DNA from: a bacterium
GTDB lineage: Bacteria; Patescibacteriota; Minisyncoccia; Phycocordibacterales; DATDWN01
Assembly: GCA_037134875.1 (NCBI GenBank)
Contig: JBAXLH010000002.1
Span: 27,719 to 91,718, forward strand
Reading direction: 5' to 3'
Length of the DNA stretch: 64,000 nt
A program made the position numbers and the translations under genes. The notes beneath the pieces were generated by a model. The model had not been told where the DNA came from and ran no database searches. It worked only from the letters and a program-made list of their open reading frames with translations. Of this stretch, positions 1-64,000 are shown one piece after another (within the stretch, counting starts at the first letter, position 1; each line of letters opens with the position of its first letter).

Positions 1-103
1 ATCGGCCCATTTGTTTTTTGTAATTTACCATTTGAAAGTGCAAACCAAATGACACCACCAACCACAATTACTGCAATTATTATATAAAGTATTTTTTTCA
101 TAT

Positions 104-1231
104 CTATTGCACTACTTGTTCAAACTGGTTATTGATAATTGTTTTCATTATAAATGTCACATCTTGAAGTTGGCCTTGTGGATTGAATGACAAATTTTTT
201 GATCCGACACCTGCCACATTGACTTTACTGAGTGCATCTCGAATTTCTGTTCCTGTTCTCGCGCCACCTTTCAAAACTTCAAAGAGCATCGTGGCAGCAT
301 TGTACGCATTTACAAACGACGGACCTTGCGATGCATCTGCACCATATTTCGTTTTGAGTCGAGTGACGAGATCACTGTACGATGGATCTTGTGCGTACGA
401 AGGAAAAGCGTAGAGAATACCATCAAACGCATTTGGAAATTTTGTTATATTATCTACATTTTCAGCATCAGGAGTTGCATACACTTTTATATTTACATTT
501 TGTTCTTTGAGTTGCTTCATAAACGGCCCCATAGTTGAGGTATCAGTAACTTGAATAAAAACAGCGTCTGGCTTGCTAGTTTTTATTTTTGCAATAACCG
601 TACGAAAATCTTTGGTTGCAATCGACACAGTATTTCTGCTTGTGACCGCAATTTTTCCGCTTGCATTTATAGAAGCTGACAAATTATCGACAAGTTGAAT
701 ATCAAAAGGGTCTTGGTCATTGACGAGAGCGATCCGAGTAACCCCCGATGTAGTCATATGTGTAATAAGAGTTTTTATTTCCGATGCTTCTGGCCACCAT
801 GTCGAAAAGAAATATGAGAATTTGTCTTTGTTTTGTATCGTCTCAATAGCAGCGCTCGGTGTAATCATCGTTACTTTTGCACTCTCGGCAATCGGCATAG
901 CTCCCTGGTAACTATCTGCCCATGTTGGACCAACAATAGCCTGCGCGTGATCTATTTCTATGAGTTTCTTTACAGCATCCACCGTGCCCACATCTGTTCC
1001 TTTTGTGTTTTCAATAATGAGCTCTACTGGCTGATTTATGTTGTTTTTGTATTCATCGAGTGCGAGTTGTGTCGCCTTGACTTCGCCCTCTCCCCAGTTT
1101 GCTGCATAACCACTCAAATCCACCGCTACACCGATTTTGATGGCATCCTTTGGTGTTTTATTTCTCGTAGCAAAAATCGCAATACCTAGTAACACCACTA
1201 TCACTACTATTATCCAAATTGTTTTTTTCAT
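104..1231 (-). CDS. Branched-chain amino acid ABC transporter substrate-binding protein (LivJ/LivK family), paralog 1
   Basis: 375 aa. N-terminal signal anchor MKKTIWIIVVIVVLLGIAIF. Periplasmic-binding-protein type I pattern (IKIGVAVDLSGYAANWGEGEVKATQLALDEYN). Adjacent to Liv permeases. Confidence 0.8.
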   Translation of the reverse strand: MKKTIWIIVVIVVLLGIAIFATRNKTPKDAIKIGVAVDLSGYAANWGEGEVKATQLALDEYKNNINQPVELIIENTKGTDVGTVDAVKKLIEIDHAQAIVGPTWADSYQGAMPIAESAKVTMITPSAAIETIQNKDKFSYFFSTWWPEASEIKTLITHMTTSGVTRIALVNDQDPFDIQLVDNLSASINASGKIAVTSRNTVSIATKDFRTVIAKIKTSKPDAVFIQVTDTSTMGPFMKQLKEQNVNIKVYATPDAENVDNITKFPNAFDGILYAFPSYAQDPSYSDLVTRLKTKYGADASQGPSFVNAYNAATMLFEVLKGGARTGTEIRDALSKVNVAGVGSKNLSFNPQGQLQDVTFIMKTIINNQFEQVVQ

Positions 1232-1242
1232 ATGTGTTTTAA

Positions 1243-2343
1243 TTAAATCTTAATCTTTACAAACTCCCCTTGTGTAAACATGAAATAAGTCGGGGTTAAT
1301 TTGAGTATTCTATCAGATCCAAAACCTGTTGCATCTAGAGCCGGATTGTGATGTGTCTCTTTGATAAGCTCTGCTGTAACACATTCAGGAGCATAACCTG
1401 GGCATCTAACTAACGCATTGTATAAATACATAACCTCATCATATCCGTAGGCAGATGATACGAGATCCTTTTCAGTAATATTTGGATATATATTTTTTAT
1501 TTTAGATATGAAATTTGGGTTTATATTTTGGTCATATGTTATAGTTCCTTCAAGTATTTCTGCGGGTAATTTTTTGTATATATTTTCATTAAAATTATCT
1601 GGTCTACCGCCCGCAGCAAATACTGGGACATTTAATTTCAATTCTGCTTTTTGTTTGAATAAAGCTATTGCATTATCTTCATACGCAACCGTAACTAAAG
1701 AATCTATTTTATCTTCTTTCATTTTGGCGATGATTGTACGAAAATCAACAACATCAACATTGAAGTCGTAATAGACCACTGTCGAATTTGTATTTTTTAG
1801 ATTTTCAGATATACCACGTTTGCACTCTGCCCCCATATCGAGATTGAGGATAAGCGCTCCTATTTTTTTATAACCTTTATCAACAAAATATTTTGTAGCA
1901 ACACCGCATTCTTTTTCTATATCAAAATACATTTTGAATGCATATGAATTACTTGAAAGTGGGTTTTTTATGAATGCATTGTACAATAATGGAATTTTAT
2001 TTTTTTCTGATATAGGAGAAACTGACGATGTTGGCGAAGTAAATTCAACACCCATAGCATTAACCTTATTCAGACTAATCAACTTTTGAGCAGCACTTGC
2101 GGATTGTTTTGCATCAGTCTGACCATCCTCAACAGTGACTTCGACTGCACCTCCTCCTATAGCAATCTCTTTTTTTGCAAGTTCAATACCTTTTAATTCT
2201 CCTTCGCCCCAATATGCTCCCCAACCAGTGAGAGGAGCTACTATGCCAATTTTTATTCCAGAATTTCCCTTTGACCTACTGAAAAAAACAATAGAAATTC
2301 CTATTATTATGACCACTATTACTATCCAAATTGTTTTTTTCAT
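1243..2343 (-). CDS. Branched-chain amino acid ABC transporter substrate-binding protein, paralog 2
   Basis: 366 aa. Same N-terminal MKKTIWI signal anchor. IKIGIVAPLTGWGAYWGEGELKGIELAKKEI motif. Confidence 0.8.
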   Translation of the reverse strand: MKKTIWIVIVVIIIGISIVFFSRSKGNSGIKIGIVAPLTGWGAYWGEGELKGIELAKKEIAIGGGAVEVTVEDGQTDAKQSASAAQKLISLNKVNAMGVEFTSPTSSVSPISEKNKIPLLYNAFIKNPLSSNSYAFKMYFDIEKECGVATKYFVDKGYKKIGALILNLDMGAECKRGISENLKNTNSTVVYYDFNVDVVDFRTIIAKMKEDKIDSLVTVAYEDNAIALFKQKAELKLNVPVFAAGGRPDNFNENIYKKLPAEILEGTITYDQNINPNFISKIKNIYPNITEKDLVSSAYGYDEVMYLYNALVRCPGYAPECVTAELIKETHHNPALDATGFGSDRILKLTPTYFMFTQGEFVKIKI

Positions 2344-2461
2344 ATGTGTTATTATAAAAATTTATCTGATTATTATACTTGACTTTATTTTGCTTACCTA
2401 ATATACTATATGAACAAGTGGCTTCGGCCTCGCCCTGCAAAGGGCAACCAGTGGAAAATCG

Positions 2462-2848
2462 TCAAAGCATATCTTTGGCGATTTTTCGTATATTTTCAAA
2501 TACTTTCTTGTCTAAATATCCCATTTTTCTAACCAATCTTTTCGTATCAATAACTCTTATTTGTGACAAAAGTGCACACGCTTGTTTACCTTCAACAAGA
2601 CCTACTGATGGTCGCAATGGATGAATATGGTCAGACGCAGTAAGAGGTATTATGAGAGACGTTTGTTTACTGAGACCTTTTAGAACAAGAACAGGCCGTC
2701 TATATTCTGTCTCGGAGCCATCCTGCTCAAAACCAACATTCATTCCGAGTGTACACCACCACAATTCTCGATCATGACAAAATGGACCAGATTTCTGATT
2801 GTGAATTTCTTTTTTCTTTTCGTTCCATTTATCAAAATCCTTTTTCAT
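2462..2848 (-). CDS. PemK/MazF-family endoribonuclease toxin, no cognate antitoxin ORF seen
   Basis: 128 aa. RRPVLVL and LSQIRVIDTKRL match the Kid/MazF/EndoA RPVLV(I) and LxQIRTIDKxRL motifs. LWWCTLGMNVGFEQDG resembles the MazF beta1-beta2 region. Confidence 0.75.
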   Translation of the reverse strand: MKKDFDKWNEKKKEIHNQKSGPFCHDRELWWCTLGMNVGFEQDGSETEYRRPVLVLKGLSKQTSLIIPLTASDHIHPLRPSVGLVEGKQACALLSQIRVIDTKRLVRKMGYLDKKVFENIRKIAKDML

Positions 2849-2861
2849 ATGTGTTTTTTGA

Positions 2862-3728
2862 TTATAATTTATATTCTCCCAGCAACCCCTGTGGCCTGTA
2901 CAGCATCAATACTATCAAAATAAGGCCGTATGTCACTTGGCGCATTTGGGCGGCAATGTCCGATGGAAAACCGACAAAACGAAGTGCCTCCGGCAAAATA
3001 ACCAAGCAAATTGCTCCGAGCACCGCGCCTTTGTTGTTTGCAAGTCCGCCGAGAATAATAATTGCCAAAATGAAGATTGATTCTGAAAGTGCAAAGCTGG
3101 TCGGATCAACGTATGTAATGTACGAGGCAAACAAAGAACCAGCAACGGAGGCAATCATCGCTCCAATAACAAAAATAGTTAATTTGAAAAACAGTGTGTT
3201 GTATCCAAAAACTTTGATTGCTTTTTCGTCTTCTCGTATCGCCTTGAGGACCCGACCAAAAGACGATCGAGTAATAAATTGTGAAATAAAGTACACACCA
3301 ACTGCAAGCACGATAACGAGAATGAGGAAAATCAGATTGTCGCTAAAGTCCAGTCCAAACAACACAGGTTTGGAAATTCCCGGGATACCCAGAGGTCCTC
3401 GTGTTAGAGATTGCCAGTTGAGAAAAATACTGTACACAATAATATTGAAACCAAACGAACCGAGCGCAAAATAATCTCCATCAAATTTTGACAACACATA
3501 GCCAATAGCCAGACTGAGAATGCCTGTAATAATCATTCCAACAACTATCGACAAGAAAAAATTCATACCAAATGCCGTGAGCAGTATGGCTGTGGTGTAC
3601 GCCCCGATACCATAAAAAGCGGCCTGTGTGATAGAAAGTAGTCCCGTGTATCCCACGATAAGGTTGAGCGACAGTGCCAGTATCGAGTATATTCCTATGA
3701 GTATTGCGATGTGTACAAAATAATCCAT
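2862..3728 (-). CDS. livM: Branched-chain amino acid ABC transporter permease (LivM-like)
   Basis: 288 aa polytopic membrane protein. LNLIVGYTGLLSITQAAFYGIGAYT motif typical of LivM. Confidence 0.85.
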   Translation of the reverse strand: MDYFVHIAILIGIYSILALSLNLIVGYTGLLSITQAAFYGIGAYTTAILLTAFGMNFFLSIVVGMIITGILSLAIGYVLSKFDGDYFALGSFGFNIIVYSIFLNWQSLTRGPLGIPGISKPVLFGLDFSDNLIFLILVIVLAVGVYFISQFITRSSFGRVLKAIREDEKAIKVFGYNTLFFKLTIFVIGAMIASVAGSLFASYITYVDPTSFALSESIFILAIIILGGLANNKGAVLGAICLVILPEALRFVGFPSDIAAQMRQVTYGLILIVLMLYRPQGLLGEYKL

Positions 3729-3737
3729 ATTTATTTT

Positions 3738-4643
3738 TTATAATTTCTTTCCCAAGATTCCGTTTGGACGAAACAAAAGGAAAAGAATGAGCACACTAAA
3801 TGAAATAGCATCTTTCCACTCGCCTGATATTTTCCAAATTCCAAAGTTTTCAATAAAGCCGAGAAGAAATGAACCAAGTACTCCACCATATATATTTCCC
3901 ACTCCACCAATAATAGACGCGATGACACCTTTGAGGAGCAGAGAAAATCCCATCGTTGGCTCGATGCCCGTATCAAACCCAACGAGAATTCCGGCAAGCC
4001 CAGCAATCGCCGAACCAATGAAAAAAACTTTGCTGATGATTGTGTCCGTATCTATTCCCACCATTTTTGACACCTCAGCATCATCCGAGACCGCTTTGAT
4101 CGCCTTGCCAAATTTTGTAAATCGCAACACAAGGACGAGAGAAAACATAATCAAGATACTTAGCACGAGCGCGATACACTGCACACCGGTAATCACTCCG
4201 CCGAAAATCTGAAATGTTTGTGTGCTGATTGTTGCCGGAAATACTTGAAACTGACTGGAAAAAAGTATTGCAATAATAGCTTGCAGTGTCGTCATCACAC
4301 CGAGCGCGGCTACCATAAAAACCATACTGGATGCTTTTCGTGCGCGTAGTTTTTTGTAGACTATTTTCTCTATCACAAATCCCACGAGTCCGGCGAGCAA
4401 GACGCCAAGCACAATGCTGACATAAATATCAAACCCGAGCGTTCGAGAAAAATAGAAAACAGCATATCCGCCGACAGCTGTCAGCACTCCATAGCCGAGA
4501 TCAAAAAATTTGGCTGTACCATAAATAAGGTTGAAACCCAAAGCGACAAGCGAGTAAATAGCCCCAGCAATAATACTATTTACGATGAGTTGCGGAATTA
4601 TGTCCATTGGTATAAATATAGCAAAACCAGCCTTTTTTCTCAA
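3738..4643 (-). CDS. livH: Branched-chain amino acid ABC transporter permease (LivH-like)
   Basis: 301 aa. IIAGAIYSLVALGFNLIYGTAKFFDLGYG motif typical of LivH. Confidence 0.85.
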   Translation of the reverse strand: MRKKAGFAIFIPMDIIPQLIVNSIIAGAIYSLVALGFNLIYGTAKFFDLGYGVLTAVGGYAVFYFSRTLGFDIYVSIVLGVLLAGLVGFVIEKIVYKKLRARKASSMVFMVAALGVMTTLQAIIAILFSSQFQVFPATISTQTFQIFGGVITGVQCIALVLSILIMFSLVLVLRFTKFGKAIKAVSDDAEVSKMVGIDTDTIISKVFFIGSAIAGLAGILVGFDTGIEPTMGFSLLLKGVIASIIGGVGNIYGGVLGSFLLGFIENFGIWKISGEWKDAISFSVLILFLLFRPNGILGKKL

Positions 4644-4691
4644 TACAAAAACCCGCTTGTGGCGGGGTTTTGTGTTTGAGCTATATATAGG

Positions 4692-5831
4692 CTATTTTAT
4701 GAAATCAACAACTTCGCCATTTTTGATTTGTCTAAATACAAGACCAAGTCCGACAACATCTGGTTTTTCTGGATCAAGTGAATATGTTCCAATACTTCCA
4801 CTATAGTTTTTCAAAGAATGCAGATAATTTGCAATCTTTGATGTATCTTGACCGACTTTTGTAATAGCGTCGACAAGAATATGTGTAGCATCATATGATG
4901 TTCCGACAAAGAATTTATAATTTGGCTCACTATTATATTTTGCCTTGTATTCTGTGAGTAATTGCTGTCCCTTTACATCCGTACTTAATCCTGGAACATC
5001 AATAATGATCGTACCTTCTACTTCTGGGTTAGCCTTTACGAATTCAGGACCAGTCAAATACGCTGTAAAAAATTGTGCATTTATTCCTTGCTCTCTCGCT
5101 TGTTTTGCAATTTGACTTGCATTTGAGCCAACTTGAGCATTAATGAATAACGCATCAACTCCAAGAGATTTGATTTTGGATACGATTGAACGAAAATCTT
5201 TTGTGTTTGAAACATAACTCTCGTCAAAAACAACCGATGATCCGTCAGCTTTCACAGCGTCAATAAATGTCGTTCGTATTCCCTGTGCATAATCTGTTTG
5301 TTCTGAAACAATTGCAATTTTTTTATATTTTGAAGATATGTACTTGGCCAACTCCTGTCCGGCAAGATTATCGCTCGGATGATTTCTAAAGACATAACCC
5401 CCGAGTGTACTAACTTTTGCCGCAGATGACACTGATGAGAAGAGAATGACTTTTGCTGGAGTGGTAACTGGAGCTGCACCAAATGTTTCTCCACTACACA
5501 TGCCACCAACAATCACTTTTACTTTATCAATGTCCACAAGTTTCTGTGCAGCAGATGCAGCATCTTTTCCATTACATTTTCCATCTTCGTAAATTGCTTC
5601 AACTGTTCTACCACCAACTCCTCCTGCACTATTTATCTCGTCTAAAGCAAGAGCTACTCCATTGCGAACCGCCTCGCCATACACAGAAGCATCTCCAGTG
5701 AGTGGAGCTATGACTCCAATCTTTATCGGACCAGTTTCTTTTGACCCGCCACGAAATGCAAATATAACTACGAGCACCACAACAATAATACCCACAACCC
5801 ACCATATTCCTTTATTATTTGTCTGTTCCAT
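4692..5831 (-). CDS. Branched-chain amino acid ABC transporter substrate-binding protein, paralog 3
   Basis: 379 aa. TM anchor then IKIGVIAPLTGDASVYGEAVRNGVALALDEIN. Confidence 0.8.
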   Translation of the reverse strand: MEQTNNKGIWWVVGIIVVVLVVIFAFRGGSKETGPIKIGVIAPLTGDASVYGEAVRNGVALALDEINSAGGVGGRTVEAIYEDGKCNGKDAASAAQKLVDIDKVKVIVGGMCSGETFGAAPVTTPAKVILFSSVSSAAKVSTLGGYVFRNHPSDNLAGQELAKYISSKYKKIAIVSEQTDYAQGIRTTFIDAVKADGSSVVFDESYVSNTKDFRSIVSKIKSLGVDALFINAQVGSNASQIAKQAREQGINAQFFTAYLTGPEFVKANPEVEGTIIIDVPGLSTDVKGQQLLTEYKAKYNSEPNYKFFVGTSYDATHILVDAITKVGQDTSKIANYLHSLKNYSGSIGTYSLDPEKPDVVGLGLVFRQIKNGEVVDFIK

Positions 5832-5859
5832 TTTTTTTAATAATAATTTTTAATAATTT

Positions 5860-6948
5860 TTAATACTCAGCTTTTACGTACTGCTGATTTTTTGCCATTT
5901 GGAGTTCGAGCTGGTAAACGACTGTGCGGTCTGACAAAAATTTGAAGTTTGTAATTGCTGGGTTTGGATATGCGTAGTCCAAAGTCGCTGTTGTCACATC
6001 CTTTGTTGGCTCGGCTTGTATTGCTTGCACGACATATTTTGTTATATCATATCCCATCGCCGACACAACATCAGGTGTCGTGTTAAACTTTGTTTTGTAA
6101 GCAGTTGTAAATGCTTCCGAAAACTGACTTGGAGCAATACCGGGAGCAATCGTTCCCTCTCCAAATGTTCCGAATTTCTGTAAATTTTTATTATCAACAT
6201 CAACAAATGTAATGGCAGTACCTTTGTATCCGAGCTGTCGAAGTTCCTTTACAATTTCGAGAGCATCGGTCGGATTGTCCATTGTTACAAACACCGAGTC
6301 TGCTTTGCTCGCGATTATCTTTGTGGCAAATGTTCGATAGTCCCCTTTGCCGTTTGGTGCGAGATCATTGTAAACCACTGTGTAGCCGACAGTTCCCGCC
6401 TTTGCAAGCATCACATCTCGAGACTGCATACCGAAGTCACTGTTGGCGTCGATGAGTGCCATTGTTTTGATACCTTTTTTCTGAATAAGTGGCACGACTG
6501 TGTCGAGCTGGATACTTGCGTTCGGATATCCACAGAAAACATTTGTGAGTGGCTTGAATGAATCGCTACAAAATGAGAATGAAAATACGTCTTTGTTTGC
6601 TTTGAGAGCGAGTGGAGCGACGGCGATCGTTTCGTCTGGCGAATACGTGCCGACAATCACATCAACTTTATCAATATTCAAAAGTTTTGACGCGGCAGAA
6701 ACTGCATCTGTTGGTTTCGAATGACTATCCTCCACAACAAACTTCACTCCATTTTTTTCGAGCTCTGCCTGTGCGAGCTGTACACCTTGAAATAATTTTT
6801 CTCCTGTTACCGAAAGTTCTCCAGTCAGTGGCAAAATGACACCTACTTTCAAACTCGCCACAGTGGTTGTTGCGGGTTTATTTTTTACCATCCAAACACC
6901 TGCGACTATTACCAAAATGACAATCAAAATACCGACAATTTTTTTCAT
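5860..6948 (-). CDS. Branched-chain amino acid ABC transporter substrate-binding protein, paralog 4
   Basis: 362 aa. Signal anchor MKKIVGILIVILVIVAG. LKVGVILPLTGELSVTGEKLFQGVQLAQAEL. Confidence 0.75.
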   Translation of the reverse strand: MKKIVGILIVILVIVAGVWMVKNKPATTTVASLKVGVILPLTGELSVTGEKLFQGVQLAQAELEKNGVKFVVEDSHSKPTDAVSAASKLLNIDKVDVIVGTYSPDETIAVAPLALKANKDVFSFSFCSDSFKPLTNVFCGYPNASIQLDTVVPLIQKKGIKTMALIDANSDFGMQSRDVMLAKAGTVGYTVVYNDLAPNGKGDYRTFATKIIASKADSVFVTMDNPTDALEIVKELRQLGYKGTAITFVDVDNKNLQKFGTFGEGTIAPGIAPSQFSEAFTTAYKTKFNTTPDVVSAMGYDITKYVVQAIQAEPTKDVTTATLDYAYPNPAITNFKFLSDRTVVYQLELQMAKNQQYVKAEY

Positions 6949-7089
6949 AATTATGTGTGATTAATAATATATAATTCTGCTAGATAGTATACCAAATATT
7001 AGTGGGACTTTTCAAATGACCCTATTTTGCATTTTTCACACAAAAAACCCAACATTTCTGCTGGGTTTTTCGCCAATATTCATTGTTTT

Positions 7090-7383
7090 TTACATTGATA
7101 CAACTTCCAAAACTTCTACACTGCCACCGTTCGCAAACACAGGGCATTCTTTTGTCATTTCCACTGCTTCCTCCAAACTTCCCGCTTTGACAATAGAATA
7201 TCCATTTGCCTGTGACATATATGATCCACCAACTGACTGACGAGATCCGAGTGGATTTCCAGGATCAACTATACTGTCCCCAAGTTTCTGAAAATACGCT
7301 CCCCACTGTGCATTTACTTTTTCCATTAACTCTTTGTTGTTAATATTTGCACCGCCAGTAAAAAGATATACAAATTTTTTCAT
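7090..7383 (-). CDS. YciI-like / DGPF-domain protein (dimeric alpha-beta barrel)
   Basis: 97 aa. C-terminal GYSIVKAGSLEEAVEMTKECPVFANGGSVEVLEV matches the YciI/DGPF C-terminal motif (GFYLIE..LDEA...CP....GSVEVRP). Confidence 0.6.
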   Translation of the reverse strand: MKKFVYLFTGGANINNKELMEKVNAQWGAYFQKLGDSIVDPGNPLGSRQSVGGSYMSQANGYSIVKAGSLEEAVEMTKECPVFANGGSVEVLEVVSM

Positions 7384-7474
7384 AATGTTTAATTATATTA
7401 AATAATAAAACTACACGACCAGATTTCTCTGGTCGTATAATGATACTGTATGATGGGATTAATGCAACTAGGCT

Positions 7475-8725
7475 TTAGTCAATAAATGTGAGGGCTTTGC
7501 CTACCTTGCCCGCACGGCCAGTTCGGCCGATGCGATGCACGTAGTCGTCGTGAGTTGCAGGCAAATCGTAGTTGATGACGTGACTCACATCAGCAATATC
7601 GAGGCCTCGCGCAGCTACGTCTGTCGCCACAAGAATTTGCACTCGGTTGTCTTTGAAAAGTCTGAGGGCTTGCTGGCGTCTGCTGTGATTTTTGTCGCCG
7701 TGAATTGACTCTGCCTTGAATCCTCTGGCGGTCAAATTTTGTGAAAGTTTTTCCACGCCGTGTTTTGTTCGTCCAAAAATCAAAACTTTTGAAAGTTCTT
7801 TTTGGCTCAGCAAATCGTGGAGCACGTCAATTTTTACTTTTCCGCCACTGACACGTACAATATCCTGATCAACATTTTTTGATGTGTCCTGAGTTTTGAC
7901 AGAAATCCGCACAGGCTGTCGCAAAAATTCTCCGATAAGCTTTTCAATATCCGGCGAAAGTGTTGCAGAAAAGAAAAGTGTCTGTCGGCTTGCTGGCATA
8001 CCAGACATTATCGCTCGCATATCATTTACAAATCCCATGTCGAGCATTCTGTCCGCTTCGTCCAAAACGATCGTGTTGAATTCCGCGAGTTTTATGAGTT
8101 TGCGATCGATGAGATCTTTGATTCTTCCCGGCGTACCGATGACAAAATTGTATTCATATCGCAAATCTCGGATTTGTTTGCCGATCGGAGCACCTCCGAC
8201 GCAACAGACAGAAAATATTTTCATACCCTGTACAAACATTTGCAACTCGCTTTCAATTTGAATCGCAAGCTCGCGTGTCGGCACAATGACCATCACCTGT
8301 TCGCGTCTGTTTTGTAAAATTTTGTGAATAAGTGGAATGAGAAATGCAGCGGTTTTGCCTGTACCAGTGTTTGCAATACCGACGATGTCACTGCCCGCAA
8401 GCACGACAGGTATCGCCTTGTCCTGAATCGGAGTTGGCAACAGATATCCTTTTGCTGTGATAGAATTTTTGATGCGCTCGTCAATAGCAAAATCTTGAAA
8501 TTTATTTACTGGAACAAACTGAGTTGTTGGTGTCAGAGCTATTGCTTTGTTTATAAAACGTGCAACGTCAATGCGCTCGCTCTTGCCACGTCGGACTGGA
8601 CGAGAAAATCTCGGACCAGAATGAAATGACTTTCGCGCAAAACTACCCGACCCTGTGCGGTTTTGTGTGCGATTATTGGACGGTCTCCGAGAGAGACCCG
8701 ATTGTGTTCGTGTGTTTGTATACAT
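7475..8725 (-). CDS. DEAD-box ATP-dependent RNA helicase with N-terminal Arg/Ser-rich extension
   Basis: 416 aa. Q-motif FQDF...TPIQ. Motif I NTGTGKTAAF. DEAD box VLDEADRMLDMGF. SAT. Motif VI HRIGRTGRAG. N-terminal ~60 aa rich in R/S/G/N. Ends 10 aa after motif VI. Confidence 0.9.
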   Translation of the reverse strand: MYTNTRTQSGLSRRPSNNRTQNRTGSGSFARKSFHSGPRFSRPVRRGKSERIDVARFINKAIALTPTTQFVPVNKFQDFAIDERIKNSITAKGYLLPTPIQDKAIPVVLAGSDIVGIANTGTGKTAAFLIPLIHKILQNRREQVMVIVPTRELAIQIESELQMFVQGMKIFSVCCVGGAPIGKQIRDLRYEYNFVIGTPGRIKDLIDRKLIKLAEFNTIVLDEADRMLDMGFVNDMRAIMSGMPASRQTLFFSATLSPDIEKLIGEFLRQPVRISVKTQDTSKNVDQDIVRVSGGKVKIDVLHDLLSQKELSKVLIFGRTKHGVEKLSQNLTARGFKAESIHGDKNHSRRQQALRLFKDNRVQILVATDVAARGLDIADVSHVINYDLPATHDDYVHRIGRTGRAGKVGKALTFID

Positions 8726-9070
8726 ACTATTTAAAAGGCCAGAAGCCTGTATAACTTCTGGTCTTTATAATAAAAGGCGACCAAAATGTCCCAAATAGTA
8801 AGTGCAAATCAGAAAAGATGCGAAAACTAGTGAGATTTAGTTACTGCATAAGTATATACCAAAATGACTATTTTGTCAACTATTTGTGTATATCACGCTT
8901 TTTATGCCCTGTTCTTTTTTGCAAGGAGTCTAGCTTTTTTTATTGCCAAACGCTTCTTTGTTTTGTGAGAACGTGACGTTCTATTTTTTGTATTTGTTGC
9001 AAGTCTTTTTGCCATATCATAAGTATATACTTTTGTGGAAAATAAAGATATAGGAAAAAGAAAAATCTGA

Positions 9071-9748
9071 CTATTGGGTCGCGGAGCAACGAGACTGTCC
9101 GGAATCTTTTTTTATTATGGTTGAGAGGTCGAGCGTCACAAACTGTTCTATCTCGGCGCCAAGTCCACCAGCAGAGTATTCGGAGAGTTTGGGACAATTT
9201 ACATTGTTTGGTTTTGTGACAGTAGGATTCCAATACCTCACCGTGCTACTACTGACCACTAGCGGTGCCGAATATTTGTCTGTGTACACTTTTTTGTGTG
9301 TATTCAAATCATACACGATCAAACCGCGCGGATACGGAGCGGTGCCTTTGTCCAAGATCAGAAAGTGACCAGTGACAGCCAGAAAATATTCAGCCTCAAC
9401 ATTTTTTATTTCGAAATCATTTTGTCCCACCGTGTACACACACGACATACTCTGACTTTGGCTGGTTTTGTTTTTGACTAGAATGTCACTACCGACAGAG
9501 TCGGTCAAACTCTTGCTGATAATAAAATAGTTTGGACTGTCTTTGCAGGACAGATTGCCGGAAAAGATTGTGCCGATTGAGCCATCAGGCATAACTTGCA
9601 CCGTGACTGGAGTAACTATCGGAGCGCCTTGCCACAAGAGAATTTGATTGACCAACATTGGTACCCAAAAATTTTGTGAGAGCAAAAGTCCAACGCCAAT
9701 AATGATCAGCACTAACAAAAATATTCTAATGAACTTTATATATTTCAT
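9071..9748 (-). CDS. Hypothetical membrane-anchored exported protein
   Basis: 225 aa. N-terminal TM helix IFLLVLIIIGVGLLL. No recognisable domain. Confidence 0.5.
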   Translation of the reverse strand: MKYIKFIRIFLLVLIIIGVGLLLSQNFWVPMLVNQILLWQGAPIVTPVTVQVMPDGSIGTIFSGNLSCKDSPNYFIISKSLTDSVGSDILVKNKTSQSQSMSCVYTVGQNDFEIKNVEAEYFLAVTGHFLILDKGTAPYPRGLIVYDLNTHKKVYTDKYSAPLVVSSSTVRYWNPTVTKPNNVNCPKLSEYSAGGLGAEIEQFVTLDLSTIIKKDSGQSRCSATQ

Positions 9749-9754
9749 ACCCTC

Positions 9755-10693
9755 TTATTTAAACGTCATTGTTCCGGTGTCCAATTTCAAATCAAACACC
9801 AGTTCCCCTTTTGAAGTGAACAAATAACTTTGTACCTGGCTCAGCATTTTTGAGTAGTCTTGCTCTTGCGAACTTTCACAATACATCTGAGTAGACATCA
9901 TTTTGGTAAATGTGATTTTGTTTCCACTGACCGTATACTCCCCGCCGACACCATTGCAGTCCGTCGTCGCAGAAAAAGTTTTGTCGGCTTTAAACGTCAG
10001 TGCAAATTTATTTGTTTTTGGTGTCACAGTCGTGTCGTTGTTGTATCTCGTGTTTACCCAATTCCACGTTTTCATTGTCAATGTCATTTTGGACGGATCT
10101 GCCTCTCCTTCAAAATGTTGCGCCACCTCGCCAAACTGCATTGTCTTTGGATCGAGTTTGAGCCAAATACTTTTTCCGATTGACGGCGATACGGCAAAAC
10201 TTTCTCCGGGCTTTCTGTCCGCGTAGTTCACTACAATCACATTGGGCGTAGTCGGATCTTGCGACATCTCGGTCGTTTGAGGAGCAATGCGATCTCCGAG
10301 GAGTAATCCGTGCGAGCCAACATATCCATTGACCGTATTGAGCGCCGCTACGACATAATAAAATGTACCAGTGCCACCAGTGTTTTGCGTGAGAAGGAAC
10401 ACAGTGTCAGGACTTCCATCGCCGTCGAGATCGTGCGTCACCTCATTTCCAAAATATCGAGTTGTTATTTGTGATGCCGAACCGGGAGCAGCTGGCACAC
10501 TGGACACACCGTTGGTTAGAGTTACGGACTGTCCATCGATAGTATATGTTGCGTTTTTTGGACTCGTCGCACCGTGCGTTGTAGAAATATTTTGATCATC
10601 CGGCGACTGTCTCATAGCATAAAACACAAATGCACCTGTTCCCAAAATCACAACAATACCGAGCCCCACCCACAATAATATTTTTGTATTCAT
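9755..10693 (-). CDS. Hypothetical exported protein with C-terminal META/HslJ-like domain
   Basis: 312 aa. N-terminal TM anchor. C-terminal TTDCNGVGGEYTVSGNKITFTKMMSTQMYCESSQEQDYSKMLSQVQSY resembles the META-domain pattern (C-N..G.Y...G..L.F....T.M.C). Confidence 0.55.
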   Translation of the reverse strand: MNTKILLWVGLGIVVILGTGAFVFYAMRQSPDDQNISTTHGATSPKNATYTIDGQSVTLTNGVSSVPAAPGSASQITTRYFGNEVTHDLDGDGSPDTVFLLTQNTGGTGTFYYVVAALNTVNGYVGSHGLLLGDRIAPQTTEMSQDPTTPNVIVVNYADRKPGESFAVSPSIGKSIWLKLDPKTMQFGEVAQHFEGEADPSKMTLTMKTWNWVNTRYNNDTTVTPKTNKFALTFKADKTFSATTDCNGVGGEYTVSGNKITFTKMMSTQMYCESSQEQDYSKMLSQVQSYLFTSKGELVFDLKLDTGTMTFK

Positions 10694-10730
10694 ATATAGT
10701 ATGCCGTTTTAAAGGCGAATATATTTCATT

Positions 10731-11048
10731 CTAATAAAACAAAAGTTGCACCACAAAAAGTAGTATTGCAAAAATCGCTACGAAACATGCAAAAAATCCA
10801 ACAACTTTACCAAAGAAAATAATCGCTTCTCTCTTTCGATTTTCAATGAGTAAATACACCGACTCCGATAAAAATAAATATCCCATAACCGCAGCTGACA
10901 ACACAAAGAGACTCAACATAATCATCGGAATAATAATTGTCCCGTTTTGATCCTTGAGAAGAGAAGCTACGGCCTGCACAACAAAGACAATAACAACAAT
11001 GTAGGCCATCGCCATAAGTGCATGTAAAAATGGTTTTTTCATACTCAT
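10731..11048 (-). CDS. Small hypothetical integral membrane protein
   Basis: 105 aa. Three predicted TM helices. Confidence 0.45.
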   Translation of the reverse strand: MSMKKPFLHALMAMAYIVVIVFVVQAVASLLKDQNGTIIIPMIMLSLFVLSAAVMGYLFLSESVYLLIENRKREAIIFFGKVVGFFACFVAIFAILLFVVQLLFY

Positions 11049-11135
11049 AGTATAGCAAAATTCGAAAGATTGGACAGATTTTACAAAGAAAAAGCCGGCG
11101 AGTGGGTACGCCGAGCATTACAAATAATTTTGTTA

Positions 11136-11375
11136 TTAAGTTTTTTCGTTCTGGTGCAACCGACGCAACAACTCACGCTTGATGCTGAGCTCTCTCTGGT
11201 AGAGAGAACTTCTTCCAGGATCCATTATTTTCCCTCTTATATTTTCTGCCCATGAAAATCTCACGGCTACCGTGTATTCTGACACGAGCTCCTCATGAGT
11301 CATATCGACAAGCTTGACCTTGGCTCGTTTTGGTCTTATCACGGGAATTTGCATCCCGTCACCGATTTGCCCCAT
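11136..11375 (-). CDS. Hypothetical small protein
   Basis: 79 aa ORF in an intergenic gap on the same strand as its neighbours. No recognisable motif. Confidence 0.25.
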   Translation of the reverse strand: MGQIGDGMQIPVIRPKRAKVKLVDMTHEELVSEYTVAVRFSWAENIRGKIMDPGRSSLYQRELSIKRELLRRLHQNEKT

Positions 11376-11443
11376 TTGTCAAAAACCTCCTCGCACATAA
11401 TAATATTATTTTCAAAAAAATCAAGCCCAAACCAATCTGCATA

Positions 11444-11926
11444 TTATTTCTCCACAATCTTTTTAAGTTCCACAATAACCGCTTTTTCCCAATATTTCAT
11501 CGAATACCAGCGTATGAGTGGCACAGCGACTATGCCTAACCATTTTTTATGAATAGTGACTTCGTATGTGTAGTCGATCAGCGTTCCTTCGGCATGCGGA
11601 GAGAGCAAGAGCTCTTCGTGTCCAGAAGTTCCAAAATCCAAACTCTCGTTGTCCGAAATAAAGCCCTTCCCCGGAAGAATCTGAATCTTCATTGTTACCC
11701 GAAACTTTTTTCCAAATGATTTTGCAACGGCAACAATTTCCAAGAAATTTCCTTCCCGTTTATTTATCTGTATTGATTCGGCAACCTTTGGAAAACGCTC
11801 CGGAAATTTTTCAAAGTCAGTCATTATTTGAAATACTTTATCTACTGGAGCTTTAACAACCCACTCTTTGTGCAGTGTTATTTGGTTCATGTATTGTATT
11901 GTACAGTAATTTGCTCTGGGTAACAA
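11444..11926 (-). CDS. SRPBCC-family protein (polyketide cyclase/START-like)
   Basis: 160 aa. The true start is probably the internal Met (MNQITLHKEWVVKAPVDKVFQIMTDFEKFPERFPKV). Bet v1-like ligand-binding signature. Confidence 0.6.
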   Translation of the reverse strand: MLPRANYCTIQYMNQITLHKEWVVKAPVDKVFQIMTDFEKFPERFPKVAESIQINKREGNFLEIVAVAKSFGKKFRVTMKIQILPGKGFISDNESLDFGTSGHEELLLSPHAEGTLIDYTYEVTIHKKWLGIVAVPLIRWYSMKYWEKAVIVELKKIVEK

Positions 11927-11933
11927 AAATTAG

Positions 11934-12515
11934 TTACCTCTTATCACTTCGTAATAAACTATATATTTTACTATCAAAAAATTTACCATTTAAAAATCTA
12001 TCCTGCCGTAATATTCCCTCGTAAGTAAATCCTAGCCTTTCGGGTATAGCAGAGCTTTTAACATTCTCCGGTATTACCCTTATCTCTATTCTATTTATAT
12101 CTAGTTCTTTAAATAAATAATCTGTAAAAGCTTTAACGCTTGAAGTCATTATTCCTTTTCCAGTATGTTCTTTGTCTAACCAATATCCAATATCTGCTTT
12201 TTTATGATAGTGATCAATCTTATTCATATTCACTGACCCAATCGGTTGATTTTTATAAAAAATTCCAAAATCAATACTGGTCTTACTTTCAAAAGATTCT
12301 ATACTTTCTCTGATGTATTTTTTTATATCTTCTATACTTTTTACACTATCAACCCAAGGAAGCCATTTTTTTATATGTTCTCTGTTCTTATCTATCAAAT
12401 TAAAATATGATTCAGCATCCTCTTGCTGTATTAATCTTAAATCTAAATCTTGAGTAATTGATACTTTCATATTATTACACAACTTAAGCGCACAAGTTTC
12501 ATTGACAAATAACAA
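11934..12515 (-). CDS. GNAT-family N-acetyltransferase (RimJ/RimL-like)
   Basis: 193 aa. EDAESYFNLIDKNREHIKKWLPW. GIMTSSVKAFTDYLFKEL. RIEIRVIPENVKSSAIPERLGFTYEGILR. Confidence 0.7.
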   Translation of the reverse strand: MLFVNETCALKLCNNMKVSITQDLDLRLIQQEDAESYFNLIDKNREHIKKWLPWVDSVKSIEDIKKYIRESIESFESKTSIDFGIFYKNQPIGSVNMNKIDHYHKKADIGYWLDKEHTGKGIMTSSVKAFTDYLFKELDINRIEIRVIPENVKSSAIPERLGFTYEGILRQDRFLNGKFFDSKIYSLLRSDKR

Positions 12516-12535
12516 AACTCGTGCTGTTATTTACT

Positions 12536-12609
12536 TGGCTGGGGGACAGGGACTCGAACCCCGATTCTTTGGACCAAAACCAAATGTCCTGCCATTAGAC
12601 GATCCCCCA
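12536..12609 (-). tRNA. tRNA-Gln (anticodon UUG)
   Basis: Hand-folded cloverleaf on the minus strand. Acceptor UGGGGGA/UCCCCCA. D-stem GUCU/GGAC. Anticodon stem UUUGG/CCAAA with loop UUUUGGU (anticodon UUG). T-arm CGGGG-UUCGAGU-CCCUG. Discriminator G then encoded CCA. Confidence 0.85.
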
Positions 12610-12673
12610 ATATTGAAATACTCAATCAGAATACCTAAAATTTGGCCATTTTACAAGAAAAATTATACAGGTG

Positions 12674-13705
12674 TTATTTCCCCTCTTTCTCCCCCACAAT
12701 ATTTACGAGGGCGAGTTCGAGTGGGAGAGATGGAATGTATGCACCGGTGGTATTTTCATACGCGGTCAAAAGTTCGACGAGCACAGCGGACGAAAATGTT
12801 TTGCCGAGTTTCGCTGTGTCGCTCACAAACGTAAATTCTTTTTCCGAGAGGTCGGCTCTGACGACGCCAGGCGCATCCAGCTTTGTGAGCATTACGGCGC
12901 GCGCAGTTTGCAAAATAAGTTTGAGAAAAATCGACATATCAATATTTTGACTCGTTGCGGTTTTGATAGCAGTCAGCCCGAGTGCGAGGTCCCCGCGTGC
13001 AATCGCCGAAATCACATCGTGCACGAGACCCACCGCTGGCGCACCGGTCACGAGACGTACTTCATCTTCGGACACTTTTTTATCTGTGCTATACGACAAA
13101 ATTTTCTGGAGCATTCCCTCTGTGTCGCGGAAAGATCCGTCGCCGAGGAGCGCGATGAGCTCGGCTGATGGCTCGTCGATGGTGTACCCCTCTTTCTTTG
13201 CAATAGTTATTACAACTTTTTTCAAAACTTCCTGTGTCGGCTTTTTGAATGTGTAGACTTCGCATCGCGACAAAACAGTTTCAGGAATTTTGCGAGTCTC
13301 GGTTGTGGCGAGAATAAAAATAACGTGTGCAGGTGGCTCCTCGAGTGTTTTGAGGAGCGCATTGCCAGCGGACTTTGAGAGCATATGTGCTTCGTCCAAA
13401 ATGTAAATTTTGTATTTTGATTCAAATGGCAGAGTATTGACCGACTCGTTGAGAGCGCGAATGTCGTCCACACCTGTGTTTGATGCGGCGTCGATTTCGT
13501 AAATGTCGTTTTTGCTCGTGCCGATGCTGGACGCAAAAATGCGCGCGACTGATGTCTTGCCCGTGCCTCGTGTACCAGCAAAGAGATATGCGTGGGAGAC
13601 ATCGCCGGATTTTATTTGTGACTCTAGCACTTTGACCACATGGTCCTGACCGATCACATCTGCAAATTTTTGTGGGCGATATTTTCTGTATAATACTTCT
13701 GACAT
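12674..13705 (-). CDS. dnaX: DNA polymerase III subunit gamma/tau (short form)
   Basis: 343 aa. YRPQKFADVIGQDHVVKVLESQI. Walker A GTRGTGKTSVARIFA. ILDEAHMLS. Confidence 0.9.
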   Translation of the reverse strand: MSEVLYRKYRPQKFADVIGQDHVVKVLESQIKSGDVSHAYLFAGTRGTGKTSVARIFASSIGTSKNDIYEIDAASNTGVDDIRALNESVNTLPFESKYKIYILDEAHMLSKSAGNALLKTLEEPPAHVIFILATTETRKIPETVLSRCEVYTFKKPTQEVLKKVVITIAKKEGYTIDEPSAELIALLGDGSFRDTEGMLQKILSYSTDKKVSEDEVRLVTGAPAVGLVHDVISAIARGDLALGLTAIKTATSQNIDMSIFLKLILQTARAVMLTKLDAPGVVRADLSEKEFTFVSDTAKLGKTFSSAVLVELLTAYENTTGAYIPSLPLELALVNIVGEKEGK

Positions 13706-13734
13706 ATGGACATCATACCAGATTTTTTGACAAA

Positions 13735-13775
13735 CAAAAAACCCTCACCACAAAGTGTGATGAGAGCGGTTGGGA
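13735..13775 (-). terminator. Rho-independent terminator for the ncRNA, immediately upstream of the dnaX start
   Basis: Minus RNA ...CUCAUCACACUUUGUGGUGAGGGUUUUUU. Confidence 0.55.
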
Positions 13776-14275
13776 CCGGCGCGTGCGCTGGCGTCGTGTG
13801 AGAGCCGATGGCCTCGCGCCGATCCCTGTTTTCCAGTCTTTTTTTTCGCGGTTTTTGCTCCGCGCCGGACTATATCAATCATCCGGAATTTTTAGTGGCT
13901 GGTACCAGCCCGACTACTTTGCCTCCAGTAGAGATCTTTCGTGTATAGGCCGTAGCCCGCGACACTACTAGATCAATACCTTCAACGGCGTTTCGTCAGG
14001 GTCTTGGTGTTTAACTCCTTTCTGGGGAGAACCCCACCGAACCATCCCTTTGCTTCGTTGCGCAACCTCCGCTGAAGGCGCTAGAGCGCGGGCCGCCGGG
14101 TCTGGGGAACATTGTCCATCACCATGCCAAGGGAAACTACCGGCTATGATTGCATAGCCACAGTGAACTCTTGATCCCCAGAGTTCGTAGGGGTTTCGGG
14201 CCCGCGCTCAACGGCGAGGATTTATGCCGGTCACGATTTCCGGCGCCCGTCTTGAAGTGTTGAAGAACATTACAT
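13735..14275 (-). ncRNA. Unclassified GC-rich structured non-coding transcript (candidate housekeeping RNA: RNase P RNA / SRP RNA / 6S or other)
   Basis: ~540 nt without a credible ORF between dus and dnaX. GC far above neighbouring DNA. Many perfect hairpins. Bounded by a consensus promoter (14281-14309) and a hairpin plus U6 terminator (13735-13775) on the minus strand. Confidence 0.5.
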
Positions 14276-14280
14276 GATAA

Positions 14281-14309
14281 TAATATCACACTATAAAAAT
14301 ATTGTCAAG
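14281..14309 (-). promoter_or_regulatory. Sigma70-type promoter (TTGACA, 17 nt, extended -10 TGaTATTAT) for the ncRNA unit
   Basis: Minus-strand sequence reads TTGACAaatatttttatagtgtgATATTAT. Confidence 0.6.
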
Positions 14310-14357
14310 CGAATTTTGACAATTTTCAATTATCTTTTTTAGGATTCAAAAATAGCC

Positions 14358-15407
14358 TTATTTTGAGCCACTTTTCAGATAGTCAAAAATAATTTCTTCG
14401 ACTTCACTTGCCTGTTCTGCTTCCATTAGTTTGATACGAAGTTCTTTTGCTCCATCAAAGCCGTTTACGTACGCTTTGAAGTGTTTTTTCATCACAGCAA
14501 ATGACTTGCCTTGTCCGCCGTAGCTTTCAGCGAAGGCGGAGCCTTGCCCATCAGCAGGTTTTGGCTGGACCAATTTCTCAAAAAGTTTTGTGTGCTCCAC
14601 GAGTACCCCTAGTTTCTCCTCGGTCGTCGGTATGTGTCCCGAAAAAAGCCACGGGTTTCCAAAAATCGCACGGCCAATCATCACGCCGTCACAGCCAGTC
14701 GCCAGCGCCTTCTCGCGAGCATCCTCCACACTTGTCACATCTCCATTTCCAAAAATAAGTGTCTCACTTCCCTTTCCACCACTCGCTCGTCTTTCGTTTC
14801 TGATTTCAACAGCTCGTGCGATATGTTCCCACCGCGCCGGCACGAGCGACATTTCTTTTCGTGTTCGTGTGTGGACAGTGATCACGGCCGGCTCGGTGTC
14901 GAGGAGGAGCGGAAGCCACGTTTCGAGTTCATTTTTGTTCCAGCCGATACGAGTTTTGACGGACACAGGAATCTTGCCTGCACCCTCTTTTGCAGACAAA
15001 ATTATTTTTTGTGCGAGCTGTGGATCTGTCATTAGTTTTGCGCCAGCACCTTGCTTTTCTACACTCTTGTCCGGACATCCCATATTGATATCGATACCGT
15101 CAAAGCCGAGCTCGACTGCGAGCTCTGCGGATTTGCGCATCATCTCTGGTTTGGATGTAAAAAACTGCGCCACAATAGGTCGCTCCTCCTCCGTAAAAGC
15201 TAGATCGTTTATGAGAGCATCTCTACCACCGAGAAAAAGTCCGTCGCCAGAGACAAACTCCGTCCATATCACATCCGGTTTGCCGTACTTTGCGATGATT
15301 GCGCGAAACGCTCGGTCGGTCACATCTGCCATCGGCGCAAGACATAGTATTGGCTCATATTTGCCGACTTTTGTTTTTTCCTTTTTTAATTTCTGCCAAA
15401 AATTCAT
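14358..15407 (-). CDS. tRNA-dihydrouridine synthase (Dus family)
   Basis: LCLAPMADVTDRAFR motif. TIM-barrel DINMGCP. Start chosen at MNFWQKL (ATG at 15407). The longer ORF running to 15614 is probably over-extended. Confidence 0.85.
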   Translation of the reverse strand: MNFWQKLKKEKTKVGKYEPILCLAPMADVTDRAFRAIIAKYGKPDVIWTEFVSGDGLFLGGRDALINDLAFTEEERPIVAQFFTSKPEMMRKSAELAVELGFDGIDINMGCPDKSVEKQGAGAKLMTDPQLAQKIILSAKEGAGKIPVSVKTRIGWNKNELETWLPLLLDTEPAVITVHTRTRKEMSLVPARWEHIARAVEIRNERRASGGKGSETLIFGNGDVTSVEDAREKALATGCDGVMIGRAIFGNPWLFSGHIPTTEEKLGVLVEHTKLFEKLVQPKPADGQGSAFAESYGGQGKSFAVMKKHFKAYVNGFDGAKELRIKLMEAEQASEVEEIIFDYLKSGSK

Positions 15408-15458
15408 ATCGTTGACTATAATATATTTTTCTGATATAAACAACCACGGAAAACGACG

Positions 15459-15872
15459 ATGAAGATCTCTGTCGATGTCACTCTTGATCAGGTCTGTAAG
15501 ACTGTTTCTAAAGAAGATTTTGAAAAAGATTCTCCTGAGGATGCAAGTCTGCTGAATCAGACTTTCTATTTGGTAGAAGCAACCTCTCTTGAGATTTGCC
15601 ACCTCTGGGAACACTACAAAGGCAAAGGATTTCCTTCATCATGCACAACATCATTTATGACTCAAATTGGCCAACTCGCCGAGTTCGAGGTTTGGATCAC
15701 TTTGTCTTATTATGAAATCAAAGGAAAAGTCATCTGTTTCTATGAGATGACTGGAAACTATGCTTTCGGAGCGATATGCGAATCATTTTTCAAAAATGTT
15801 GTTCCGCGTTGTCCAACAACAAACGCGGATAATTTTCATAACGTAATGCTCGCAATAGAGTCTGGCAAATAA
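15459..15872 (+). CDS. Hypothetical protein
   Basis: 137 aa ORF filling the gap between dus and the FtsQ-like gene. No recognisable domain. Confidence 0.4.
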   Translation: MKISVDVTLDQVCKTVSKEDFEKDSPEDASLLNQTFYLVEATSLEICHLWEHYKGKGFPSSCTTSFMTQIGQLAEFEVWITLSYYEIKGKVICFYEMTGNYAFGAICESFFKNVVPRCPTTNADNFHNVMLAIESGK

Positions 15873-15883
15873 GCCAGCTCTTT

Positions 15884-16750
15884 TCATTTGAGCCGATAAT
15901 ATAATTTGTTTCCGAAACGCAAATCGATGTAGTCGATGTTGGTCGTCGGATCGGTGTTTGTCGCTGTCACGAGTGTCCGCAAGAGTGCCCCGAGATTGCC
16001 CGATGCTTTGGAGAGTGGCTCTCGCATATCAAAAAATATTTTGGCACCGCTCGAGAGCACGAGAGTAAATTCATTCTCATTATTTGCCGAGAGATATGTG
16101 GGATCAACCGACATAGTTTTGAGCGACGCGATAAAGTCGGCAAGGTCGGTGAATTCTGTGGTCGATGAAATGTATTCGGAGCCGAGAAGTGGCGAGCTGG
16201 TAGAAACCGGTCCATAATATTTGAAATATGCATCACCCGAAAATGTCGGTGCATCGGCAAAGATAGTGCTGTTGTTGTCCATAAAATAGCAGTGCTCATC
16301 AGCCGGCACCTCTGGCGACGAGGACGCCAGTGCAAGAGCCGACTTGGAGGTTTTGGATTCCCCACACCAGAGCGCAAATGGTTTTCTTTCGTTTATTTCT
16401 ACCACAAGAGTCGTAAAACCTTTTCGCTTTATATTTATTTTATCAATACGTTTGAATTTATTTTTGAGAAATGTTTCGAGTGCGCCACGCGGATATATAA
16501 ACGAGTTTCCTCTCGGAAACAGCCAGAAAAAATACGAGCCGTACAAATACCGGAGTGTTTCTTTTTCAACATCCGGCTGTGTCACGAGCACACCTCCCAC
16601 AAGCTCGACTTTGGAAATACGGATCGATGGTCTGTAAGAAATATATGAAGCAGTTCCAATGAGTATCAAGAAAATAAGAAAAGCCAGTCCTATGTTTATA
16701 AGCTTTTTGTTTCTCTTTTTTCGATTGTACTCATCATGTTGCAGTGACAT
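15884..16750 (-). CDS. Cell division protein FtsQ/DivIB-like (POTRA domain)
   Basis: 288 aa. N-terminal TM anchor LINIGLAFLIFLILIG followed by a POTRA-like segment (ISKVELVGGVLVTQPDV...). Confidence 0.55.
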   Translation of the reverse strand: MSLQHDEYNRKKRNKKLINIGLAFLIFLILIGTASYISYRPSIRISKVELVGGVLVTQPDVEKETLRYLYGSYFFWLFPRGNSFIYPRGALETFLKNKFKRIDKINIKRKGFTTLVVEINERKPFALWCGESKTSKSALALASSSPEVPADEHCYFMDNNSTIFADAPTFSGDAYFKYYGPVSTSSPLLGSEYISSTTEFTDLADFIASLKTMSVDPTYLSANNENEFTLVLSSGAKIFFDMREPLSKASGNLGALLRTLVTATNTDPTTNIDYIDLRFGNKLYYRLK

Positions 16751-16759
16751 GACAAAAAA

Positions 16760-18031
16760 TTATTTTTTTGAAATCACGGTCTGACCGCCCATATATGGCT
16801 GGAGAACATCTGGAATTTTTATACTACCATCCTCTTGCTGATAGTTTTCGACAATCATAATGAGTGGTCTGCCAGAGAGAGCAGTGTTGTTGAGCGAATG
16901 TACAAATTGCATTTTGCCGGATTCATCACGATAGCGAATATTGAGTCTGCGTGTTTGGAAATCATGAAAATATGAACACGAACCGGTCTCGCGATATGTG
17001 TTTTCTGATGGAAGCCAAACTTCGATGTCATATTTTTTGACTTGGCCGAGTCCGAGGTCTCCACCACAGTTTGCGACGACGTGATATGGCAATCCGAGTT
17101 CCTCGGTAAGTTCCTCTGTGTTTCTCTCGAGCTCTTCGTGGAAAGCAACTGACTCGGTATGGCTCGCTTCGCACAAAATAACTTGCTCAAATTTGTAAAA
17201 TTCGTGTACGCGCAAAATACCTTTTGTATCTTTGCCATGTGCACCAGCCTCGCGACGAAATGCCGGAGAAAAAGATAACATTTTTATCGGCAAATCTTTT
17301 TTGTCGAGCACTTCATCCATATAAAATCCCATTGTCGCAACCTCGGCTGTACCAGAGAGATATTCGCCGTCTTGTGTTTTGTACAAATCCTCCTCGCCTT
17401 GTGGCAAATAGCCTGTACCCATAAGTAGCTCTCTGCGAAGAAGCGATGGAACAATCATTGGTCGATATCCTCCTTTCTTTTGGAAAAAATCTGTAACAAA
17501 TTGCCAGAGAGCAAACTGTAGTCGCGCACCATCTCCTGTCAAAAAATATCCACGAAAGCCAGCGACTTTTGAGCCACGGTCGAGGTCGAGCATTCCGAGA
17601 TTTGTCATAAGCTCGATGTGAGTTTTTGGTGTGAAAGAAAACTGTGTCGGCTCGCCCCATGTTTTGACTTCTTTGTTGTCTGCATCACTCTCCCCCTCTG
17701 GCACAGACATATCGGGAATATTTGGTACAGCGACCATAAGTATCTGCCATTCGTGCATCACGGCTTTGAGTTCTTCCTCTTCTTTTTGGAGTTCAGCTTT
17801 GAGAGATTGCATTTCGGAAATCATCTGAGACTTTTGTGCAGGATCATTTGTTCTGACAATTTTCTCGCTGACATCATTTTGCTCCGCGCGTTTTTTCTCG
17901 ATCATCGAGATGAGTTCGCGACGCTTGTCGTCCGCTTTAATCAGCGCTTCTACATCAAAATCAATGCGTTTTTTCTTGGCGCCCATAGCTACGAGCTCCT
18001 TGTTTTCTCGTATAAATTTTATATCCAACAT
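16760..18031 (-). CDS. serS: Seryl-tRNA synthetase
   Basis: 423 aa. MLDIKFIRENKELV N-terminal coiled coil. Class II motifs (FRRE...GLxRVHEFxKxE). Confidence 0.9.
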   Translation of the reverse strand: MLDIKFIRENKELVAMGAKKKRIDFDVEALIKADDKRRELISMIEKKRAEQNDVSEKIVRTNDPAQKSQMISEMQSLKAELQKEEEELKAVMHEWQILMVAVPNIPDMSVPEGESDADNKEVKTWGEPTQFSFTPKTHIELMTNLGMLDLDRGSKVAGFRGYFLTGDGARLQFALWQFVTDFFQKKGGYRPMIVPSLLRRELLMGTGYLPQGEEDLYKTQDGEYLSGTAEVATMGFYMDEVLDKKDLPIKMLSFSPAFRREAGAHGKDTKGILRVHEFYKFEQVILCEASHTESVAFHEELERNTEELTEELGLPYHVVANCGGDLGLGQVKKYDIEVWLPSENTYRETGSCSYFHDFQTRRLNIRYRDESGKMQFVHSLNNTALSGRPLIMIVENYQQEDGSIKIPDVLQPYMGGQTVISKK

Positions 18032-18094
18032 AGTATATATAGTGTATCAAATATGAGATAAATGAAAAGCGACCCACCTGGGTCGCATCAAAAA

Positions 18095-18343
18095 TTAGTT
18101 TACCACTATTGCGTCGGGCCGAATATGGCTCCCGTCGAATTCCCTCTTCAGAAAATAATATTCCTGTCCGTTGTATGTAAACCGAACAGCGCAACAATCA
18201 TCGTGATTGTACACCATCCGAAAAGAACCTTCGACTTCGACAGTATCGCCGGGAGAAAGATATGTATCCGTCCTCCGGAGTAACGAACTGCGAGGGTCAG
18301 TTTTTTCAAAGACTCTCAAATCTTTTGTGAGTTTGACCGTCAT
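18095..18343 (-). CDS. Hypothetical small protein
   Basis: 82 aa ORF between serS and a terminator. No motif. Confidence 0.35.
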   Translation of the reverse strand: MTVKLTKDLRVFEKTDPRSSLLRRTDTYLSPGDTVEVEGSFRMVYNHDDCCAVRFTYNGQEYYFLKREFDGSHIRPDAIVVN

Positions 18344-18385
18344 ATGAGTCCAAAGATCATACTATCCGACATTACATATTATTGC

Positions 18386-18414
18386 AACAAAAAACCACAC
18401 GACGTGTGGTTTTT
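18386..18414 (-). terminator. Rho-independent (bidirectional) terminator downstream of the SurA-like gene
   Basis: aaaaaaCCACACGacgtGTGTGGtttttt. Confidence 0.6.
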
Positions 18415-18432
18415 TGCAAACGAATGAATTTA

Positions 18433-19152
18433 TTAAATTGTTTTCTCTATTTTTGCCTTTGCCTTGAGTGTAGCGATGAAATCCATTACAAGTGTCTGCT
18501 CTTTGTTTGAAGTGAGCTGTTGCTTGATCTGAGCACTCACATCTTTGAGCGCTGGCAATGTTGTCGTACTACCTGACGCTTTTTGTGATTTTGCATAATC
18601 ATTGTAAAACTGTGATACTTCAGCATCAGTAACCGTGATTGACTTTATATCAATATTTTGGAGAAGGTATGTCTGAGCTGCGAGCTGTTTTGTAATATTA
18701 CTTCGAAACTCTGCATCAGTCAGATTGTTTTTTGCAAGCTCCGCTTTAAATTTGTCTGCTCCACCCACCTGAGTCACCACTGCCTGATACTGTTTCTCTA
18801 CTTCGGCAGGGTCGGCTTTGATACCAGCGGCAGCCACGGCCTGATTCAAGAGCTCATTGTTGATGAGACCATCCATAATCTGTGTTTTGACCGCAGAAAG
18901 TTTTGTCGCATCGGCGTTGAGATCTATACCTTGCGCTTTGTATGATGTGATCGCAGCGGCCATTTGCTTGTCATAATCTGACTTTGGAATTGCAATCCCA
19001 TTTACAGTTGCAACACTTGGCACTGTCGTTGTGAGACTTGGCATTTTGCCTTTTTTGAATGCAACAAACACAACCACCGCCAAGATAATCAAAATAATAA
19101 CTACTGGAATCACTTTACTTTTACCTTCCTTTTTTACTTCTTCATTTTCCAT
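18433..19152 (-). CDS. SurA N-terminal-domain chaperone-like protein
   Basis: 239 aa. TM anchor. Ala/Gln-rich. ATVNGIAIPKSDYDKQM...LINNELLNQAV pattern of SurA/PpiD N-domains. Confidence 0.55.
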   Translation of the reverse strand: MENEEVKKEGKSKVIPVVIILIILAVVVFVAFKKGKMPSLTTTVPSVATVNGIAIPKSDYDKQMAAAITSYKAQGIDLNADATKLSAVKTQIMDGLINNELLNQAVAAAGIKADPAEVEKQYQAVVTQVGGADKFKAELAKNNLTDAEFRSNITKQLAAQTYLLQNIDIKSITVTDAEVSQFYNDYAKSQKASGSTTTLPALKDVSAQIKQQLTSNKEQTLVMDFIATLKAKAKIEKTI

Positions 19153-19260
19153 ATAAAATGTGTATTAAAAACGAATAATTATTTCACTATGTATCTGAAT
19201 AATATATCATCTGGACGGCAAGCGCACAACCCACAAAAAACTCTGATATAATAAAACCAA

Positions 19261-20115
19261 ATGAAAATTGAGACTTTGCGAAAAAAAGATTTTCCGCCAC
19301 TCCTCAAGGAAATAAATGATCCGCCAGCAGAAATGCGGATTGTCGGCTCACTGCCCGAGACAGAAAAATATCTCTGTGTTGTCGGCTCGCGAAAATATAG
19401 CGAGTATGGAAAGTCTGTCTGTGAAAAACTCATCGCGGGTCTCGCTGGATATCCCATTACCATAGTCTCTGGCCTCGCACTCGGAATGGATGCGATTGCC
19501 CACCGGTCGGCGCTCTCTGCCGGACTACCGACTATTGCGGTGCCTGGCTCTGGACTTTCCGAAAAAGTTTTGTACCCGAGCACCAACCACGGACTCGCCA
19601 GAGAAATCGTGGAGGAAGGCGGAGCACTCCTCTCCGAGTTTGACGACAATTTCATTGCCACCCCGTGGAGTTTTCCTCAGCGCAACAGAATAATGGCCGG
19701 AATGTCCCACGCGACACTCGTCATCGAGGCCGAGCTCAAGTCCGGCACACTCATCACATCAAAATATGCAATCGAGTACAATCGCGATGTATTTACAATC
19801 CCCCACTCAATCTTTTCCAAAACCAGTGAAGGACCTCATATGCTCCTGCGACTCGGTGCGACACCTATCACAGACAGTGCCGATATTGTTGCAGGGCTCG
19901 GACTCAAGCCAATCGAAAATTTATTTGAAAAAAGAGACTATTCGGACTGTTCCAACGACGAGCTCGAGATTATTGATATGCTATCGGAACCTCTCTCGCG
20001 CGACGAAATAATTCGCCGACTGGAAAAGCCAATTTTTGTCACACAAACAATACTTGCGACCCTCGAGATCAAAGGTCTCATCGGCGAACATATGGGAGAA
20101 ATTCATCTCGCCTGA
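19261..20115 (+). CDS. dprA: DNA-processing protein DprA (Smf)
   Basis: 284 aa. VVGSRKYSEYG...SGLALGMDAIAHRSAL...TIAVPGSGL Rossmann-like DprA core. Confidence 0.85.
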   Translation: MKIETLRKKDFPPLLKEINDPPAEMRIVGSLPETEKYLCVVGSRKYSEYGKSVCEKLIAGLAGYPITIVSGLALGMDAIAHRSALSAGLPTIAVPGSGLSEKVLYPSTNHGLAREIVEEGGALLSEFDDNFIATPWSFPQRNRIMAGMSHATLVIEAELKSGTLITSKYAIEYNRDVFTIPHSIFSKTSEGPHMLLRLGATPITDSADIVAGLGLKPIENLFEKRDYSDCSNDELEIIDMLSEPLSRDEIIRRLEKPIFVTQTILATLEIKGLIGEHMGEIHLA

Positions 20116-20124
20116 TTATTGTAT

Positions 20125-20158
20125 AAAAAAACGCCAGACAGATTTCTCTGCTGGCGGA
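20125..20158 (-). terminator. Rho-independent terminator of the 20177-20809 gene
   Basis: Minus RNA CGCCAGCAGAGAAAUCUGUCUGGCGUUUUUUUAUAC. Confidence 0.55.
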
Positions 20159-20176
20159 TATTATACTGGTCTAAAA

Positions 20177-20809
20177 TTAATCCGGGCGAACGTACTCGAT
20201 GATGCCGGACAGGAGAACCTGCTCAGCCTCACCGAGGGTCTTCCCTTTGTACGTATCCCAACGAGGCACCCATCGTGCCTCAGTAAATGGTACGTACAGC
20301 CGATCGTCCATTTTGACAATCGTCCTCGAGAGAGATTGACTCATCCTCTCGACGAGGTCAAAAGAATACTTCCCACCAAGAAGGTTATACATGAGGCGGG
20401 TCAGAAGATCCTGCATCTCACCCACGGTCCCGGTGTGGACCCCCGACACAAACTCTTCCGAAGTGGTAAAAATGAAAGAATTGGAAGTCATAATAGCTCC
20501 CTTTTTCCACTCTTCGGTAGGGTTACTAGCTATGACATGATTACGACGACCCAGAGCCCATTGGAGGTGGGTCATGGTCGTCATAATAATCACCTTATTT
20601 TTTTCATTAGCAACGAGAAGTTTGCCAAACTTGCGAAGTTCGACACGCATCGCCTTATACAACTTGCGGTCACGACGAGCCTTGGCTCTATCGCACCACT
20701 TGAAAAAACGAGCAAGCGTGGAATACGCCCCCGCTATAATATTGATCATCGCCGAAATGATGACAATAACCAAAATACCGACAAAAAACGCTTCTTCCGT
20801 CTTTGACAT
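20177..20809 (-). CDS. Hypothetical membrane-anchored protein (GC-elevated, accessory)
   Basis: 210 aa with N-terminal TM helix. Ends directly at a terminator. The overlapping plus-strand ORF 20036-20806 is rejected. Confidence 0.5.
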   Translation of the reverse strand: MSKTEEAFFVGILVIVIISAMINIIAGAYSTLARFFKWCDRAKARRDRKLYKAMRVELRKFGKLLVANEKNKVIIMTTMTHLQWALGRRNHVIASNPTEEWKKGAIMTSNSFIFTTSEEFVSGVHTGTVGEMQDLLTRLMYNLLGGKYSFDLVERMSQSLSRTIVKMDDRLYVPFTEARWVPRWDTYKGKTLGEAEQVLLSGIIEYVRPD

Positions 20810-20919
20810 CTTGACTCCTCATCCTATCATCCTCATTCTCCGACCTCAGTTTGGGGCCGTGACGGGTGATGGATTCTGGCACAATTTATATATCAAAATA
20901 TAGATATTGTCAACCTATT

Positions 20920-21918
20920 TTAATTCCAGCAGATTTCAGCTTTTTCGCCGAGTTTGTTGGTAAGATATTTTTCTGCATCAGTCACATCCCCGATACCGTC
21001 GATAAGTCCGGCTTTTTGTGCCTGCACACCGAGCATTGATGATCCGTCGGCAAGCGAGCGAACTTTTGTCAGAGGCAAATGTCTGTTTGTAGAAACCGCC
21101 TGCACAAAATTGTCCAAAATAATATTGAGGTCTCGCATATACAAATCCTTTTCTTCTTGGGTCAGCACGCGATCTGGATTACCCATTTCTTTGTATTTGC
21201 CGACAAACAAATCTACATAAGTCAAACCTGCTTTTTTATTTTTTTCCACATCGCTCAGATATGATGCTGTCACACCAATACTACCAACATCAGAATTTTT
21301 TGAAGCAAAAATATATTTTGCACCAGTCGATGCCCAGTACGCAGCCGATGCACCCTGCTGACGGATCACTGCGACTGTTTCCTTTGGCGAATTTTTCAGC
21401 GCATTTGCGATCTCCTCGCCAGCGACCGATGAACCTCCTCCAGAATCAACTTCGAGCAAAATTGCTTTTATATTTTCTTTGTCATTTGCTTGTCTAATAT
21501 ACGAGAGAACTGTATCTGCCGAAGCAGTACTGTTATCACCAGAGAGTGCGTAGGTGTCGAGATATCCGTGCATATTTATTCCCACCACATTGCATTGCGA
21601 ATCATCCCACGATGAAGTAGTGCTGTCGGACGACGAATAATCGCTCGAGCCAGATGAACTGCCCGAAGAATCCGCACTCATACGTCCAGAAAATAATGAT
21701 TTGAGTTTAGAGCCATAGCTGTCGTACATTGCATAGCTGAATGCATTGAGCAACACAAAAATAATAATCAGAGCAAGCGCAGAAAACACACGCGAATAAT
21801 ATACTTTACAAAAATTTTTAAAACATTCTAAAAATTGAGACATATTCATAGGATAAGTATACACTATGTCAATCTTTGATAAAATGCACAATCGGCATAT
21901 ACTGAAATAAGAGGTCAA
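20920..21918 (-). CDS. sppA: Signal peptide peptidase SppA (S49 family, 36K type)
   Basis: 332 aa. AILLEVDSGGGSSVAGEEIANAL and ASAAYWASTGAKYIFASKNSDVGSIGV catalytic-Ser region. N-terminal Ser-rich linker. Confidence 0.8.
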   Translation of the reverse strand: MTSYFSICRLCILSKIDIVYTYPMNMSQFLECFKNFCKVYYSRVFSALALIIIFVLLNAFSYAMYDSYGSKLKSLFSGRMSADSSGSSSGSSDYSSSDSTTSSWDDSQCNVVGINMHGYLDTYALSGDNSTASADTVLSYIRQANDKENIKAILLEVDSGGGSSVAGEEIANALKNSPKETVAVIRQQGASAAYWASTGAKYIFASKNSDVGSIGVTASYLSDVEKNKKAGLTYVDLFVGKYKEMGNPDRVLTQEEKDLYMRDLNIILDNFVQAVSTNRHLPLTKVRSLADGSSMLGVQAQKAGLIDGIGDVTDAEKYLTNKLGEKAEICWN

Positions 21919-21922
21919 AACA

Positions 21923-22540
21923 ATGGACCAGATTGGAGAAAGGCGCTTTCAAAATATCCCGGGCGATCCGGACAAAATTTACGAGTTGCCACCACTCATT
22001 ATGGCCGGTGAAGTGACCGAACAAATGTCCGGCGAAAAAGTGATTGATATTGTCGAGAATGATGGTCTCATAGAATTACCAGAGTCCATCGTACCCGACG
22101 AAAATAGTATGCGCGCAGTCGAGATGGCACGCATCGACCTTGCGCACAACTTGACGGAACAATACAAAAAGCTCATTGCCGACTGGTACCTCGGAGAATT
22201 TATTCTCGAGTGGATTCGTCAGTGTGAGACTACATTTATGTATTCGACTGTATTGCGCACTCTCATTCCGCCAAACCTGTGGCCGAGAGCCGACCGAGTC
22301 AAAATCGCGACTCTGCTCACGGATAAAAGTATTTGCGAGGAAGAAGATCTCCGTCAGGCGATCGGGATGCGACTGTCATTTCGCAAACTTCCGCCCGTCG
22401 AAGTTTTCTCCGACCATTTTCTTTTTTACATCGCGCCGGTCGTGCTCGACACCGCGTACAACACATGGATCGAGCGCTCGCCATCACGCGCCGTCGCGCT
22501 ACCGCCGGAACGTTTTCATTTCGAAGTTCTTGTAATGTGA
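21923..22540 (+). CDS. Hypothetical protein
   Basis: 205 aa. Followed by a clean terminator. Confidence 0.5.
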   Translation: MDQIGERRFQNIPGDPDKIYELPPLIMAGEVTEQMSGEKVIDIVENDGLIELPESIVPDENSMRAVEMARIDLAHNLTEQYKKLIADWYLGEFILEWIRQCETTFMYSTVLRTLIPPNLWPRADRVKIATLLTDKSICEEEDLRQAIGMRLSFRKLPPVEVFSDHFLFYIAPVVLDTAYNTWIERSPSRAVALPPERFHFEVLVM

Positions 22541-22574
22541 CGGACATAGCGTCTGCCACGATGTATACCACAGC

Positions 22575-22612
22575 GACCCTTGCACAGGGTCGTTGTTTTT
22601 TTATTTTTGCGC
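22575..22612 (+). terminator. Rho-independent terminator
   Basis: GCGACCCUUGCACAGGGUCGUUGUUUUUUUAUUUUUG. Confidence 0.6.
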
Positions 22613-22640
22613 AGATGGGCACATGAGCCGACGGCGTATC

Positions 22641-23039
22641 TTATCTATTCAAATATGTGACAGTGAGTTGCAAGACTGTTGCAAAGCACACCCAGAGGAG
22701 GTACGGAATGTTGGCGAGAGCAATCCAGCGAGCACTCGGCCAGATAGCGAGCATTGCCCAGACGAGTGTCCCGAGCACGAGCAAAATATCCACCGCAGCA
22801 AGCATATTATTTTTCAAACCAAACTGAATCGTCGTAAACGAAAAATTGAATACGAGATTGAGCACAAACGGGAGTGCGACTGTCCACGGTATCTCTCCTT
22901 TTACAAGACGATAGAACACCGTGCCAAATGTGCCAGCAATAATAATATACAAAACCGTCCACACCGGACCAAACAGCCAGCTCGGCGGTGCCCATGATGG
23001 TTTTGTAAGTGTCGAATACCAATTGTATGAGTTGTTCAT
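22641..23039 (-). CDS. tspO: TspO/MBR family tryptophan-rich sensory protein
   Basis: 132 aa. WYSTLTKPSWAPPSWLFGPVWTVLY signature. Five TM helices. Confidence 0.8.
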   Translation of the reverse strand: MNNSYNWYSTLTKPSWAPPSWLFGPVWTVLYIIIAGTFGTVFYRLVKGEIPWTVALPFVLNLVFNFSFTTIQFGLKNNMLAAVDILLVLGTLVWAMLAIWPSARWIALANIPYLLWVCFATVLQLTVTYLNR

Positions 23040-23680
23040 ATATATAGTATAGCAGATTTATCCACCCAGAGCGCCTCGGTATCTGTGAGAGCTGTGACAG
23101 AATACGAAACTTTTTTTTGAAACTCGGCAACTTCGCCGGAAAGTTCTGCACGAAAATGCGGAAAAATAGAAATATCTGTGAGACTGAATCCAGAAAGATT
23201 TTGGAGATTTACATCATTTGGATCGCCCTCGCTCCCCCATCCGGCAATTTCAATACTTGGACCTGCAATAATACTGCCCGCGCTGACACCCACATAGAGC
23301 GCACCGTGCTCGCACACTGCAGACTCTATATATGTATCGATACCAGTTTTTTTCATTCGCTCCAATATTGCAAATGTGTTTCCTCCGCAGACATATACGA
23401 CATCGTATTTTTTATCACTCGAATCATCCGCCGACTCGGCAAAGGCAAATTTTTCTTCTGTCAGATTAAAAACTGTCACAGAGAGACCAAGGTCAGTGAG
23501 CTCCTGCACCGATTCGTCCACATATCCCTGCTCGTGTGCATTTTGTGCGTACGCTACAATGAGTGCTGTTGCATCGGAAAGCGATTTTCCCTGCCCCACC
23601 ATTTTCTCCACAACCTTCCGCACAAAAAATTCTTGAATTTCTTTGGTGGATAGTCCTGTTGATGTGAGAAGGAGGGTCAT
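23036..23680 (-). CDS. Peptidase E-like S51 family (type 1 glutamine amidotransferase-like)
   Basis: 214 aa. YVCGGNTFAILERMKKTGIDTYIESAV...YVGVSAGSIIAG S51 nucleophile region. Confidence 0.65.
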   Translation of the reverse strand: MTLLLTSTGLSTKEIQEFFVRKVVEKMVGQGKSLSDATALIVAYAQNAHEQGYVDESVQELTDLGLSVTVFNLTEEKFAFAESADDSSDKKYDVVYVCGGNTFAILERMKKTGIDTYIESAVCEHGALYVGVSAGSIIAGPSIEIAGWGSEGDPNDVNLQNLSGFSLTDISIFPHFRAELSGEVAEFQKKVSYSVTALTDTEALWVDKSAILYI

Positions 23681-24750
23681 TTTTTATCACAGATAACATA
23701 ATGTAAATATTCGACTGTTTTGTTTGCTGTATAGTTTCTATTTTCTGATTTATCAGCTTTGAAACGATTATATTCTTTTGTAAAAAATCCATACTTACCA
23801 CGTGAACTCATTATTTCCTTAATATCATTTAAATTCATCAAACCTTCATTGTTATAACTTAAAAAAATATACTTTGCATTTGCTTTAGAAATTAAATCCT
23901 TGAAAGCTTTTTTGACCTGCACTCGTGAACAATAAAGTGACTTCTGATTTTCATAATCACGAAGACCTGTTTTTCCATGAATCTTAGGTTTGTCATATTT
24001 GGCAATAGTTTCCAAAATATGATAATTGGTAGCATATTGACGTTGATTGTATGGTGGATCTAAATACAAAATATCCCCTTCAACCCTTTTTACAACTTCA
24101 TTTATATCCTCATTAAAAACTTCATGTTCATGATCATTAATAATTAAATTTGCAGGTTTTAAAATCAAATTATTTTGTGCAGATTTTTTTAATTTTTTTA
24201 GAAAAGCACCATAGACTGAGGCAGTATTTGCATATTTGTCTATAGACTCAACCAGACTAGTAACTAAAAAATAATATTCATCATCTGAAATTAAATTTTG
24301 ACTTTTCCATTTTTCAATCTCTTGACGAATGGCGTCACATCGCATACCATTTTCATCAGAAAAATACTGACGTGTTTCTTTTTCTCCCTCGGTCCCTCCA
24401 AGGCAATAGTTTTTATAAATAAAACCTTTTATACCCTTCAAATCTGATAAATAATTACAAACAAAGTTTTTCCTATTTTTTATTTCAATTTTACTTAAAT
24501 CTGGAATTTCTTTTGTTAGTTTCGAAAATATTAATTCTTTATGATTTCCTATATAGTGTCTATTTAAGACATAACTATAGTATTGAATGTCATTTGCAAT
24601 CACTTTGAAACCTTTTTTTTTAAAATAACTACCCACAGCACCAGTACCAGCAAATAAATCACAAAAAGTATTGCAATTTTTATCAACCACTTTATTTATA
24701 GAATTTTCCAAAAATTCTAGTAATGATAGTTTGCTACCGATATAATTCAT
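23677..24750 (-). CDS. Dam-like N6-adenine DNA methyltransferase (alpha class, D12 family)
   Basis: 357 aa. N-terminal NYIGSKLSLL and FAGTGAVG (motif I). DPPY (motif IV) at ILYLDPPYNQRQY. Confidence 0.8.
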   Translation of the reverse strand: MNYIGSKLSLLEFLENSINKVVDKNCNTFCDLFAGTGAVGSYFKKKGFKVIANDIQYYSYVLNRHYIGNHKELIFSKLTKEIPDLSKIEIKNRKNFVCNYLSDLKGIKGFIYKNYCLGGTEGEKETRQYFSDENGMRCDAIRQEIEKWKSQNLISDDEYYFLVTSLVESIDKYANTASVYGAFLKKLKKSAQNNLILKPANLIINDHEHEVFNEDINEVVKRVEGDILYLDPPYNQRQYATNYHILETIAKYDKPKIHGKTGLRDYENQKSLYCSRVQVKKAFKDLISKANAKYIFLSYNNEGLMNLNDIKEIMSSRGKYGFFTKEYNRFKADKSENRNYTANKTVEYLHYVICDKK

Positions 24751-24754
24751 GATT

Positions 24755-25654
24755 TTAGTTGTGTAATAATATTACAAAACAAGGCACTTTATAATTTTTT
24801 TCACCAAGATTTCTGTGTTTATAAGAAAAATTAATTTCAATCGGATTATTTAGATCTGTTTTATTTATAATCTCCCTAATTTTATCAATCGAGACATCTT
24901 CATCAATATATACAACCAATAATCGAGGGTCTGCACCAAATCTACCCTCATCTTGATATTTATAAAGGTATTCCGCAACAAGTTCTGGTTTCTTAATAGC
25001 TATTTCACGCCAGTTATCTTTGAAATGTCTCTTGAATTCATTTGTAGGACTTTTTGAAACTTTTTGATCAAACGAAATTCCGTTAATAAAAAAATCTACG
25101 CCACGTCTATGATTCAGAGTTGGTAAAATATTATCGTTTTTTTCAAAAATCAATGTCTCGATAAAGTCATTTCTTACAGTATTAATTTCTTTTATTCGTC
25201 TATATTTAACAGCTGCAATTTTGACTTTTTCATCCTTAATAAATCCATTTCCTTTCTCAGAATTCACTCTTTGGACAAACTCATCAAAAGCACCTTGGGA
25301 AAATGGCCACGCAATATCTCCTAATTTTAGAGATTTCCATTCCTTAATAAGCAAATCCATTGCATTATCAGCCTCTTTCCCACTTTTATATTTTTCAGTT
25401 CCTTTAAAAATATCTCTGATAATTTTCTTACTTTCATCATATGACCAACTGTCCACAATAATTTTCCAAAGTTCTTTTGTATTAATACTTAAGACCTTTT
25501 TACCTATGTTTTTTCCGCGAGTTATTGTTTTAAATTTCAAAGAAGAAATTGTTTTTATACTATTTAAACGCAACAAATATTCTGTGGCCTTTTCTTGATT
25601 ACCAATAATTTTCTGTGCCAAATCATCAGATAACTTTGATTTAATATATTCCAT
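24755..25654 (-). CDS. Putative type II restriction endonuclease (PD-(D/E)XK fold)
   Basis: 299 aa between two MTase genes. Candidate catalytic motif RGVDFFINGISFDQKVSK (D...DxK). Confidence 0.45.
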   Translation of the reverse strand: MEYIKSKLSDDLAQKIIGNQEKATEYLLRLNSIKTISSLKFKTITRGKNIGKKVLSINTKELWKIIVDSWSYDESKKIIRDIFKGTEKYKSGKEADNAMDLLIKEWKSLKLGDIAWPFSQGAFDEFVQRVNSEKGNGFIKDEKVKIAAVKYRRIKEINTVRNDFIETLIFEKNDNILPTLNHRRGVDFFINGISFDQKVSKSPTNEFKRHFKDNWREIAIKKPELVAEYLYKYQDEGRFGADPRLLVVYIDEDVSIDKIREIINKTDLNNPIEINFSYKHRNLGEKNYKVPCFVILLHN

Positions 25655-25656
25655 AA

Positions 25657-26439
25657 CTATTTTTTAAAAATTAATATATATTCATGCTTAAAAATATAAT
25701 AATCACTCGATAATGCTCTATATCTCCAAATTCCTTCTTTGTTTTGTTTAGCACGATTTCCCTCCATATTCTTTATAATTATACTCTTTAAAATCAATCC
25801 TTGCTTTTGAATCTCATTCATACAATAAAAACCAAGAGGAATCCACTGACCCTTGGAATATTTATCCCCAATAACTACTGCTAAATATCCTTCTTTTCCC
25901 AGAATTTCTACTGTATTTTTAACCACCGCTGAAAATTTTTCTAGAAAATCTTTCAGTGATTTTGTATTTGATAAATCTTCCTTTTTATCACTAAATTTAA
26001 TAATATCAGCGTATGGAGGATGTAAAATTGCAAGATTTATGTTATTTTTTTTTCTATCTTTTAAAATTTGTTTGATTTTTTCTAATGTCTTCTGACTACC
26101 ACTATCTGAAACCAAAAGCTCTGAGAAATATTTTTTATTGTCGACTTTATCTTTTACATGCTGAATAAGACTCGACTGTATATCAACACCTATAAAATGA
26201 CGTTCTAAACTTTCTGCTTCATAAGCAGTTGTTCCACTTCCAACAAATGGATCAAAAACAACATCGCCTTTTTTTGTATATCTCAAAATCAACTGATGTG
26301 GTATCTGAGGAACAAAATTACCATGATAGAATCCGTCATGTTTTCCACTCTTATCTCTTCCAGAAATAATCCATAGGCTATCTGTCCAAATCTCAGATTC
26401 TTTCCAATTATTTATATCTAAATCGTTAAAATTTGGCAT
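25657..26439 (-). CDS. DNA methyltransferase, circularly permuted N4/N6 family (second MTase of the R-M cassette)
   Basis: 260 aa. HGNFVPQIPHQLILRYTKKGDVVFDPFVGSGTT (normally the C-terminal motifs X/I of PF01555-type MTases) lies at the N-terminus. It is followed about 70 aa later by ILHPPYADI (motif IV). Confidence 0.7.
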   Translation of the reverse strand: MPNFNDLDINNWKESEIWTDSLWIISGRDKSGKHDGFYHGNFVPQIPHQLILRYTKKGDVVFDPFVGSGTTAYEAESLERHFIGVDIQSSLIQHVKDKVDNKKYFSELLVSDSGSQKTLEKIKQILKDRKKNNINLAILHPPYADIIKFSDKKEDLSNTKSLKDFLEKFSAVVKNTVEILGKEGYLAVVIGDKYSKGQWIPLGFYCMNEIQKQGLILKSIIIKNMEGNRAKQNKEGIWRYRALSSDYYIFKHEYILIFKK

Positions 26440-26492
26440 ATTATTTGGTCGCTATATTTTACCAAAAAATTAACACCCTTGATAGGGACTCT

Positions 26493-26521
26493 GAAAACAA
26501 AAGAAAAAGACTTCCCCCGGG
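26493..26521 (-). terminator. Rho-independent terminator of the HD-domain gene
   Basis: AAGACUUCCCCGGGGGAAGUCUUUUUCUUUUGUUUUC. Confidence 0.6.
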
Positions 26522-26527
26522 GAAGTC

Positions 26528-27700
26528 TTATTGAATCAGATGATTGGCCAGGCGGGTTAGTTCACTCACCCGGTCATCATTTACATAGTCGGGGTCCAAA
26601 TATATGTTGAAGCGGTACACCGGTTTCGGGTCGCTTTCGTCAAATGTAATATGGCCCGTCTCACTCACAAATGGGAGCTCGATCCTGCGCACATCCCGAC
26701 CCTTGCCGGCATAACAACAAACCACGCTGGTCGGAATCGCGAGTTGCTCGCTCATATAGTCGGCAACCAAACTCCGCGCGTCGTTTTGTCTCAAAAGACG
26801 AGTCAGTCCCGCCGGCGGTTCAGTCGTCTTGAGCGAGTACACCAATGGGTACCACTCGTTTGCCATCGCTCGCCTGACGAGATGAGCAGAAAGATAATTT
26901 GAGCGAAAAAGAAAATCGACTGCTTCTGTATCCGACAAGTGAAAGAAATCTTCGTTGATCTCTCCACGTTCCTGTGCCAGATACAGAGCGCGATATATCA
27001 TTGAGGCAGAATTGAGATCGTACTCGCCGTAGATCTTTTCATATACGTGAGCTCTCGCCGTCTGCCATTTTTGAGTCTCTTCTATGCACTCGGCACAGAG
27101 AAACCATTTATCATTTATTTGCGGATCTGAAAAAGTGATGAGTCCAAAGCGAGAAGCAATGGATTCCGCATCAAAGAGTATTTCTCCGTACGAGCGCGCA
27201 AACCAGTAGCGCCCGACGTTATCGAGATTGTCCACATCCATACTGCCGTTGAGAATATCGGAAAATGGTTTCCTATTTCCCGTCACGATTTTGACAACTT
27301 GCTCTGGGTCAATCCCTAGCCGGTCAAACATATGAGTAACAGCAAACCGCGAAATGGTTTCTTCCAAAAAAGATTCGCCATCTTTGCCGGTCTGCTTTTT
27401 CAAAAATGTTTCGCCCAAATGTGAAAGAGCTGGGTTGCCAGCGTCATGCAAAAGTGCCGAGACGAGTAGTAGTGTCTCGTATTGTTTCGATGTCTCGCGA
27501 TTGGTACGCAGGGCATAGTCCATAAGGTGACAGACGCCGACGCAATGTTGAAATCGCGACGGAATCGGCCACGGCACCATACTCTGTGGCAAAACGCCCT
27601 GAGAAATATCTCTCAGACGTTGCATAATAGGTGTCGCCATTATGTCGCCGATGTAATCCGGCAACTCAATGGGACCATATAATTTGTCGTCGTACTTCAC
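26528..27700 (-). CDS. HD-domain dNTP triphosphohydrolase-like protein (dGTPase/SAMHD1-like)
   Basis: 390 aa. RFQHCVGVCHLM and LLHDAGNPALSH match the SAMHD1/Dgt motifs RFEHSLGV.HLA and LLHD.GH.PFSH. GC-elevated relative to neighbours. Confidence 0.7.
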   Translation of the reverse strand: MKYDDKLYGPIELPDYIGDIMATPIMQRLRDISQGVLPQSMVPWPIPSRFQHCVGVCHLMDYALRTNRETSKQYETLLLVSALLHDAGNPALSHLGETFLKKQTGKDGESFLEETISRFAVTHMFDRLGIDPEQVVKIVTGNRKPFSDILNGSMDVDNLDNVGRYWFARSYGEILFDAESIASRFGLITFSDPQINDKWFLCAECIEETQKWQTARAHVYEKIYGEYDLNSASMIYRALYLAQERGEINEDFFHLSDTEAVDFLFRSNYLSAHLVRRAMANEWYPLVYSLKTTEPPAGLTRLLRQNDARSLVADYMSEQLAIPTSVVCCYAGKGRDVRRIELPFVSETGHITFDESDPKPVYRFNIYLDPDYVNDDRVSELTRLANHLIQ

Positions 27701-27764
27701 GTTTGGTTCCCTTTCCAGTCAGAATACTGCGATATTTCCGGCAAAAAAGCAATGCCGCGCAAAG

Positions 27765-28142
27765 TTATTTTGTCACACAGTCAGAAATAGTCGTTGTGCC
27801 GTTTTGCTCCACAAATGCTGTGTTGCCTTTGTTCCAAAATACAAATGACTCATCCGCGTTGGCATAGCGAGCACCGGACGCGGAGATAGTTTGAGTCAAA
27901 TAGATTTCTGATACGCCGGGCAATTGCAGTCTCACAGCTCGAGGATAAAAGTCTGCAGAAATAATCCGACTGACTCCCCCGCCGAGACCACAGACAAAGC
28001 GTGCTTCGGTTACCCTCTCGCCCAATATCATTTCTCTTTCAAGTTTTTTACCAACAGTTAGTCCGACAAAAAATACTGCAACAAAAAGAATAATTGCGAC
28101 CACTTGCGAAAACCACGTAACCTTGTTCCAAATTATTTTCAT
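27765..28142 (-). CDS. MliC-family (membrane-bound lysozyme inhibitor of C-type lysozyme) protein
   Basis: 125 aa. Signal anchor. ARFVCGLGG...ISASGARYANADESFVFWNKGNTAFVEQNG...DCV matches the MliC consensus (C...SASGA.Y......W.KG....C). Confidence 0.6.
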   Translation of the reverse strand: MKIIWNKVTWFSQVVAIILFVAVFFVGLTVGKKLEREMILGERVTEARFVCGLGGGVSRIISADFYPRAVRLQLPGVSEIYLTQTISASGARYANADESFVFWNKGNTAFVEQNGTTTISDCVTK

Positions 28143-28156
28143 AGATTTTTAATTTA

Positions 28157-29146
28157 TTACTTTAATAATTGTAAAATAAGTTTAATTATTTTTTCTTTGT
28201 CTTTTGGATTACTTTCAGCAACAAGAATAGTCAGTGCAGTCAAAGCAGGAGGAGTCATTTTGGTAGTATTCAATAATTTAGATTGTTTTAAAAACCATAC
28301 AAAAGCATATGCGCCACTACGTTTATTACCATCTACAAACGGGTGATTCTTTACCATAAAATACAAAAGATGTGCCGCTTTTTCTTCTACGGTTTCGTAT
28401 AGTTCTTTTCCCGCAAATGACTGCATCACGTTGCCAACAATACCAGCAATGGTTCCCTCATTTCGTTCCATACCAAATATGTCCGTAGCTTCATCTTTTT
28501 CAATCAGAACATTTTTGAGCTCAACCAAACTTTTTGAAAGTTTATCGGCTGTGAGACTAACACTTTTTCTGGTAGCTCCTTTTGTTACTAACACATCTCT
28601 ATCATATGCATCAAGTGATAGCCAAGTATCAGCAAACATATGTATAAGCTCGATAACACTCTCTGTATCAATGTGTGCTCCAGATGGCAGAAGCTTTTTG
28701 ATAGTACTTATTGCTTCCAAAAATTGCTCGTAATTCTGAGTAATTCGTTTTTTATTTATTGTATAACCATCAACAATATGCCCTCGAAGAGTTTTTGTTG
28801 CCCATTGACGAAACTGGGTAGCTTTTTTGCTATTTACTCGGTAGCCAACTGACAATATCATATCCAAATTATAGTGATTGATTTCACGTTCTATTTTTCT
28901 TTCACCTTCTTTTTGAACTATCCGGAATTTCCGGATAGTTGAACTCTCAAATAATTCCTTTGTTTTATATATATTTTTTATGTGTTCGTTAATTGTTCGA
29001 ACATCAACATCAAATGCAGAAGCTATTTGTGCTTGTGTAGCCCAAACTGTGTCTCGTGAAAAATCACCTCGGAGCTCGATCGCCCCGTTTTTTGCTTGAT
29101 ATATCACGACTGAATTTTTTGATATTTCCTTTTTCATTATATTCAA
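28157..29146 (-). CDS. RhuM-family / Fic-domain protein
   Basis: 329 aa. C-terminal Fic motif HPFVDGNKRSGAYAFVWFL (HPFx[DE]GN[GK]R). N-terminal RhuM-like DNA-binding region. Confidence 0.7.
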   Translation of the reverse strand: MNIMKKEISKNSVVIYQAKNGAIELRGDFSRDTVWATQAQIASAFDVDVRTINEHIKNIYKTKELFESSTIRKFRIVQKEGERKIEREINHYNLDMILSVGYRVNSKKATQFRQWATKTLRGHIVDGYTINKKRITQNYEQFLEAISTIKKLLPSGAHIDTESVIELIHMFADTWLSLDAYDRDVLVTKGATRKSVSLTADKLSKSLVELKNVLIEKDEATDIFGMERNEGTIAGIVGNVMQSFAGKELYETVEEKAAHLLYFMVKNHPFVDGNKRSGAYAFVWFLKQSKLLNTTKMTPPALTALTILVAESNPKDKEKIIKLILQLLK

Positions 29147-29164
29147 TCATATCACAAGACAAAT

Positions 29165-30319
29165 CTATTTCAGATATTTTTTCTTTTTCAACTTTTCGGG
29201 CAGATAACTTTCCTCGGTATACATTTCGTAGCCTTTGCTATAATCCAAATCTTTCATCAGCTTGGTGGGTGCGTTACGAATCTGGAGTGGCACGGGTAGG
29301 TTGCCGTACTTTTTGACGTCCGCCATTGCGAGGAGATATGCGTCGTATGCCGAACGATCTTTTTTGGCTTGCGAAAGGTATACGACTCCGTGCGCCAAAT
29401 TTTCCGCGCACTCTGGTAGGCCGATCGTCTCCACAGCACGGAACACGGCGTTTGCCACGACGAGTGCAGTCGGCTGAGCCAGACCAATGTCCTCGCTCGC
29501 AAACACCACCATTCTGCGAGCAATAAATTTTGGGTCTTCACCAGCCTCAATCATTCGACACATATAATACAGTGCGGCATCCGGCTGACTCGCACGCATA
29601 CTTTTTATAAACGCCGAAATGGTGTTGTAGTGCTCCTCGCCTGCTTTGTCGTATCGAATAAATTTTGATTGAATCGCCTGCTTCAGATTGTCTACAGAAA
29701 TTGTGCCGTACAGATTGAGCGTCGCTTCGATGACTGAGATCGCTTGCCGAGCATCACCATTTGCCATCGCCACCAGCCAGTCGCGCGACTCCTTGTCGAT
29801 TTTTATCTTTGCTTCTTTTTTCGTTCGGTCAATAATCGTCGCCATTTCCTCCGGAGAAAATTCGTTGAGCACAAAGACTCTGCATCGCGAGAGGAGTGGC
29901 GAGATGACTTCAAAGCTCGGATTCTCTGTCGTCGCACCAATGAGTGTCAGCTCGCCCGACTCGACATACGGCAAGAGAAAGTCTTGCTGAGATTTGTTAA
30001 AGCGATGAATTTCGTCGAGAAATAATATTTTTGGTTTTTTGTTTTCGGTCGGATTTTTTGCAGCCGAGTCAATTATTTTTCTGATATCATCCTTGCCCGC
30101 CGATACAGCCGAGAGTTCGTAAAAATCTGCGTCGAGCGAGTGCGCGTACATACGTGCGAGTGTAGTTTTGCCAACGCCCGGTGGCCCCCAGAAAATAAAC
30201 GAAAACAGGTGTCGCTTTTCAATAGCAACACGCAGAGGCTTTCCCTCGCCCACGAGATGGTTTTGGCCGACAAAATCATCGAGGGTCAATGGTCTGATTT
30301 TTGAAGCGAGCGGTTCCAT
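29165..30319 (-). CDS. rarA: Replication-associated recombination protein A (RarA/MgsA AAA+ ATPase)
   Basis: 384 aa. IRPLTLDDFVGQNHLVGEGKPLRVAI. Walker A GPPGVGKTTLARM. ILFLDEIHRFNKSQQD. Confidence 0.9.
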   Translation of the reverse strand: MEPLASKIRPLTLDDFVGQNHLVGEGKPLRVAIEKRHLFSFIFWGPPGVGKTTLARMYAHSLDADFYELSAVSAGKDDIRKIIDSAAKNPTENKKPKILFLDEIHRFNKSQQDFLLPYVESGELTLIGATTENPSFEVISPLLSRCRVFVLNEFSPEEMATIIDRTKKEAKIKIDKESRDWLVAMANGDARQAISVIEATLNLYGTISVDNLKQAIQSKFIRYDKAGEEHYNTISAFIKSMRASQPDAALYYMCRMIEAGEDPKFIARRMVVFASEDIGLAQPTALVVANAVFRAVETIGLPECAENLAHGVVYLSQAKKDRSAYDAYLLAMADVKKYGNLPVPLQIRNAPTKLMKDLDYSKGYEMYTEESYLPEKLKKKKYLK

Positions 30320-30364
30320 ACCGGTATTGTACTCCTTTTATACCAGAGTGCCATTATGGGTTGA

Positions 30365-30910
30365 TTATATATTTCGAGCGTCGTATGCCCAGTGCAAGAG
30401 AGCCTGACGTTGTCGCGGTCGACAGTATGTGTCTCCGACCCGACAATGTTTTGCGATTTGAGCAATGTGCCGACGCATTTTAGACCAGCGATTGATTTGC
30501 CTTTCATCCTCATCTGGAATTCTCCTGCCTGCATAATACCGACAATACCACTGAAACCATCCTCGTGGATCATCGGCATATATCCAGCCATTGCGTCTCC
30601 AAACAGAAAGAGATTGACTCGCGTTCACCTTAAAAAAATTTAGATTTTTGTCGCGCTTGTTGGGCGCAAATTTTACTTTGACAAACCACTGTTTCGGAAA
30701 CTCGTTTGTACAATCACGCATATACACTCCACCAAATACACCGAGCTGGAGCATTTGTTTTGGAGTGAGATCTGGTTTAAATCGCGCATCAAAATTTTTA
30801 CCTTCTGGTTCGGAAAGTTTGTATCTATAATTTTTCTGCATTTTGTCATGTACGATGACAATGTTCTCTTTCATATACTTATTTTGAATCTGAATTTTTG
30901 AACATACCAA
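30365..30910 (-). CDS. Conserved hypothetical protein with Trp/Tyr/Cys-rich C-terminal motif
   Basis: 181 aa. GWIYADDPRGWFQWYCRYYAGRR...HWAYDARN. Family not recognised. Confidence 0.45.
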   Translation of the reverse strand: MVCSKIQIQNKYMKENIVIVHDKMQKNYRYKLSEPEGKNFDARFKPDLTPKQMLQLGVFGGVYMRDCTNEFPKQWFVKVKFAPNKRDKNLNFFKVNASQSLSVWRRNGWIYADDPRGWFQWYCRYYAGRRIPDEDERQINRWSKMRRHIAQIAKHCRVGDTYCRPRQRQALLHWAYDARNI

Positions 30911-31223
30911 AAAATGCAGTGATGAGCGAGAGAGCTATCGCAAACCAAAACGCCGACCAAAAACCAGAAATATAAAATCCGGGAACGATCCGCGCAGCAA
31001 TCACAACAAACAGCGCGTTGACAAACAGAGACGAAATACCAAGTGTGAGAACCGTAATCGGGAGTGTAATAAATTTGACGATGGGTTTAATAAACAAGTT
31101 GATAATTCCGAGCACGACCGCGAGCAGGAACGCTCCGGCAAGCGTGACGGTCGTCCCAGCGACAAGATATGATGCAATAAAAATCGCAAGCATTGATACA
31201 AGAAGATGTGATATGAGTTTCAT
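30879..31223 (-). CDS. Phage-holin-family (4-TMS) small membrane protein
   Basis: Start taken at MKLISHLLVSMLAIF. Four TM helices and a ...GFYISGFWSAFWFAIALSL pattern of the holin 4-2/YqeB-type family. The track's longer ORF (to 31292) overlaps its neighbour. Confidence 0.5.
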   Translation of the reverse strand: MKLISHLLVSMLAIFIASYLVAGTTVTLAGAFLLAVVLGIINLFIKPIVKFITLPITVLTLGISSLFVNALFVVIAARIVPGFYISGFWSAFWFAIALSLITAFFGMFKNSDSK

Positions 31224-31301
31224 ATCTTCAATTATGATACAAAAGAGCAAAATTTTCAAATAAAAAACCCGGCCAGTTGGCCGAGCATACAAATAAACTT
31301 T

Positions 31302-32093
31302 TTATCTTGTTTTATTAAACTTTACAAACGCGTTCGCGAGATAGCGTCGTGCTTTCTCGACAACGAATTTGTCATTATTGTCGCGGAGTTTGCTCTCCAC
31401 ATCAATACTCATCATTGGATAACTCGAAATAAGTGGGCCAAGACTGAGAAGATCAAATTTGTCCGGACCGAGACCACCAGCAACTCCGAGAGAGAAACTG
31501 GGATGCGCCCATTTGATCGCTTGGAAAGTTTTCAAAACCAGATATGGATCAAAATCTCTTGCAAGACCACAGCTCGGATCAATAAGAACGTAGTCGACAA
31601 GCGACTTGTAATGACCGACCCACGAGGCAATCATCCCTGGCTCATTCATTACTTCTGCCATAGCGGGACTCCCCACTTGCAGAACAATTTTGAGCCCAGG
31701 ATAACGCACACGAATTGTTTCAAGAGCCAAAACCGATGGCCACGCAACATTGAATTGAATACCATGGAGATTTTTTCCTCCAATTTCCACCACCCGATTG
31801 ACCTGTTCGACAAACGAATTGGTCGTCGGATCAGTTGTGGAATAATGAATGAAATTTAAGACCTTTGAATCTTTGATGAAAATATCCTTGATCTTTTGGA
31901 CCTTTGGATATCTTTCCGGAAGTTTTTCCAGTCTACCATTCAGTGTCTCCAAACTTGCTAGCACACCCACCATCACCGAATGAGTATGACCTTCCGGGAT
32001 ATTGTCTTCAATACTGCCGATCACCTGACCTTGGTCAGTAAAACCTGTCATCCCAATATAGGGAGGATTTTGAACGAGAGGTTCTGGTACCAT
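31302..32093 (-). CDS. Hypothetical protein (possible TIM-barrel enzyme)
   Basis: 263 aa. IDPSCGLA...LGVAGGLGPD weakly reminiscent of (beta/alpha)8 phosphate-binding enzymes. Not assigned. Confidence 0.35.
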   Translation of the reverse strand: MVPEPLVQNPPYIGMTGFTDQGQVIGSIEDNIPEGHTHSVMVGVLASLETLNGRLEKLPERYPKVQKIKDIFIKDSKVLNFIHYSTTDPTTNSFVEQVNRVVEIGGKNLHGIQFNVAWPSVLALETIRVRYPGLKIVLQVGSPAMAEVMNEPGMIASWVGHYKSLVDYVLIDPSCGLARDFDPYLVLKTFQAIKWAHPSFSLGVAGGLGPDKFDLLSLGPLISSYPMMSIDVESKLRDNNDKFVVEKARRYLANAFVKFNKTR

Positions 32094-32145
32094 ATTCCGC
32101 CTGTAATAGTGCTACATCCAAAAGAAAAAAGCAATTTTGAAAAAA

Positions 32146-33807
32146 TTATTCCAAGAAAAGTCGTGCGAGGCGGATTTTGAGATAGGTTGGTTTCTTTTTT
32201 TGTCTCTGCAAAATGTTGTAGACAGGTGCAAGCGTAATCGTGCCAGCTTTTTTGAATGCAGACAAAATATCATCGAGTTCACTGCGTTTGAATTCACGAC
32301 GCAAATATGAAAAGTCCGGGCACTTGTCCTCCTCCAAAAGTTTTTCGATATGTGAGACGATTGTTTCCGACTTGAGTCCCCTACTATCCGCAATTTTTTC
32401 GAGAGGCATTTCTTCACGGAGCATATCGGCAGTAATTTCCTCTGTACTTTTTTTCAACAGTTTTTCTTTCTTTTTGATTCTGACTTTTTCTTCCGGCTCG
32501 ATTGATTTCAAAAATTCGTTTTGCTTTTTTGTGATTTCATCTCGTGACATTTTTTCTAATTTTTCTCGGGCCTCATCCGACATTTCTTGAAACTCTCTGT
32601 CGTATTCCAACACCTCTGGATCTACTTCGAGTGCTGTCGTGTTCCAACCGATGAGTTTTATTCCACCGAGAGATCGCACACGCGAGAGTGCCACATATCC
32701 CATTCCGCGAACAAATGATTTTGAGAGATCGACTTCCATAGCGTCGAGGGACATTCCTTGACTTTTGTGCACCGTAATAGCCCAAGCCAGCCGGAGTGGA
32801 AACTGGGTGATTTCTGCTTTGACCGATCCCTCCTCCTCGATTTTCCACGACATTGGCGTGGCTGTGACTGTCCGACCATTTGCCAGACGTACGACCGGAC
32901 CATCATAGCTAAATTCCTGTATCACACCGAGTGAGCCATTTACAAACTGCCCTTCCGGATGATTTTTGGTAAACATTACTTTTGCTCCAACTTTCAAAAT
33001 GAGTTCTTCTGGCGAGAGACAACTTTTTTTGAGAGATTCCAAAATAAATTTGGAGCCTTTTGATTTCATTTGAAAAAATTTTGCATCACCGCTCACGAGG
33101 TCTAGGTGTCGCAAGTTAATAAAATCAACATCAATATTGTGTGTGTGAACTTTGGTCGGCTCTACCCCGGTGTCAGGATCTTGTCCGACACGACTGCGCA
33201 AAAGTTCCAGCGTTTTTTTGCTGACACTGTTTTGGCGGATCTCGTTTAAAATGGAAAGGTACGTGTTGTCTTTTTGTCTGTGCTGTTCCGAGAGATAGCA
33301 GACGGTGAGCTTGGCCTCTTGCCACGCTGTGGACTTGAACGCGTACTCAGACTCGGAAATTTCTCCGCGTGTGACCGGAGGTAATTGGAAAAAATCTCCA
33401 CAGAAAATAACTTGCAATCCGCCAAATGATTTTTCGTTGTGTTTAAATTGCCGACAAATCCACTCGATGAGGTCAAGCCGAAAATGATGGAGCATTGAGA
33501 CCTCGTCGATAATGAGCACTTTTGTTTTTTCAAAACGTTTGTAGAGATACGGTCTCTGCATCATATCGTCAATATCTCTGTCATCGATCATATCTCGCAC
33601 GCCGAGACCAGACCACGAGTGTATGGTCATTCCACCGATATGCGTCGCCGCAATACCTGTCGATGCTGTCACAGCCACATCAATTGCATTTGATTTCAAA
33701 TATTTTATATATTCATTTAACACATATGTCTTGCCACTTCCCGCTGGGCCAGTCAAAAAAACATTTTTGCCAAGTTTCAAAATATCAAGAGCTTCCTTTT
33801 GAGTCAT
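32146..33807 (-). CDS. PIF1/RecD-like superfamily 1 DNA helicase
   Basis: 553 aa. Walker A LTGPAGSGKTYVL. ATTGIAA. LIIDEVSML. Helicase motifs through VHKSQGM. C-terminal HTH-like tail. Confidence 0.8.
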   Translation of the reverse strand: MTQKEALDILKLGKNVFLTGPAGSGKTYVLNEYIKYLKSNAIDVAVTASTGIAATHIGGMTIHSWSGLGVRDMIDDRDIDDMMQRPYLYKRFEKTKVLIIDEVSMLHHFRLDLIEWICRQFKHNEKSFGGLQVIFCGDFFQLPPVTRGEISESEYAFKSTAWQEAKLTVCYLSEQHRQKDNTYLSILNEIRQNSVSKKTLELLRSRVGQDPDTGVEPTKVHTHNIDVDFINLRHLDLVSGDAKFFQMKSKGSKFILESLKKSCLSPEELILKVGAKVMFTKNHPEGQFVNGSLGVIQEFSYDGPVVRLANGRTVTATPMSWKIEEEGSVKAEITQFPLRLAWAITVHKSQGMSLDAMEVDLSKSFVRGMGYVALSRVRSLGGIKLIGWNTTALEVDPEVLEYDREFQEMSDEAREKLEKMSRDEITKKQNEFLKSIEPEEKVRIKKKEKLLKKSTEEITADMLREEMPLEKIADSRGLKSETIVSHIEKLLEEDKCPDFSYLRREFKRSELDDILSAFKKAGTITLAPVYNILQRQKKKPTYLKIRLARLFLE

Positions 33808-33882
33808 TGATACATTGTATCAGTAACAGACACTTGTGGACAAATATTTTATACGTGGTAGAATAAAAATTGGAGGTTCACC

Positions 33883-34221
33883 ATGTTCAGCGAAGTCAAA
33901 AAGGAAAGCTCTGTGATAACCAGAGCACGTGTGTACATCGCTAATATTGTGATGAGCGTCGCAATTTTGGACGCACTCATTCATACAATAAAAGAAGAGA
34001 GATTTTTTGGATCTTCCCTCTTTGTTATCGCGGGAAGTCTGCTATATATGGCATGGCTCGTCAAAACTTTTGACGCCATCTATGAAGCATTTGTGAATAT
34101 GAATCCGCTCGCTCGACGACGCGAACTCTGTGCCATCTGTGCACTCGGACTCATTATTATTATGATTTTTATTTTCAAGCACCAGCCAATCGTCGGCGAG
34201 GTGTTTTTCTTTTGTTTGTAA
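33883..34221 (+). CDS. Hypothetical small membrane protein
   Basis: 112 aa, three TM helices. Confidence 0.4.
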   Translation: MFSEVKKESSVITRARVYIANIVMSVAILDALIHTIKEERFFGSSLFVIAGSLLYMAWLVKTFDAIYEAFVNMNPLARRRELCAICALGLIIIMIFIFKHQPIVGEVFFFCL

Positions 34222-34241
34222 ATATTGACAAATATAAATAA

Positions 34242-34550
34242 TTGAGTATATTTTATTTCGGAATGATCTCGAAAGAAGAAGCCTTGAAAATCAGAGACGG
34301 GAGACGTAGATTTCTCGTCAATGAATATGTTGATAAACTGGAAGAAGTCGTGGATGTAATTATTAGGAATCGTTTTGGCCTTGTAGCCAATCAAAGGGAG
34401 ATTGATATGGTTCCTGATGCAGGACTCAATTTTCCGGATGAGGATATGATAGCTGAATTCCAGAGCAGATATCCTGAGTGGAAAATTATTTTTGAGCCTT
34501 TTCCTGGCAATAATGGGAAAGATATGAAAATCACGATGATCCTGAAATAA
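34242..34550 (+). CDS. Hypothetical small protein
   Basis: 102 aa (possibly starting at MISKEEAL). Followed directly by a hairpin plus U7 terminator. Confidence 0.45.
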   Translation: MSIFYFGMISKEEALKIRDGRRRFLVNEYVDKLEEVVDVIIRNRFGLVANQREIDMVPDAGLNFPDEDMIAEFQSRYPEWKIIFEPFPGNNGKDMKITMILK

Positions 34551-34551
34551 T

Positions 34552-34600
34552 AGACCGGCCTGACAACTGTGGTTGTCTGGGTCGGATTTTTTTATGCCTG
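34552..34600 (+). terminator. Rho-independent terminator
   Basis: GACCGGCCUGACAACUGUGGUUGUCUGGGUCGGAUUUUUUU. Confidence 0.55.
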
Positions 34601-35335
34601 AATTCGTTTGAAAAATTCGGCGCCAATATAAAGACAGACAAATGCAATGAAGGCTAGGATGAGCGCGTCGAGACCAAACGAGAAAATATGTTGACCAATG
34701 AGTGCTCCGCGAATACCGTCGATAGCATACGTCAGCGGATTTGCATGAACAATAATATTAAATAGACTTGGCAGACCGACTATTGGGAACAGCGCACCAG
34801 AGAGAAAGAAAAGTGGCATTACAAGAAAGTTTATAATGAGCGGAAAGCTTTGCATATCATCGAGCTTGGAGGCAATCATTGTACCAAACGCCGTAAAGAA
34901 AAGTGCAAGAAGAAACATAAAAACAATAGCAAGTGGAATTCCAGCGAGCAAAGGTTTGAATCCTGCTAGTAATGTAATGAGGAGGACAATAATTCCCTGA
35001 ATAAATGCAACCGTCGTACCACCAAGTGTACGTCCGAGCATAATATTGAAACGCGAAACAGGCGCGACAAGAGTCTCTTTCAAAAAACCAAACTGTTTGT
35101 CCCAAATAATTTCAATACCAGAAAAAACTGCCGTGAACATAACAGTCATTGCAATAATTCCGGGAGCCAAAAATTGGATGTAACTTCCCTCACCCGCTTT
35201 TGCAAATGTAGAACCAAATCCAAATCCGAACGCAAAGAGAAACAAAAGTGGCTGCGCCAAAGAAGCAAACATACGTTGTTTTGATCTTGAATATCTTTTG
35301 AGTTGTCTAAGCCACAAAATGTAAATTGTTTTCAT
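34592..35335 (-). CDS. ABC-2-type transporter permease
   Basis: Six TM helices. Start chosen at MKTIYILWLRQLKRY (ABC-2 N-terminal signature). Confidence 0.75.
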   Translation of the reverse strand: MKTIYILWLRQLKRYSRSKQRMFASLAQPLLFLFAFGFGFGSTFAKAGEGSYIQFLAPGIIAMTVMFTAVFSGIEIIWDKQFGFLKETLVAPVSRFNIMLGRTLGGTTVAFIQGIIVLLITLLAGFKPLLAGIPLAIVFMFLLALFFTAFGTMIASKLDDMQSFPLIINFLVMPLFFLSGALFPIVGLPSLFNIIVHANPLTYAIDGIRGALIGQHIFSFGLDALILAFIAFVCLYIGAEFFKRIQA

Positions 35336-35350
35336 ATAATTTGAATTATG

Positions 35351-35522
35351 AGAGGTAAAGATGAAAGAAATGTTTTTCTGGAGCATCCACAGGCCGTGAG
35401 CATGGTCTTGTCAACGACCCGAGCACAGCGAGGGCTCTTGACAAGTCACGGCCGAGGACCGAATGAGCTTTTCGCCGGAAAAGCGAATGTCTCCTGAAAA
35501 ATATTTCTTTCATCTTTACCTC
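35351..35522. mobile_element. 172-bp palindromic MITE-like element with 32-bp imperfect terminal inverted repeats
   Basis: TIR gaggtaaagatgaaagaaatgtttttctggag (35351-35382) matches the RC of 35491-35522 at 30/32. The ~108-bp GC-rich core has nested palindromes (GGCCGTGA...TCACGGCC; TTGTCAA...TTGACAA). It encodes a 55-aa ORF with a GGGAGG Shine-Dalgarno on the minus strand. Confidence 0.5.
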
Positions 35523-36304
35523 CCCCACATTCTATTTGTTAATCTCTTATTATCCAACCCGACTGATTCCTCTCTGATCTGTTTACCAGTGAGTGTCAAA
35601 AACGCGTCCTCGAGTGTTGCTGATTTTGTTTGTTCTTTGAGCTCGGCTGATGTACCAGATGCAATAATAACACCTTGGTCGATGATTGATACTCTATCAG
35701 CATTTTTGTCCGCCTCCTCCATATAATGCGTCGTAAAGAAAACAGTCAGACCTTCTTTCTGATTTAATTTTTTCACATAGTCCCACATATGATTTCGCGT
35801 CTGAGGATCGAGACCGAGTGTTGGCTCGTCGAGAAACAACACTTTTGGATGATGCAAAAGTCCACGCGCAATTTCAAGACGACGCTTCATTCCGCCGGAA
35901 AAATTTTTGGTCAAATCATCTTTCCTATCCCACAAATCAACAAGTTCCAAAAGTTCTTGGATACGAGGTTTGTACACTGATCTCGGAACATCATACATCA
36001 CGGCGTGGAGTTCCATATTTTCGTATGCAGTCATTTCTGTGTCTATGGACGGGTCTTGAAACACAATACCAAAAGATCGACGAGTTTCGTCAGGTTGTTT
36101 TGTCACATCAAAGCTGTTGAGATGAATTGAACCCGATGTCGGATCAAGAAGTGTTGTCAGCATTTTTATGCTTGTTGTTTTTCCGGCACCGTTTGGCCCA
36201 AGAAAAGCAAAAATTTCGCCTGGAGCAACAGAAAAACTAATATCTTTCACGGCGACAAAATCTCCAAACTTTTTTGTGACATTTTTTACTTCAATAATAT
36301 TCAT
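35516..36304 (-). CDS. ABC transporter ATP-binding protein
   Basis: Start at MNIIEVKNVTKKFGDF. Walker A GPNGAGKTT. LSGGMKRRLEIARGLL. Walker B LFLDEPT. The stop codon lies inside the right TIR of the palindromic element. Confidence 0.9.
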   Translation of the reverse strand: MNIIEVKNVTKKFGDFVAVKDISFSVAPGEIFAFLGPNGAGKTTSIKMLTTLLDPTSGSIHLNSFDVTKQPDETRRSFGIVFQDPSIDTEMTAYENMELHAVMYDVPRSVYKPRIQELLELVDLWDRKDDLTKNFSGGMKRRLEIARGLLHHPKVLFLDEPTLGLDPQTRNHMWDYVKKLNQKEGLTVFFTTHYMEEADKNADRVSIIDQGVIIASGTSAELKEQTKSATLEDAFLTLTGKQIREESVGLDNKRLTNRMWGR

Positions 36305-36342
36305 AGTCTGTAGTATACTATGACGCTGGACAAAATGGTATA

Positions 36343-37008
36343 TTACTTCAACTTTGTTTTTTGTTTTTCCTTCCACTCTTCTATTTTTTTGCGATCGCCA
36401 GAGAGTAGTACCTTTGGTACGCGATATTTTTTGCCTTTGTATTCCAAAATTTCTGGACGAGTGTACACATCTGGACTAGCTGTGCGAGATTCCTCGAGTG
36501 AATCAAAATTACCGAGCACACCCTCAACTTGGCGAGAAACACAATCAATCAAAATTTCTGCTGGAAGCTCCCCGCCTGTCAGTACAAAAGGACCAACAGA
36601 AATTTCTTCCATTTTAAATATTTTTTTGACTCGTGCATCAATCCCCTCATATCTTCCAGAAACCAAAATAATGTCAGTGTATTTTTTTGCCATCTTTTTT
36701 GCATAGTCAGTATCAAACTGTTTTCCGCTTGGTGAAAAGAAAATTATTTTGAGCTTTGCATTCTTTTTCTTTTTTATATTTGAAAGTGCTTTGTCTATTG
36801 CTCGTGCCACAGGCTCCGCCTGAATGACCATTCCCGGACCGCCAGAGTACGGCTTTTGGTCAATATGTTTGAATTTATTGTCAGAAAAATCTCGTGGATT
36901 GTAAAACTTCACTTTAATTTTCTTGTCCTCTATCGCCCGCGCCAAAATAGACTCGCTGAGATAGGAGTCAAACGACGGTGGAAACAAGGTTATAATATGA
37001 AAATTCAT
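36343..37008 (-). CDS. trmD: tRNA (guanine37-N1)-methyltransferase
   Basis: MNFHIITLFPPSFDSYL...YSGGPGMV...GRYEGID TrmD signature. Confidence 0.9.
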   Translation of the reverse strand: MNFHIITLFPPSFDSYLSESILARAIEDKKIKVKFYNPRDFSDNKFKHIDQKPYSGGPGMVIQAEPVARAIDKALSNIKKKKNAKLKIIFFSPSGKQFDTDYAKKMAKKYTDIILVSGRYEGIDARVKKIFKMEEISVGPFVLTGGELPAEILIDCVSRQVEGVLGNFDSLEESRTASPDVYTRPEILEYKGKKYRVPKVLLSGDRKKIEEWKEKQKTKLK

Positions 37009-37117
37009 AATAATATAATACAATACTTTCTGTATTTAATCAAATACCCACTAAACCCCTAAAACTTTCATAATTTGGATGAGATCCGACGTTGAGAAAT
37101 AAAAAATACTCGGAGAC

Positions 37118-37160
37118 GTACAATGGTACGTTGACGAGTATTTTTTGTTTCGAAACTAGG
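37118..37160 (-). terminator. Hairpin plus U-tract (bidirectional) between the KH gene and trmD
   Basis: aaaaaaUACUCGGAGACGUACAAUGGUACGUUGACGAGUAUUUUUUG. Confidence 0.45.
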
Positions 37161-37179
37161 AGATCGCCAAATTTGAAAG

Positions 37180-37503
37180 TTATAGTTTGAGATCCGCCAT
37201 TGCCTCGTCAACTGTTTTCGATGCAGAGGATGCAGCTGGCATTCTCTCCTTCATTCCCCCTGCTGGCTCGTTGATCTTTAGGTTTACACGAGCATTGTTT
37301 TTCATTCCAACAACTCGGAGGAGTGTTCGGATAGCCTTTGCGGTGTTACCCTCGCGACCTATGATTTTTCCCATATCGTTTTGGTTCACATCGAGAGTCA
37401 TAAGCACTCCCATCTCATCTACAGTTCGAGTTATTTTTACGTCCTGTGGATTTTCTACTAATGCCTTAATTACGAAATCCAAAAATTGTTCGTCTTGATT
37501 CAT
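37180..37503 (-). CDS. KH-domain RNA-binding protein (YlqC/UPF0109-like)
   Basis: 107 aa. GKIIGREGNTAKAIRTLL KH GxxG loop. Classical position between rpsP and trmD. Confidence 0.8.
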   Translation of the reverse strand: MNQDEQFLDFVIKALVENPQDVKITRTVDEMGVLMTLDVNQNDMGKIIGREGNTAKAIRTLLRVVGMKNNARVNLKINEPAGGMKERMPAASSASKTVDEAMADLKL

Positions 37504-37559
37504 GAATTCTATCTTAATGATAATTGCCTAACCCTATAATTATAATTGGAGAAGTGGTT

Positions 37560-37940
37560 TTATGCAACCGGAGTTTCTTCTGCTGGAGCAGGTGCTGGCT
37601 CTACTGCAGGAGCGGGAGCTTTTGCCTCTATTTTTGCCTCTTCGGCTGGTTTTTCTGCAACAATAGCTTTTTTGAGAGGAAGAACGTTTATTTTCTTGCC
37701 TTCAATAATTTTCTTGGAAATTAAAAGGTTGTGGACTGTGCCAGAAGCCTGTGCTCCTTGAGACATCCAATAATTTATTCTGTCCGCCTTCAAAACAGCC
37801 TTGTCTCCACGTCTAGAATCATAGTTGCCCAAAATCTCAAGAGACTTTCCACTCTTTGTTGAGTTTTTTGAGTCAGTAACAACCAGTCTAAAAGACGGCT
37901 CGTGCTTTCTTCCTACTCTCTGTAATCGTATTTTTAACAT
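37560..37940 (-). CDS. rpsP: 30S ribosomal protein S16 with Ala/Pro/Glu-rich C-terminal extension
   Basis: Start at MLKIRLQRVGRKHEPSFRLVV (bS16 N-terminus). Confidence 0.85.
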   Translation of the reverse strand: MLKIRLQRVGRKHEPSFRLVVTDSKNSTKSGKSLEILGNYDSRRGDKAVLKADRINYWMSQGAQASGTVHNLLISKKIIEGKKINVLPLKKAIVAEKPAEEAKIEAKAPAPAVEPAPAPAEETPVA

Positions 37941-37987
37941 AGCCCGTATCATAACAAAATTAGTAAAAATGGTCAAATAATGATAAA

Positions 37988-40096
37988 ATGCCAGAAATGA
38001 AGAATACACAAAAGCCCACCAAGGGCAAAAACGCAGACAAAAAGAAGCAAGAAGTCCTTACGGGACATATCAGTATAAACAGCAAAGGTGTTGGCTTTTT
38101 CGATATAGAAAAAACAGACAAAACTCCCGAAAAAAGTCTTGAAATTCAGCCAGAAAATCTCTCTCGAGCATTTCATGATGATATTGTGGAAGTCATCGCC
38201 CTCGGTAACAAAATCAAAGACAGAGAACAAGCCAAAGTCGTGCGTGTCGTATCTCGTGCAAAATCCGAATTCGTCGGAGTTGTCCAAAAAAACGGAAGTG
38301 TCTCTTTTCTCATTCCCGATGACAAACGAATGTATGTTGATATTTTCCTCGATCCTGCGGGAGTCAAAAACATTCCAGACGGAGTAAAAGTTTTGGTAAA
38401 AATAAAAGACTGGAAAGAGAACGAAAAAAATCCTATGGGTGAAGTGGTTAAAGTTGTCGGCAAAGTTGGTGACAATAACACCGAGATGGAATCTATTGTT
38501 TTGGAAAAAGGATTTCGGGTTGAATTTCCTGAAGCAGTTTTGGACGAAGCAGAAAAACTGAAAAAATTCACCGACGTACATTTCAATAACGAAATAAAAA
38601 ACCGCCGAGATATGCGGGACACACTGACAATGACTATCGACCCAGCAGATGCAAAAGATTTTGACGATGCGATTTCTTTCAAGGATTTTGGAGACGGCAC
38701 ATATGAAATAGGAGTACACATTGCAGATGTGTCACATTTTGTAACCCCTGGCACAGCACTCGATCGTGAAGCAGAAAAACGCGGACTTTCGGTGTACCTC
38801 GTTGACCGCACAATACCAATGCTCCCTGAAATACTTTCAAATGACCTCTGCAGTTTAAATCCACACGAAGATAAATACACATTTTCAACAGTTTTCAAAA
38901 TGACAAGTGACGGGAAAATATTGGACAAGTGGTTTGGTAAGACAGTCATTCATAGTGACAAGCGATTTTCATACGAAGAAGCAAATGATGTAATACACGG
39001 AACGACTAAAAACGCAGGCGAAAGCACTTCTGTTTTGGAGGCTTCGCAGGCGGGTAGCCGAGACTTGAGAAATTTGCCAGCAGGCAAATATTCGTACTCT
39101 AAATCAGAAACACTTTCGCCTGCGTTTTTCACAGCACTTACAAAACTAAATCAACTGGCAAAAATACTAGAAAAAGAAAAATTTCAAAATGGTGCAATCA
39201 ATTTTGAAAGTGATGAAGTGAAATTTGAACTCGACAAAGATGGCAAGCCGATCCGTGTGTACAGAAAAACTAGACTCGACACACATAAACTTGTCGAAGA
39301 ATATATGCTCCTCGCAAACCGCGAAGTGGCAAAATTTATTTTTCATTCACAAAATGAACACGCTGGGCCCGGATCAATCAAACAATCGGTATATCGAATT
39401 CACGGCAAGCCAGACAGAGAACGTATCGAAGACCTTGCAACATTTCTCAAGGCACTCGGTTTTGACTTGCGAAACAAAGACGGCGAGGTAACGTCTCGTG
39501 ACATAAACAAACTACTCAAAGAAGTAGAAGGTACTCCAAACGAAGAACTCATCAAAACAGCCACAATCCGCTCGATGCAAAAAGCAGTGTACTCCACAAA
39601 AAATATTGGGCACTTTGGATTGGCTTTCAGATTTTATACACATTTTACATCCCCTATTCGCCGATATCCAGACTTGCTCGTCCACAGATTTTTGGAACGC
39701 GAACTCAAAGGTGGCAAAATTGAGCAGAACGAATATGAAAAGTTTGAGCGAATCTGTATGAATGCATCAGACACCGAAAAGAAAGCAGCAGATGCCGAGC
39801 GAGCAAGTATCAAATACAAACAAGTGGAATATATGCAAAACCATATTGGAGAAATTTTCGATGGAACTATTACCGGTGTGACCGACTGGGGTATTTATGT
39901 CGAGGACAAAGAAACAAAATGTGAAGGTATGGTAAAACTTCGCGACCTAAGTGATGACTACTACGAGCTAGATGAAAAAAATTATACTCTAAAAGGTCAG
40001 CGAACGGGCAAAAAATATACACTCGGTGATACAGTAAAATACAAAGTTGTTTCCGCAGATATGGAAAAGCGTGTACTCGACTATACGTTTGCTTAA
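37988..40096 (+). CDS. rnr: Ribonuclease R (RNB-family 3'-5' exoribonuclease)
   Basis: 702 aa. RNB motifs TIDPADAKDFDDAIS. C-terminal S1 domain. Confidence 0.85.
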   Translation: MPEMKNTQKPTKGKNADKKKQEVLTGHISINSKGVGFFDIEKTDKTPEKSLEIQPENLSRAFHDDIVEVIALGNKIKDREQAKVVRVVSRAKSEFVGVVQKNGSVSFLIPDDKRMYVDIFLDPAGVKNIPDGVKVLVKIKDWKENEKNPMGEVVKVVGKVGDNNTEMESIVLEKGFRVEFPEAVLDEAEKLKKFTDVHFNNEIKNRRDMRDTLTMTIDPADAKDFDDAISFKDFGDGTYEIGVHIADVSHFVTPGTALDREAEKRGLSVYLVDRTIPMLPEILSNDLCSLNPHEDKYTFSTVFKMTSDGKILDKWFGKTVIHSDKRFSYEEANDVIHGTTKNAGESTSVLEASQAGSRDLRNLPAGKYSYSKSETLSPAFFTALTKLNQLAKILEKEKFQNGAINFESDEVKFELDKDGKPIRVYRKTRLDTHKLVEEYMLLANREVAKFIFHSQNEHAGPGSIKQSVYRIHGKPDRERIEDLATFLKALGFDLRNKDGEVTSRDINKLLKEVEGTPNEELIKTATIRSMQKAVYSTKNIGHFGLAFRFYTHFTSPIRRYPDLLVHRFLERELKGGKIEQNEYEKFERICMNASDTEKKAADAERASIKYKQVEYMQNHIGEIFDGTITGVTDWGIYVEDKETKCEGMVKLRDLSDDYYELDEKNYTLKGQRTGKKYTLGDTVKYKVVSADMEKRVLDYTFA

Positions 40097-40099
40097 AAT

Positions 40100-42355
40100 C
40101 TATTTTGCGACGGAGATTGCCTCATCAAAAGCAACCGAAAGGAGTTTGGAGCTACCGAGAGAACTCATTGTGACACCGTACAAAATGCCGGCACGGGACA
40201 TTGTCTCGCGGTTGTGAGTAATAACAATAAGCTGAGAATATTTTGAAAGATTTTCGATCATATCTGCATACTTTTTTGAGTTTGCTTCATCGAGCGCTGC
40301 GTCGGTTTCGTCCAAAATAATAAATGGTGGAGGATTGACTTGTGTGATTGCAAAAATAAGAGCAATCGAGGTCAGTGCCCTCTCGCCACCGGAGAGCATC
40401 ATCAGTCCTTTAACTTTTTTCTTTGGCAGATTAACTTCGATCTCAATCCCCTGCTCACCTTCTGCTTCTTCTTTGATTTCATCACCATTTTCACCGTCGA
40501 AAAGCTCCTCGAGATCTGTGTCTTTTTTCTTGCGTTTCTGTTCCACAATCACAGAGAGTTTCGCCTCACCACCTCCGAACATAAGAGAAAAATATTCTTT
40601 GAATTGCGTATTGATTTTCTCCACACCATTTTTAAATTCCGTGGAAAGCTTTTCATCCAGCTCTTTTATGAGCTCACCGAGAGATGTTGCAGAGTTTTGC
40701 AGATCAACAAGTTCTTTTTCTAGAAATGCATCACGCTCACTCGCATCAGTGTATTCTTTCATTACATCCGCGCCACCAATCCCACCAGCGTCCTCGAGGC
40801 GGATTTTTATTTTTTCTATCGTACGACGACGTTCCTCCTGAGCACTCCTCGGCTCATTGTAGTCAAAAGTGGCAGTTTCAAATTGCAAAATCGCTGTACC
40901 GAGCATCATTCCGAGTTCTGTGAGCTCACGTTTGAAATCCTCTCGCACAAGTCGCAGAGTTTCCTCCTCCGCAGAAACAGTGTGGAGTTTTGAGCGAGCC
41001 TCTTGCTCCTCCGCCATAATCCGAAATACTGCTTTCTCTGCATCACGGTTGGTATCTTTCTCTCGATCAATAGTATGTTTGAGTGTTGCATACTTTTCAG
41101 ACAAATCTGTCTCCCGTGATTTTATATGTGCCAAATCCTGTTCTATTTTTTCTTTTGACTGCTTGAGATTTTCTATATCTTTTTGTGTATCCGAAAGGAG
41201 TGACATATCCACCTTGTCTTTGTTATCCTCTATGAAATTTTTGAATAGAGAATCTATCTCATCAATAACCTGTATGAGTGATCCAATGTCTTGCAAGCTC
41301 CGCGCATGCTGAATTTTTTCCTCCACATTTTTATATACAGATTCCACCGAGACAAGCGTGACTGTTTTATGCAGAAAAGACGTAGCAATTTCTTCCTGTT
41401 TTTTGACCAGACGAATGAGTGATGAGAGCTCACCGTCAATCCTACCAAATTGTCTGAGTAGTTCGTCTTTTTCCTCACCCACTACTCGCAAGTTTTTCTC
41501 GAGAGACAAAAGTTCTTCACTTCGCGCATCACTGTGTGAGACATTTGCCAGAACTCCACGCGCCTCAGCAAGCTCCTCTTGTAATTTTTTTAGCGTCTCT
41601 TCGAGTGGTTGTCTTTCTTCTGCTAGTCGCTTGCTTTCTTTTTGAATATAGTGATTTTCTCTATTGCAATACTCGAGCGCTCGAATACGGAGCTCGTCTT
41701 TCATTTCAATTGTCTTCTGGACTTTTTCAACTTGTTTCTTTAGGAATTTTATATGAGGCAAAATTTCCCGCCTGAGCGACTCGACTTGAGCAATATTCTC
41801 GCGAGTTTTCACAAGTTTTCTCTCGCTCTCCTGTTTTTTATATTGATACATTTTGAGACCGAGTGCATCCTCGATCATTTCTTTTCTCTCTTTTGGATTG
41901 GAGTTGAGAATTCTGTCCGCTTCACCTTGGGAAATAATATGGTGTCCTGACGAACCGATATTTGCATTTGCCAAAAGCTCGACAACATCTCGCAGGCGTA
42001 CCTGTGAACCGTTGATGAGATATTCGTTGACCGAGTCGCGGTGTACAACACGTTCTATTGTGACCGTGTCAAAATCAATCGGCAAAAATTTTGTTGTGTT
42101 GTCAAAAACCACTTTGACACTTGCCCTGTTTGCTCTCGGCTCGCCACCGGCACCATTGAAAATGAGATCTTCGCCTTTTTTACCACGCAGAGATTTGATG
42201 GACTGCTCGCCGAGCACAAAACGAAATGACTCCGCCACGTTTGATTTGCCCGAGCCGTTTGGTCCGACGATAGCCGATATGGCGGATGAAAATGTCAGTT
42301 CACTTTTCTTGGCGAAACTTTTGAATCCAGTAAGTTCGATTGATTTGAGATACAT
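40100..42355 (-). CDS. smc: Chromosome segregation protein SMC, shortened (~750 aa)
   Basis: Start at MYLKSIELTGFKSF. Walker A GPNGSGKSN. Long coiled coil. C-terminal LSGGERALTSIALIFAI and ILDETDAALD. rnc-smc synteny. Confidence 0.8.
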   Translation of the reverse strand: MYLKSIELTGFKSFAKKSELTFSSAISAIVGPNGSGKSNVAESFRFVLGEQSIKSLRGKKGEDLIFNGAGGEPRANRASVKVVFDNTTKFLPIDFDTVTIERVVHRDSVNEYLINGSQVRLRDVVELLANANIGSSGHHIISQGEADRILNSNPKERKEMIEDALGLKMYQYKKQESERKLVKTRENIAQVESLRREILPHIKFLKKQVEKVQKTIEMKDELRIRALEYCNRENHYIQKESKRLAEERQPLEETLKKLQEELAEARGVLANVSHSDARSEELLSLEKNLRVVGEEKDELLRQFGRIDGELSSLIRLVKKQEEIATSFLHKTVTLVSVESVYKNVEEKIQHARSLQDIGSLIQVIDEIDSLFKNFIEDNKDKVDMSLLSDTQKDIENLKQSKEKIEQDLAHIKSRETDLSEKYATLKHTIDREKDTNRDAEKAVFRIMAEEQEARSKLHTVSAEEETLRLVREDFKRELTELGMMLGTAILQFETATFDYNEPRSAQEERRRTIEKIKIRLEDAGGIGGADVMKEYTDASERDAFLEKELVDLQNSATSLGELIKELDEKLSTEFKNGVEKINTQFKEYFSLMFGGGEAKLSVIVEQKRKKKDTDLEELFDGENGDEIKEEAEGEQGIEIEVNLPKKKVKGLMMLSGGERALTSIALIFAITQVNPPPFIILDETDAALDEANSKKYADMIENLSKYSQLIVITHNRETMSRAGILYGVTMSSLGSSKLLSVAFDEAISVAK

Positions 42356-42394
42356 TATGTTTATTATAATGAAAAACTTGCCTAAAATCAAAAA

Positions 42395-42679
42395 ATGAGT
42401 AGTATAAAAAACGGAAAAATGGCACAAGCAGCAAGAATCTATTATGAAAGAATTCAATTTCATCTATTCGTTCCAGAAGGAACTGAATGGGATTTCATGA
42501 GAGAATTTGCAAATGCTTTTAGGCACACAATAACGGGAGCCAAAAGAAGTGTGGATAACTACAGCCAAGCAACTGATGGTTGGCACATCACACTTACTGT
42601 TAAATCTGATGAGAAAGAAAAATTTTATGATTTTTGTAAGAATTTCTTTCTTGCTCGGAAAATAGGGATCCAAAAATAA
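42395..42679 (+). CDS. Hypothetical small protein
   Basis: 94 aa. Followed by a hairpin plus U7 terminator at ~42700-42740. Confidence 0.4.
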   Translation: MSSIKNGKMAQAARIYYERIQFHLFVPEGTEWDFMREFANAFRHTITGAKRSVDNYSQATDGWHITLTVKSDEKEKFYDFCKNFFLARKIGIQK

Positions 42680-42745
42680 TTCTACTACCAATGAAAGACC
42701 TGTTCACACAGGCCTTATTTTTTTATAAAAAGAAAAAGATGGGCA

Positions 42746-43102
42746 TTACTCCATCTCTATTCCAGATAACTCCGCATTTAGGGAAATAGCTTCCCAAATA
42801 TCATGCTCCAAGTTGCGAAGGTTTACCTCGCACCGATCCCCACCTTTGTTCCAGATTTCTTGGTGGAGTCTCTGGGCTTTATTCAAATTTGCTACAAATT
42901 TTGCATGTCGCATTTGGAAGGCTTTTCTTTCTTCCGCGACTTTGTAGTCTTCATAAAAAAAATATCCTCCCAGCAGTTCCGGACCAATCGGAAGCTCTTG
43001 CGAAGGGTCAAAAGTGTCGCCGGCTTCTTCTTGCCAGCTATCAAAATCTAAACCCTCTTCATCGTGAGGCATTTTCTTTTTCTTCCAAAAATAGAGTACC
43101 AC
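42746..43102 (-). CDS. Hypothetical acidic protein
   Basis: 118 aa (probably starting at MPHDEEG). Sits between rnc and smc. Confidence 0.4.
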   Translation of the reverse strand: MVLYFWKKKKMPHDEEGLDFDSWQEEAGDTFDPSQELPIGPELLGGYFFYEDYKVAEERKAFQMRHAKFVANLNKAQRLHQEIWNKGGDRCEVNLRNLEHDIWEAISLNAELSGIEME

Positions 43103-43156
43103 AAAAAAGGAAAGAGTGAAATCTGGCTGATGGGATAAGTAAAAACACTAGAGCCA

Positions 43157-43849
43157 CTAGTTCCAGCCCCGAGTTTCAAGAGCCTTGCGAGCTGCAGACT
43201 GCTCCGCATCCTGCTTGGAGTCACCAACACCTTCTGCCACTAAATCTCGTCCAACATATACACCGACAGTAAATTTCTTGTCGTGATCTGGACCAGTTTC
43301 TTTGAGTGTTTTGTACGATGGAGTAACACCATCAAACTCTTGTGCTTTTTCTTGGAATAAACTTTTTGCGTCAATCCACAATTTTGCAGAAATTATTGGT
43401 TCAATGAGTGGAGTGAAATTTTTCTCAATAAAATCCTTTGCTGTGTCATACCCGAGGTCGAGATAAATAGCACCAATGAGCGCCTCAAGTGTATTCGCCA
43501 AAATATACTGTCTCGCACGACCAGTGTCTTTACTCTCGCCTTTTGACAGCAAGAGATAATCATTTACAGAAAGTCGTGTAGCTATTTCAGAACACGTTGT
43601 AGCATTCACCAGAGCAGATCGATACGCAGTCAAATCCCCTTCGGCTTTATCAGGATAGTTGGCATACAGAAAATCGGTGATAACAAGCTCGAGCACAGCA
43701 TCACCCAAAAATTCCAAACGCTCATTATGTTCCAAACCAGACTGTCTATTTTCGTTGATGTAGGAACGATGAACAAAAGCCTGTTTCAAAACATCTTTGT
43801 TGTTAAAATCTAATCCTATTCTCTCTTCAAATTCTTTAAAATCGGGCAT
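43157..43849 (-). CDS. rnc: Ribonuclease III
   Basis: RNase III signature ERLEFLGDAVLELVITDFLY. C-terminal dsRBD. Start chosen at MPDFKEFEERIGL. Confidence 0.9.
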   Translation of the reverse strand: MPDFKEFEERIGLDFNNKDVLKQAFVHRSYINENRQSGLEHNERLEFLGDAVLELVITDFLYANYPDKAEGDLTAYRSALVNATTCSEIATRLSVNDYLLLSKGESKDTGRARQYILANTLEALIGAIYLDLGYDTAKDFIEKNFTPLIEPIISAKLWIDAKSLFQEKAQEFDGVTPSYKTLKETGPDHDKKFTVGVYVGRDLVAEGVGDSKQDAEQSAARKALETRGWN

Positions 43850-44007
43850 AAGTTTGGAGTGACAGATTTTCAAAATTTCGCTCCAGTATATTATTTTTTG
43901 AGGCTTCGGACCGCGACGGCGGGAGATTGAGGCAAACCCTAGCAAGGGTTATGCCGTACTCAAAAAATGATATGCTGGTAAAGAAATTTTGGAAATCAAC
44001 CACAAAA

Positions 44008-44901
44008 TTACTTCTTTAATAATATATTTATCGCCTTGGTTACTAAAGGTAAAATATCATTATAAAAATTTAAGTCAAGTATGTCCCCCATTTTAAACCA
44101 CCGTGCATCATCGAGCCCACCAGTCTCTTTGAGCTTGAGTTCTACATATGGTGCCTCTGCGAGATAGTAGGTAACATTCTTTTTTATCTTGCCTTTTTCA
44201 GGATGATACGAAACATACTCATTTGTGCCGAGAGATTCCTTGACTGTGACATCGAGTGAAATTTCATCTTTGATAACCTGTGCGATTTCCTTTTCTGGCT
44301 CCTTGCCGGTGATATGACCCTTTGACAACGTCCATCTACCGAACACATCGTGGACAAGCGCGAGATACACATCATCACCTTCACGAGCATACACAACCGC
44401 GCCAGCCAAATATTCTACGGGCACATGCGCTGGAATCGCGTCTTTGTGTTTTTTGTCTTTTGTTGTTTCTTCTTTTCCCGGCTCGCCGAGCTCTTTGTAG
44501 ACAGCACCAAGCACGCCATTTACAAATTTGCTGGATGTCTCACCCCCGAATGTTTTTGAGAGTTCAATCGCCTCGTTGATTGCAACCTTTGGAGGAACTT
44601 GTCCTCTGTCAGAAAAAAGAAGTTCGTACAAACCAATACGGAGGATATTTCTATCCATTACATTTATTTTATCTATTGGCCAATCTGGAGCGGCTTTTTC
44701 AATAATGAGATCGAGATCTTTTTGTTTATCAATAATACCTTTGATGAGTCCTTCCATAAAAGAAAAATCATTCATACCGGAACCAAACTCTTTTATGTTG
44801 CGGTTAAAAATACTCATCGCATCGGATGAATTTTTTTTACCAAAATCCCATTCGAAAAGGGATTGTAAAACTATTGATCTGGAAAGGTGCCTGTTTGCCA
44901 T
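44008..44901 (-). CDS. nusB: NusB antitermination factor fused to a C-terminal Nudix hydrolase domain
   Basis: 297 aa. Residues 1-150 are NusB (RSIVLQSLFEWDF; DRNILRIGLYELLF; PPKVAINEAIELSKTFGG...FVNGVLGAV). Residues ~165-297 are Nudix-like (AGAVVYAREGDDVYLALV...RWTLSKGHITGKEPEKEIAQVIKDEISL). Confidence 0.75.
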   Translation of the reverse strand: MANRHLSRSIVLQSLFEWDFGKKNSSDAMSIFNRNIKEFGSGMNDFSFMEGLIKGIIDKQKDLDLIIEKAAPDWPIDKINVMDRNILRIGLYELLFSDRGQVPPKVAINEAIELSKTFGGETSSKFVNGVLGAVYKELGEPGKEETTKDKKHKDAIPAHVPVEYLAGAVVYAREGDDVYLALVHDVFGRWTLSKGHITGKEPEKEIAQVIKDEISLDVTVKESLGTNEYVSYHPEKGKIKKNVTYYLAEAPYVELKLKETGGLDDARWFKMGDILDLNFYNDILPLVTKAINILLKK

Positions 44902-44968
44902 TGTTATATGTACAGTATATCAAACGCAGAGAAACAAAGTAAAGTGAGTAGCAACAAAAAAGAGCAGA

Positions 44969-45193
44969 TTATCTGCCCTCTTTGTTTGCTCCTGCTTTTT
45001 TTGCACGTTTAGCTATTTTCGCCTGTACATCAATAACAGTCCGGCCTCTGTATTGGCCTGTCTGAAGAGATGCTCTGTGACGCAAATGTTTTACATTTGT
45101 GTTCTTGTCCATAGTGACAGCAGGATTATCCAATCTGTGATGAGATCGTGTGTTTCCTCGCTGGCTTCTGTTGTGTCGCATTCGTACTACCAT
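44969..45193 (-). CDS. rpmF: 50S ribosomal protein L32
   Basis: 74 aa. RSHHRLDNPAVTMDKNTNVKHLRHRASLQTGQYRGRTVI matches the bL32 consensus (R.H..L..P.L..D..TG..HLRH.....G.YRGR.V). Confidence 0.8.
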   Translation of the reverse strand: MVVRMRHNRSQRGNTRSHHRLDNPAVTMDKNTNVKHLRHRASLQTGQYRGRTVIDVQAKIAKRAKKAGANKEGR

Positions 45194-45286
45194 AATAGAA
45201 AACAGTGTACATTATTGGTCAAAAAAAATCAACCCTGAGCACAAAATATTTGCCAAAAGAAAAAAATAAGGTAATAATCACTACAT

Positions 45287-47467
45287 ATGACAAAACTTTT
45301 GATTGTTGAGTCCCCCGCAAAAGCCAAGACGATTTCAAAATATTTAGAAGGAGAATATAAGGTAGTAGCATCCGTCGGACACATCCGCGACCTACCAAAA
45401 TCGAACAAAAAAGCAATCGACATTCCTGCCGGTTTTGTTCCGCATTATGAAATCTCAAAAGGCAAAGAAAAAGTTGTTGCCGAAATAAAAGATCTCGCAA
45501 AAAAATCGAGTGAAGTACTTCTCGCAACCGACCCCGACCGCGAAGGAGAAGCTATTGCGTGGCATATTGCCGAGGCTACTGGACTCAAGAAACCACGTCG
45601 AGTTACTTTCCACGAAATCACAAAGGAAGCGGTCTCCGAGGCGATTAAACATCCTCGAGATATTGATATGAATTTGAAAGAGGCGCAGGAGGCGCGCAGA
45701 GTGCTGGACCGACTCGTCGGATATGACTTGTCTGGACTCATTTGGAAAAAAGTTCGCTATGGACTCTCCGCTGGACGCGTCCAGTCACCCGCACTCCGTA
45801 TCATAATGGAACGTGAAAGAGAAATTCGTGCATTCAAGTCACATCCCTACTGGATTATCACGTCCGACTTGGAAAACAAAAAGAAAGAAAAAATAAGCGC
45901 GATCTGCGAAAAGGAAATTACTGACAAAAAAGAAATGGAAGATATTGTCAGTAGTGGAAAAAAAGGAAACTGGTTTGTAAAAGATGTTAAAGAGACAAAC
46001 GTAAAGCGAGCACCTCGTCCACCATTTATTACATCTACACTTCAACAAGCAGCAAGCACTCGGTTTGGTTTTTCTCCATCACGAACAATGGGCATTGCGC
46101 AAAAACTCTACGAAGCTGGTCTCATTACATATATGCGAACCGACTCTCTCAACATAAGTACTGTTGCTCTCGCTCAAGCCGGAAAGGTTATCACCGCAAA
46201 ATACGGTGCCGATATGCTCCAGATTCGGACATACAAAACAAAATCAAAAAATGCACAGGAGGCACACGAAGCAATCCGTCCATCACATCTTGATGTTCAA
46301 AAAGCTGGAAACAACGACGAACAGAAAAAGTTGTACAGCCTCATTTGGCAAAGAACGATCGCATCACAAATGAAAGATGCGGAAACTATTCGTACAAAAA
46401 TCACAGCTAACATAAAAAACGGAACAATCCCAGACTTTAGCGCAAATGGTACGCGAACTGTTTTCAAGGGGTGGCTCGTTGCCGACCCTGAGTCATTTGG
46501 TGATGATGTTGAATTACCAAAAATGAAAATCGGTGATGATTTGGATTTGCTCAATATCGACTCCGAAGAAAAACAGACAGAACCACCAAACCGATACTCG
46601 GAGGCAGGGCTCGTCAAAGAACTCGAAAAACGAGGCATCGGCAGACCAAGTACGTATGCATCGATTATGAAAACAATTGAAGATCGTGGATATGTTGAAA
46701 AAGTAAACAAAGCACTTGTCCCAACCGACACAGGTGATGTGGTTTCTACATTTTTGGAAAACAATTTTGCGGATTATATAAGTGATGATTTTACTGCACA
46801 AATGGAAGACAAGCTCGATCTTATAGCCGAAGGCAAAGAAGACTACGTAAAAATGCTCAGCACATTTTACAAACCATTTTTGAAAGATGTAAAAGCAAAA
46901 GACAAAATGGATAAGGTAACAAATCTCGGCGATGCTGACCCGGCATTCAAATGTCCAGTTTGTGGAAGCAATATGATTATCAAGCTTTCAAAAAATGGAA
47001 AGTTTTTGTCCTGCTCACGATATCCAGACTGTGACGGCGCCCTGACGATGGACGGAAAAGAAATTAAAAAGGAAGAACCGATCGGCGTACATCCAGACAC
47101 CGGTGAACCAATATATATAATGAATGGACGCTTTGGTCCGTATGTCCAACTTGGAAATGGAAACGGATTGAAAGGTAAAAAGAAAATAAAACCCCGAATG
47201 TCGAGTATTCCAAAAGAAAAAGATCCAGAAACAGTGACTCTCGGTGACGCGCTCACCTACCTGTCATTACCGCGAGAGCTCGGTGTACATCCGGTGACTG
47301 GCAAAATGATTTCAGCAAATGTTGGACGGTTTGGTCCGTACATTGTCCACGATGGAGATTTCAGATCACTCAAAGAAGATGACGTGTACACAGTGGAACT
47401 TCCTCGAGCCTTGGAAATTTTGTCTCAAGAAAAAAAGAAACGTGGATTTTTTAAAAAGAGAAAATAA
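45287..47467 (+). CDS. topA: DNA topoisomerase I
   Basis: 726 aa. TOPRIM (LLIVESPAKAKTI...ATDPDREGEAIAWHI). Active-site region. C-terminal zinc ribbons (CPVCGSNMIIK...CSRYPDCDG). Confidence 0.9.
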   Translation: MTKLLIVESPAKAKTISKYLEGEYKVVASVGHIRDLPKSNKKAIDIPAGFVPHYEISKGKEKVVAEIKDLAKKSSEVLLATDPDREGEAIAWHIAEATGLKKPRRVTFHEITKEAVSEAIKHPRDIDMNLKEAQEARRVLDRLVGYDLSGLIWKKVRYGLSAGRVQSPALRIIMEREREIRAFKSHPYWIITSDLENKKKEKISAICEKEITDKKEMEDIVSSGKKGNWFVKDVKETNVKRAPRPPFITSTLQQAASTRFGFSPSRTMGIAQKLYEAGLITYMRTDSLNISTVALAQAGKVITAKYGADMLQIRTYKTKSKNAQEAHEAIRPSHLDVQKAGNNDEQKKLYSLIWQRTIASQMKDAETIRTKITANIKNGTIPDFSANGTRTVFKGWLVADPESFGDDVELPKMKIGDDLDLLNIDSEEKQTEPPNRYSEAGLVKELEKRGIGRPSTYASIMKTIEDRGYVEKVNKALVPTDTGDVVSTFLENNFADYISDDFTAQMEDKLDLIAEGKEDYVKMLSTFYKPFLKDVKAKDKMDKVTNLGDADPAFKCPVCGSNMIIKLSKNGKFLSCSRYPDCDGALTMDGKEIKKEEPIGVHPDTGEPIYIMNGRFGPYVQLGNGNGLKGKKKIKPRMSSIPKEKDPETVTLGDALTYLSLPRELGVHPVTGKMISANVGRFGPYIVHDGDFRSLKEDDVYTVELPRALEILSQEKKKRGFFKKRK

Positions 47468-47484
47468 AAAATTAAGCTTTTCAT

Positions 47485-49020
47485 TTGCCAAAATTTGACT
47501 ACAATGAATATATGGCAGATATAAAGGATCTACTTTCCCTACTCCAAAATCCAACAGATAAAGAAAAAGAGCTTGTTCAAAAAGCCTATGATTTTGCCTA
47601 TGAGGCACACAAAAACCAAAAAAGACTCTCTGGAGAGCCATATTTCAGCCATGTTTTCGCCACAGCCACATATATTGCCGAACTCGGAATGGGAGCAACG
47701 ACTGTTTCCGCCGGACTTTTGCACGACACCTTGGAGGATACACCTACTACACCAGAAGAAATTGAGAAAGAATTCGGAAAAGAAATTCGCTTTTTGGTAG
47801 AAGGTGTGACAAAACTCGGCACGATCAAATACCAAAATACGAGTCGTCACAATGAATCACTACGAAAACTTTTTGTGGCAATGTCACAAGATATTCGCGT
47901 ACTCATTATCAAACTCTGTGACAGACTACATAATATGCAGACTTTGCGATATATACCAAAAGAAAAACAACTTCGTATTGCAAAAGAAACCCTCGAAATC
48001 TACGCACCGCTCGCATATAGACTTGGTATCAAAAAACTCCAACGAGATTTGGAAGATTTGGCATTTCAATATATATATCCAGAAGAAAGTGAAAAAATAA
48101 AAAAACTGTTCAACATAAAAAAGAATGAGCAGGAAGAGCATTTGGACAAGTTCCAAAAATCACTCAAAAAAGAGCTCGCAAAAAATGAAATTACAAATTT
48201 CAAAATGGATCATCGCGTCAAAAGTATTTATTCTCTCTACAAAAAACTGAAAAGGTATGAAATGAATATCGAAACTATTTACGATATTTCAGCTCTTCGT
48301 ATTATTGTCCCCGAAGTCTCTGATTGTTACAGAATTCTAGGTATCATTCATGGAGAATGGCGACCACTACCCGGTAAAATCAAAGACTATATCGCAACAC
48401 CAAAACTTTCCGGCTATCAGTCTCTGCACACAACCATCTTTAGCGGTGATGGTGGAATTATCGAAATTCAAATCAGAACAGAAGATATGCACAAAGAAGC
48501 CGAGTATGGTATCGCATCACATATGTCATACAAAGATGGCTTGAAAAAGAAAAAAACAAATCCGAATCTGCTGTGGGTCAAAAAAATCCTGCCTATAAAA
48601 AATATTGATGAAATAGATACGAGTAAAAATCTGGATGTAAAAGACATTCCGACGTGGATTAAAGAACTTGTTGAATACCAAAAAGCAAGTGGGGATGAAT
48701 CTATGGAAGAAATCAAGTCAGACTTTTTCGAGGAGAGAATTTTTGTGTTTACCCCAAAGGGAGACGTGATTGATTTACCTGTAAACTCATCTGTGATTGA
48801 TTTTGCGTACAGTGTGCATTCTGATATTGGAAACCATCTCTCTGGCGCAAAGGTCAATGGAAAATTTACTGCCATTTATACAGTCTTGCAAAACGGTGAT
48901 AGAGTTGAAATTGAGACCAAAAAAACGGCTAAACCAAGCCATAAATGGCTGGAATTCTGCAAAACGACCATGGCAAAAAGGCATATTAGAAACACTCTCG
49001 GTATTACAAACAAAAACTAG
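47485..49020 (+). CDS. RelA/SpoT-homologue (p)ppGpp synthetase/hydrolase, short form
   Basis: 511 aa. HD hydrolase (HVFATATYI...LHDTLEDT). Synthetase (RVKSIYSLYKKLKR...). TGS (ERIFVFTPKGDVIDLP...IDFAYSVHSDIGNH). Ends before any ACT domain. Confidence 0.8.
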   Translation: MPKFDYNEYMADIKDLLSLLQNPTDKEKELVQKAYDFAYEAHKNQKRLSGEPYFSHVFATATYIAELGMGATTVSAGLLHDTLEDTPTTPEEIEKEFGKEIRFLVEGVTKLGTIKYQNTSRHNESLRKLFVAMSQDIRVLIIKLCDRLHNMQTLRYIPKEKQLRIAKETLEIYAPLAYRLGIKKLQRDLEDLAFQYIYPEESEKIKKLFNIKKNEQEEHLDKFQKSLKKELAKNEITNFKMDHRVKSIYSLYKKLKRYEMNIETIYDISALRIIVPEVSDCYRILGIIHGEWRPLPGKIKDYIATPKLSGYQSLHTTIFSGDGGIIEIQIRTEDMHKEAEYGIASHMSYKDGLKKKKTNPNLLWVKKILPIKNIDEIDTSKNLDVKDIPTWIKELVEYQKASGDESMEEIKSDFFEERIFVFTPKGDVIDLPVNSSVIDFAYSVHSDIGNHLSGAKVNGKFTAIYTVLQNGDRVEIETKKTAKPSHKWLEFCKTTMAKRHIRNTLGITNKN

Positions 49021-50114
49021 ATTGAGAAATTTTTGATGGAATACATCTCGCCATCATCTATATCTGTGTTTTCTTCTTTTTTGATTTCCTCTGGACTCCT
49101 GTCATCCAAACTTTCTGGCTCTGACTCGGTCTGATCTGTATTTTCGGATTTTTCTGGAGATGTTGCGGTATCATTTTTTGCCAAAGCATTTTTGTAGCGA
49201 GGCAATTTCATAATGGATTCGTTGACCGGTGGTTCAGGATTTTTTTCTATAAACTTGTCCAGCATTTCTGTTGGTGATTTTGGTTTGTTTGATTTTATTA
49301 ACTCCAAAATACTGTTGAGATCGTCTTGAGAAAAGAAATCTATCATAATTTTTCCTCCGTGTTCTTTCTTTTCAATTGACACCCGTGTTCCCAAAGTCTC
49401 GGTCAATTTTTCCTCCATTTCCTGAGTTTCAATATCGAGTGTAAAACCTTTTTTGTGTGTTTTATCATATGCAATTCTCCGAGCGATTGATTCTGCTTCT
49501 CGCACGGTCAATTTTTTAAACATTATTTCCTTGAACAACGTCATTTGCTCCTCTGGTCTGTCAGCGAGAGTCATAAGAGGTCTCGTGTGTCCCTCGGAAA
49601 TCTTACCGGTAGACAATGCGTCCAAAATTTCCGGGGAGAGAGCAAGAATACGCAACGTGTTGGTAACATACACGCGACTCTTGCCAACTTTCTCAGCAAT
49701 GGTGCTATGTTTGAAACCAAATTCATTTACCAGACGCTCAAATGCTCTAGCCCTGTCTACAGGATTGAGATCTTCGCGTTGAACATTTTCAATAATAGCA
49801 AGCTCGAGCTTCATCAGGTCATTTTCCTCGTCACCCACTTTGATAAGACATGGTACCTGCTGAAGACCGGCAATTCTCGATGCACGCAAACGACGCTCCC
49901 CCGCGATGAGCTCGTACTCCACAGCCAAACCTCCATCCTCTTTTGGAACTTCTTTACGAGTCACGACGAGTGCCTGCAAAACGCCATACTGCCGAATAGA
50001 GTCGGCAAGCGACTGAAGTTGCATCTCGTCAAACTCACGCCGAGGCTGAAATGGATTCGGGTGAATCTTGTCAACGTCAATCCAAAAAACTGAATCATTA
50101 TAAAATTGCGACAT
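49017..50114 (-). CDS. parB: ParB/Spo0J-family partition protein with acidic C-terminal tail
   Basis: 365 aa. ParB box LIAGERRLRASRIAGL. HTH. C-terminal Glu/Asp/Ser-rich region. Confidence 0.8.
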   Translation of the reverse strand: MSQFYNDSVFWIDVDKIHPNPFQPRREFDEMQLQSLADSIRQYGVLQALVVTRKEVPKEDGGLAVEYELIAGERRLRASRIAGLQQVPCLIKVGDEENDLMKLELAIIENVQREDLNPVDRARAFERLVNEFGFKHSTIAEKVGKSRVYVTNTLRILALSPEILDALSTGKISEGHTRPLMTLADRPEEQMTLFKEIMFKKLTVREAESIARRIAYDKTHKKGFTLDIETQEMEEKLTETLGTRVSIEKKEHGGKIMIDFFSQDDLNSILELIKSNKPKSPTEMLDKFIEKNPEPPVNESIMKLPRYKNALAKNDTATSPEKSENTDQTESEPESLDDRSPEEIKKEENTDIDDGEMYSIKNFSI

Positions 50115-50126
50115 ACCTATATTTTA

Positions 50127-51164
50127 TCACGTTACTATCTCGGGCTCAACTTCCAGATGAATGTCAAACACTTTTAAAACTTTTGTCTGTATTTTTTTAA
50201 TTAAAGCTCGTAAATCTGTTGGTTTGGCAGGTTTTTTTAATATAATAACCAAAGCATTCTTGTGATATATTCCAGCACTCCCAAGCCAGATACCTTTAAA
50301 ATCACATCTGTCAATAAGAAACCCTGCCGGAATTTTTATTTTACTATCAGATTCAAAATGAGGAACATCCGGAAATTTTTTCTGTATTTTTTTTAATTTA
50401 TTTTTTGAGACAAACGGATTTTTGAAGAAAGATCCACAGTTTGGAATTTTTTTTGGATCGGGAAGTTTTGATTTTCGTATGTCAATGATTGTCTTGTAAA
50501 TTGCAATCAGCTTGTTATCGCCTTTTCTTACATATTTATCTACAAGCTCCGATACACCTGTATATGTTGGAACTTTTGGTTCTTTTTTTGATAATTCAAA
50601 TAGTACCGAAACAATAATGGCTTTATTTTTGAGTGATTTTTTAAAAATACTATCTCGATACGAAAAATCACACTCCGTGTTTTTAAGTGATTTTATTTGA
50701 AAATCTTTTGTATCAAAATAAGAAACATTTTTAATTGTATCTTTTACTTCACATCCATATGCACCAACATTTTGGACAGGAGTAGCACCGACAGTCCCAG
50801 GAATAAGAGAGAGTGACTCGATACCGGAATAACCAGACTCGACAGCCCACGTAACAAATGTGTGCCACATAAAACCTGCACCGACTTCTACAAGGACGGT
50901 ATCCGAATTTTCTTTAATTATCTGCAAAAAATTAATTCTATTCAAAATCACAATACCGTCCCAATTTTTTGTTAAAACTATATTTGATCCTCCTCCAAGA
51001 ATTAGAGTCTTTAATTTTTCTTTTTTTGCAAAATGAATTGCTTTCTTTAGATCTATATTATTTTGTACCACACAAAAATATTTTGAAAACACATCAAACC
51101 CTAGAGTTGTATATTTTTTAAGTGATCTATTTTTATATATATTCATAGTATTTCTGTTATCCAC
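50127..51164 (-). CDS. murB: UDP-N-acetylenolpyruvoylglucosamine reductase
   Basis: 345 aa. FAD-binding LILGGGSNIV. MurB C-terminal domain. Confidence 0.8.
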   Translation of the reverse strand: MDNRNTMNIYKNRSLKKYTTLGFDVFSKYFCVVQNNIDLKKAIHFAKKEKLKTLILGGGSNIVLTKNWDGIVILNRINFLQIIKENSDTVLVEVGAGFMWHTFVTWAVESGYSGIESLSLIPGTVGATPVQNVGAYGCEVKDTIKNVSYFDTKDFQIKSLKNTECDFSYRDSIFKKSLKNKAIIVSVLFELSKKEPKVPTYTGVSELVDKYVRKGDNKLIAIYKTIIDIRKSKLPDPKKIPNCGSFFKNPFVSKNKLKKIQKKFPDVPHFESDSKIKIPAGFLIDRCDFKGIWLGSAGIYHKNALVIILKKPAKPTDLRALIKKIQTKVLKVFDIHLEVEPEIVT

Positions 51165-51205
51165 AGCCTCATCTTATATTATATCATATATGATATAATC
51201 AAAAT

Positions 51206-52714
51206 ATGACAACAATAAAAATCGGAGAAATTATAAAACAAGCTCGGGAATACAAAAACCTTACCCAAGGAGAATTGGCAAAGAAATTACATACATCTCA
51301 ATCAGCGGTTGCAAGAATGGAAAAAGGAGAACAAAATCTAACAGCGGAACAGATTTCAAAAATCAGTAATATTTTAGGAAAATCTCTTGTAAAGATAGAA
51401 GGTGAAATGGATGATTTCAAAATAGAAGGAGGGAGAAAACTCTCTGGCTTCATACAAACAAACACCTCAAAAAATGGTGCTCTCGGACTCTTTTGTGCTT
51501 CCCTGCTCAACAAACAACCGACATTATTACACGGAATTCCTCACATTGAAGAAATCTCTCGCATTATAGAAATTTTTGAAAGTATCGGTGTAAAAATAGA
51601 ATGGGTAGCACACAATTCTGTTCGAATAATTCCTCCAAAAAAATTCTTCTTGAAAAATTTAAACGCAGAAAGTGCCGGAAAGATTCGATCTGTTCTTATG
51701 GTTATTGGTTCACTTATTCATTATGAAAAAAAATTTAGCATTCCACATGCCGGTGGTTGTAATATGGGACAGAGAACAATCGCTGCACACAGATATGGCT
51801 TTGAATCCCTTGGTGTCGATATCCAAACAAAAAATGACTGTTATGAAGTAACTCACAAAAAACTAAAACCTGCCGATATTGTCTTGTATGAGGCATCAGA
51901 TACTGCCACAGAAAATCTCCTCATTGCCTCAGCGCTAATTCCGGGAATAACAACTCTCAGATTTACTCCTCCAAATTATCAAGTCCAAGAAGTTTGTTTT
52001 TTCCTACAAAAATGTGGCGTAAAAATAGATGGAATCGGTACCAGTACACTCATTATACACGGCATAAAAGAGATAAATATTCCAATAGAATATTGGAATA
52101 GTGAAGATCCAACAGAATCAATGATGTTCATTGCGTCGGCAATAGTAACAAACTCCACACTGACAATTACCCGTTGTCCAATTGATTTTCTTTCTCTCGA
52201 ACTTTTGAAATTGGAAAAAATGGGTCTCATATATAGAACATCAAAAATATATATGGCAAAAAACGAACATACACGACTGTGTGATATTGTCATTTATCCT
52301 TCCAAACTAAAAGCTTCTCGTGACAAAATACACGCCTCGGCCTATCCAGGTATAAATACAGACAATCTTCCCTTCTTTGTGCCCATAGTAACTCAGGCAG
52401 AAGGCACGACGCTCATTCACGACTGGATGTGGGAAAATAGAGCAATATATTTCACAGAACTTAATCGACTTGGTGCCGATATCATCCTAGCAGATCCTCA
52501 TAGGGTTTTTGTTACTGGCCCAAGAATACTCAAAGCAAATCAAATCGTTTGCCCGCCCGCGCTCAGACCGTCAACAATTATTCTTGTTGCAATGCTTGGT
52601 GCAAAAGGAACTTCCATTTTACGCAATGTATATGCCATCAATCGCGGATACGAAAATATTGCCGAGCGACTAAACTCGATCGGTGCAAATATAAAACTAT
52701 TAAATGAATTCTAA
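51206..52714 (+). CDS. murA: XRE-family HTH domain fused to UDP-N-acetylglucosamine 1-carboxyvinyltransferase (MurA)
   Basis: 502 aa. Residues 1-65 are a Cro/C1 HTH (IIKQAREYKNLTQGELAKKLHTSQSAVARMEKGEQNLTAEQISKISNILG). The rest is EPT-fold MurA including a candidate catalytic Cys loop (PHAGGCNMGQRTIAAH). Confidence 0.8.
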   Translation: MTTIKIGEIIKQAREYKNLTQGELAKKLHTSQSAVARMEKGEQNLTAEQISKISNILGKSLVKIEGEMDDFKIEGGRKLSGFIQTNTSKNGALGLFCASLLNKQPTLLHGIPHIEEISRIIEIFESIGVKIEWVAHNSVRIIPPKKFFLKNLNAESAGKIRSVLMVIGSLIHYEKKFSIPHAGGCNMGQRTIAAHRYGFESLGVDIQTKNDCYEVTHKKLKPADIVLYEASDTATENLLIASALIPGITTLRFTPPNYQVQEVCFFLQKCGVKIDGIGTSTLIIHGIKEINIPIEYWNSEDPTESMMFIASAIVTNSTLTITRCPIDFLSLELLKLEKMGLIYRTSKIYMAKNEHTRLCDIVIYPSKLKASRDKIHASAYPGINTDNLPFFVPIVTQAEGTTLIHDWMWENRAIYFTELNRLGADIILADPHRVFVTGPRILKANQIVCPPALRPSTIILVAMLGAKGTSILRNVYAINRGYENIAERLNSIGANIKLLNEF

Positions 52715-52760
52715 AAATTAAAATCTTAAGTTGATTGAAGTATTGATTTGTTGACTATGT

Positions 52761-53165
52761 TTGTGTTATGGTGGCACCGGAATCAAACCTATGGACACTT
52801 CCAGTATTGATATGGAAATTATATTTGAAGGAATAGACAACCATACTCTCAGCGGACGGAAAATATTACAGATCCCTAAGCAAAATAATTTGAACATCCT
52901 AAGTCAGCAAGAAGTCCTTGAACTTTTCGAGACCAATAGTCCGGTTTTGGAGCGATTCAAGGTGTACAACCTTCTTCGCCGACCAGTTTTTATTTTTTGT
53001 AATGAAATGTTTCCTACTCCACATTCTGATGTAGCAAGTGGAGACAAAAGTGTATGGTATTTCTGTTGGATAGAAACATTTAACTCTTGGTACAAGTGCC
53101 ATTGGAGGGTTGAAGACACATGGAACGTAACAGTGGCAATATTAGTCAATCGCACCAGTAGATAG
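52761..53165 (+). CDS. Hypothetical protein (ends 11 nt before the island's left att repeat)
   Basis: 134 aa ORF. No motif. Confidence 0.3.
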   Translation: MCYGGTGIKPMDTSSIDMEIIFEGIDNHTLSGRKILQIPKQNNLNILSQQEVLELFETNSPVLERFKVYNLLRRPVFIFCNEMFPTPHSDVASGDKSVWYFCWIETFNSWYKCHWRVEDTWNVTVAILVNRTSR

Positions 53166-53322
53166 GTGCGTTTTTTGTGCCGGAGGGGAGAAGACTTGGT
53201 CAGGAATATTTTATTCGCCGTCGCTCATAAAATTTCCCGACCCGGCCTTCGCGACCAAGTCTGCTGACTTGGTACCCGCTCCGGCTTTCAAGTCTCCCAC
53301 GCAAAGCTTCGCTTTGCTTCCT

Positions 53323-53614
53323 GTGCGTTTATTTTACCAAATCCGAACCTGTTTTCAAAATAGCAATGTTGGCAATGACAACATCGGCAAGTAATGTGCC
53401 ACGCTCCACGCCTGTGGTGATGTGAAGCTAATCGTACGCAAAAGAATTCCGTCACGCCGTAGCGTCCACTACAGCGAACCTCACCGAGCACCTACAGGTG
53501 CTCGTCTCGTCTCGCTTCCGTTCCCGCTCCGTCGTTCCGCCCTCGCCTTTCCCCGCATCCATGCTTTTTTGTTTGCGGCGGTTTTTGAATTTTTTTTGGA
53601 ATGGCGCGGGGAAA
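53323..53614. repeat. Left copy of ~290-bp near-identical inverted repeat (IR-L)
   Basis: Reverse complement of 56306-56598 with about 3 mismatches and 1 indel. Confidence 0.85.
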
Positions 53615-53817
53615 GCTCGGGCGGGTTTCCTCTAAGGAGGAAACTGACGGAATTCACTGCTACGTTATCTGCACTTCAGTGACAACTCTAACATAATCAT
53701 TCGCCTCGGACATTCCTTTGGGCTAGTGGTGATATAAACATTGTGGTTATGTAACGACGCCCAAAACGGAATATGTCCGAAGCTACAAAACAAAAACACA
53801 AGACATTGAAATTGTTA

Positions 53818-54096
53818 CTACTTATGTTTTTTGTTTAAAATTTCATCTCTTTCACCGAACCTAAATAATTGTTGATCTTCAACAATACGATAATCATGTT
53901 TTACCACAGCGGCATAGACAGTAGCCTCATCAACATCCTGGCAGGTGTTTAAATCGTTATCTACCCATAAAAATGATCCATTCTCGGTCTGTAAAAAATA
54001 CTTAGACCCCCCTAAGTCTTTTAGCACAGCAAAGACCTTGACCTTCTGATTATCTCGATCAATACCTTTTTTCATTTCAAAATTTCCTTCATTCAT
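53818..54096 (-). CDS. Hypothetical small cargo protein (candidate partner or immunity protein)
   Basis: 92 aa. Lies 6 nt downstream of the large cargo gene on the same strand. Confidence 0.5.
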   Translation of the reverse strand: MNEGNFEMKKGIDRDNQKVKVFAVLKDLGGSKYFLQTENGSFLWVDNDLNTCQDVDEATVYAAVVKHDYRIVEDQQLFRFGERDEILNKKHK

Positions 54097-54101
54097 AATT
54101 A

Positions 54102-56319
54102 TTATTCTATAATATTAATTTTATCACGCCAAACGGGATTATTTCTTAGTTCATCCAAAAAACTAGTATCTTCTTCACTTGCATTTGTCAGTGCTGATCG
54201 AGGAATATTTATACTTTCTATATTTTCAAATTTAGGATTTCTGATCTGTGCTTCAAGATACCCATTAAGTGCGGGGCCAACATGAGATTGATTCTTGGCT
54301 TCAGCTTGACGTTTAAGGTCAACAGCTATTAGGGCTTTTGCAAGTGGGGCGTGATCAGCTGATATTTGTCTGCTTCTTGGATTTTCCACATTTTCATATT
54401 CATCTTCTAAAGCCCTATTTCCCTTAAAGCCAGAACCCTTGCTTTTAATTGTTTTGTTAGTCTTACCCGTAACGAAATTTATACCTTGTGCTTCCATTGA
54501 ATCTCCTTCTGTATATGAAGTTTCTGTGTCGGCCTTAAACTTGATGAATATGTCTCCATATTGTTTAGCCCCTCCGTACATATTTTCGTTATTAAAATCA
54601 TGAGCGTATGCACCATATAGCACAACTTCATTGCCATCCCGCCTGACACCCAATGCTTCTTCAACTGCTTTTCTCTTATTATAATATCTAGGACTTAACG
54701 ACCTAAACATTTTCTTCTTTTCGCTAGCACTCAATCCAAATACATCCTTGAATTCTCCAGAGTCAATAACTTTGCGAATTGAACCCATGCTGGTATTGAC
54801 GCTAATAAAACCTGTAGATTGACTGCGTTCAAATTCACTATTAAGCATTTCCGTGAGTTGTTCACGGCTGATTGTTTTTCGAAAATCCTGTCTAGAAACT
54901 GTAGCTTGCTCGTTTGCCTCTCTCGCTAATTGATAAGCTTGCTCGTCTACTCGCCCATCGACGGTCTCTAGTTCATACATATCAGCCAGTGAATCACGAA
55001 TATTTTGGAAAGATCTTTGAAGAGCCTCTCGTTTATCTTCCGGAGCTTCTGCAAGGGCACTATCTTGGTTTTTGGATGATACACCAAAATTTTTATAAAC
55101 ATTATTTTCTAGATATGTAGACATGTCTTCTTCTGGCGATAGGATAGTATCAAATTTTTGGGCAATTGGTGCTTCTGTCACATGAGTAGCAATTTCTTGA
55201 AGAGGAGTTTTTGGTTCGGCCCGAACATCTGGTTTGTGATCAAAACCTTCCGTATTGTTTATCACATCCCCATGACTCTGTGTCATATCTTCTGGCACGT
55301 GTCTCTCAAGGCCTTCTTTTGTTTCAGTCGCTTCAACTGGAATTGTCTTTTCCGTAATGACTGAAGTTTCTGGGGTTTCTGTTGGCTCAAACTGTTTTAT
55401 TTTTTCATATACAACTTTATTATCTTCTAAGCTACCTTCAGAAATTGGTAGAGATTTAACTACAGATTCAGTAACTTGTACTTCTGGAACTGGTATTGCT
55501 TCTTTCTGAAGATCTTTTAATTCAGTCTGTTGCTCTACTTTTTCAACAACAGATTGTTTTTCTGGTAACCCTTCGATATTTACTAGTTTTTCTTCTCTCT
55601 GCTGATCTGGTTTATACTCATCAACAGCGTGTGGAATTTTTAGTGTATAGATATTTTTACTTTCGTTTAATGTCGTATTCCTAAGATCAAGTAGGTTACT
55701 AATTCTTGGAGCATTTTCTGTTTTTAGGAGTTCTTTTTGTTCAGGACTTCTTGCTAAATTAAATCTTGGTGATTGTAAAGGCACTCGTCCTCTACCTGTC
55801 TCATTCGGTAAAGAATTTTGCTTGTTTCCCGAAATTAATTGAGGTTTTTGTTTATTACCGCCAATCGTATTCCCGGCTGAATTTCCACCTGGAATTTTTG
55901 CTAAAACTTTTTTAGCTTTTGAATCAAAATATAATTTAACGATAGTCAATGTACATTCTGGTAGCATATTAACAATTGGGATAAATCCAATAACAGCTCC
56001 AGCGATCATGGTTTTTTTAGAATATGTTTCCCCATTCATTTTGAAAACGAGCCAAAACGTAGCAAAAGCGAAACCATCTATAAACATGGCTAATATTTCA
56101 CCTGCTATCGGTATTAGACTTATAAGAGCTTCGAGCGTATCAAAAAATAGTGCGGTTCCAATTAAAACCATCCATGTCCCTTTTCCAATATTAGATTTAT
56201 TCTCTTCCACAATATGTCTATTATATAACAGACTAAAATCAATCTCAATAAAATTTATGAGGTAATTACTTATCTGCTTATCAATATGATATTGATCCTT
56301 AAAATTTCCCCGCGCCATT
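54102..56319 (-). CDS. Large hypothetical membrane protein with low-complexity linker and uncharacterised C-terminal domain
   Basis: ~740 aa from MARGNFKD (ATG inside the IR edge). The track's GTG-extended start at 56498 only reads through the repeat. N-terminal 4-5 TM helices. Long Q/E/T/P-rich region. C-terminal ~300-aa globular domain. Confidence 0.55.
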
Positions 56320-56598
56320 CCAAAAAAAAATTCAAAAACCGCCGCAAACAAAAAAGCATGGATGCGGGGAAATGCGAGGGCGGAACGACGGAGCGGGAAC
56401 GGAAGCGAGCCGAGACGAGCACCTGTAGGTGCTCGGTGAGGTTCGCTGTAGTGGACGCTACGGCGTGACGGAATTCTTTTGCGTACGATTAGCTTCACAT
56501 CACCACAGGCGTGGAGCGTGGCACATTACTTGCCGATGTTGTCATTGCCAACATTGCTATTTTGAAAACAGGTTCGGATTTGGTAAAATAAACGCACC
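56306..56598. repeat. Right copy of ~290-bp inverted repeat (IR-R)
   Basis: See IR-L. Contains a TTGGCA-17-TAATGT promoter-like sequence pointing into the cargo. Confidence 0.85.
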
Positions 56599-56710
56599 TT
56601 AAACGAACTAAAGGGTTCTGAACCCGAACCCAAGCGGAACGCGCAAAGCGCGTGCCAAGGATTTTTTGGCGGGATTGCAAGGGAATTTCCCGAATCCAGC
56701 GCGCTCACCG
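56598..56710. repeat. ~113-bp inverted repeat, copy C (partner at 58336-58450)
   Basis: cgaactaaagggttctgaacccgaacccaagcggaacgcgcaaagcgcgtgccaagg... is the exact reverse complement of 58340-58445. Confidence 0.8.
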
Positions 56711-56810
56711 CTACTTTTTTTTCGCCGAGGAGGAGGTTCGAAATCAGAAGCAATTTTGACTAATTTATTTTGCTTGCAAGACAAAAAGAATTTTTGCTAT
56801 ACTATGTTTG

Positions 56811-56885
56811 CAACCAACTGATCGAAAGGCTTTTTTAATGGCCGTCTTGGACAATTCGAAGCTTTTCGAGTTGGTTGCACCAGGA
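56811..56885 (+). promoter_or_regulatory. Nested inverted repeats (candidate operator/recombinase-binding site) between a TGn-TATACT promoter and the integrase start
   Basis: gcaaccaact...agttggttgc and aatggccgtc...gacggccatt. Confidence 0.35.
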
Positions 56886-56911
56886 CGGCCATTTAAGTTT
56901 TCAAAATATAT

Positions 56912-58564
56912 ATGAATAATATATCTCCGCAAAAATTCTTTTTGTATGCACGCAAGTCAACCGATGTCGAGGACAAGCAAGTTTTGAGTATTGATGCACA
57001 AATTGCAGAATTGCGCGCTTTCGCCAAAAATGAAAAGTTAGAAATCATGGAGGAATTTGTAGAAAAACGCACTGCGAAAATTCCAGGTCGTCCCATTTTT
57101 GGCGAAATGATGAGACGAATTGAGAAAGGTGAAGTAAATGGTATTTTAGCGTGGCATCCAGATCGTCTCGCGCGCAATTCTGTTGACGGCGGACAAATTA
57201 TTTACTTTGTTGATATCGGAAAACTTACCATGTTGAAATTTCCCTCGCACTGGTTTGAAAATACTCCGCAAGGAAAGTTTTCACTTTCCATGGCGTTCGT
57301 TCAGTCAAAATATTATGTTGATTCTCTTTCCGAAAATACCAAACGTGGACTTCGCCAAAAAGTACGCATGGGTATTTTCCCAAGCCAAGCTCCTCTCGGT
57401 TATATAAACGACAGTAGAACAAAAACGATTGTGGTAGAAAAGAAAAAATCTCGCATTATTCGCTTGGCTTTTGAAAAATATGTTAAAGGTGGTGAGCGAC
57501 TGGAGGATATCGCCACCTTTTTGGCCAAGTCCGGCATATTAACATGGAATGGAAAGAGAATCTCAAAAACTCGCACTTCTTTTATTTTATCAAACCCGTT
57601 CTATGTTGGTTTTTTCAACTACTCGGGAGAATTACACGAAGGCAAACACGAGCCAATCATTTCAAAAAAACTTTTTGATGAAGCACAGGAAATGTTGAGG
57701 TCTCGCGGTCAGCCAGAGCGTAAACCGAAAAACGAACCTCAACCTTTTTGCGGACTCATTTCCTGTGCTTCATGCGGAATGATGATAACTGGCGAACACA
57801 AATTCAAACGGCAGAAAAATGGAAATGTTCACGAGTATACATATTATCGTTGTACCAAAAAACGAAAAGATTTTCATTGTCCCGAATCTGCCGTTAGAGA
57901 AAAAGAATTGGATCGCCAGTTATCATCTCTAATACAAAAAGTTTCTTTGCCCAAAGACTGGGCGGAAGAATTATTGAAAATGGCAGAAAAAGATTTTCAA
58001 AATTCCGCCCCGTCTTTGGTTGCTTGTGTGAAAGAGAAAGAGATCAAAATTTCTGCTATATCACAAAAGTTGGAGCGACTTCTCAATGGCTATTTAGACC
58101 AAGATATTGAAAAGGAAATTTATCGTTCTGAAAAAGCAAAATTATTACTTTCCAAGAAGTCGCTCGAGGAAGAAATGACATCTCTTTCACACAAGCAAAA
58201 TGATTGGCTCGAACCGATGCAGAAGTGGTTAATATCCGCGCAGAATGTGGACAAAATCGCTTCTGATTCAGACCTTTTTGCTAAAAAGGTCTGTGCCAAA
58301 GAAATCTTTGGCTCGAACCTCCTCCTCGACGAAAAAACAGTGCGCGCAAGCGCGCTGGATTCGGGAAATTCCCTTGCAATCCCGCCAAAAAATCCTTGGC
58401 ACGCGCTTTGCGCGTTCCGCTTGGGTTCGGGTTCAGAACCCTTTAGTTCGTTTAAGGTGCCGGAGGGGAGACTTGAACTCCCATCCCTTTCGAGACACGA
58501 TTTTGAGTCGTGCGTGTATACCAATTCCACCACTCCGGCAATACATACAGAATACCCGAAATAG
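56912..58564 (+). CDS. Large serine recombinase (serine integrase)
   Basis: 550 aa. Resolvase catalytic domain (FLYARKSTDVEDKQVLSIDAQ; ILAWHPDRLARN). Recombinase domain. Zinc ribbon (CGLISCASCGMMITG...YYRCTKKRKDFHCP). Coiled coil. The 3' end reads through repeat C' and tRNA-Leu, so the true C-terminus is uncertain. Confidence 0.8.
   Translation: MNNISPQKFFLYARKSTDVEDKQVLSIDAQIAELRAFAKNEKLEIMEEFVEKRTAKIPGRPIFGEMMRRIEKGEVNGILAWHPDRLARNSVDGGQIIYFVDIGKLTMLKFPSHWFENTPQGKFSLSMAFVQSKYYVDSLSENTKRGLRQKVRMGIFPSQAPLGYINDSRTKTIVVEKKKSRIIRLAFEKYVKGGERLEDIATFLAKSGILTWNGKRISKTRTSFILSNPFYVGFFNYSGELHEGKHEPIISKKLFDEAQEMLRSRGQPERKPKNEPQPFCGLISCASCGMMITGEHKFKRQKNGNVHEYTYYRCTKKRKDFHCPESAVREKELDRQLSSLIQKVSLPKDWAEELLKMAEKDFQNSAPSLVACVKEKEIKISAISQKLERLLNGYLDQDIEKEIYRSEKAKLLLSKKSLEEEMTSLSHKQNDWLEPMQKWLISAQNVDKIASDSDLFAKKVCAKEIFGSNLLLDEKTVRASALDSGNSLAIPPKNPWHALCAFRLGSGSEPFSSFKVPEGRLELPSLSRHDFESCVYTNSTTPAIHTEYPK
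58336..58450. repeat. Inverted repeat copy C'
   Basis: Reverse complement of 56598-56710. Confidence 0.8.
58456..58539 (-). tRNA. tRNA-Leu (anticodon CAA), type II with long variable arm
   Basis: Minus strand. Acceptor GCCGGAG/CUCCGGC. D-arm GUG-GAAUUGGUAUA-CAC. Anticodon stem CACGA/UCGUG with loop CUCAAAA. Variable arm UCUCGAAAGGGAU. T-arm GGGAG-UUCAAGU-CUCCC. Discriminator A. CCA not encoded. Confidence 0.85.
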
Positions 58565-58603
58565 CCAAAAAATCAAATTGTGGTACTGTATATTCGTACT
58601 AAT

Positions 58604-59497
58604 ATGAAGCCAAGAGTTATAGTCATTTTGGGGCCAACAGCCACAGGCAAGTCCAATCTAGCCGTACAGATAGCCAAAAAATATAATGGTGAGATTATTT
58701 CTGCTGATTCAAGACAGGTATACACAGGACTCAATATCGGCACAGGCAAAATCACAAAAAAGGAAATGCAAGGTGTCCCCCACCATATGCTCGACGTGGC
58801 AAATCCAAAAAAAAGATATGATATTTCAACATGGCAAAAAGAAACAAAGAAAATAATTTCTAATATTTATTCTCGAAATAAATTACCGATCATTTGTGGT
58901 GGTACTGGTTTTTACATTCAATCAATCGTTGAAAATTTTATTCTGCCAAAAGTTCCACCAAATAAAAAACTGCGAGAAAAACTGGAGAAAAAATCAGCGA
59001 CAGAACTTTTTGAAATTTTAAAAAAACTTGATTTACAGAGAGCAAAAACAATTGAAAAAGAAAATCCTGTGCGTCTCGTGCGAGCGATTGAAATCGCAAC
59101 CGCTCTTGGTGGAGTCCCCTCTCTCGATCGAGTAAAGAGTCAATCATACGAGTGTCTGCAAATCGGACTTACTCTTCCCGACGAGAAACTCAAAGAAAGA
59201 ATAAAAATTCGTCTCGAGAAAAGACTCGAAACTGGAATGCTCGCTGAGGCAAAAAAACTTCACCAGCAAGGTCTCTCATGGAAGCGAATGTTTGAGCTCG
59301 GACTCGAATACAGATACGAAGCACTCCTCCTGCAAAACAAAATCTCGAAAACAGATTTCGTCGAGAAACTGAACACAGAAATCTGGCACTATGCCAAACG
59401 CCAAATCACATGGTTTAAACGCGACAAACAGATTCATTGGTTCTCCCCGACACAAGTTAGAGAAATTGAAAAAGTAGTCAAAAACTTTTTAGATTGA
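58604..59497 (+). CDS. miaA: tRNA dimethylallyltransferase
   Basis: P-loop VIVILGPTATGKSNLAVQIA...ISADSRQVYTGLNIGTGKIT. Start taken at MKPRV. Confidence 0.85.
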   Translation: MKPRVIVILGPTATGKSNLAVQIAKKYNGEIISADSRQVYTGLNIGTGKITKKEMQGVPHHMLDVANPKKRYDISTWQKETKKIISNIYSRNKLPIICGGTGFYIQSIVENFILPKVPPNKKLREKLEKKSATELFEILKKLDLQRAKTIEKENPVRLVRAIEIATALGGVPSLDRVKSQSYECLQIGLTLPDEKLKERIKIRLEKRLETGMLAEAKKLHQQGLSWKRMFELGLEYRYEALLLQNKISKTDFVEKLNTEIWHYAKRQITWFKRDKQIHWFSPTQVREIEKVVKNFLD

Positions 59498-60961
59498 TTC
59501 TGCGAATTTTTGCGAAATGAGACCAAAATCACTGTTGCTCATAAAAACAATTACGTCACCTTTTTTCTTTATAGATTCGAGTTTGTTTAGCGCATCCTCA
59601 GGGCTTGATAGCGAAAAAGATATTTTGCCCAGTTTTTCAACGCTTTCTTTTATCACTGAAACATCAATAAAATTATTTTTGTTGTCATTATCTTTAAATG
59701 GCGGGCACGAAACAATAGATACATCCGCAAATGAAAGAGCTCTGGCGTATTCGGGCTCAAACATTTTTTGTCTACTGGTTATGGATCTTGGCTCAAAGAC
59801 ACAAACAATCCTGCGCTTTGGATAGTGTTGTCGGAGTCCCTGCAGAGTCACATTTACTGCCGTCGGGTGATGAGCAAAATCTCTGATAACAGTATAGTCT
59901 TGATTTTCTGCAATAATCTCCTGCCTTTCTTTAACGCCAGAATAATTTTTAACCCCAGAAATTATTTCAGAAATTTTTAATCCTTCTAGAAGAGACAGAA
60001 CTATCACAGACAGTGTATTTTCGATATTGTAGTCTCCAAATAATGGTACAAAAATATTTGAATACATCTTTCCTTTAAAACTAAAAGAGAACAGGGTGCC
60101 GTCTGACGTAACTTTATTTACCGCGTACCAAGCATCATTATTTTTTCCTTTTCCATAGATAACTATTTTTCCTTCGCATTGTTTCAAATCAACAAATTTT
60201 TTAGCCGACTCATTCAAAATCAAAAAACCTTTTTTTGGAATTTCTTCCACTAAAAATTGAAATGCTTGTACATAATCTGTAAATGTTGGATACAGATCAA
60301 TATGATCATGTTCGATGGACGTAATAATTGCTGACGTGACATTGTACCGCAAAAATTTTGGTGCCTTATCAAAAAACGCACAATCATATTCATCTCCCTC
60401 AAAAATTACAAATTTTGTTTTCTTTGATCCAAGGGAATAACTTTCTCCAGAACCTTGAAAAGAACCGCCGATCATATACGAAGGTTTCCTACCAGCTTCT
60501 TTGAATATATACGTCAAGAGTGAACTGGTAGTTGTTTTACCATGAGTTCCTGCAACAACAAGAGATCTTTTATTTTTGGTTAAAATTTCTCCCAAAATTT
60601 CTGCACCCGACATCATGGGTATGGACCTTCTTTTTGCTTCGACAATTTCCAGTGAATTTGGAGGGAGCATATTTCCGGGAACAAATACATCAATACCCTT
60701 CAAATTTTTTATTGACATTTTTTTGCACACAATTCCATTCTCTTCTAGCACGGTGCTCATCGGAGGATAACAATGTTCATCACTTGCCGAAATTTTGTAA
60801 CCCATTTGTGATAAAAGACAAGTAACAGAAGCCATGGCTTTACCACACGCAGCTGAAATATGTATACTAGATTTTTTGTTTAATTTTCCTACAATTCTGC
60901 CTCTTTCTGAAGCGTTTGGCAGTAAGTTACGTTTTGCTTCATAGTAATAATCATATGATTT
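59489..60961 (-). CDS. Mur ligase family protein (Mpl/MurC-like)
   Basis: YPPMSTVLEENGI, AGTHGKTTTSSLL and FVIFEGDEYDCAFFDKAPKFLRY closely parallel Mpl. Start taken at MKSYDYYY. Confidence 0.75.
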   Translation of the reverse strand, partial: KSYDYYYEAKRNLLPNASERGRIVGKLNKKSSIHISAACGKAMASVTCLLSQMGYKISASDEHCYPPMSTVLEENGIVCKKMSIKNLKGIDVFVPGNMLPPNSLEIVEAKRRSIPMMSGAEILGEILTKNKRSLVVAGTHGKTTTSSLLTYIFKEAGRKPSYMIGGSFQGSGESYSLGSKKTKFVIFEGDEYDCAFFDKAPKFLRYNVTSAIITSIEHDHIDLYPTFTDYVQAFQFLVEEIPKKGFLILNESAKKFVDLKQCEGKIVIYGKGKNNDAWYAVNKVTSDGTLFSFSFKGKMYSNIFVPLFGDYNIENTLSVIVLSLLEGLKISEIISGVKNYSGVKERQEIIAENQDYTVIRDFAHHPTAVNVTLQGLRQHYPKRRIVCVFEPRSITSRQKMFEPEYARALSFADVSIVSCPPFKDNDNKNNFIDVSVIKESVEKLGKISFSLSSPEDALNKLESIKKKGDVIVFMSNSDFGLISQKFAESI

Positions 60962-61004
60962 CATAAATTGAGCATAACAAAAGGGTGGAATAAATTCCAC
61001 CCCA

Positions 61005-62021
61005 TTAACATTGCACGGCTTCACTCAACGTCTGACGAATAACACTCCACGAAAATTGAGTGAAATCCTGACGCGAGACTGACGTGTCTTTACAAAAAAC
61101 TCTATTAGTCAAAAAACAAATGGTGATCCTCGGTTTACGAGAAAAAAATATCCGGCAACCAGTCCAGCCGGCAAAAACTAGTGGTTTTTCTACTGAAAAC
61201 CCTTCCAGACTTTTCGGATACGGTATATCAAAACCTAAGGCATATGACCTATCCGAAATACCCATTTTGACGAGCTGGTTGTTTGACACGTCTTCATAAA
61301 ACTTGGAGCCAATCATAGTCTCTAATGTTCTGTGAAAAATATCGCAAAGCATACTGGCATCTGTAAAGAGACCGGCAACTGCAATATTTTCTGACTTATG
61401 AGCTAAAGAAAGTGGATCATGTACAATTCCACGAAGCGACAAATCCATACATGTCGGAATTGTTGCCTGTGCAGATACAAGACCTCTATCAACTGGATGG
61501 AACATAAATCTGTCCCTTTGATACATCGGGTTTTGAATAAATTCATTCAGAAATATTTCTTCAATTCCCATTCCATAGATTTTTTCCAAAACGAAAGCCA
61601 GATAAGCACTCGAAACATTGTCGTACTGAAATCTTTTCCCCCAGTGAGAAAAACCTGAGTTGAGAAGTGTGTCGCGAAATGATCCGGATGTACCATCACG
61701 CAGGGCTTCATAACTAAAGTTATAGTCTTTAACAACGTAGCACAGAAAATGCCACAGCCGTCTCCCGTTTCCTTCGGGAACAGGAATAAAATCCCTAAAT
61801 CTCATTTCCGGATTCAAACTTCCAGAATTGAAAAGTTTCCAAAACAGCAAATGATTTAACGCTTTGGTCAAACTTGCAATATCAAACAAGTGAGAACCGT
61901 CGCGGGAAATAAAATCACCATCTGAAAAACAAGTATTCACATCGCCACTGACACTGAAATCGAAATCAGTGAACATACCTTTTTGCCTACCATTTTCAAA
62001 CAACTGTCTGATTCGTTGCAC
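61005..62021 (-). CDS. Serine hydrolase, beta-lactamase/transpeptidase-like family
   Basis: 338 aa. SxxK motif FDIASLTKAL. Confidence 0.55.
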   Translation of the reverse strand: MQRIRQLFENGRQKGMFTDFDFSVSGDVNTCFSDGDFISRDGSHLFDIASLTKALNHLLFWKLFNSGSLNPEMRFRDFIPVPEGNGRRLWHFLCYVVKDYNFSYEALRDGTSGSFRDTLLNSGFSHWGKRFQYDNVSSAYLAFVLEKIYGMGIEEIFLNEFIQNPMYQRDRFMFHPVDRGLVSAQATIPTCMDLSLRGIVHDPLSLAHKSENIAVAGLFTDASMLCDIFHRTLETMIGSKFYEDVSNNQLVKMGISDRSYALGFDIPYPKSLEGFSVEKPLVFAGWTGCRIFFSRKPRITICFLTNRVFCKDTSVSRQDFTQFSWSVIRQTLSEAVQC

Positions 62022-62116
62022 ACATCACCTCTTGTCCCAGTATATAGACCGTGAGTGATTTGGCAAAATTGACTCAAATAATATTTAGATGTATAAATAA
62101 ACAAGGAGAGTAGAAG

Positions 62117-62254
62117 ATGAAAGAAGCCACCGATCATCCCATCGGCGCATGGGATGATTTTACAATAAAAACGATGGGTGTAATCTTTCTGATTCTTTTT
62201 GTAGGTTTTCCTATTTTTATTTTCGTTGCGAAGCTGAATAAGTGGATCGATTAG
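62117..62254 (+). CDS. Small hypothetical membrane protein (45 aa)
   Basis: AAGGAG Shine-Dalgarno 8 nt before ATG. One TM helix (MGVIFLILFVGFPIFIFVA). Followed by a terminator. Confidence 0.4.
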   Translation: MKEATDHPIGAWDDFTIKTMGVIFLILFVGFPIFIFVAKLNKWID

Positions 62255-62281
62255 TTTCGGTCAACTCAGCTATGTTTTAAT

Positions 62282-62310
62282 ACCCCGTATAGACGGGGTT
62301 GTTTTTTATA
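62282..62310 (+). terminator. Rho-independent terminator
   Basis: CCCCGUAUAGACGGGGUUGUUUUUUAUAUUUUUUG. Confidence 0.6.
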
Positions 62311-62317
62311 TTTTTTG

Positions 62318-62389
62318 CGGGCCCACCCCGACTCGAACGGGGAACAACGGTTTTGGAGACCGACGTTTTACCATTGAAACTATAGGCCC
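62318..62389 (-). tRNA. tRNA-Trp (anticodon CCA)
   Basis: Minus strand. Acceptor GGGCCUA/UGGGCCC. D-arm GUUU-CAAUGGUA-AAAC. Anticodon stem CGGU/ACCG (with 27-43 U.U) and loop CUCCAAA. T-arm CCCCG-UUCGAGU-CGGGG. Discriminator G. Confidence 0.8.
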
Positions 62390-62448
62390 AACACAGACAA
62401 ATATAACAAAAAATCGCCATTTTGGCGAATTTTTTTGTTTTTTTGTTT

Positions 62449-62625
62449 TTACTTCTTTACTCGTTTGAGTGGAAGTTTGACTTCACCAAAGACAACTCGC
62501 TGGCGGAGCTTTTTGTCATACTTTTTGAGGCCGAGTTTTCGCTCGACTTTTTTCTTGTTTTTTGAAGTGATATATACCTCTCCAGTTTTCTTGTTTTGTA
62601 TCGCGATAAGTCTATCTTGTGACAT
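62449..62625 (-). CDS. rpmG: 50S ribosomal protein L33 (missed by the ORF track, <60 aa)
   Basis: Hand translation MSQDRLIAIQNKKTGEVYITSKNKKKVERKLGLKKYDKKLRQRVVFGEVKLPLKRVKK aligns with bL33 (..[48 protein letters not shown]). Confidence 0.8.
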   Translation of the reverse strand: MSQDRLIAIQNKKTGEVYITSKNKKKVERKLGLKKYDKKLRQRVVFGEVKLPLKRVKK

Positions 62626-62667
62626 ATAATTGTATTTAAATTAGTACTGGCATCATACATAAAAATC

Positions 62668-62966
62668 GGAAAAAAAGCAAATGAAAAGCGCAGGGTGGAC
62701 ACCCCGCGCTCGTTGAGGGACGAAGCCCTCGGACTAGGCCGTCGCGACGGCCTTCTTCTTTTTCCGGTCGGAGGAAGCCGACGGCTTCCCCGTTCCGGAA
62801 ACCGGCGCCCCGCGCCGGATGGCCTCGAGAGCGACCATCGGGCGCTGCTTGCGCCCGTGGTCGCCGTGGCGCGGGACATTCTGTCCCGGCCGGAACTCCG
62901 TATTCTGATTGTACATATAAAAACTCCTTCAACTATAATATTAGCATACTATATAAAATCTGTCAA
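62668..62966 (-). other. GC-rich (~70%) autonomous unit: consensus promoter, AAGGAG SD, 60-aa Arg/Gly/Pro-rich ORF (62734-62916), hairpin plus U terminator. Small basic protein or structured sRNA.
   Basis: Minus strand: TTGACA-17-TAATAT (62966-62938). SD AAGGAG 7 nt before ATG at 62916. ORF MYNQNTEFRPGQNVPRHGDHGRKQRPMVALEAIRRGAPVSGTGKPSASSDRKKKKAVATA. Terminator GCGCGGGGUG-UC-CACCCUGCGC+UUUUCAUUUGCUUUUUUU (62668-62710). RNA forms a series of perfect 7-10 bp hairpins. Confidence 0.45.
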
Positions 62967-62972
62967 GTACTT

Positions 62973-63350
62973 TTATGGTACCTCCTGCCATGAGGAAATA
63001 GTGATTGGATTAAAAGATTGGGTGGTTATTTGGAGCTTGCGGGTTAGTCCTTGGATCGTAGTTGTCACAGAAACAGCTCTGGTGTTCCCTCCTGTGTTGG
63101 TTACGGTGTAATTGCACGTATTTGTACCCAATATCTGACTGCCCGAACCTGTGTAAGACGTGTTCTCTCTCATTAGCTCTAGTGCCACCTCGGCACAAGC
63201 GTCAGAGAGCACACGAGCTTGACTTGAGTTTTTGCTGTCCAGACTACCCCGCACTGACCAGAGACTACTTGTGGCAATAGAAAGGGCAAGACCGAGCGCA
63301 ATACTGCCTAGAATAATAACTATGTAGAGTGTAGAAAATCCTTTTTGCAT
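62973..63350 (-). CDS. Type IV pilin/pseudopilin-like protein
   Basis: Start at MQKGFSTLYIVIILGSIALGLALSIA (prepilin-like G-F-S-T-L leader with Tyr in place of Glu5). Confidence 0.55.
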   Translation of the reverse strand: MQKGFSTLYIVIILGSIALGLALSIATSSLWSVRGSLDSKNSSQARVLSDACAEVALELMRENTSYTGSGSQILGTNTCNYTVTNTGGNTRAVSVTTTIQGLTRKLQITTQSFNPITISSWQEVP

Positions 63351-63354
63351 ATAT

Positions 63355-63870
63355 TTATCGTATTGTCGCTGTTCCATAAAAATTGACTGAGTATTGCTCT
63401 TCTGCTCGGGTGGTAGATGCTGTGTTGCTGAGTGTAAATCTGACAAGCACAGTGCCGTGAGTTGCCGGGCGTGAAGTATTTGAGAACACAAGATTTGAAA
63501 CTTTGACTTTGTTGTTGGTCAAGGCGACTGCGCTGGATGTTCCTTCTACCATATACAAAACTTCCCCACTTGCAGAAAAGGTTGTCGGATTTGTAGATGA
63601 TGAGGCTGTTGCAATACTCAAAACCCCTGCACTATTTCCAACGACTGGGGAGTTTATAGCAGTCCCGTTTCTGACACTTTGAGTAATCGTGCGCACGAGA
63701 CTTGCGCCTTGGTCACTTACCTCAAGCATTACCTGAGTACGCATTCGATATGAGTTGAGACTCAGTGCAAACTCGGCGAGACCGACGATAACCATACCGA
63801 AAATCGCAACGTAAATAATTGTTTCAATGAGAGTAAATCCAGAATTTTTTTGTATGCTGTTTTTTTTCAT
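63355..63870 (-). CDS. Type IV pilin (prepilin with GFTLIE N-terminus)
   Basis: Start at MKKNSIQKNSGFTLIETIIYVAIFGMVIVGLA, a canonical class III signal peptide plus hydrophobic helix. Confidence 0.7.
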   Translation of the reverse strand: MKKNSIQKNSGFTLIETIIYVAIFGMVIVGLAEFALSLNSYRMRTQVMLEVSDQGASLVRTITQSVRNGTAINSPVVGNSAGVLSIATASSSTNPTTFSASGEVLYMVEGTSSAVALTNNKVKVSNLVFSNTSRPATHGTVLVRFTLSNTASTTRAEEQYSVNFYGTATIR

Positions 63871-64000
63871 TTTAATTCCATGTGAAATCATACCAATACT
63901 CTGCCGTTGCCGAGCCGTTTGTGCCATGAGTGGTGAGTGCCTTGCCAACCGGTGTACTATACATCACGTTGTTTGTGCCATCCCAGACAATACTGTAAAC

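Follow-up and report, generated by a model that had tools for sequence, protein, structure and literature searches.

Introduction

The genomes of Patescibacteria are very small, and few mobile elements have been recognised in them. In serine integrases, strand exchange takes place within a 2-bp crossover, and 20-nt direct repeats are not produced. Promoters at element joints are known from Tn4451/TnpX, and attP reportedly lies inside a coding region in the integration-dependent immunity phages that Broussard et al. are said to have described in 2013. The yeast 2-micron plasmid, whose FLP is a tyrosine recombinase, is an autonomous, non-integrating replicon. Tyrosine-integrase islands of the Islander type regenerate the 3' part of their target tRNA gene and leave a displaced repeat behind (PMC4383910). 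In the tycheposons of Prochlorococcus, a large serine recombinase takes the place of the tyrosine recombinase in 27 of 937, and many tycheposons carry replication genes (bioRxiv 10.1101/2020.12.28.424599); a term search of the main text of that preprint found "inverted repeat" in the reference list only.

Here, we analyzed a tRNA-Leu(CAA) locus in a 64,000-nt stretch of a patescibacterial contig (JBAXLH010000002.1; hereafter the window). In our judgment, positions 53327-58460 probably represent an integrated element of a large serine recombinase (LSR) family, joined to the chromosome through GTG(C) and carrying an inverted internal attP, while a tRNA repeat beside it belongs to a separate element, X.

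Results

Gene content of the element

The initial annotation had proposed a recombinase-bearing integrative element at tRNA-Leu between core genes, with a 550-aa large serine recombinase and a two-gene cargo. Domain searches bear out this gene content, and the flanking genes, annotated as a murA fusion and miaA, are indeed an HTH-MurA fusion and miaA. The genes of the locus are as follows.

53818-54096, minus: cargo ORF, 92 aa, no family match
54102-56318, minus: cargo ORF, 738 aa from the ATG at 56318 (738/798 aa), N-terminal part hydrophobic
56912-58564, plus: large serine recombinase ORF, 550 aa (ORF list; domain, PHROG, and NCBIfam searches)
58456-58539, minus: tRNA-Leu(CAA), intact target gene (ARAGORN; Rfam tRNA, 58.6 bits)

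The recombinase has the serine-nucleophile catalytic domain of the LSR family (Resolvase, PF00239, 2.9e-19, residues 10 to 154), with a YARKST motif near its N terminus, and C-terminal to it the Recombinase (PF07508, 2.2e-17) and Zn_ribbon_recom (PF13408, 5.3e-09) domains. Its best PHROG match is PHROG 95, "integrase" (6.6e-80). Similarity to the CcrB and XisF NCBIfam models was weak, and membership in either family was rejected because the scores fell far below the cut-offs. No recombination directionality factor was recognised in the element; we know of no signature common to such factors. Neither cargo ORF had a credible match in Pfam, PHROGs, NCBIfam, or PADLOC.

Abutting inverted repeats and the element ends

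Two long abutting inverted repeats had been overlooked: IR-A (292 nt) encloses the cargo, and IR-B (148 nt) encloses the recombinase gene. The arms and junctions are listed below, with a slash marking a junction.

53151-53176, plus: native terminator hairpin and T-run 3' of orf124, the original chromosomal flank F (terminator scan, sequence)
53323-53326, plus: left junction core GTGC, attL type, X-end/A (junction comparison)
53323-53614, plus: IR-A left arm (A), bearing the outward promoter P_A
53615-53817, plus: unique spacer, the first ~35 nt of which extend the conserved A module
56305-56597, minus: IR-A right arm (A')
56594-56597, minus: core of the internal attP (B/A), GCAC on the plus strand, inverted relative to the outer junctions
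56594-56741, plus: IR-B left arm, repeating the trailer/terminator module on the downstream side of P_A; clustered mismatches have degraded the hairpin of its terminator
58313-58460, minus: IR-B right arm, the new 3' trailer of tRNA-Leu
58457-58460, plus: right junction core GTGC, attR type, B/tRNA, the complement of tRNA positions about 71-74

The integrated, LSR-driven element thus spans 53327-58460 (5,134 bp) and lies exactly at the 3' end of tRNA-Leu. GTGC is the only sequence common to both outer junctions in the window. The ends proposed earlier, 53176-58475 with ~20-nt repeats as att sites, are wrong; the junctions are the GTGC cores at 53323 and 58457. By comparison, the core GTG(C), 3 to 4 nt, matches the tRNA discriminator region, and the tRNA gene remains complete. 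Across 13 loci, the window among them, the flank/A, B/A, and B/tRNA junctions have 3 to 8 nt in common; these are hybrid junctions of LSR type, whose overlap with an unsplit attP is limited to a short core. A complete left end was available for 12 related loci, and in these the native flank meets A with no tRNA repeat.

The internal attP is complete and unsplit and is located between the cargo and the recombinase gene, where IR-A meets IR-B. Because this attP is retained inverted between the two segments, inverted copies of A flank the cargo on either side, and inverted copies of B do the same for the recombinase gene. Both arms reach into coding sequence. The start codon of the 738-aa cargo ORF sits inside A', and recombinase residues 1 to 467 come from unique DNA and residues 468 to 516 from the B arm; the ORF then crosses the att core and reads through the antisense tRNA before any stop codon. 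Within the A module, 53445-53455 is complementary to 53636-53646 over a long range.

Predicted promoter and terminator modules of the arms

The following signals were located in and beside the arms.

53358-53331, minus: P_A in the left A arm, outward (consensus match)
56562-56589, plus: P_A in A', towards the recombinase gene (consensus match)
56774-56803, plus: candidate recombinase promoter TTGCAA-18-TATACT (consensus match only)
56834-56896: 5'-UTR hairpin of the recombinase gene, 3' of the candidate promoter
58355-58342, minus: stem of the intrinsic terminator of the right B arm, with its T-run to about 58332 (terminator scan, structure match)

P_A matches the consensus of a sigma70-type promoter, and its predicted start falls at the core. 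The pattern TTG[AG]AA-16-TA[CA]AAT was found in 114 of 126 distinct A half-sites; at one locus (L041), 4 nt separate the miaA ATG from the end of A. The B arm (~147 nt) takes the place of the tRNA trailer and is a conserved structured sequence ending in a predicted intrinsic terminator. Its hairpins covary, with 80 double-change cells compared to 24.6 under shuffling (a value of 80 is reached in 0 of 500 shuffles) and 4 to 25 in slid controls, and G-U pairs are restricted to the tRNA-sense strand. The end of the inverted repeat is marked by a non-homologous terminator hairpin and T-run in all of 45 sequences. With the B terminator and the A promoter in place, insertion would leave transcription of the tRNA and of downstream genes unaffected.

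A search of 52000-60000 against Rfam 15 at E<=1 matched the tRNA alone and nothing in the A arm, the B arm, or X, and a scan of viral contigs with the A half-site gave no match. Folded as RNA, the A arm in its entirety gave a nonsignificant result (z = -0.96), and a single structured RNA spanning the arm was therefore rejected. Local conserved hairpins are present in the A arm despite this nonsignificant whole-arm fold.

Related elements across Patescibacteria

At E<=1e-20, the recombinase has 7,931 homologues, the top ones 75 to 88% identical and labelled as Parcubacteria/Patescibacteria metagenome-assembled genomes. A convergent tRNA gene directly follows the ~147-nt B arm at 78 of 112 related recombinase genes, with 27 tRNA species for 11 amino acids as targets. 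The layout flank/A-cargo-A'/B'-rec-B/tRNA, where rec is the recombinase gene, recurs in dozens of independent Patescibacteria assemblies. Abutting IR-A and IR-B are also present in L006, L020, L028, L032, L040, L041, L043, L046, L016, L072, L076, and L077 and in many metagenome loci. Arm identity across loci runs from 100% down to 83%, and therefore the inverted repeats are no assembly artefact.

Related loci carry unrelated cargo, with cargo genes in either orientation relative to rec; among the cargos examined, there was no common small ORF, and no replication gene was seen. As would be expected of a non-integrated form with two attP sites, attP-type junctions occur on both sides of rec in L015, whose arms are 90.6% identical, and in L095, which has diverged B arms and is circularly permuted. 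In L146 and L097, rec is split by insertions in which Rfam detected no intron; the one in L146 encodes an IS110-family transposase. Literature searches found no description of the family or of its architecture. Altogether, this very large patescibacterial LSR family, with its second, inverted attP, is apparently undescribed.

Proposed integration model and the recombinase tail

For an integrated LSR family member, the recombinase would recombine attP (B/A) with an attB composed of the tRNA 3' end and a T-rich trailer. The free form would be a non-replicating circle of ~5.1 kb, in which two inverted attP regions of ~440 bp would part the cargo segment from the recombinase segment, and of the two attP sites, the one overlapping the recombinase gene's 3' end would normally serve for integration. 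The element-free junction is predicted to read ...GCTTTGCTTCCT-GTGC-CGGAGGGG..., and precise excision at GTGC would read ...GCTTTGCTTCCT-GTGC-CGGAGGGGAGACTTG....

A more far-reaching interpretation, which we hold to be possible though rather improbable, is a distinct class of serine-recombinase element, transferred as a flip-flop circle with two inverted attP sites, whose att region is a small gene, with control by integration state and inversions between tRNA genes. Here, the A promoter would start transcription at the crossover point of a ~130-nt structured RNA, ended by the B terminator and antisense to the recombinase tail. Integration would then swap both the recombinase C terminus and the source of the RNA (own promoter versus tRNA trailer), and recombinase expression or directionality might be set by integration state without a separate directionality factor. 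The homologues do fall into two classes of C termini; the native-tail form would end ...FKVRLFYQIRTCFQN..., and the integrated form would be the read-through. A cluster look-up for an alternative-tail isoform in the same population returned only a truncated copy. As for inversions, in L023 and L003, whose arms are 83 to 87% identical, the rec module has a different tRNA on either side. This arrangement indicates that the internal attP is presumably a usable site, and these two loci suggest that it could drive inversions between tRNA genes.

Segment inversion

Given that both segments are bracketed by long inverted repeats, that cargo orientation relative to rec varies among loci, and that some sources label homologues "DNA invertase Pin-like," the locus might instead be a domesticated, non-mobile inversion switch, in which the recombinase flips the cargo and/or its own gene (phase variation) and the tRNA association is incidental. 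Two contigs, L086 and L185, appear to show the rec segment both ways on one chromosome. However, their identical 147-nt arms are longer than the assembler k-mer, and comparison of the individual arms favours an assembler pivot or chimera over in situ inversion, the L086 orientation being the probable pivot; as this pair exemplifies, contigs with rec-B/A or with B-flanked cargo can be pivots through identical inverted repeats. Moreover, a switch sits poorly with the presence of recombinases of 75 to 88% identity, together with unrelated cargo, beside 27 tRNA species across many lineages, with integrase-type large C-terminal domains, and with the "integrase" PHROG match. The junctions follow the attL/attP/attR logic of insertion, and flipping either segment alters no junction sequence. 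We thus consider a switch unlikely and retain the integrated LSR element.

Origin of the tRNA 3'-end repeat

The direct repeat of the tRNA-Leu 3' end reported in the initial annotation is real: the window contains two exact copies of GTGCCGGAGGGGAGA and no more (53177-53191 and 58457-58471), and the 15-nt exact match was obtained in none of 100 shuffles. The 2-nt indel described for it is likewise present, as an insertion, with the coordinates shifted by one base. The copy lies in the following element.

53181-53322, minus: X, 142-nt tRNA-trailer element
53177-53198, minus: tRNA-Leu 3'-end copy (15 nt exact, a 2-nt insertion [AGACTTG], then 6 nt), the distal end of X

X contains a hairpin (53301-53317), an inverted copy of the T-arm (TTCAAGTCTCCC, 53287-53298), a GCCGGAGC motif, and the tRNA 3'-end copy. 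It is ~75% similar to positions 6312-6458 of L008, downstream of a tRNA-Leu(GAG) that has no LSR element; similar copies number six (window, L008, L020, L123, L106, and L003), and its motifs are common to five of the compared sequences and the window. Eight more tRNAs have a copy of their own 3' end beside them, at 111 to 166 nt, and neither in L008 nor at these eight does a recombinase element lie between the tRNA and its copy. Ten sequences located 3' of tRNAs with their own 3'-end copy were too heterogeneous to yield a consensus fold.

On these sequence comparisons, X predates the LSR element or is independent of it, and the 20-nt tRNA direct repeat is part of this unrelated element and not the att site of the recombinase element, which would have inserted between tRNA-Leu and X. 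The T-arm fragment noted earlier is present, in inverted orientation; since both it and the repeat belong to X, they are no evidence of nested recombination by the recombinase, as had been proposed.

It is accordingly very improbable that the locus is a 5.3-kb island (53176-58475) integrated by the serine recombinase with the 20-nt repeats as attL and attR, even though the repeat is non-random and brackets recombinase and cargo. The A arm begins 146 nt inside that island, and its junction shares only GTGC with attP and attR; the intervening 142 nt are homologous to a trailer element that exists without the recombinase element, related loci lack the tRNA repeat at the left end, and serine integrases use a 2-bp crossover. 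A tyrosine-integrase tRNA island was ruled out as well: 53100-58600 encodes no such integrase, and the displaced copy lies 146 nt outside the real left end.

Excision and contig structure

Exact-protein look-ups of the MurA fusion and MiaA matched contigs of the same population only and returned no empty tRNA-Leu site. The element is present in each of the six other contigs of the population, five of which break off inside the repeats (IR-A). No closed circular contig and no contig with terminal direct overlaps was found. L130 and L147, with inverted repeats reaching B on both sides of the cargo, were rejected as circles, being possible assembler pivots, and L095 lacks ~1.2 kb and has its recombinase gene split by an IS. 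That the inverted repeats are an accident of the locus or assembly (two partial copies, a nested insertion, or a chimeric contig) is hardly credible, for although metagenome assemblers break or pivot at inverted repeats and nested arrays exist (e.g., L054), abutting IR-A and IR-B recur in >40 independent assemblies from different studies, the arms have diverged to 83 to 96% identity in some loci, which is impossible for k-mer artefacts, and the window arms differ at 2+1 and about 7 positions.

Discussion

The family may be a main vehicle of horizontal gene transfer and accessory-gene turnover in Patescibacteria, since thousands of homologues are spread across classes. Its target, the 3' terminus of nearly all tRNA genes, is universal, its enzymes belong to a class prized for genome engineering, and its att arms appear designed for transcriptional neutrality of insertion. 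To our knowledge, a conserved second inverted attP is absent from the textbook serine-integrase life cycle; it may bear on the control of direction, copy number, or genome rearrangement. In addition, inverted repeats of 148 to 400 nt systematically break metagenome assemblies beside tRNA genes.

Compared with known systems, the recombinase has the same Resolvase, Recombinase, and zinc-ribbon architecture as those of phiC31, Bxb1, A118, and SPbeta, CcrA/B of SCCmec, and XisF. The family resembles large serine integrases in the recombinase gene beside attP and in junctions of a few bases, as in the short-crossover mechanism. It differs from them in targeting the very 3' terminus of a wide variety of tRNA genes, in keeping a second complete inverted attP, in an ORF that crosses the crossover site, in att arms of ~150 to 400 nt that are predicted functional modules (terminator, promoter), and in that no directionality factor was seen in the present element. 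Islander-type islands (PMC4383910) are alike in the tRNA target, in a gene kept functional, and in being small cargo islands; however, the enzyme class differs, the tRNA here is unsplit, and the displaced-looking repeat belongs to X. Tycheposons, though of another phylum, are similarly small, cargo-carrying integrative elements at tRNA genes. If the proposed circle exists, it would parallel the 2-micron/FLP system, in which two target-bearing inverted repeats split a circle into two unique segments, but no replication gene was seen in the present cargos. As in the integration-dependent immunity phages, att lies inside an ORF, so that integration alters a protein C terminus, whereas here the affected ORF is the serine recombinase itself and the putative tail swap is confounded by an opposite-strand promoter. 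In having a promoter at the element joint, the family is like Tn4451/TnpX.

Organization of the element at tRNA-Leu(CAA)

The window carries a large serine recombinase (LSR) element of 5,134 bp (53327-58460) next to tRNA-Leu(CAA). Its main features are listed below, where X is the segment between the tRNA-end repeat and the element, A and A' are the arms of the repeat around the cargo, and B and B' are those of the repeat around the recombinase gene, rec.

Features of the locus
58456/58458-58539, minus strand: tRNA-Leu(CAA) (ARAGORN and Rfam)
56912-58564: rec, LSR ORF of 550 aa with Resolvase, Recombinase and Zn_ribbon_recom domains
53323-53614 versus 56305-56597: IR-A, 292 nt, 2 mismatches and 1 indel
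56594-56741 versus 58313-58460: IR-B, 148 nt, 95% identity
53177: site 1, terminator flank / tRNA fragment
53323: site 2, X-end / A
Reverse complement of 56594-56597: site 3, B / A
58457: site 4, B / tRNA

The initial annotation had reported an LSR, a two-gene cargo and core flanking genes, and all three were found. The 550-aa ORF has the three expected domains and matched PHROG 95 "integrase" (6.6e-80); the cargo consists of ORFs of 738 aa (counted from the ATG at 56318) and 92 aa, neither of which had a match in Pfam, PHROGs, NCBIfam or PADLOC; and the flanks hold an HTH-MurA fusion, miaA, a Mur ligase and murB. The window is 99.99% identical to contig CAZJNJ010000002.1 of GCA_964547445.1. 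The fusion (51206-52714) combines an HTH_3 domain at its N terminus with a MurA/EPSP-synthase fold in a 502-aa protein that is identical in five contigs of the window's population and 54% identical to its homologue in the related locus L088. A strong 17-bp hairpin (56834-56896) in the rec 5' leader, just upstream of the start codon, may be a regulatory element.

The region also contains two long inverted repeats, abutting one another, that had gone unnoticed. Written in one orientation, the four sites have only GTGC in common. Since site 3 joins B to A with a shared GTGC, it represents an unsplit attP; recombination of attP x attB would produce two hybrid junctions, and these correspond to sites 2 and 4. 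Over 21.5 kb, just 2 bases separate the window from the public record, both apparently inside the left IR-A arm, judging from blast mismatch counts (window 53323-53614; 12118-12409 in the public locus L081). In L081 the left arm matches the right arm with zero mismatches; gene conversion, or mixing of the two arms in the consensus, might account for the difference.

The tRNA-end repeat belongs to a separate segment

The direct repeat of the tRNA 3' end, previously taken as the att sites of the island, is real: GTGCCGGAGGGGAGA, a 15-mer, is confined to 53177-53191 and 58457-58471 (0/100 shuffles matched), followed by a 2-nt insertion, after which similarity resumes (AGACTTG). Nonetheless, it does not mark the ends of the element. 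X (53181-53322, 142 nt, between sites 1 and 2) aligns at ~75% with 6312-6458 of the related locus L008, which lies 30 nt downstream of tRNA-Leu(GAG) with no recombinase element between, and whose distal end copies the 3' end of that tRNA. Of the 218 tRNAs in the fetched loci, a further eight (Met, three Arg, Pro, Ser, Leu-UAA and Gly) are followed at 111-166 nt by an 18-nt stretch duplicating their 3' end. The window and five of nine printed sequences (L008; L020, 11513-11661; L123, 2780-2969; L106, 165-299; L003, 2682-2860) have one layout in common, and the other four fit loosely.

Layout of X-like segments, in order
Optional terminator
GCAAA...TTTGC hairpin
Inverted copy of the tRNA's own T-arm
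GGCGGAGC motif
GGUCG.../...UGACC helix with a G-U pair at a fixed position (by eye, four copies)
Copy of the tRNA 3' end, then the native terminator

The X-like segments, 110-170 nt long, closely follow tRNA genes; every one finishes with a duplicate of its own tRNA's 3' end, and most have an inverted T-arm copy. L022, L029, L075 and L079 carry further examples. In-silico removal of 53327-58460 leaves tRNA-Leu followed by X, spaced as in other X loci. As an X-like segment exists without an LSR element and removal restores the spacing, both the repeat and the T-arm fragment belong to X. The LSR element is thus inserted between tRNA-Leu and X, and the fragment, which had been called sense-oriented and ascribed to repeated or nested recombination, is the inverted T-arm copy of the X layout. 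The earlier reading therefore holds for the features described and for an LSR element at tRNA-Leu, but not for the assignment of the repeat to that element.

X may be either a structured RNA in the tRNA trailer or a scar left by a different class of element. Beside this question, what looks like the LSR family's own deletion scar is seen in L169 (630-830), a ~110-nt remnant in which tRNA-Leu(CAA) is followed by the first 62 nt of B fused to the last ~45 nt of A and by the native terminator.

A family with a fixed layout

At E<=1e-20, 7,931 homologues of the recombinase were found; the best are 75-88% identical, and where a source is named it is a Parcubacteria/Patescibacteria MAG. A scan with one genome per species gave 80 loci, and a metagenome scan using the A half-site gave at least 119 more. 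Among the matches listed, a convergent tRNA directly follows the ~147-nt B arm in 78 of the 112 related rec genes that come from other populations than that of the window, and the targets span 27 tRNA species and 11 amino acids, Leu being commonest (32). The abutting IR-A/IR-B layout was found wherever upstream sequence suffices (L006, L020, L028, L032, L040, L041, L043, L046, L016, L072, L076, L077 and many metagenome loci). In each of these examples, native, mostly T-rich flank is joined to A at the left junction, the middle junction is B/A and the right one B/tRNA; the 3-8 bases that the junctions have in common equal the complement of the tRNA discriminator region. Arm identity ranges from 100% down to 83%, so the repeats are real and some insertions old. 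Many contigs start or stop within arms because the repeats exceed assembler k-mers.

The cargos are diverse small accessory genes. Sequence motifs among them include a prepilin-like N-terminus (L016) and the metalloprotease motif HExxH (L095); the remainder were judged by eye from N-terminal sequence alone. No shared replication gene was recognized among the cargo ORFs listed, and a circle would therefore be a transfer intermediate rather than a plasmid.

A nested array in L054 (1559-10270), with five inverted-repeat pairs and three tRNA genes, suggests that such elements inserted inside or next to each other. In L097 (959-2087) and L146 (6620-8081), an insertion of 1.1-1.5 kb splits rec exactly at residue 83/84 (AWHP/DRL); insertions also occur at the ends of L095 and probably in L088. 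In L146, the inserted DNA codes for a transposase of the IS110 family (Pfam, 1.7e-19 and 7.6e-19), and the insertion looks like a site-specific IS targeting this recombinase gene.

Predicted functions of the arms

Read outward from the core on the tRNA-sense strand, B is a conserved structured module of two hairpins. Hairpin 2 (11 bp) covaries strongly: in a set of 45 nonredundant sequences, 80 of its cells were changed on both sides, compared to 24.6 in shuffles; 0 of 500 shuffles reached the observed value, and shifting the partner by 1-3 columns as a control yielded 4-25 double-change cells. G-U pairs occur on the tRNA-sense strand only. B ends in a predicted intrinsic terminator (58355-58332, minus strand, by terminator scan), whose hairpin sequence varies by subfamily, always with a T-run next, and the inverted repeat stops just past this T-run. 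Being structured and ending in a terminator, B would therefore give the tRNA a new 3' trailer and terminator in place of the original ones. The IR-B arms differ from each other at seven positions, which are concentrated in the hairpin of the terminator (56699-56722 versus 58332-58355): the tRNA-adjacent copy keeps a clean hairpin, whereas the internal copy has lost it, and the internal patch resembles the "VAV" tail variant of other homologues.

The first 40 nt of A contain a predicted outward sigma70-type promoter, P_A.

P_A consensus matches
56562-56589, plus strand: right arm
53358-53331, minus strand: left arm

Its consensus, TTG[AG]AA-16-TGnTA[CA]AAT, was present in 114 of 126 distinct A half-sites among the matches listed. 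The -10 element stops 9 nt short of the core's end; conservation of the -35 element is independent evidence, because it lies outside the pattern used to fetch loci. In L041 (5215-5260), the miaA start codon is only 4 nt from the A end, and P_A would thus allow a gene that the insertion separated from the tRNA promoter to be transcribed again; the resulting miaA mRNA would be nearly leaderless. From these sequence features, we infer that the two arms would keep the insertion transcriptionally neutral. In the unsplit attP, P_A and B together would make a self-contained unit of ~130 nt running from promoter to terminator on the strand antisense to the recombinase tail. The A module also has an 11-nt perfect long-range complement, GAATTCCGTCA / TGACGGAATTC (53445-53455 and 53636-53646), closing a GC-rich domain of ~200 nt; L001 and L015 have the complement too. 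The left A copy of the window is more complete, the right one being cut off at the cargo start codon.

The rec ORF has no stop until past B, the core and the antisense tRNA. Among the best 120 of the 7,931 homologues, ~25 end in ...SSILV-xLLYQVRTYFQN[KR], the ORF passing from B into A, and most others run into the antisense tRNA (...G[LFI]EP..., from the T-loop). The B-encoded tail is open in all variants, its conservation being confounded by the opposite-strand hairpins and terminator, as that of the A-encoded tail is by P_A.

The internal attP and a possible free form

Two loci, L023 (7692-9607; arms 87% identical) and L003 (7584-9557; 83%), read tRNA(+)|B'-rec-B|tRNA(-); the two tRNAs are different and cargo is absent. 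Such a layout would result if the internal attP had recombined with a second tRNA gene, and it suggests an event of this kind, which would invert or rearrange the chromosome. L015 has attP-type junctions on either side of rec (arms 90.6% identical), and L095, a 4.2-kb contig whose B arms have diverged, reads as the circular permutation rec-B|A-cargo-A'|B'-promoter-rec; an IS interrupts it and ~1.2 kb is missing. Together, these two would fit a nonintegrated form with two inverted attP regions; no closed circle was obtained among the examined loci. L086, L096, L130 and L147 were set aside as further free-form cases, as assembler pivots through identical arms are possible.

Comparison with known systems

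A literature search found no paper on this Patescibacteria LSR family, and such an absence does not establish that it is new. A few tycheposons are tRNA elements that carry an LSR, and in the main text of that preprint "inverted repeat" appears in the reference list only (bioRxiv 10.1101/2020.12.28.424599). The enzyme is a genuine large serine recombinase; its scores lie far below the CcrB and XisF cutoffs. Compared to textbook serine-integrase elements, this family targets the extreme 3' end of almost any tRNA, its att arms are long and predicted to be functional, and its ORF crosses the core; the foremost difference is the conserved second, inverted attP.

Follow-up and report, generated by a model that had tools for sequence, protein, structure and literature searches.

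An inverted duplication of a putative attP region in a probable tRNA-targeting mobile element of Patescibacteria

Results

Two Abutting Repeat Pairs Enclose a Cargo Module and a Recombinase Gene

The locus analyzed lies within a 64-kb stretch of DNA (the window) and contains two cargo genes, a gene for a large serine recombinase (LSR) and a tRNA-Leu(caa) gene, together with two pairs of inverted repeats, IR1 and IR2. We refer to the 3' end of the recombinase gene (147 nt) as A, to the left element end (∼290 nt) as B and to the host sequence to the left of B as X; A·B denotes the two joined in that order. Attachment site designations in the list below are putative.

53173 to 53322, plus strand: X, left host flank outside the mobile element; its last 4 nt, GTGC, are the left-junction core
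53323 to 53614, plus strand: IR1-L, which is B, the left element end and P' side of a split attP; its outer end is the host junction
53323 to 53394, plus strand: left copy of the start of B, encoding in the A·B frame the conserved C-terminal peptide (RLFYQIRTCFQNS...), detached from the recombinase body
53331 to 53358, minus strand: outward promoter-like site in the start of B, TTGAAA-16-TAAAAT with TG, directed toward the host flank (consensus match only)
53615 to 53817, no strand: S1, unique noncoding spacer from IR1-L to the 92-aa gene
53818 to 54096, minus strand: cargo gene 2, 92-aa protein, no family match
54102 to 56318, minus strand: cargo gene 1, 738-aa orphan protein
56306 to 56597, minus strand: IR1-R, inverted copy of B; P' side of an intact internal attP
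56526 to 56753, minus strand: mirror A·B-start reading frame, ending in the conserved tail ...SSFKVRLFYQIRTCFQNSNVGNDNIGK and a stop
56562 to 56589, plus strand: outward promoter-like site in the internal B copy, reading over the core toward the recombinase gene (consensus match only)
56594 to 56598, no strand: core of the internal inverted attP, GCACC on the plus strand (reverse complement of GGTGC)
56594 to 56741, minus strand: IR2-L, inverted copy of A; P side of the internal attP
56742 to 56911, plus strand: S2, promoter-like region of the recombinase gene and structured leader
56912 to 58564, plus strand: LSR open reading frame (ORF), 550 aa as integrated, running through A and ending in the tRNA antisense strand
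58313 to 58460, plus strand: IR2-R, which is A, encoding recombinase tail residues 468 to 515; P side of the split attP
58456 to 58539, minus strand: tRNA-Leu(caa), intact, integration target and attB side (58.6 bits)

The arms of IR1 (53323 to 53614 and 56306 to 56597 or 56598) are 292 to 293 nt long and 99% identical, with two mismatches, at 53510 (T/G) and 53547 (C/A), and one indel in a T-run near 53590. The IR2 arms (56594 to 56741 and 58313 to 58460) share 95 to 96% identity over 148 nt, with six to eight differences. IR1-R and IR2-L abut at 56594 to 56598, where they overlap by the core, and the span from 56306 to 56741 is a single block, the reverse complement of A·B. The window contains no further copies of IR1 or IR2. 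The initial annotation had described IR1 as a near-perfect inverted repeat that brackets just the two cargo genes, with a serine recombinase gene adjoining the repeats and a second repeat pair enclosing that gene, and our analysis bears this out. The repeats are also GC-richer than their surroundings, as it had stated (51 to 54% GC versus 36 to 39% in the cargo and recombinase body; whole window, 40.6%), and the hairpin GAGCACCTACAGGTGCTC and the motif TTGGCA-17-TAATGT to which it had drawn attention are both found in B. Likewise, translation of the large cargo gene is predicted to start at 56318, 13 nt inside IR1-R. The second pair is real but larger than the ∼113 bp first given, which correspond to its perfectly identical outer part. 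The abutment of the pairs, the tRNA-Leu(caa) gene, the run-through of the recombinase ORF into the tRNA antisense strand and the conservation of the layout had gone unmentioned.

Searches of Pfam, PADLOC and PHROGs returned no matches for either cargo protein. Read by eye, the translation of the 738-aa protein shows N-terminal stretches that are hydrophobic and membrane-like, and a long linker of low complexity. The single homologue found (P0122) is 58% identical over 37% of the query; its gene is followed by one for a 91-aa protein, in a locus (L085) without the repeats.

The Recombinase Is a Phage-Type Integrase with an Exchangeable Tail

The recombinase carries a YARKST motif at its N terminus and matches the Pfam families Resolvase (PF00239, 2.9e-19, residues 10 to 154), Recombinase (PF07508, 2.2e-17) and Zn_ribbon_recom (PF13408, 5.3e-09), as well as the PHROGs integrase family phrog_95 (6.6e-80). 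Its structure matches include the A118/LI integrase and SPbeta YokA (PDB 4kis and 9dxh); the C-terminal domain structure of the A118 integrase aligns to residues 199 to 453, and the canonical fold ends near residue 453. The enzyme is therefore a phage-type integrase of at least 514 aa and not a Hin/Gin-type invertase of ∼190 aa. Its identity to any phage or plasmid LSR is only 24 to 30%, confined to residues 10 to 405, and a scan of IMG/VR revealed no relatives. The best 120 relatives are 62 to 89% identical, and nearly all of those named to a taxon are from Patescibacteria.

In every locus the recombinase ORF is open through A and then acquires a variable, tRNA-antisense ending. Read in the A·B frame, B opens with ∼40 nt that specify a conserved C-terminal peptide of the recombinase (..LYQVRTYF..) in which synonymous codon changes are seen. 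Specifically, 28 distinct sequences end in [LVIF]Y..[VAI]R[TNS].F, with arginine encoded by CGA (17), AGA (8) or CGG (3), threonine by ACC, ACT, ACA or ACG, and phenylalanine by TTT or TTC. At the level of sequence comparison, these codon changes demonstrate that the recombinase tail encoded in A·B is under protein-level selection. Because the start of B encodes the conserved C-terminal peptide, the recombinase ORF contains attP and its tail changes on integration: the native peptide is encoded beyond the core, in B, so that integration substitutes tRNA-antisense sequence for it. This exchange may alter the activity of the enzyme. Recombinase homologues with the native tail lie mostly on short contigs.

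The Junctions Share a Short Core with the 3' End of tRNA-Leu

A ends 4 to 5 nt inside tRNA-Leu(caa), which starts where IR2-R ends, and B begins at X, a structured host element. The three junctions in the window (X/B, inverted A/B and A/tRNA) have GTGC as their sole common sequence. At seven other full loci the junction cores are GTG, TGGTG, TTGGTG or GAG, the reverse complement of the tRNA discriminator/CCA end; the cores common to the junctions of the window and these seven loci span 3 to 6 nt. An LSR would be expected to produce this set of junctions, namely attL, an inverted attP that is intact, and attR, the last being A/tRNA. The element is bounded by X, which is host sequence, and by the 3' end of a tRNA that it leaves intact.

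X-like elements adjoin the 3' end of tRNA-Leu(caa) in four contigs free of the recombinase element (L129, L131, L135 and L137). Two of these, L129 and L137, carry ParB, the X-like element, tRNA-Leu and MiaA in this order with the element absent; they come from distant relatives (51 to 56% amino acid identity) and not from the same species. An exact-pattern metagenome scan for an empty site in the same species yielded only more distant relatives. X itself has no match in Rfam. L023 and L036 have a native terminator, a hairpin with a T-run, as their left flank, which is expected downstream of a tRNA. The terminator usually found between X and tRNA-Leu is absent in the window, and the ancestral attB is therefore not exactly recovered. 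A direct repeat of 15 to 26 nt (53166 to 53191) that matches the tRNA 3' end was first read as an att duplication, which placed the element at 53192 to 58455; this reading was dropped, as the repeat is the 5' end of X and the same sequence occurs in genomes without the recombinase element.

The attP half-sites of LSRs carry the motif for the zinc-ribbon domain ∼5 bp farther out than attB half-sites do. Here, counting by hand in four loci (the window, L008, L023 and L043) placed a GAAC motif of B 4 nt farther out from the core than the GAAC of the tRNA T-loop; the motif may have a corresponding role in binding.

The Layout Is Conserved in Patescibacteria

The layout is shared by about 35 related loci in other Patescibacteria metagenome-assembled genomes (MAGs), which occupy many different tRNAs and each carry different cargo. 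In the 27 loci where IR2 is resolved, it lies on both sides of the recombinase and its right arm adjoins a tRNA on the minus strand; overall, a tRNA follows the recombinase directly in ∼35 loci. The targets are tRNAs for Leu (five anticodons), Gly, Val, Arg, Thr, Lys, Glu, Gln and Ser. An inverted start of B is present to the left of IR2-L in ∼34 loci, and, apart from the window, 13 loci have both arms of IR1; among them are loci on 623-kb and 206-kb contigs and relatives with recombinases just 42 to 45% identical. Arm identity ranges from 81 to 100% over the loci, and element size from 3.7 to 8 kb. Recurrence in dozens of Patescibacteria genomes marks the layout as a genuine design of the whole family; it excludes an assembly error and makes a local on/off switch very unlikely.

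The cargo is different in every related locus, its genes lie on either strand depending on the locus and, judging from translations read by eye, much of it looks surface-located or secreted. Across the elements we found no conserved second gene and no recombination directionality factor, although a small or unrecognized factor is possible.

A few loci depart from the common arrangement. In L025 the recombinase module is directly flanked by the 3' ends of tRNA-Arg and tRNA-Leu, and in L038 it has tRNA-Lys at its left and a contig end at its right; with L007, which is probably similar, two or three loci hold the recombinase module alone between two tRNAs. In L092 the module is reversed relative to the tRNA, the recombinase gene is contiguous with A/B, and the arms can be told apart. 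It is the only flipped locus, versus ∼35 in which the recombinase reads toward the tRNA. Recombinase-A/B contiguity is also seen in ∼20% of recombinase homologues on short contigs, where it may reflect only an ambiguous walk through the assembly graph. The same may apply to three other candidates for flipped or circular forms (L093, L094 and L144), which have identical or near-identical arms, and a fourth (L145) lacks an upstream arm and, by eye, is apparently joined to an FtsW-like fragment. L092 alone among these candidates is informative.

Hairpins in A Covary, and S2 Carries a Promoter-Like Site

S2 contains the promoter-like sequence TTGCAA-18-TATACT (56774 to 56803), a consensus match only, whose -10 context, TGCTATACT, recurs in related loci. 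This weakens the outward site at the start of B as a candidate for the recombinase promoter. The long leader hairpin in S2 shows, by eye, apparent compensatory changes across loci. In the A hairpin, 96.7% of cells are paired versus 70.9% in shuffles, and five of nine pairs show compensatory changes; none of 500 shuffles reached the observed values. The A·B block as one structured RNA is unsupported (fold z-score, -1.28); its local hairpins nonetheless covary. Searches against known RNA families recovered only tRNA, both in the whole window at the Rfam gathering threshold and at E ≤ 1 in 53100 to 58700.

Discussion

A Probable Mobile Element with Two Inverted attP Copies

We consider it probable that 53323 to 58455 is a ∼5.1-kb mobile element, integrated by its LSR at the 3' end of tRNA-Leu and belonging to a family widespread in Patescibacteria. 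What we draw on is the anatomy, the logic of the junctions, conservation across loci, the protein-level selection on the tail, the covarying hairpins in A and the equivalents of an empty site in related genomes. The LSR would recombine attP (A/B) with the extreme 3' end of the tRNA (attB), crossing over in a core of 3 to 6 nt, here GTGC. The element would hold the ∼440-bp attP region twice, in inverted orientation, each copy made up of A (147 nt), core and B (∼290 nt). Integration would have split one copy, placing B at the left end (IR1-L; attL, X/B) and A at the right end (IR2-R; attR, A/tRNA-Leu). The second copy (IR1-R plus IR2-L) would have stayed intact inside the element, parting it into a cargo module, B-cargo-B', and a recombinase module, A'-recombinase-A. 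The intact internal copy lies between the two modules, and the two apparent repeat pairs are therefore one interrupted pair. The "composite cassette" mentioned in the initial annotation comes close to this arrangement.

The integrated anatomy suggests transfer as a circle bearing two attP copies in inverted orientation; for the element we found no circular contig and no replication gene, and no circular form, attB/attP pair or excision product of the window element was seen. The loci with a recombinase module between two tRNAs, together with the one flipped locus, point to an internal attP that is still active, and gene conversion would keep the arms alike. With equivalent attP copies, the recombinase module would be predicted to occur commonly in either orientation, yet only L092 is flipped. 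LSRs normally need sites of only ∼50 bp, a need that leaves a duplication of 147 plus ∼290 bp unexplained.

The tail exchange invites a further reading, which is speculative and which we regard as possible though doubtful. Here the element would be a self-regulating integrase: integration would remove the C-terminal peptide and so lock or reprogram the enzyme without a directionality factor, while the inverted spare copy of attP and tail would enable remobilization. Rare recombination across the 147-bp arms would flip the recombinase module, as in L092, and rebuild a full-length enzyme beside an intact attP. The rebuilt enzyme might then recombine with another tRNA gene, giving rise to two-tRNA loci and to rearrangements of tRNA genes, and the covarying Watson-Crick hairpins in A might be part of the switch.

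Weighing the Alternatives

An assembly artefact, that is, a collapsed or duplicated repeat or an inverted chimera, would fit the near-identity of the arms, for which the initial annotation had considered repeat collapse, and the fact that the cargo module (L090, L091) and most recombinase contigs of other assemblies break exactly at the repeats. We nevertheless regard it as extremely improbable. Over 19.9 kb, the independent second assembly L089 (GCA_964547445.1) shows 99.99% identity with the arrangement unchanged, and its only two differences from the window fall at the two IR1 arm-variant positions; this, and the fact that the arms of both IR1 and IR2 differ from each other, refutes collapse. 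Moreover, more than 30 MAGs, produced by different projects with different assemblers, show the same architecture with its range of arm identities, contigs of 206 to 623 kb included, and the junctions fall at a biologically meaningful core at the tRNA 3' end. Another proposal, that the 2.7-kb cargo is a programmed invertible segment flipped by the recombinase between IR1-L and IR1-R, like those of P1 Cin and Mu Gin, is very unlikely. Long, near-identical inverted repeats around the cargo with a serine recombinase next door speak for it, as do crossover-type cores at the outer repeat ends, like the P1 cix sites, and the strand-variable, often surface- or secreted-looking cargo of the related loci. 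The arms also exchange alleles between the two assemblies of the same organism. Physical inversion through the repeats may occur, and L092 has its recombinase module reversed. The invertase-controlled, phase-variable segment first envisaged is, however, at odds with the size and type of the enzyme and with repeats that a split attP duplication fully explains, around cargo that differs in every locus. Each arm carries the start codon predicted for the large cargo gene along with its promoter-like motif, so inversion would be unlikely to alter expression. In addition, the left site is host/B (attL-type) and the right one B'/A' (attP-type), and we know of no LSR that recombines attL-type with attP-type sites. 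No alternative cargo orientation was seen: both independent assemblies show the same one, a contig with only the cargo module being uninformative in this respect.

It is also very improbable, and to a slightly greater degree, that two independent elements lie side by side, with A'-recombinase-A an IS-like unit and B-cargo-B' a nonautonomous passenger, adjacent by chance or mobilized in trans. Each module does end in inverted repeats of its own; in L025, L038 and probably L007 the recombinase module stands alone between two tRNAs, and in L090 the cargo module forms a separate contig. Conservative serine recombination at a nonpalindromic core, however, cannot insert an inverted-ended unit in one step, and A/tRNA junctions each require a former A/B partner, which sits at the module boundary. 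A and B belong to one gene, because the recombinase frame runs from A into B and ends in the conserved peptide. The serine recombinase is the only enzyme found, with no DDE transposase, and the junctions share a core instead of showing a target-site duplication. Finally, no cargo module was found by itself, away from a recombinase, and the sole cargo homologue (L085) lies in a locus without repeats.

Comparison with Known Systems

The integrated single element that we favor resembles phage and ICE large serine integrases (A118/LI, phiC31, Bxb1, SPbeta SprA/YokA) in its Resolvase, Recombinase and zinc ribbon domains and in attL-, attP- and attR-type junctions with few identical bases; the GAAC of the P-type B arm, which at the loci counted lies 4 nt farther out than that of the B-type tRNA arm, may be a further likeness. 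In contrast to these systems, attP is inside the recombinase ORF, a second, inverted copy of the ∼440-bp attP region is always present, close relatives target many different tRNAs, and the elements are tiny (3.7 to 8 kb), with no visible directionality factor or phage genes. The P1 C segment (Cin), the Mu G segment (Gin) and Salmonella Hin share with the window long inverted repeats (0.6 kb in P1), cores at the outer ends and a recombinase immediately outside. Their small serine invertases (∼190 aa) consist of a catalytic domain plus HTH, whereas the window enzyme is a 550-aa ORF with integrase-type C-terminal domains; the flanking sites in the window are of different types (host/B and B'/A'), the repeat itself contains the predicted cargo start codon and a promoter-like motif, and different loci have unrelated cargo.

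The inferred circle, with two long site-bearing inverted repeats and two unique segments of which one encodes the recombinase, recalls the yeast 2-micron plasmid. That plasmid uses the tyrosine recombinase Flp at FRT sites inside 599-bp inverted repeats, replicates, and inverts for copy-number amplification; the window element, unlike it, is integrated in a tRNA gene and shows no replication function. An attP in coding sequence, with integration at a tRNA altering a protein, is also known from SSV1-type archaeal integrases and integration-dependent-immunity mycobacteriophages. Those systems use tyrosine integrases; the SSV1 integrase gene is split near its 5' end, and in the mycobacteriophages the repressor is truncated. 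Here, by contrast, it is a serine recombinase that changes, in only its last ∼13 to 25 codons, and the element retains a spare, inverted copy of the sequence encoding the tail.

Implications

In the full-text literature we found no published description of an architecture with an inverted attP duplication; subscription journals lay largely outside the scope of that search, and an earlier description is possible. What appeared as odd local repeats becomes part of a defined family of small mobile elements that is abundant in Patescibacteria; the mobile elements of this phylum have been little described. The differing cargo sets, many of them surface- or secreted-looking, suggest that the elements may carry gene exchange in reduced genomes, and an internal, live attP may drive rearrangements of tRNA genes. 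An LSR clade with many tRNA 3' ends as targets bears on how serine integrases choose their sites and on genome-engineering tools, and an attP within the recombinase ORF, by which integration edits the enzyme, offers a simple possible route to directionality control. The repeats also explain a recurrent break in MAG assemblies, as most recombinase contigs end inside them.

Arms of the two inverted repeat pairs join into one continuous block

Our analysis of the element at 53323–58455 confirmed that its cargo is bracketed by a near-perfect inverted repeat, IR1, whose arms (53323–53614 and 56306–56597/8) are 292–293 nt long and 99% identical, differing only at 53510, at 53547 and by a single indel in a T-run. 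A second pair, IR2, which the initial annotation had placed around the recombinase gene with an extent of 113 bp, also exists, but its arms span 148 nt (56594–56741 and 58313–58460) at 95–96% identity, and the 113 bp correspond to the outer, perfectly identical portion. As had been reported, the repeats are GC-richer than their surroundings (51–54% G+C versus 36–39% in the cargo and recombinase body and 40.6% in the whole window), and the start codon of the 738-aa cargo ORF (ATG, 56318) lies 13 nt within the right arm of IR1. No further copies of either repeat were found in the 64-kb window. What had been missed is that the right arm of IR1 and the left arm of IR2 adjoin, overlapping by GCACC at 56594–56598. 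Thus, the two arms form a single continuous block, which is the reverse complement of the two segments at the ends of the element, A followed by B.

Features of the element and its borders
53173–53322, plus strand: structured host element X
53323–53614: B, the far-left end of the element
56306–56741: inverted copy of A then B
56742–56911: recombinase leader
56912–58564: recombinase ORF
58313–58455: A, the 3′ end of the recombinase ORF
58456–58539, minus strand: tRNA-Leu(caa) gene, into which the terminus of A reaches by 4–5 nt

Near-identity of this kind might have reflected an assembly artefact. An independent assembly of the same organism, locus L089 (GCA_964547445.1), rules this out, as it has the same arrangement and is 99.99% identical over 19.9 kb. 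The only two differences fall at 53510 and 53547, the positions at which the IR1 arms vary, and there the left arm of L089 bears the bases of the right arm. One arm may have converted the other, or the differences may be noise in the consensus; with either origin, two real arm copies exist.

The junctions resemble attL, attP and attR of a serine recombinase

The three junctions of the element share only the sequence GTGC.

Junctions in the window
Host and B, 53322/3: ...GCTTCCT GTGC GTTTATTTTACC...
A and B, 56598, inverted: ...GTTTAAG GTGC GTTTATTTTACC...
A and tRNA, 58450–5: ...GTTTAAG GTGC CGGAGGGGAGAC...

The same junction pattern was evident in seven other complete loci, with cores of GTG, TGGTG, TTGGTG or GAG that are the reverse complement of the tRNA discriminator/CCA end. 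With few shared bases and no target duplication, the junctions look like the attL (X–B), attP (A–B) and attR (A–tRNA-Leu) sites of a serine recombinase, the putative attB being the tRNA 3′ end. In attP half-sites, the zinc-ribbon-domain motif is shifted outward relative to attB half-sites. Judged from sequence, a GAAC offset appears to match this shift: by hand count, GAAC in B is 4 nt more distant from the core than the T-loop GAAC in the tRNA arm (the window, L008, L023 and L043). Excision would leave the predicted empty site ...GCTTTGCTTCCT GTGC CGGAGGGGAGACTTGAAC....

We are confident that the anatomy is that of an integrative element driven by a large serine recombinase (LSR), in which an attP region of ∼440 bp occurs as an inverted duplication, one copy of which integration has split. 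Integration would proceed via one attP copy, splitting it and leaving the second, inverted copy intact. We infer a circular form with two attP sites and an active internal attP. No prior description of this design was found in a full-text library with few subscription journals.

Mismatches between arms are concentrated toward the inner edges of IR1 and IR2 (the window, L008, L014, L020, L023, L036 and L041), leaving ∼300 nt of perfect identity around the att core; such clustering could arise from conversion tracts that begin at the core or because the outer limits of the repeats erode.

The recombinase and its repeats recur across Patescibacteria

The recombinase has Resolvase, Recombinase and Zn_ribbon_recom domains and matches phrog_95 "integrase" (6.6e-80). 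Structure alignment extends to approximately residue 453, with the A118/LI integrase C-terminal domain and SPbeta YokA. The best phage or plasmid relatives are 24–30% identical over residues 10–405, and no relatives were found in IMG/VR; the protein represents a distinct clade. In its leader, a promoter-like −10 context, TGCTATACT, recurs across loci (alignment A5), and the 5′ UTR of ∼110 nt contains a long hairpin in which, judged by eye, substitutions seem to compensate each other, suggesting that translation of the recombinase is regulated. No directionality factor was found for the element.

Recombinase relatives number in the thousands, and the top 120 are 62–89% identical, those with a named taxon being nearly all Patescibacteria. 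We compared the layouts of 80 genome loci. The recombinase is flanked by a ∼147-nt repeat whose arms are often 100% alike within a locus and ∼75–85% alike between genomes. The right arm adjoins a minus-strand tRNA in 27 loci with IR2 resolved, and a tRNA lies just past the recombinase in ∼35 loci overall; the targets are tRNAs for Leu (five anticodons), Gly, Val, Arg, Thr, Lys, Glu, Gln and Ser. An inverted B-start is present left of the left arm in ∼34 loci, and 13 loci besides the window have a second B arm 0.75–5.2 kb farther left, including L023 (on a 623-kb contig) and L008 (206 kb). Among these 13 are relatives whose recombinases are only 42–45% identical (L065, L066, L073, L077, L078 and another element of L051). 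The whole layout is rarely assembled because most recombinase contigs terminate within these repeats. In single metagenome-assembled genomes, two contigs often each encode a distinct member of the recombinase family (L012/L035, L017/L036, L054/L060 and L072/L073), and more than one such element per genome is common.

A and the start of B are constrained as nucleic acid and as protein, respectively

A contains three G+C-rich hairpins, the middle of which, with a 9-bp stem and a TTYG loop, keeps its register across 27 sequences. In this hairpin, 96.7% of cells are paired versus 70.9% in shuffles, and five of the nine pairs have changes on both sides; 0 of 500 shuffles reached the observed values. 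G-U pairs are almost absent. The encoded amino acids vary while the stem is kept (WAALCAAH, WDALRASH, WACLRHAH). That the amino acids change to preserve the stem indicates that the constraint acts on the nucleic acid, on both strands.

The recombinase ORF passes through A and meets a stop only inside the antisense strand of the tRNA. Indeed, at every locus the ORF is open through A and then continues into tRNA antisense sequence, yielding a different junk tail for each tRNA. In the intact A–B copy, the same frame instead encodes a conserved C-terminal peptide from the first ∼40 nt of B, such that the native tail (body, A and B-start) ends ...RLFYQIRTCFQNS.... The peptide reads (S/R/C)L(L/F)YQ(V/I/A)RT(Y/C/H/W)FQN(K/R) in close relatives and LYDIARTYF, ILKIARTEF, LYEKVRTSF or LYNEVRTYF in distant ones. 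Across 28 distinct sequences, the residues that never vary are encoded by synonymous codons (Arg: CGA in 17, AGA in 8 and CGG in 3; Thr: ACC, ACT, ACA and ACG; Phe: TTT and TTC), which shows selection on the protein. Thus, the native recombinase C terminus is encoded across the crossover site and is replaced on integration, a swap that may alter enzyme activity.

Inversion of the cargo and use of the internal attP

The initial annotation had proposed that the repeats bound an invertible cargo segment. That interpretation is supported in part. The repeats themselves stood and proved more extensive; for flipping, no evidence was found, and a flip is unlikely to alter expression, as the repeat itself contains both the predicted start codon and the promoter-like motif noted in the initial annotation. 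Some evidence favors recombination of the internal attP with a second tRNA gene: in L025 the recombinase module lies directly against the 3′ ends of tRNA-Arg and tRNA-Leu, and in L038 it lies against the tRNA-Lys 3′ end on the left, with the contig end on the right, layouts that would be the expected products. L007 probably has the same layout. In L092, the module has the opposite orientation with respect to its tRNA and the recombinase continues across A–B; with six differences between the arms close to the core, an assembly at k=141 could separate them. That the recombinase reads toward the tRNA in ∼35 loci, with L092 the only exception, argues against free isomerisation. Past the A–B-start of L092, at 9996–10474, lies an inverted, 3′-truncated second recombinase gene, 85% identical to the first over 410 nt, which could stem from another element, nested or rearranged, or be cargo with a recombinase pseudogene.

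The host boundary at tRNA-Leu(caa)

X, immediately left of B, is G+C-rich, and its two ends pair with each other. Many metagenome contigs have an X-like element, 150–290 nt long, beside the 3′ end of a tRNA-Leu(caa) gene that is unoccupied, and this neighbourhood recurs in many Patescibacteria.

X-like elements (pattern-oriented coordinates)
L129, 452–600
L135, 1145–1432
L131, ∼6200–6340

L129 and L137 have the order ParB, X-like, tRNA-Leu, MiaA without the recombinase element; thus, X is host sequence, and these loci are empty-site equivalents from more distant relatives. In L023 and L036, a terminator hairpin followed by a T-run forms the left flank, as would be expected 3′ of a tRNA. No Rfam match to X was found; it may represent a tRNA-derived element or a small RNA not yet described. 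At its 5′ end, X mimics the tRNA-Leu 3′ end in reverse complement. The 15 nt at 53177–53191 that copy the tRNA 3′ end were considered as an att duplication, a reading rejected because they are the 5′ end of X.

Three gene orders surround tRNA-Leu(caa) among relatives (window 49017–59497 versus L095–L143).

Gene orders
Order 1: ParB / tRNA-MiaA
Order 2: MurA-MurB / tRNA-ParB
Order 3, the window: ParB-MurB-MurA-ORF134-X-(element)-tRNA-MiaA

The breakpoints coincide with the ends of the tRNA, and the differences would fit recombinase-driven rearrangement but could be due to chance.

Cargo

Both cargo genes of the window are orphans in family and homologue searches, except that the 738-aa protein has a single homologue, in L085 (7665–10006), followed by a 91-aa gene. 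That homologue lies just downstream of a tRNA-Phe gene (by eye), with neither repeats nor a recombinase at the locus, hinting that cargo was taken up from tRNA-adjacent host DNA. Cargo elsewhere is unrelated and occurs on either strand; by labels from translations rather than family searches, it comprises a 521-aa protein, two lipoprotein-like genes, three HIT-like/NadD-like genes, a four-gene cluster with glycosyltransferase-like and methyltransferase-like ORFs, an IS-like insertion and single N-terminally anchored proteins. The 5.2-kb module of L027 (4324–9510) contains IS-type-transposase-like ORFs and a fragmented tryptophanyl-tRNA-synthetase-like gene (translations only), which suggests that cargo modules gather secondary insertions. 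In the window, the ATGGCGCGGGG with which the 738-aa gene starts is also present in the left arm (53600–53695, plus strand); there it opens only a 31-aa ORF (MARGKLGRVSSKEETDGIHCYVICTSVTTLT), antisense toward the 92-aa gene.

What the first reader, a model, noticed from the sequence alone, without database searches (positions are those of the whole stretch)
53818..56319. Uncharacterised cargo pair: large membrane, low-complexity and C-terminal domain protein plus 92-aa partner (toxin/immunity-like or novel surface system)
The large protein has an N-terminal 4-5-TM module and a ~250-aa Q/E/T/P/K-rich linker. Its C-terminal ~300-aa domain, including FISVNTSMGS...YGAYAHDF...TEGDSMEAQ, has no family I recognise. 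A small cytosolic-looking protein follows 6 nt downstream. This toxin/immunity-like layout, carried on a mobile element, is what is seen for polymorphic toxin systems and some abortive-infection/defence pairs. It could be a previously undescribed module.
Basis: inference. Interest (0 to 1): 0.6.

Follow-up and report, generated by a model that had tools for sequence, protein, structure and literature searches.

The report
SopF-like ADP-ribosyltransferase with conserved small partner
The large "unknown" protein ends in an enzyme domain related to the Salmonella toxin-like effector SopF, is always followed by the same small acidic partner gene in related ultra-small (Patescibacteria) bacteria, and here rides on a 5.3-kb mobile element inserted in a tRNA gene, so it is most likely a toxin/effector with its neutralising partner, not a wholly new kind of system.

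Summary
Both genes are real, on the minus strand: big ORF 54102-56318, 92-aa ORF 53818-54096, 5-nt gap. The C-terminal ~340 aa do belong to a known family. A profile of 38 relatives hits SopF (PDB 7DN8/7DN9) at E=2.4e-7. Ten of 38 relatives hit Pfam DUF3626. An AlphaFold model (pLDDT 95.7) has SopF as its top Foldseek match, followed by the ADP-ribosyltransferases CteC and DarT. The residues aligned to SopF Y224, Y240 and E325 are present (Y568, Y587, E689). The partner has no detectable family but lies directly downstream in every close relative's locus examined, all from Patescibacteria or metagenomes. More distant DUF3626 proteins lack it. Some relatives sit beside type IV secretion genes or a PT-TG pre-toxin gene. 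In the window the pair plus a large serine recombinase form a ~5.3-kb element in the 3' end of tRNA-Leu, with two nested long inverted repeats that I could not explain. The real start codon is probably GTG 56210, giving 702 aa. Best reading: a SopF-family ADP-ribosylating toxin or effector plus an immunity-like partner (confidence ~0.5; fold assignment ~0.9). It is a new variant of a known kind, of moderate interest.

The parts
53177..53200 (-). attL-like partial copy of the 3' end of tRNA-Leu. It has 15 nt exact (53177-53191), then an extra T, then CAAGTCT. It marks the far end of the integrated element.
   Evidence: the 15-nt exact match has E=5.4e-4 within 6 kb, and the adjacent 7-nt match CAAGTCT is at 53192-53198.
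53201..53322 (.). GC-rich non-coding stretch 'u' just inside the attL-like repeat (GC 53% over 53192-53322). At 53287-53298 it holds a second, oppositely oriented 12-nt piece of the tRNA 3' end (TTCAAGTCTCCC).
   Evidence: The 12-nt match has E=0.033, so it is only suggestive.
53323..53614 (.). Left arm of the 293-nt, 99% identical inverted repeat that brackets the cargo operon.
   Evidence: All four repeat junctions are seen in independent short-read contigs.
53818..54096 (-). Partner gene, 92 aa. It is acidic, has no TM segment or signal peptide, and carries a conserved KHGY motif (invariant A23, L25, H67, Y69). Proposed immunity/neutralising protein.
   Evidence: No hit in Pfam, PDB sequences, NCBIfam, PADLOC or PHROGs.
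54102..56318 (-). The probable true start is GTG 56210 (702 aa).
54105..55121 (-). C-terminal helical module plus SopF-like (DUF3626) ADP-ribosyltransferase domain, aa 400-738. Y568 is codon 54615-54617, Y587 is 54558-54560, and the catalytic-position E689 is 54252-54254.
55122..55913 (-). Low-complexity linker rich in E, K, P, T, L and V, aa 136-399. Inferred to be flexible.
   Evidence: composition. Relatives do not share this region beyond its composition.
55914..56171 (-). N-terminal membrane module of about 4 TM helices (aa 50-135). It is shared with P0006, P0007, P0071, P0072 and the L019 protein.
   Evidence: Two TM-type relatives lie next to VirB4-like T4SS ATPase genes.
56220..56248 (-). 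Best sigma-70-like promoter match (TTGAGA-17-TATAAT, 11/12), just upstream of GTG 56210.
   Evidence: This is a consensus match only.
56305..56597 (.). Right arm of the 293-nt inverted repeat. It includes the ATG at 56318 and the first 5 annotated codons.
56594..56741 (.). Left arm of the 148-nt, 96% inverted repeat that brackets the recombinase gene. It is an inverted copy of the recombinase 3' end.
   Evidence: phmmer of the recombinase against the minus-strand ORF 56526-56753 gives 2.4e-25.
56912..58564 (+). Large serine recombinase, 550 aa as an ORF. The ORF reads through the tRNA gene.
   Evidence: Pfam Resolvase, Recombinase and Zn_ribbon_recom. PHROG integrase phrog_95, 6.6e-80. Similarity to CcrB and XisF, below their curated cutoffs.
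58313..58460 (.). Right arm of the 148-nt inverted repeat. It covers the 3' end of the recombinase ORF and overlaps the last 5 nt of tRNA-Leu.
58456..58539 (-). tRNA-Leu(CAA), the integration target (attR side).

Best explanation
The pair is a SopF-family (DUF3626) ADP-ribosyltransferase toxin or effector followed by its cognate neutralising (immunity-like) partner. It is a cassette specific to Patescibacteria.

Shown: the C-terminal ~340 aa fold as a SopF-like ADP-ribosyltransferase and keep the residues aligned with SopF Y224, Y240 and E325. The domain is fused here to a ~4-TM membrane module through a ~260-aa low-complexity linker. The partner gene is strictly syntenic in close relatives.

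Inferred: the enzyme uses NAD+ to ADP-ribosylate a target, possibly a membrane-associated one, in a rival or host cell or in the producer itself. The small acidic cytoplasmic partner binds and blocks it in the producer. The positive-inside rule applied to the 4-TM alignment puts the linker and enzyme domain on the cytoplasmic side. In some lineages the TM-type protein works with a type IV secretion apparatus.

In this genome the cassette is cargo of a ~5.3-kb element (about 53177-58478). A large serine recombinase has integrated this element into the 3' end of tRNA-Leu(CAA), and the element restores the tRNA 3' end.
For: ART assignment:
- An exhaustive HMM search finds 66 relatives sharing the C-terminal domain.
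- Ten of 38 relatives hit Pfam DUF3626, best 9.3e-8. DUF3626 covers SopF residues 178-338 (PMC6682159).
- The family profile hits SopF chains 7dn8_C and 7dn9_A at 2.4e-7 and 4.1e-6. It aligns VLYGAYA with PIYAAL, QYGDIF with AYGKSF, and YLEAQI with YIEAHI. That Glu is replaced by Asp in the NAD-bound crystal.
- SopF is an ADP-ribosyltransferase with an I-Y-E triad (PMC10333799).
- The AF2 model has pLDDT 95.7 and pTM 0.93.
- Top Foldseek PDB hits are SopF (E=5e-6, prob 1.0), then CteC and DarT. Viral hits include a phage protein annotated as DUF3626.
- The Y[ILV]EA[QH][ILV] motif is conserved in most relatives.

Pair and conflict context:
- The partner lies immediately downstream in the window, L001, L013, L014, L019, L020, L021, L022, L031 and L032. 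HMM E-values are 1e-20 to 1e-47 where the gene is complete; in L032 only the first 21 codons remain, read by eye. In L015/L023 a marginal match (E=0.022) sits in the same position.
- The constant C-terminal enzyme plus partner is combined with different N-terminal modules: a TM module, a soluble coiled-coil type, or none.
- A PT-TG pre-toxin-domain gene follows the partner in L013 and L031.
- PrgI, a VirB4-like ATPase and a T4SS pilin surround the pair in L019, and a VirB4-like gene precedes it in L032.
- Partners are acidic, pI 4.6-5.3.

Mobile element:
- Recombinase domains, tRNA-Leu and the repeat of the tRNA 3' end.
- A homologous recombinase (42% identity, 2e-118) sits with the same cargo next to tRNA-Glu in a Saccharibacteria contig.
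Against: - No biochemical or genetic data exist. Neither toxicity nor neutralisation has been tested.
- The window protein itself does not reach the Pfam DUF3626 model even at E<=1. Membership rests on profile and fold evidence.
- No recognised secretion or trafficking domain (LXG, Rhs, PAAR, WXG, CDI and so on) is present.
- The inferred N-in/C-in topology would keep the enzyme in the producer's cytoplasm.
- Classical polymorphic toxins have a conserved N-terminus and variable C-terminal toxins. Here the C-terminus is the constant part.
- The partner has no detectable relation to any known immunity family.
- T4SS or PT-TG neighbours are seen in only 4 loci, and no T4SS gene was found in this window (and the gene lists).
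Confidence: 0.5

Rival explanations
1. The partner is not an inhibitor. It is a dedicated secretion chaperone, adaptor or activating cofactor of a T4SS-linked effector, by analogy with SopF, which needs ARF GTPases for activity, and with the small acidic chaperones of secreted effectors.
For: - SopF is activated by a bound protein cofactor, ARF1 (PMC10333799; PDB 7DN8 and 7DN9).
- The partner is small and acidic and strictly co-inherited with the enzyme.
- TM-type relatives lie next to VirB4, PrgI and T4SS-pilin genes.
Against: - The partner has no similarity to GTPases or to known chaperone families.
- Most pairs are not next to secretion genes.
- The TM-anchored architecture is hard to reconcile with translocation of the whole protein.
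Confidence: 0.2
2. The pair is a toxin-antitoxin, addiction or abortive-infection module, with an ART toxin as in DarT-DarG. It acts only inside the producer and stabilises the mini-element or protects against phage.
For: - It is carried on a 5.3-kb element whose only other gene is the recombinase.
- Toxin-first gene order occurs in known ART toxin-antitoxin systems (own knowledge).
- There are weak fold matches to DarT, E 0.2-1.6.
- The predicted topology places the enzyme domain in the cytoplasm (inference).
Against: - No PADLOC defence model matches.
- The toxin proteins are 317-1170 aa with long N-terminal regions or TM modules, unlike compact TA toxins.
- The partner has no DNA-binding or macrodomain-like region.
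- Only 2 of about 12 loci carry a recombinase. No viral-contig relatives were found.
Confidence: 0.15
3. The enzyme is an endogenous regulatory ADP-ribosyltransferase that modifies one of the cell's own membrane complexes, and the partner is a regulator. It is not a conflict system at all.
For: - Several pairs sit among housekeeping genes: L001 near GroES/EL, HSP20 and LeuRS, and L014 near GatA.
- The enzyme is tethered to the membrane by TM helices and a linker.
Against: - The distribution is patchy: only 4 hits among 185,579 species-representative genomes with the degenerate-pattern scan.
- It is carried on a mobile element.
- PT-TG and T4SS neighbours occur, and the N-termini vary.
Confidence: 0.08
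4. The 293-nt inverted repeats make the cargo operon an invertible on/off cassette, flipped by the recombinase or by homologous recombination. Under this reading the key feature of the locus is phase variation.
For: - The 99% identical arms bracket exactly the two genes.
- The cargo is antiparallel to the recombinase here but parallel in L013.
- Each arm carries an outward-facing promoter-like site.
Against: - No contig shows the opposite orientation. The one short-read contig that spans an arm (L006) has the same orientation as the window.
- The operon has its own promoter-like site inside the invertible part, so flipping need not change expression.
- L013 has no such repeat around its cargo.
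- Large serine recombinases normally use short att sites (own knowledge).
Confidence: 0.07

Closest known systems
SopF (Salmonella enterica T3SS1 effector; Pfam DUF3626, PF12294; PDB 7DN8 and 7DN9)
   Same: The ADP-ribosyltransferase fold is homologous: profile E=2.4e-7 and top Foldseek hit with prob 1.0. The tyrosines and glutamate that align with SopF Y224, Y240 and E325 are conserved, in a YxEAxI motif. A helical region precedes the catalytic core. Both proteins are associated with membranes.
   Different: - Sequence identity is only about 14%, and the window protein is below the Pfam model's detection.
- The host is a free-living or episymbiotic Patescibacteria bacterium, not an animal pathogen.
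- There is no T3SS signal.
- The domain is fused to a 4-TM module and a long linker.
- A dedicated small partner gene follows, which SopF is not reported to have.
- The target is unknown, whereas SopF modifies Gln124 of ATP6V0C. Dependence on an ARF-like cofactor is also unknown.
Polymorphic toxin / effector-immunity cassettes with ADP-ribosyltransferase toxins (general class, own knowledge; PT-TG is one of its pre-toxin domains)
   Same: - The enzymatic toxin-type domain is C-terminal.
- A small cytoplasmic partner gene lies immediately downstream.
- The same toxin-plus-partner unit is combined with different N-terminal modules.
- PT-TG and secretion-system genes occur nearby in some loci.
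- The cassette is mobile.
   Different: - No recognised N-terminal trafficking domain is present.
- No arrays of alternative C-terminal cassettes or orphan immunity genes were seen.
- The immunity function is unproven.
DarT-DarG and other ART toxin-antitoxin pairs
   Same: The ART-fold toxin gene is followed by a neutralising partner gene. There is weak structural similarity to DarT (E 0.2-1.6).
   Different: The partner is 92 aa with no macrodomain. The toxin is 3-5 times larger and has a membrane anchor. There are no defence-model hits.
Large serine recombinase integrative elements (CcrB, XisF and phage-integrase type)
   Same: The recombinase has the Resolvase, Recombinase and Zn-ribbon architecture. 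It lies at one end of a discrete insertion bounded by a short direct repeat.
   Different: - The element is very small: 5.3 kb with 3 genes.
- The target is a tRNA 3' end, which is more typical of tyrosine integrases (own knowledge).
- The recombinase gene is bracketed by a 118-148-nt inverted repeat whose outer end overlaps the tRNA terminus. This is seen in two unrelated lineages, and I know of no described equivalent.
Phage 'polyvalent' or injected proteins carrying DUF3626-like domains
   Same: Foldseek finds the same fold in phage proteins annotated as DUF3626, as minor capsid protein, or as ParB-like N-terminal domain-containing (E 1e-6 to 5e-4). So the domain recurs in proteins involved in inter-genome conflict.
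   Different: No sequence relatives were found in viral contigs. The architecture and the partner gene differ.

Membership tests
DUF3626 / SopF-like ADP-ribosyltransferases | A significant match to the Pfam PF12294 model | tested here: inconclusive
   The window protein has no hit at E<=1. Ten of 38 homologues do hit, best 9.3e-8. One relative is named 'DUF3626 domain-containing protein' by NCBI.
DUF3626 / SopF-like ADP-ribosyltransferases | Sequence-profile homology to SopF itself | tested here: met
   The family profile against PDB sequences gives 7dn8_C at E=2.4e-7 and 7dn9_A at 4.1e-6. These were the only two hits.
DUF3626 / SopF-like ADP-ribosyltransferases | SopF-like ART fold | tested here: met
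   The AF2 model has pLDDT 95.7. The best Foldseek PDB hits are SopF, E=5.2e-6, prob 1.00, TM 0.42/0.47. The next hits are the ARTs CteC and DarT.
DUF3626 / SopF-like ADP-ribosyltransferases | Catalytic residues (SopF I-Y-E triad; Y224, Y240, E325) | tested here: met
   The aligned residues Y568, Y587 and E689 are present and at least 90% conserved in the family. SopF numbering is from my own knowledge plus chain offsets. The triad is described in PMC10333799.
DUF3626 / SopF-like ADP-ribosyltransferases | NAD+-dependent ADP-ribosyl transfer | not testable with these tools
   This needs biochemistry.
Polymorphic toxin / effector-immunity system | Cognate small gene immediately downstream of the toxin and conserved with it | tested here: met
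   Found in all close loci examined. It is absent next to the distant DUF3626 proteins P0041 and P0036.
Polymorphic toxin / effector-immunity system | Recognised N-terminal secretion or trafficking domain | tested here: not met
   The N-terminal 400 aa have no hit in Pfam, NCBIfam or PHROGs.
Polymorphic toxin / effector-immunity system | Linkage to a secretion apparatus or to pre-toxin domains | tested here: inconclusive
   T4SS genes flank the pair in L019 and L032, and a PT-TG gene follows it in L013 and L031. None is present in this window.
Polymorphic toxin / effector-immunity system | The partner neutralises the toxin | not testable with these tools
Co-expression and binding assays are needed.
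Type II-like toxin-antitoxin / anti-phage defence pair | Match to known defence or TA protein models | tested here: not met
   PADLOC gives only a spurious Cas6b2 match at 0.014 in the linker, and nothing for the partner.
Large serine recombinase integrative element | Resolvase catalytic domain plus Recombinase domain plus zinc ribbon | tested here: met
   Pfam 2.9e-19, 2.2e-17 and 5.3e-9. phrog_95 integrase 6.6e-80.
Large serine recombinase integrative element | Insertion bounded by att-type repeats at a defined target | tested here: met
   A 15-nt exact repeat plus 7 nt of the tRNA-Leu 3' end lies at 53177-53200, matching 58456-58478. The flanks are housekeeping genes.
Large serine recombinase integrative element | Empty site or excised circle observed | tested here: not met
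   All contigs carrying the flanking genes MiaA or MurA-like also carry the element or break inside its repeats.
Site-specific DNA inversion switch (Hin/Gin-type) | Both orientations of the repeat-flanked segment present in populations | tested here: inconclusive
   Only the window orientation was seen. Most short-read contigs stop 141 nt into the arms.

The most novel reading that the evidence does not exclude
The cassette may be the prokaryote-versus-prokaryote counterpart of SopF. Under this reading it is a membrane-tethered ADP-ribosyltransferase linked to type IV secretion, which Patescibacteria epibionts use on a membrane target of their bacterial host or of competitors. One possible target is the proteolipid c-ring of an ATPase, by analogy with SopF's target ATP6V0C. 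A previously unknown immunity family would hold the enzyme in check. It would be spread by a new type of tRNA-targeting serine-recombinase mini-element, whose long inverted repeats bracket the recombinase gene and allow the cargo to flip.
Probability: 0.12. Interest if true: 0.75.

Novelty: new variant of a known kind. Interest (0 to 1): 0.5.

Why it matters
SopF is so far known as a single animal-pathogen effector with an unusual ART fold. This result places a well-conserved sub-family of that fold in Patescibacteria (CPR). These bacteria depend on other bacteria, and their effector repertoire is almost unknown. The sub-family always comes with a small partner of a new family, and is sometimes next to type IV secretion genes.

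If the pair is a toxin-immunity or effector-chaperone unit, it would give a concrete, testable candidate for how these episymbionts act on their hosts or rivals. It would also hint at the evolutionary origin of SopF. The tiny recombinase element, with its conserved inverted-repeat design, is a separate puzzle in mobile-DNA mechanics.

Tried and rejected
- Direct Pfam, PHROGs, NCBIfam and PADLOC scans of both proteins found nothing meaningful.
- Weak hits were dismissed as noise: DUF4112 (0.31), DYW deaminase (0.017), DUF7399 and Cas6b2.
- The word-indexed homology search found only self plus one relative for the big protein and two for the partner. The family appeared only with the exhaustive HMM search.
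- AF2 with a 2-sequence alignment failed, with pLDDT 44.
- The partner profile against PDB sequences and Pfam gave only non-significant hits, such as a CRISPR-associated protein at 0.13 and XisI at 0.38.
- No relatives of the ART protein were found in viral contigs. The recombinase had only one distant relative there, at 23% identity.
- I tested whether the 293-nt repeat is a known RNA. Rfam gave nothing at gathering or at E<=5. Folding gave z=-3.2 on the plus strand and -2.0 on the minus strand, which is not compelling.
- An apparent similarity between the repeat and the L013 spacer was not significant: 40 of 300 shuffles scored as well.
- The search for an empty site or an inverted state in other contigs found none.
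Full report
**1. What is there**

On the minus strand there is a large ORF ending at 54102. Five nucleotides downstream is a 92-aa ORF at 53818-54096. From that ATG the protein is 738 aa. A hydropathy scan gives TM segments at aa 50-71, 74-93 and 104-122. An alignment with TM-type homologues shows a conserved four-helix module: FD..EA...IGEIL...FW / K-rich loop / A.IG.IP..N.LPE / T...., then a K/E-rich exit. Residues 136-399 are a linker rich in E, K, P, T, L and V. Residues 400-738 are the conserved C-terminal region. The partner is acidic (pI 5.3) and has no hydrophobic segment. The same two genes, at 99.8-100% identity, occur in contigs from several independent samples.

**2. Start codon**

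The ATG at 56318 and the next four codons lie inside a 293-nt inverted repeat. The same ATGGCGCGGGGAAA occurs in the other arm, where it opens only a 27-codon ORF. The closest TM-type relatives (P0006, P0071, P0072) start 7-14 aa before TM1. Their N-termini (MGEDQEHKQRIKVW..., MEERRERIKVW...) align with window V37-W49. The best promoter-like match in the whole 5.7-kb region (TTGAGA-17-TATAAT, 11 of 12 positions) lies at 56248-56220, just upstream of the in-frame GTG at 56210. I infer that the real protein starts at GTG 56210 (702 aa), or possibly at ATG 56171. The repeat would then be non-coding.

**3. The C-terminal domain belongs to a known family**

Direct family scans of the window protein were empty. 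The word-indexed search found only one relative, P0002 from a Patescibacteria MAG, with 58% identity over the last 278 aa.

An exhaustive HMM search with these two sequences found 66 proteins at E<=1e-3, of which 21 were at E<=1e-30. All share the C-terminal ~270 aa, placed at the end of proteins of 317-1170 aa. Ten of 38 of these match Pfam DUF3626, best 9.3e-8. DUF3626 is the domain that covers residues 178-338 of the Salmonella effector SopF (PMC6682159).

A profile of the 38 sequences hits only two PDB sequences, both SopF-ARF1 complexes: 7dn8_C at 2.4e-7 and 7dn9_A at 4.1e-6. The alignment puts window VLYGAYA on SopF PIYAAL, QYGDIF on AYGKSF, and YLEAQI on YIEAHI. In the NAD-bound crystal this last Glu is replaced by Asp.

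SopF is an ADP-ribosyltransferase with an 'I-Y-E' triad. It is activated by ARF GTPases and modifies Gln124 of the V-ATPase subunit ATP6V0C (PMC10333799).

With a 63-sequence alignment, AlphaFold2 gives a confident model of aa 400-738 (pLDDT 95.7, pTM 0.93). The 2-sequence attempt had failed. Foldseek against the PDB returns SopF first (E=5.2e-6, probability 1.00, TM 0.42/0.47). Next come the ADP-ribosyltransferases CteC and DarT at E 0.06-1.6. Against viral models the hits include a phage 'DUF3626 domain-containing protein' and several large phage proteins.

The motif Y[ILV]EA[QH][ILV], containing the aligned glutamate, is present in most of the 66 relatives. In the alignments, N508, R549, E553, G588, Y587, D606, S607, Y687 and E689 are invariant or nearly so.

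Conclusion, at about 0.9 confidence: this is a divergent SopF/DUF3626-type ADP-ribosyltransferase with an apparently intact active site.

**4. The partner**

The 92-aa protein has only two detectable close relatives in the word-indexed search. It has no significant match in Pfam, PDB sequences, NCBIfam, PADLOC or PHROGs.

Its genomic behaviour is informative. A homologue lies immediately downstream of the ART gene in every close relative's locus I could read:
- L001, Patescibacteria
- L013, Saccharibacteria
- L014, Paceibacteria
- L019 to L022, metagenomic contigs
- L031
- L032, where only the first 21 codons remain before the contig ends; this one was recognised by eye, not by HMM

HMM E-values are 1e-20 to 1e-47 for sequences not used to build the model. 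The most distant pair, L015/L023 (a 915-aa protein, 26% identity), is followed by a 92-aa ORF that hits the partner model only marginally (E=0.022). It shares the KHGY motif.

Two more remote DUF3626 proteins from Patescibacteria (P0041, P0036) have no such neighbour. The pair therefore defines a sub-family. This sub-family also carries a characteristic helical module (EYLE.EVF...RSFQN.RD) in front of the catalytic core. Partners are acidic, pI 4.6-5.3.

**5. Context in other genomes**

All named relatives are from Patescibacteria: Saccharibacteria, Paceibacteria and the Parcubacteria group.

N-terminal regions vary between relatives. Some have the 4-TM module plus linker (window, P0006, P0007, P0071, P0072, L019). 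Others have a soluble coiled-coil-like module (for example P0008, P0010, P0012), and some have almost nothing (P0009, P0020, P0029).

In L019 the pair lies between a PrgI-family gene, a VirB4/TraG-type ATPase and a T4SS-pilin gene. In L032 the TM-type protein directly follows a VirB4-like ATPase. In L013 and L031 the gene after the partner carries a PT-TG pre-toxin domain, at 1.1e-5 and 8e-5. Other loci are among housekeeping genes. No relatives were found in viral contigs.

A constant enzyme-plus-partner unit, combined with different N-terminal modules and occasionally linked to secretion or pre-toxin genes, follows the logic of effector-immunity cassettes. However, no recognised trafficking domain is present. 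The positive-inside rule applied to the 4-TM alignment (inference) places the enzyme domain in the producer's cytoplasm.

**6. The mobile element in this window**

A 550-aa large serine recombinase is encoded at 56912-58564. It has Resolvase, Recombinase and Zn-ribbon domains, matches phrog_95 integrase at 6.6e-80, and resembles CcrB and XisF. It is divergent from the cargo operon, and its ORF runs through tRNA-Leu(CAA) at 58456-58539.

The last 15 nt of the tRNA are repeated exactly at 53177-53191. After one extra T, seven more matching bases (CAAGTCT) follow. The repeat lies just after the convergent host ORF that ends at 53165. The flanks are housekeeping genes: ParB, MurB and an HTH-MurA-like gene on one side, MiaA and a Mur ligase on the other. 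This delimits a ~5.3-kb insertion containing only the recombinase and the pair.

A 42%-identical recombinase (phmmer 2e-118) accompanies the homologous cargo next to tRNA-Glu in the Saccharibacteria contig L013. I found no empty site and no excised form.

**7. Unexplained repeats**

(a) A 293-nt, 99% identical inverted repeat (53323-53614 / 56305-56597) brackets the cargo. All four of its junctions are confirmed in independent assemblies. Short-read contigs stop 141 nt into the arms, as expected for k=141. The one contig that spans an arm (L006) has the window's orientation. The cargo is antiparallel to the recombinase here but parallel in L013, so an inversion has probably happened at some time. 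An active switch is not shown.

(b) A 148-nt, 96% identical inverted repeat (56594-56741 / 58313-58460) brackets the recombinase gene. Its right arm is the 3' end of the recombinase ORF and overlaps the last 5 nt of the tRNA. L013 has the same design with unrelated sequence: 118 nt, 99%, overlapping the last 6 nt of tRNA-Glu. Seeing this in two lineages argues that it is a built-in feature of this element family. I cannot say what it does. The arms contain terminator-like hairpins.

Rfam finds no known RNA in these regions. Folding statistics are unremarkable. An apparent similarity between the window repeat and the L013 spacer is not significant.

**8. Interpretation**

Best-supported reading (~0.5): a SopF-family ADP-ribosylating toxin or effector with a cognate neutralising partner, carried here by a miniature serine-recombinase element.

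Shown:
- homology and fold of the enzyme domain
- conservation of the active-site residues
- strict synteny of the partner
- variable N-terminal modules
- recurrent T4SS or PT-TG neighbours
- the element boundaries

Inferred:
- enzymatic activity
- toxicity
- neutralisation by the partner
- membrane topology
- any link to secretion in this genome

Rivals:
- partner as chaperone or activator (0.2)
- intracellular toxin-antitoxin, addiction or defence module (0.15)
- endogenous regulatory enzyme (0.08)
- phase-variable cassette as the main feature (0.07)

**9. Novelty**

I found no paper in the held library linking DUF3626/SopF to Patescibacteria, to a conserved partner gene or to type IV secretion. 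Some relatives are already auto-annotated as 'DUF3626 domain-containing protein'.

The fold and the toxin-plus-small-partner layout are known kinds. The new elements are the partner family, the TM module, the lineage and the carrier element. I rate it a new variant of a known kind, with interest 0.5.

Noticed in passing
window 53323-53614 and 56305-56597: A 293-nt inverted repeat, 99% identical and GC-rich (51% against about 40% for the genome), brackets exactly the two cargo genes. It includes the annotated ATG of the large gene. Each arm carries an outward-facing promoter-like site and a terminator-like hairpin.
   Followed up: partly
window 56594-56741 and 58313-58460; L013 4587-4704 and 6177-6294: The recombinase gene is itself bracketed by a long inverted repeat: 148 nt at 96% here, and 118 nt at 99% in a Saccharibacteria element with unrelated sequence. 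In both cases the outer end overlaps the last 5-6 nt of a tRNA gene. This is a conserved design with no explanation that I know of.
   Followed up: partly
window 56912-58564 and 58456-58539: The recombinase ORF reads through the whole tRNA-Leu gene on the opposite strand, so its last ~33 codons are tRNA-derived. The L013 recombinase does the same through tRNA-Glu. The C-terminal tail would therefore change on excision.
   Followed up: no
window 53287-53298: A 12-nt piece of the tRNA-Leu T-arm/acceptor sequence (TTCAAGTCTCCC) lies in the opposite orientation to the attL-like copy, 24 nt from the outer end of the left repeat arm. It may be a relic of a recombination site used for an inversion. 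The match has E=0.033, so it could be chance.
   Followed up: no
window 23677-26439: A low-GC island (GC 0.28 in the 24-26 kb bin) holds a D12-class N6-adenine DNA methyltransferase, an unassigned 299-aa ORF and a second N6/N4 DNA methylase. It is probably a horizontally acquired restriction-modification cassette.
   Followed up: partly
window 51206-52714: The MurA/EPSP-synthase-family protein carries an N-terminal XRE-type HTH domain (HTH_3 plus EPSP_synthase in the precomputed annotation). This is an unusual fusion for a cell-wall enzyme.
   Followed up: no
L013 3479-4090 and L031 3122-3733: A 203-aa gene with a PT-TG (pre-toxin TG) domain directly follows the partner gene in two Saccharibacteria-type loci. 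This suggests a second toxin-related gene in the same cassette.
   Followed up: partly
L019 1326-9703; L032 199-4389: TM-type members of the family sit inside or next to type IV secretion gene clusters (PrgI, VirB4-like ATPase, T4SS pilin). They occupy roughly the position where a VirB6-like membrane protein would be expected.
   Followed up: partly
L001 9196-9740: In the closest relative's locus the pair lies just downstream of a tRNA-Phe gene and a 124-aa Cys-rich ORF on the opposite strand, with no recombinase. This may be the remnant of another tRNA-targeted insertion.
   Followed up: no
window ~62000-64000: Type IV pilin-like genes (N_methyl motif; products of 190 and 837 aa) and a T2SS-F-type platform gene lie just beyond the Mur ligase. 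This pilus locus is typical of Patescibacteria.
   Followed up: no
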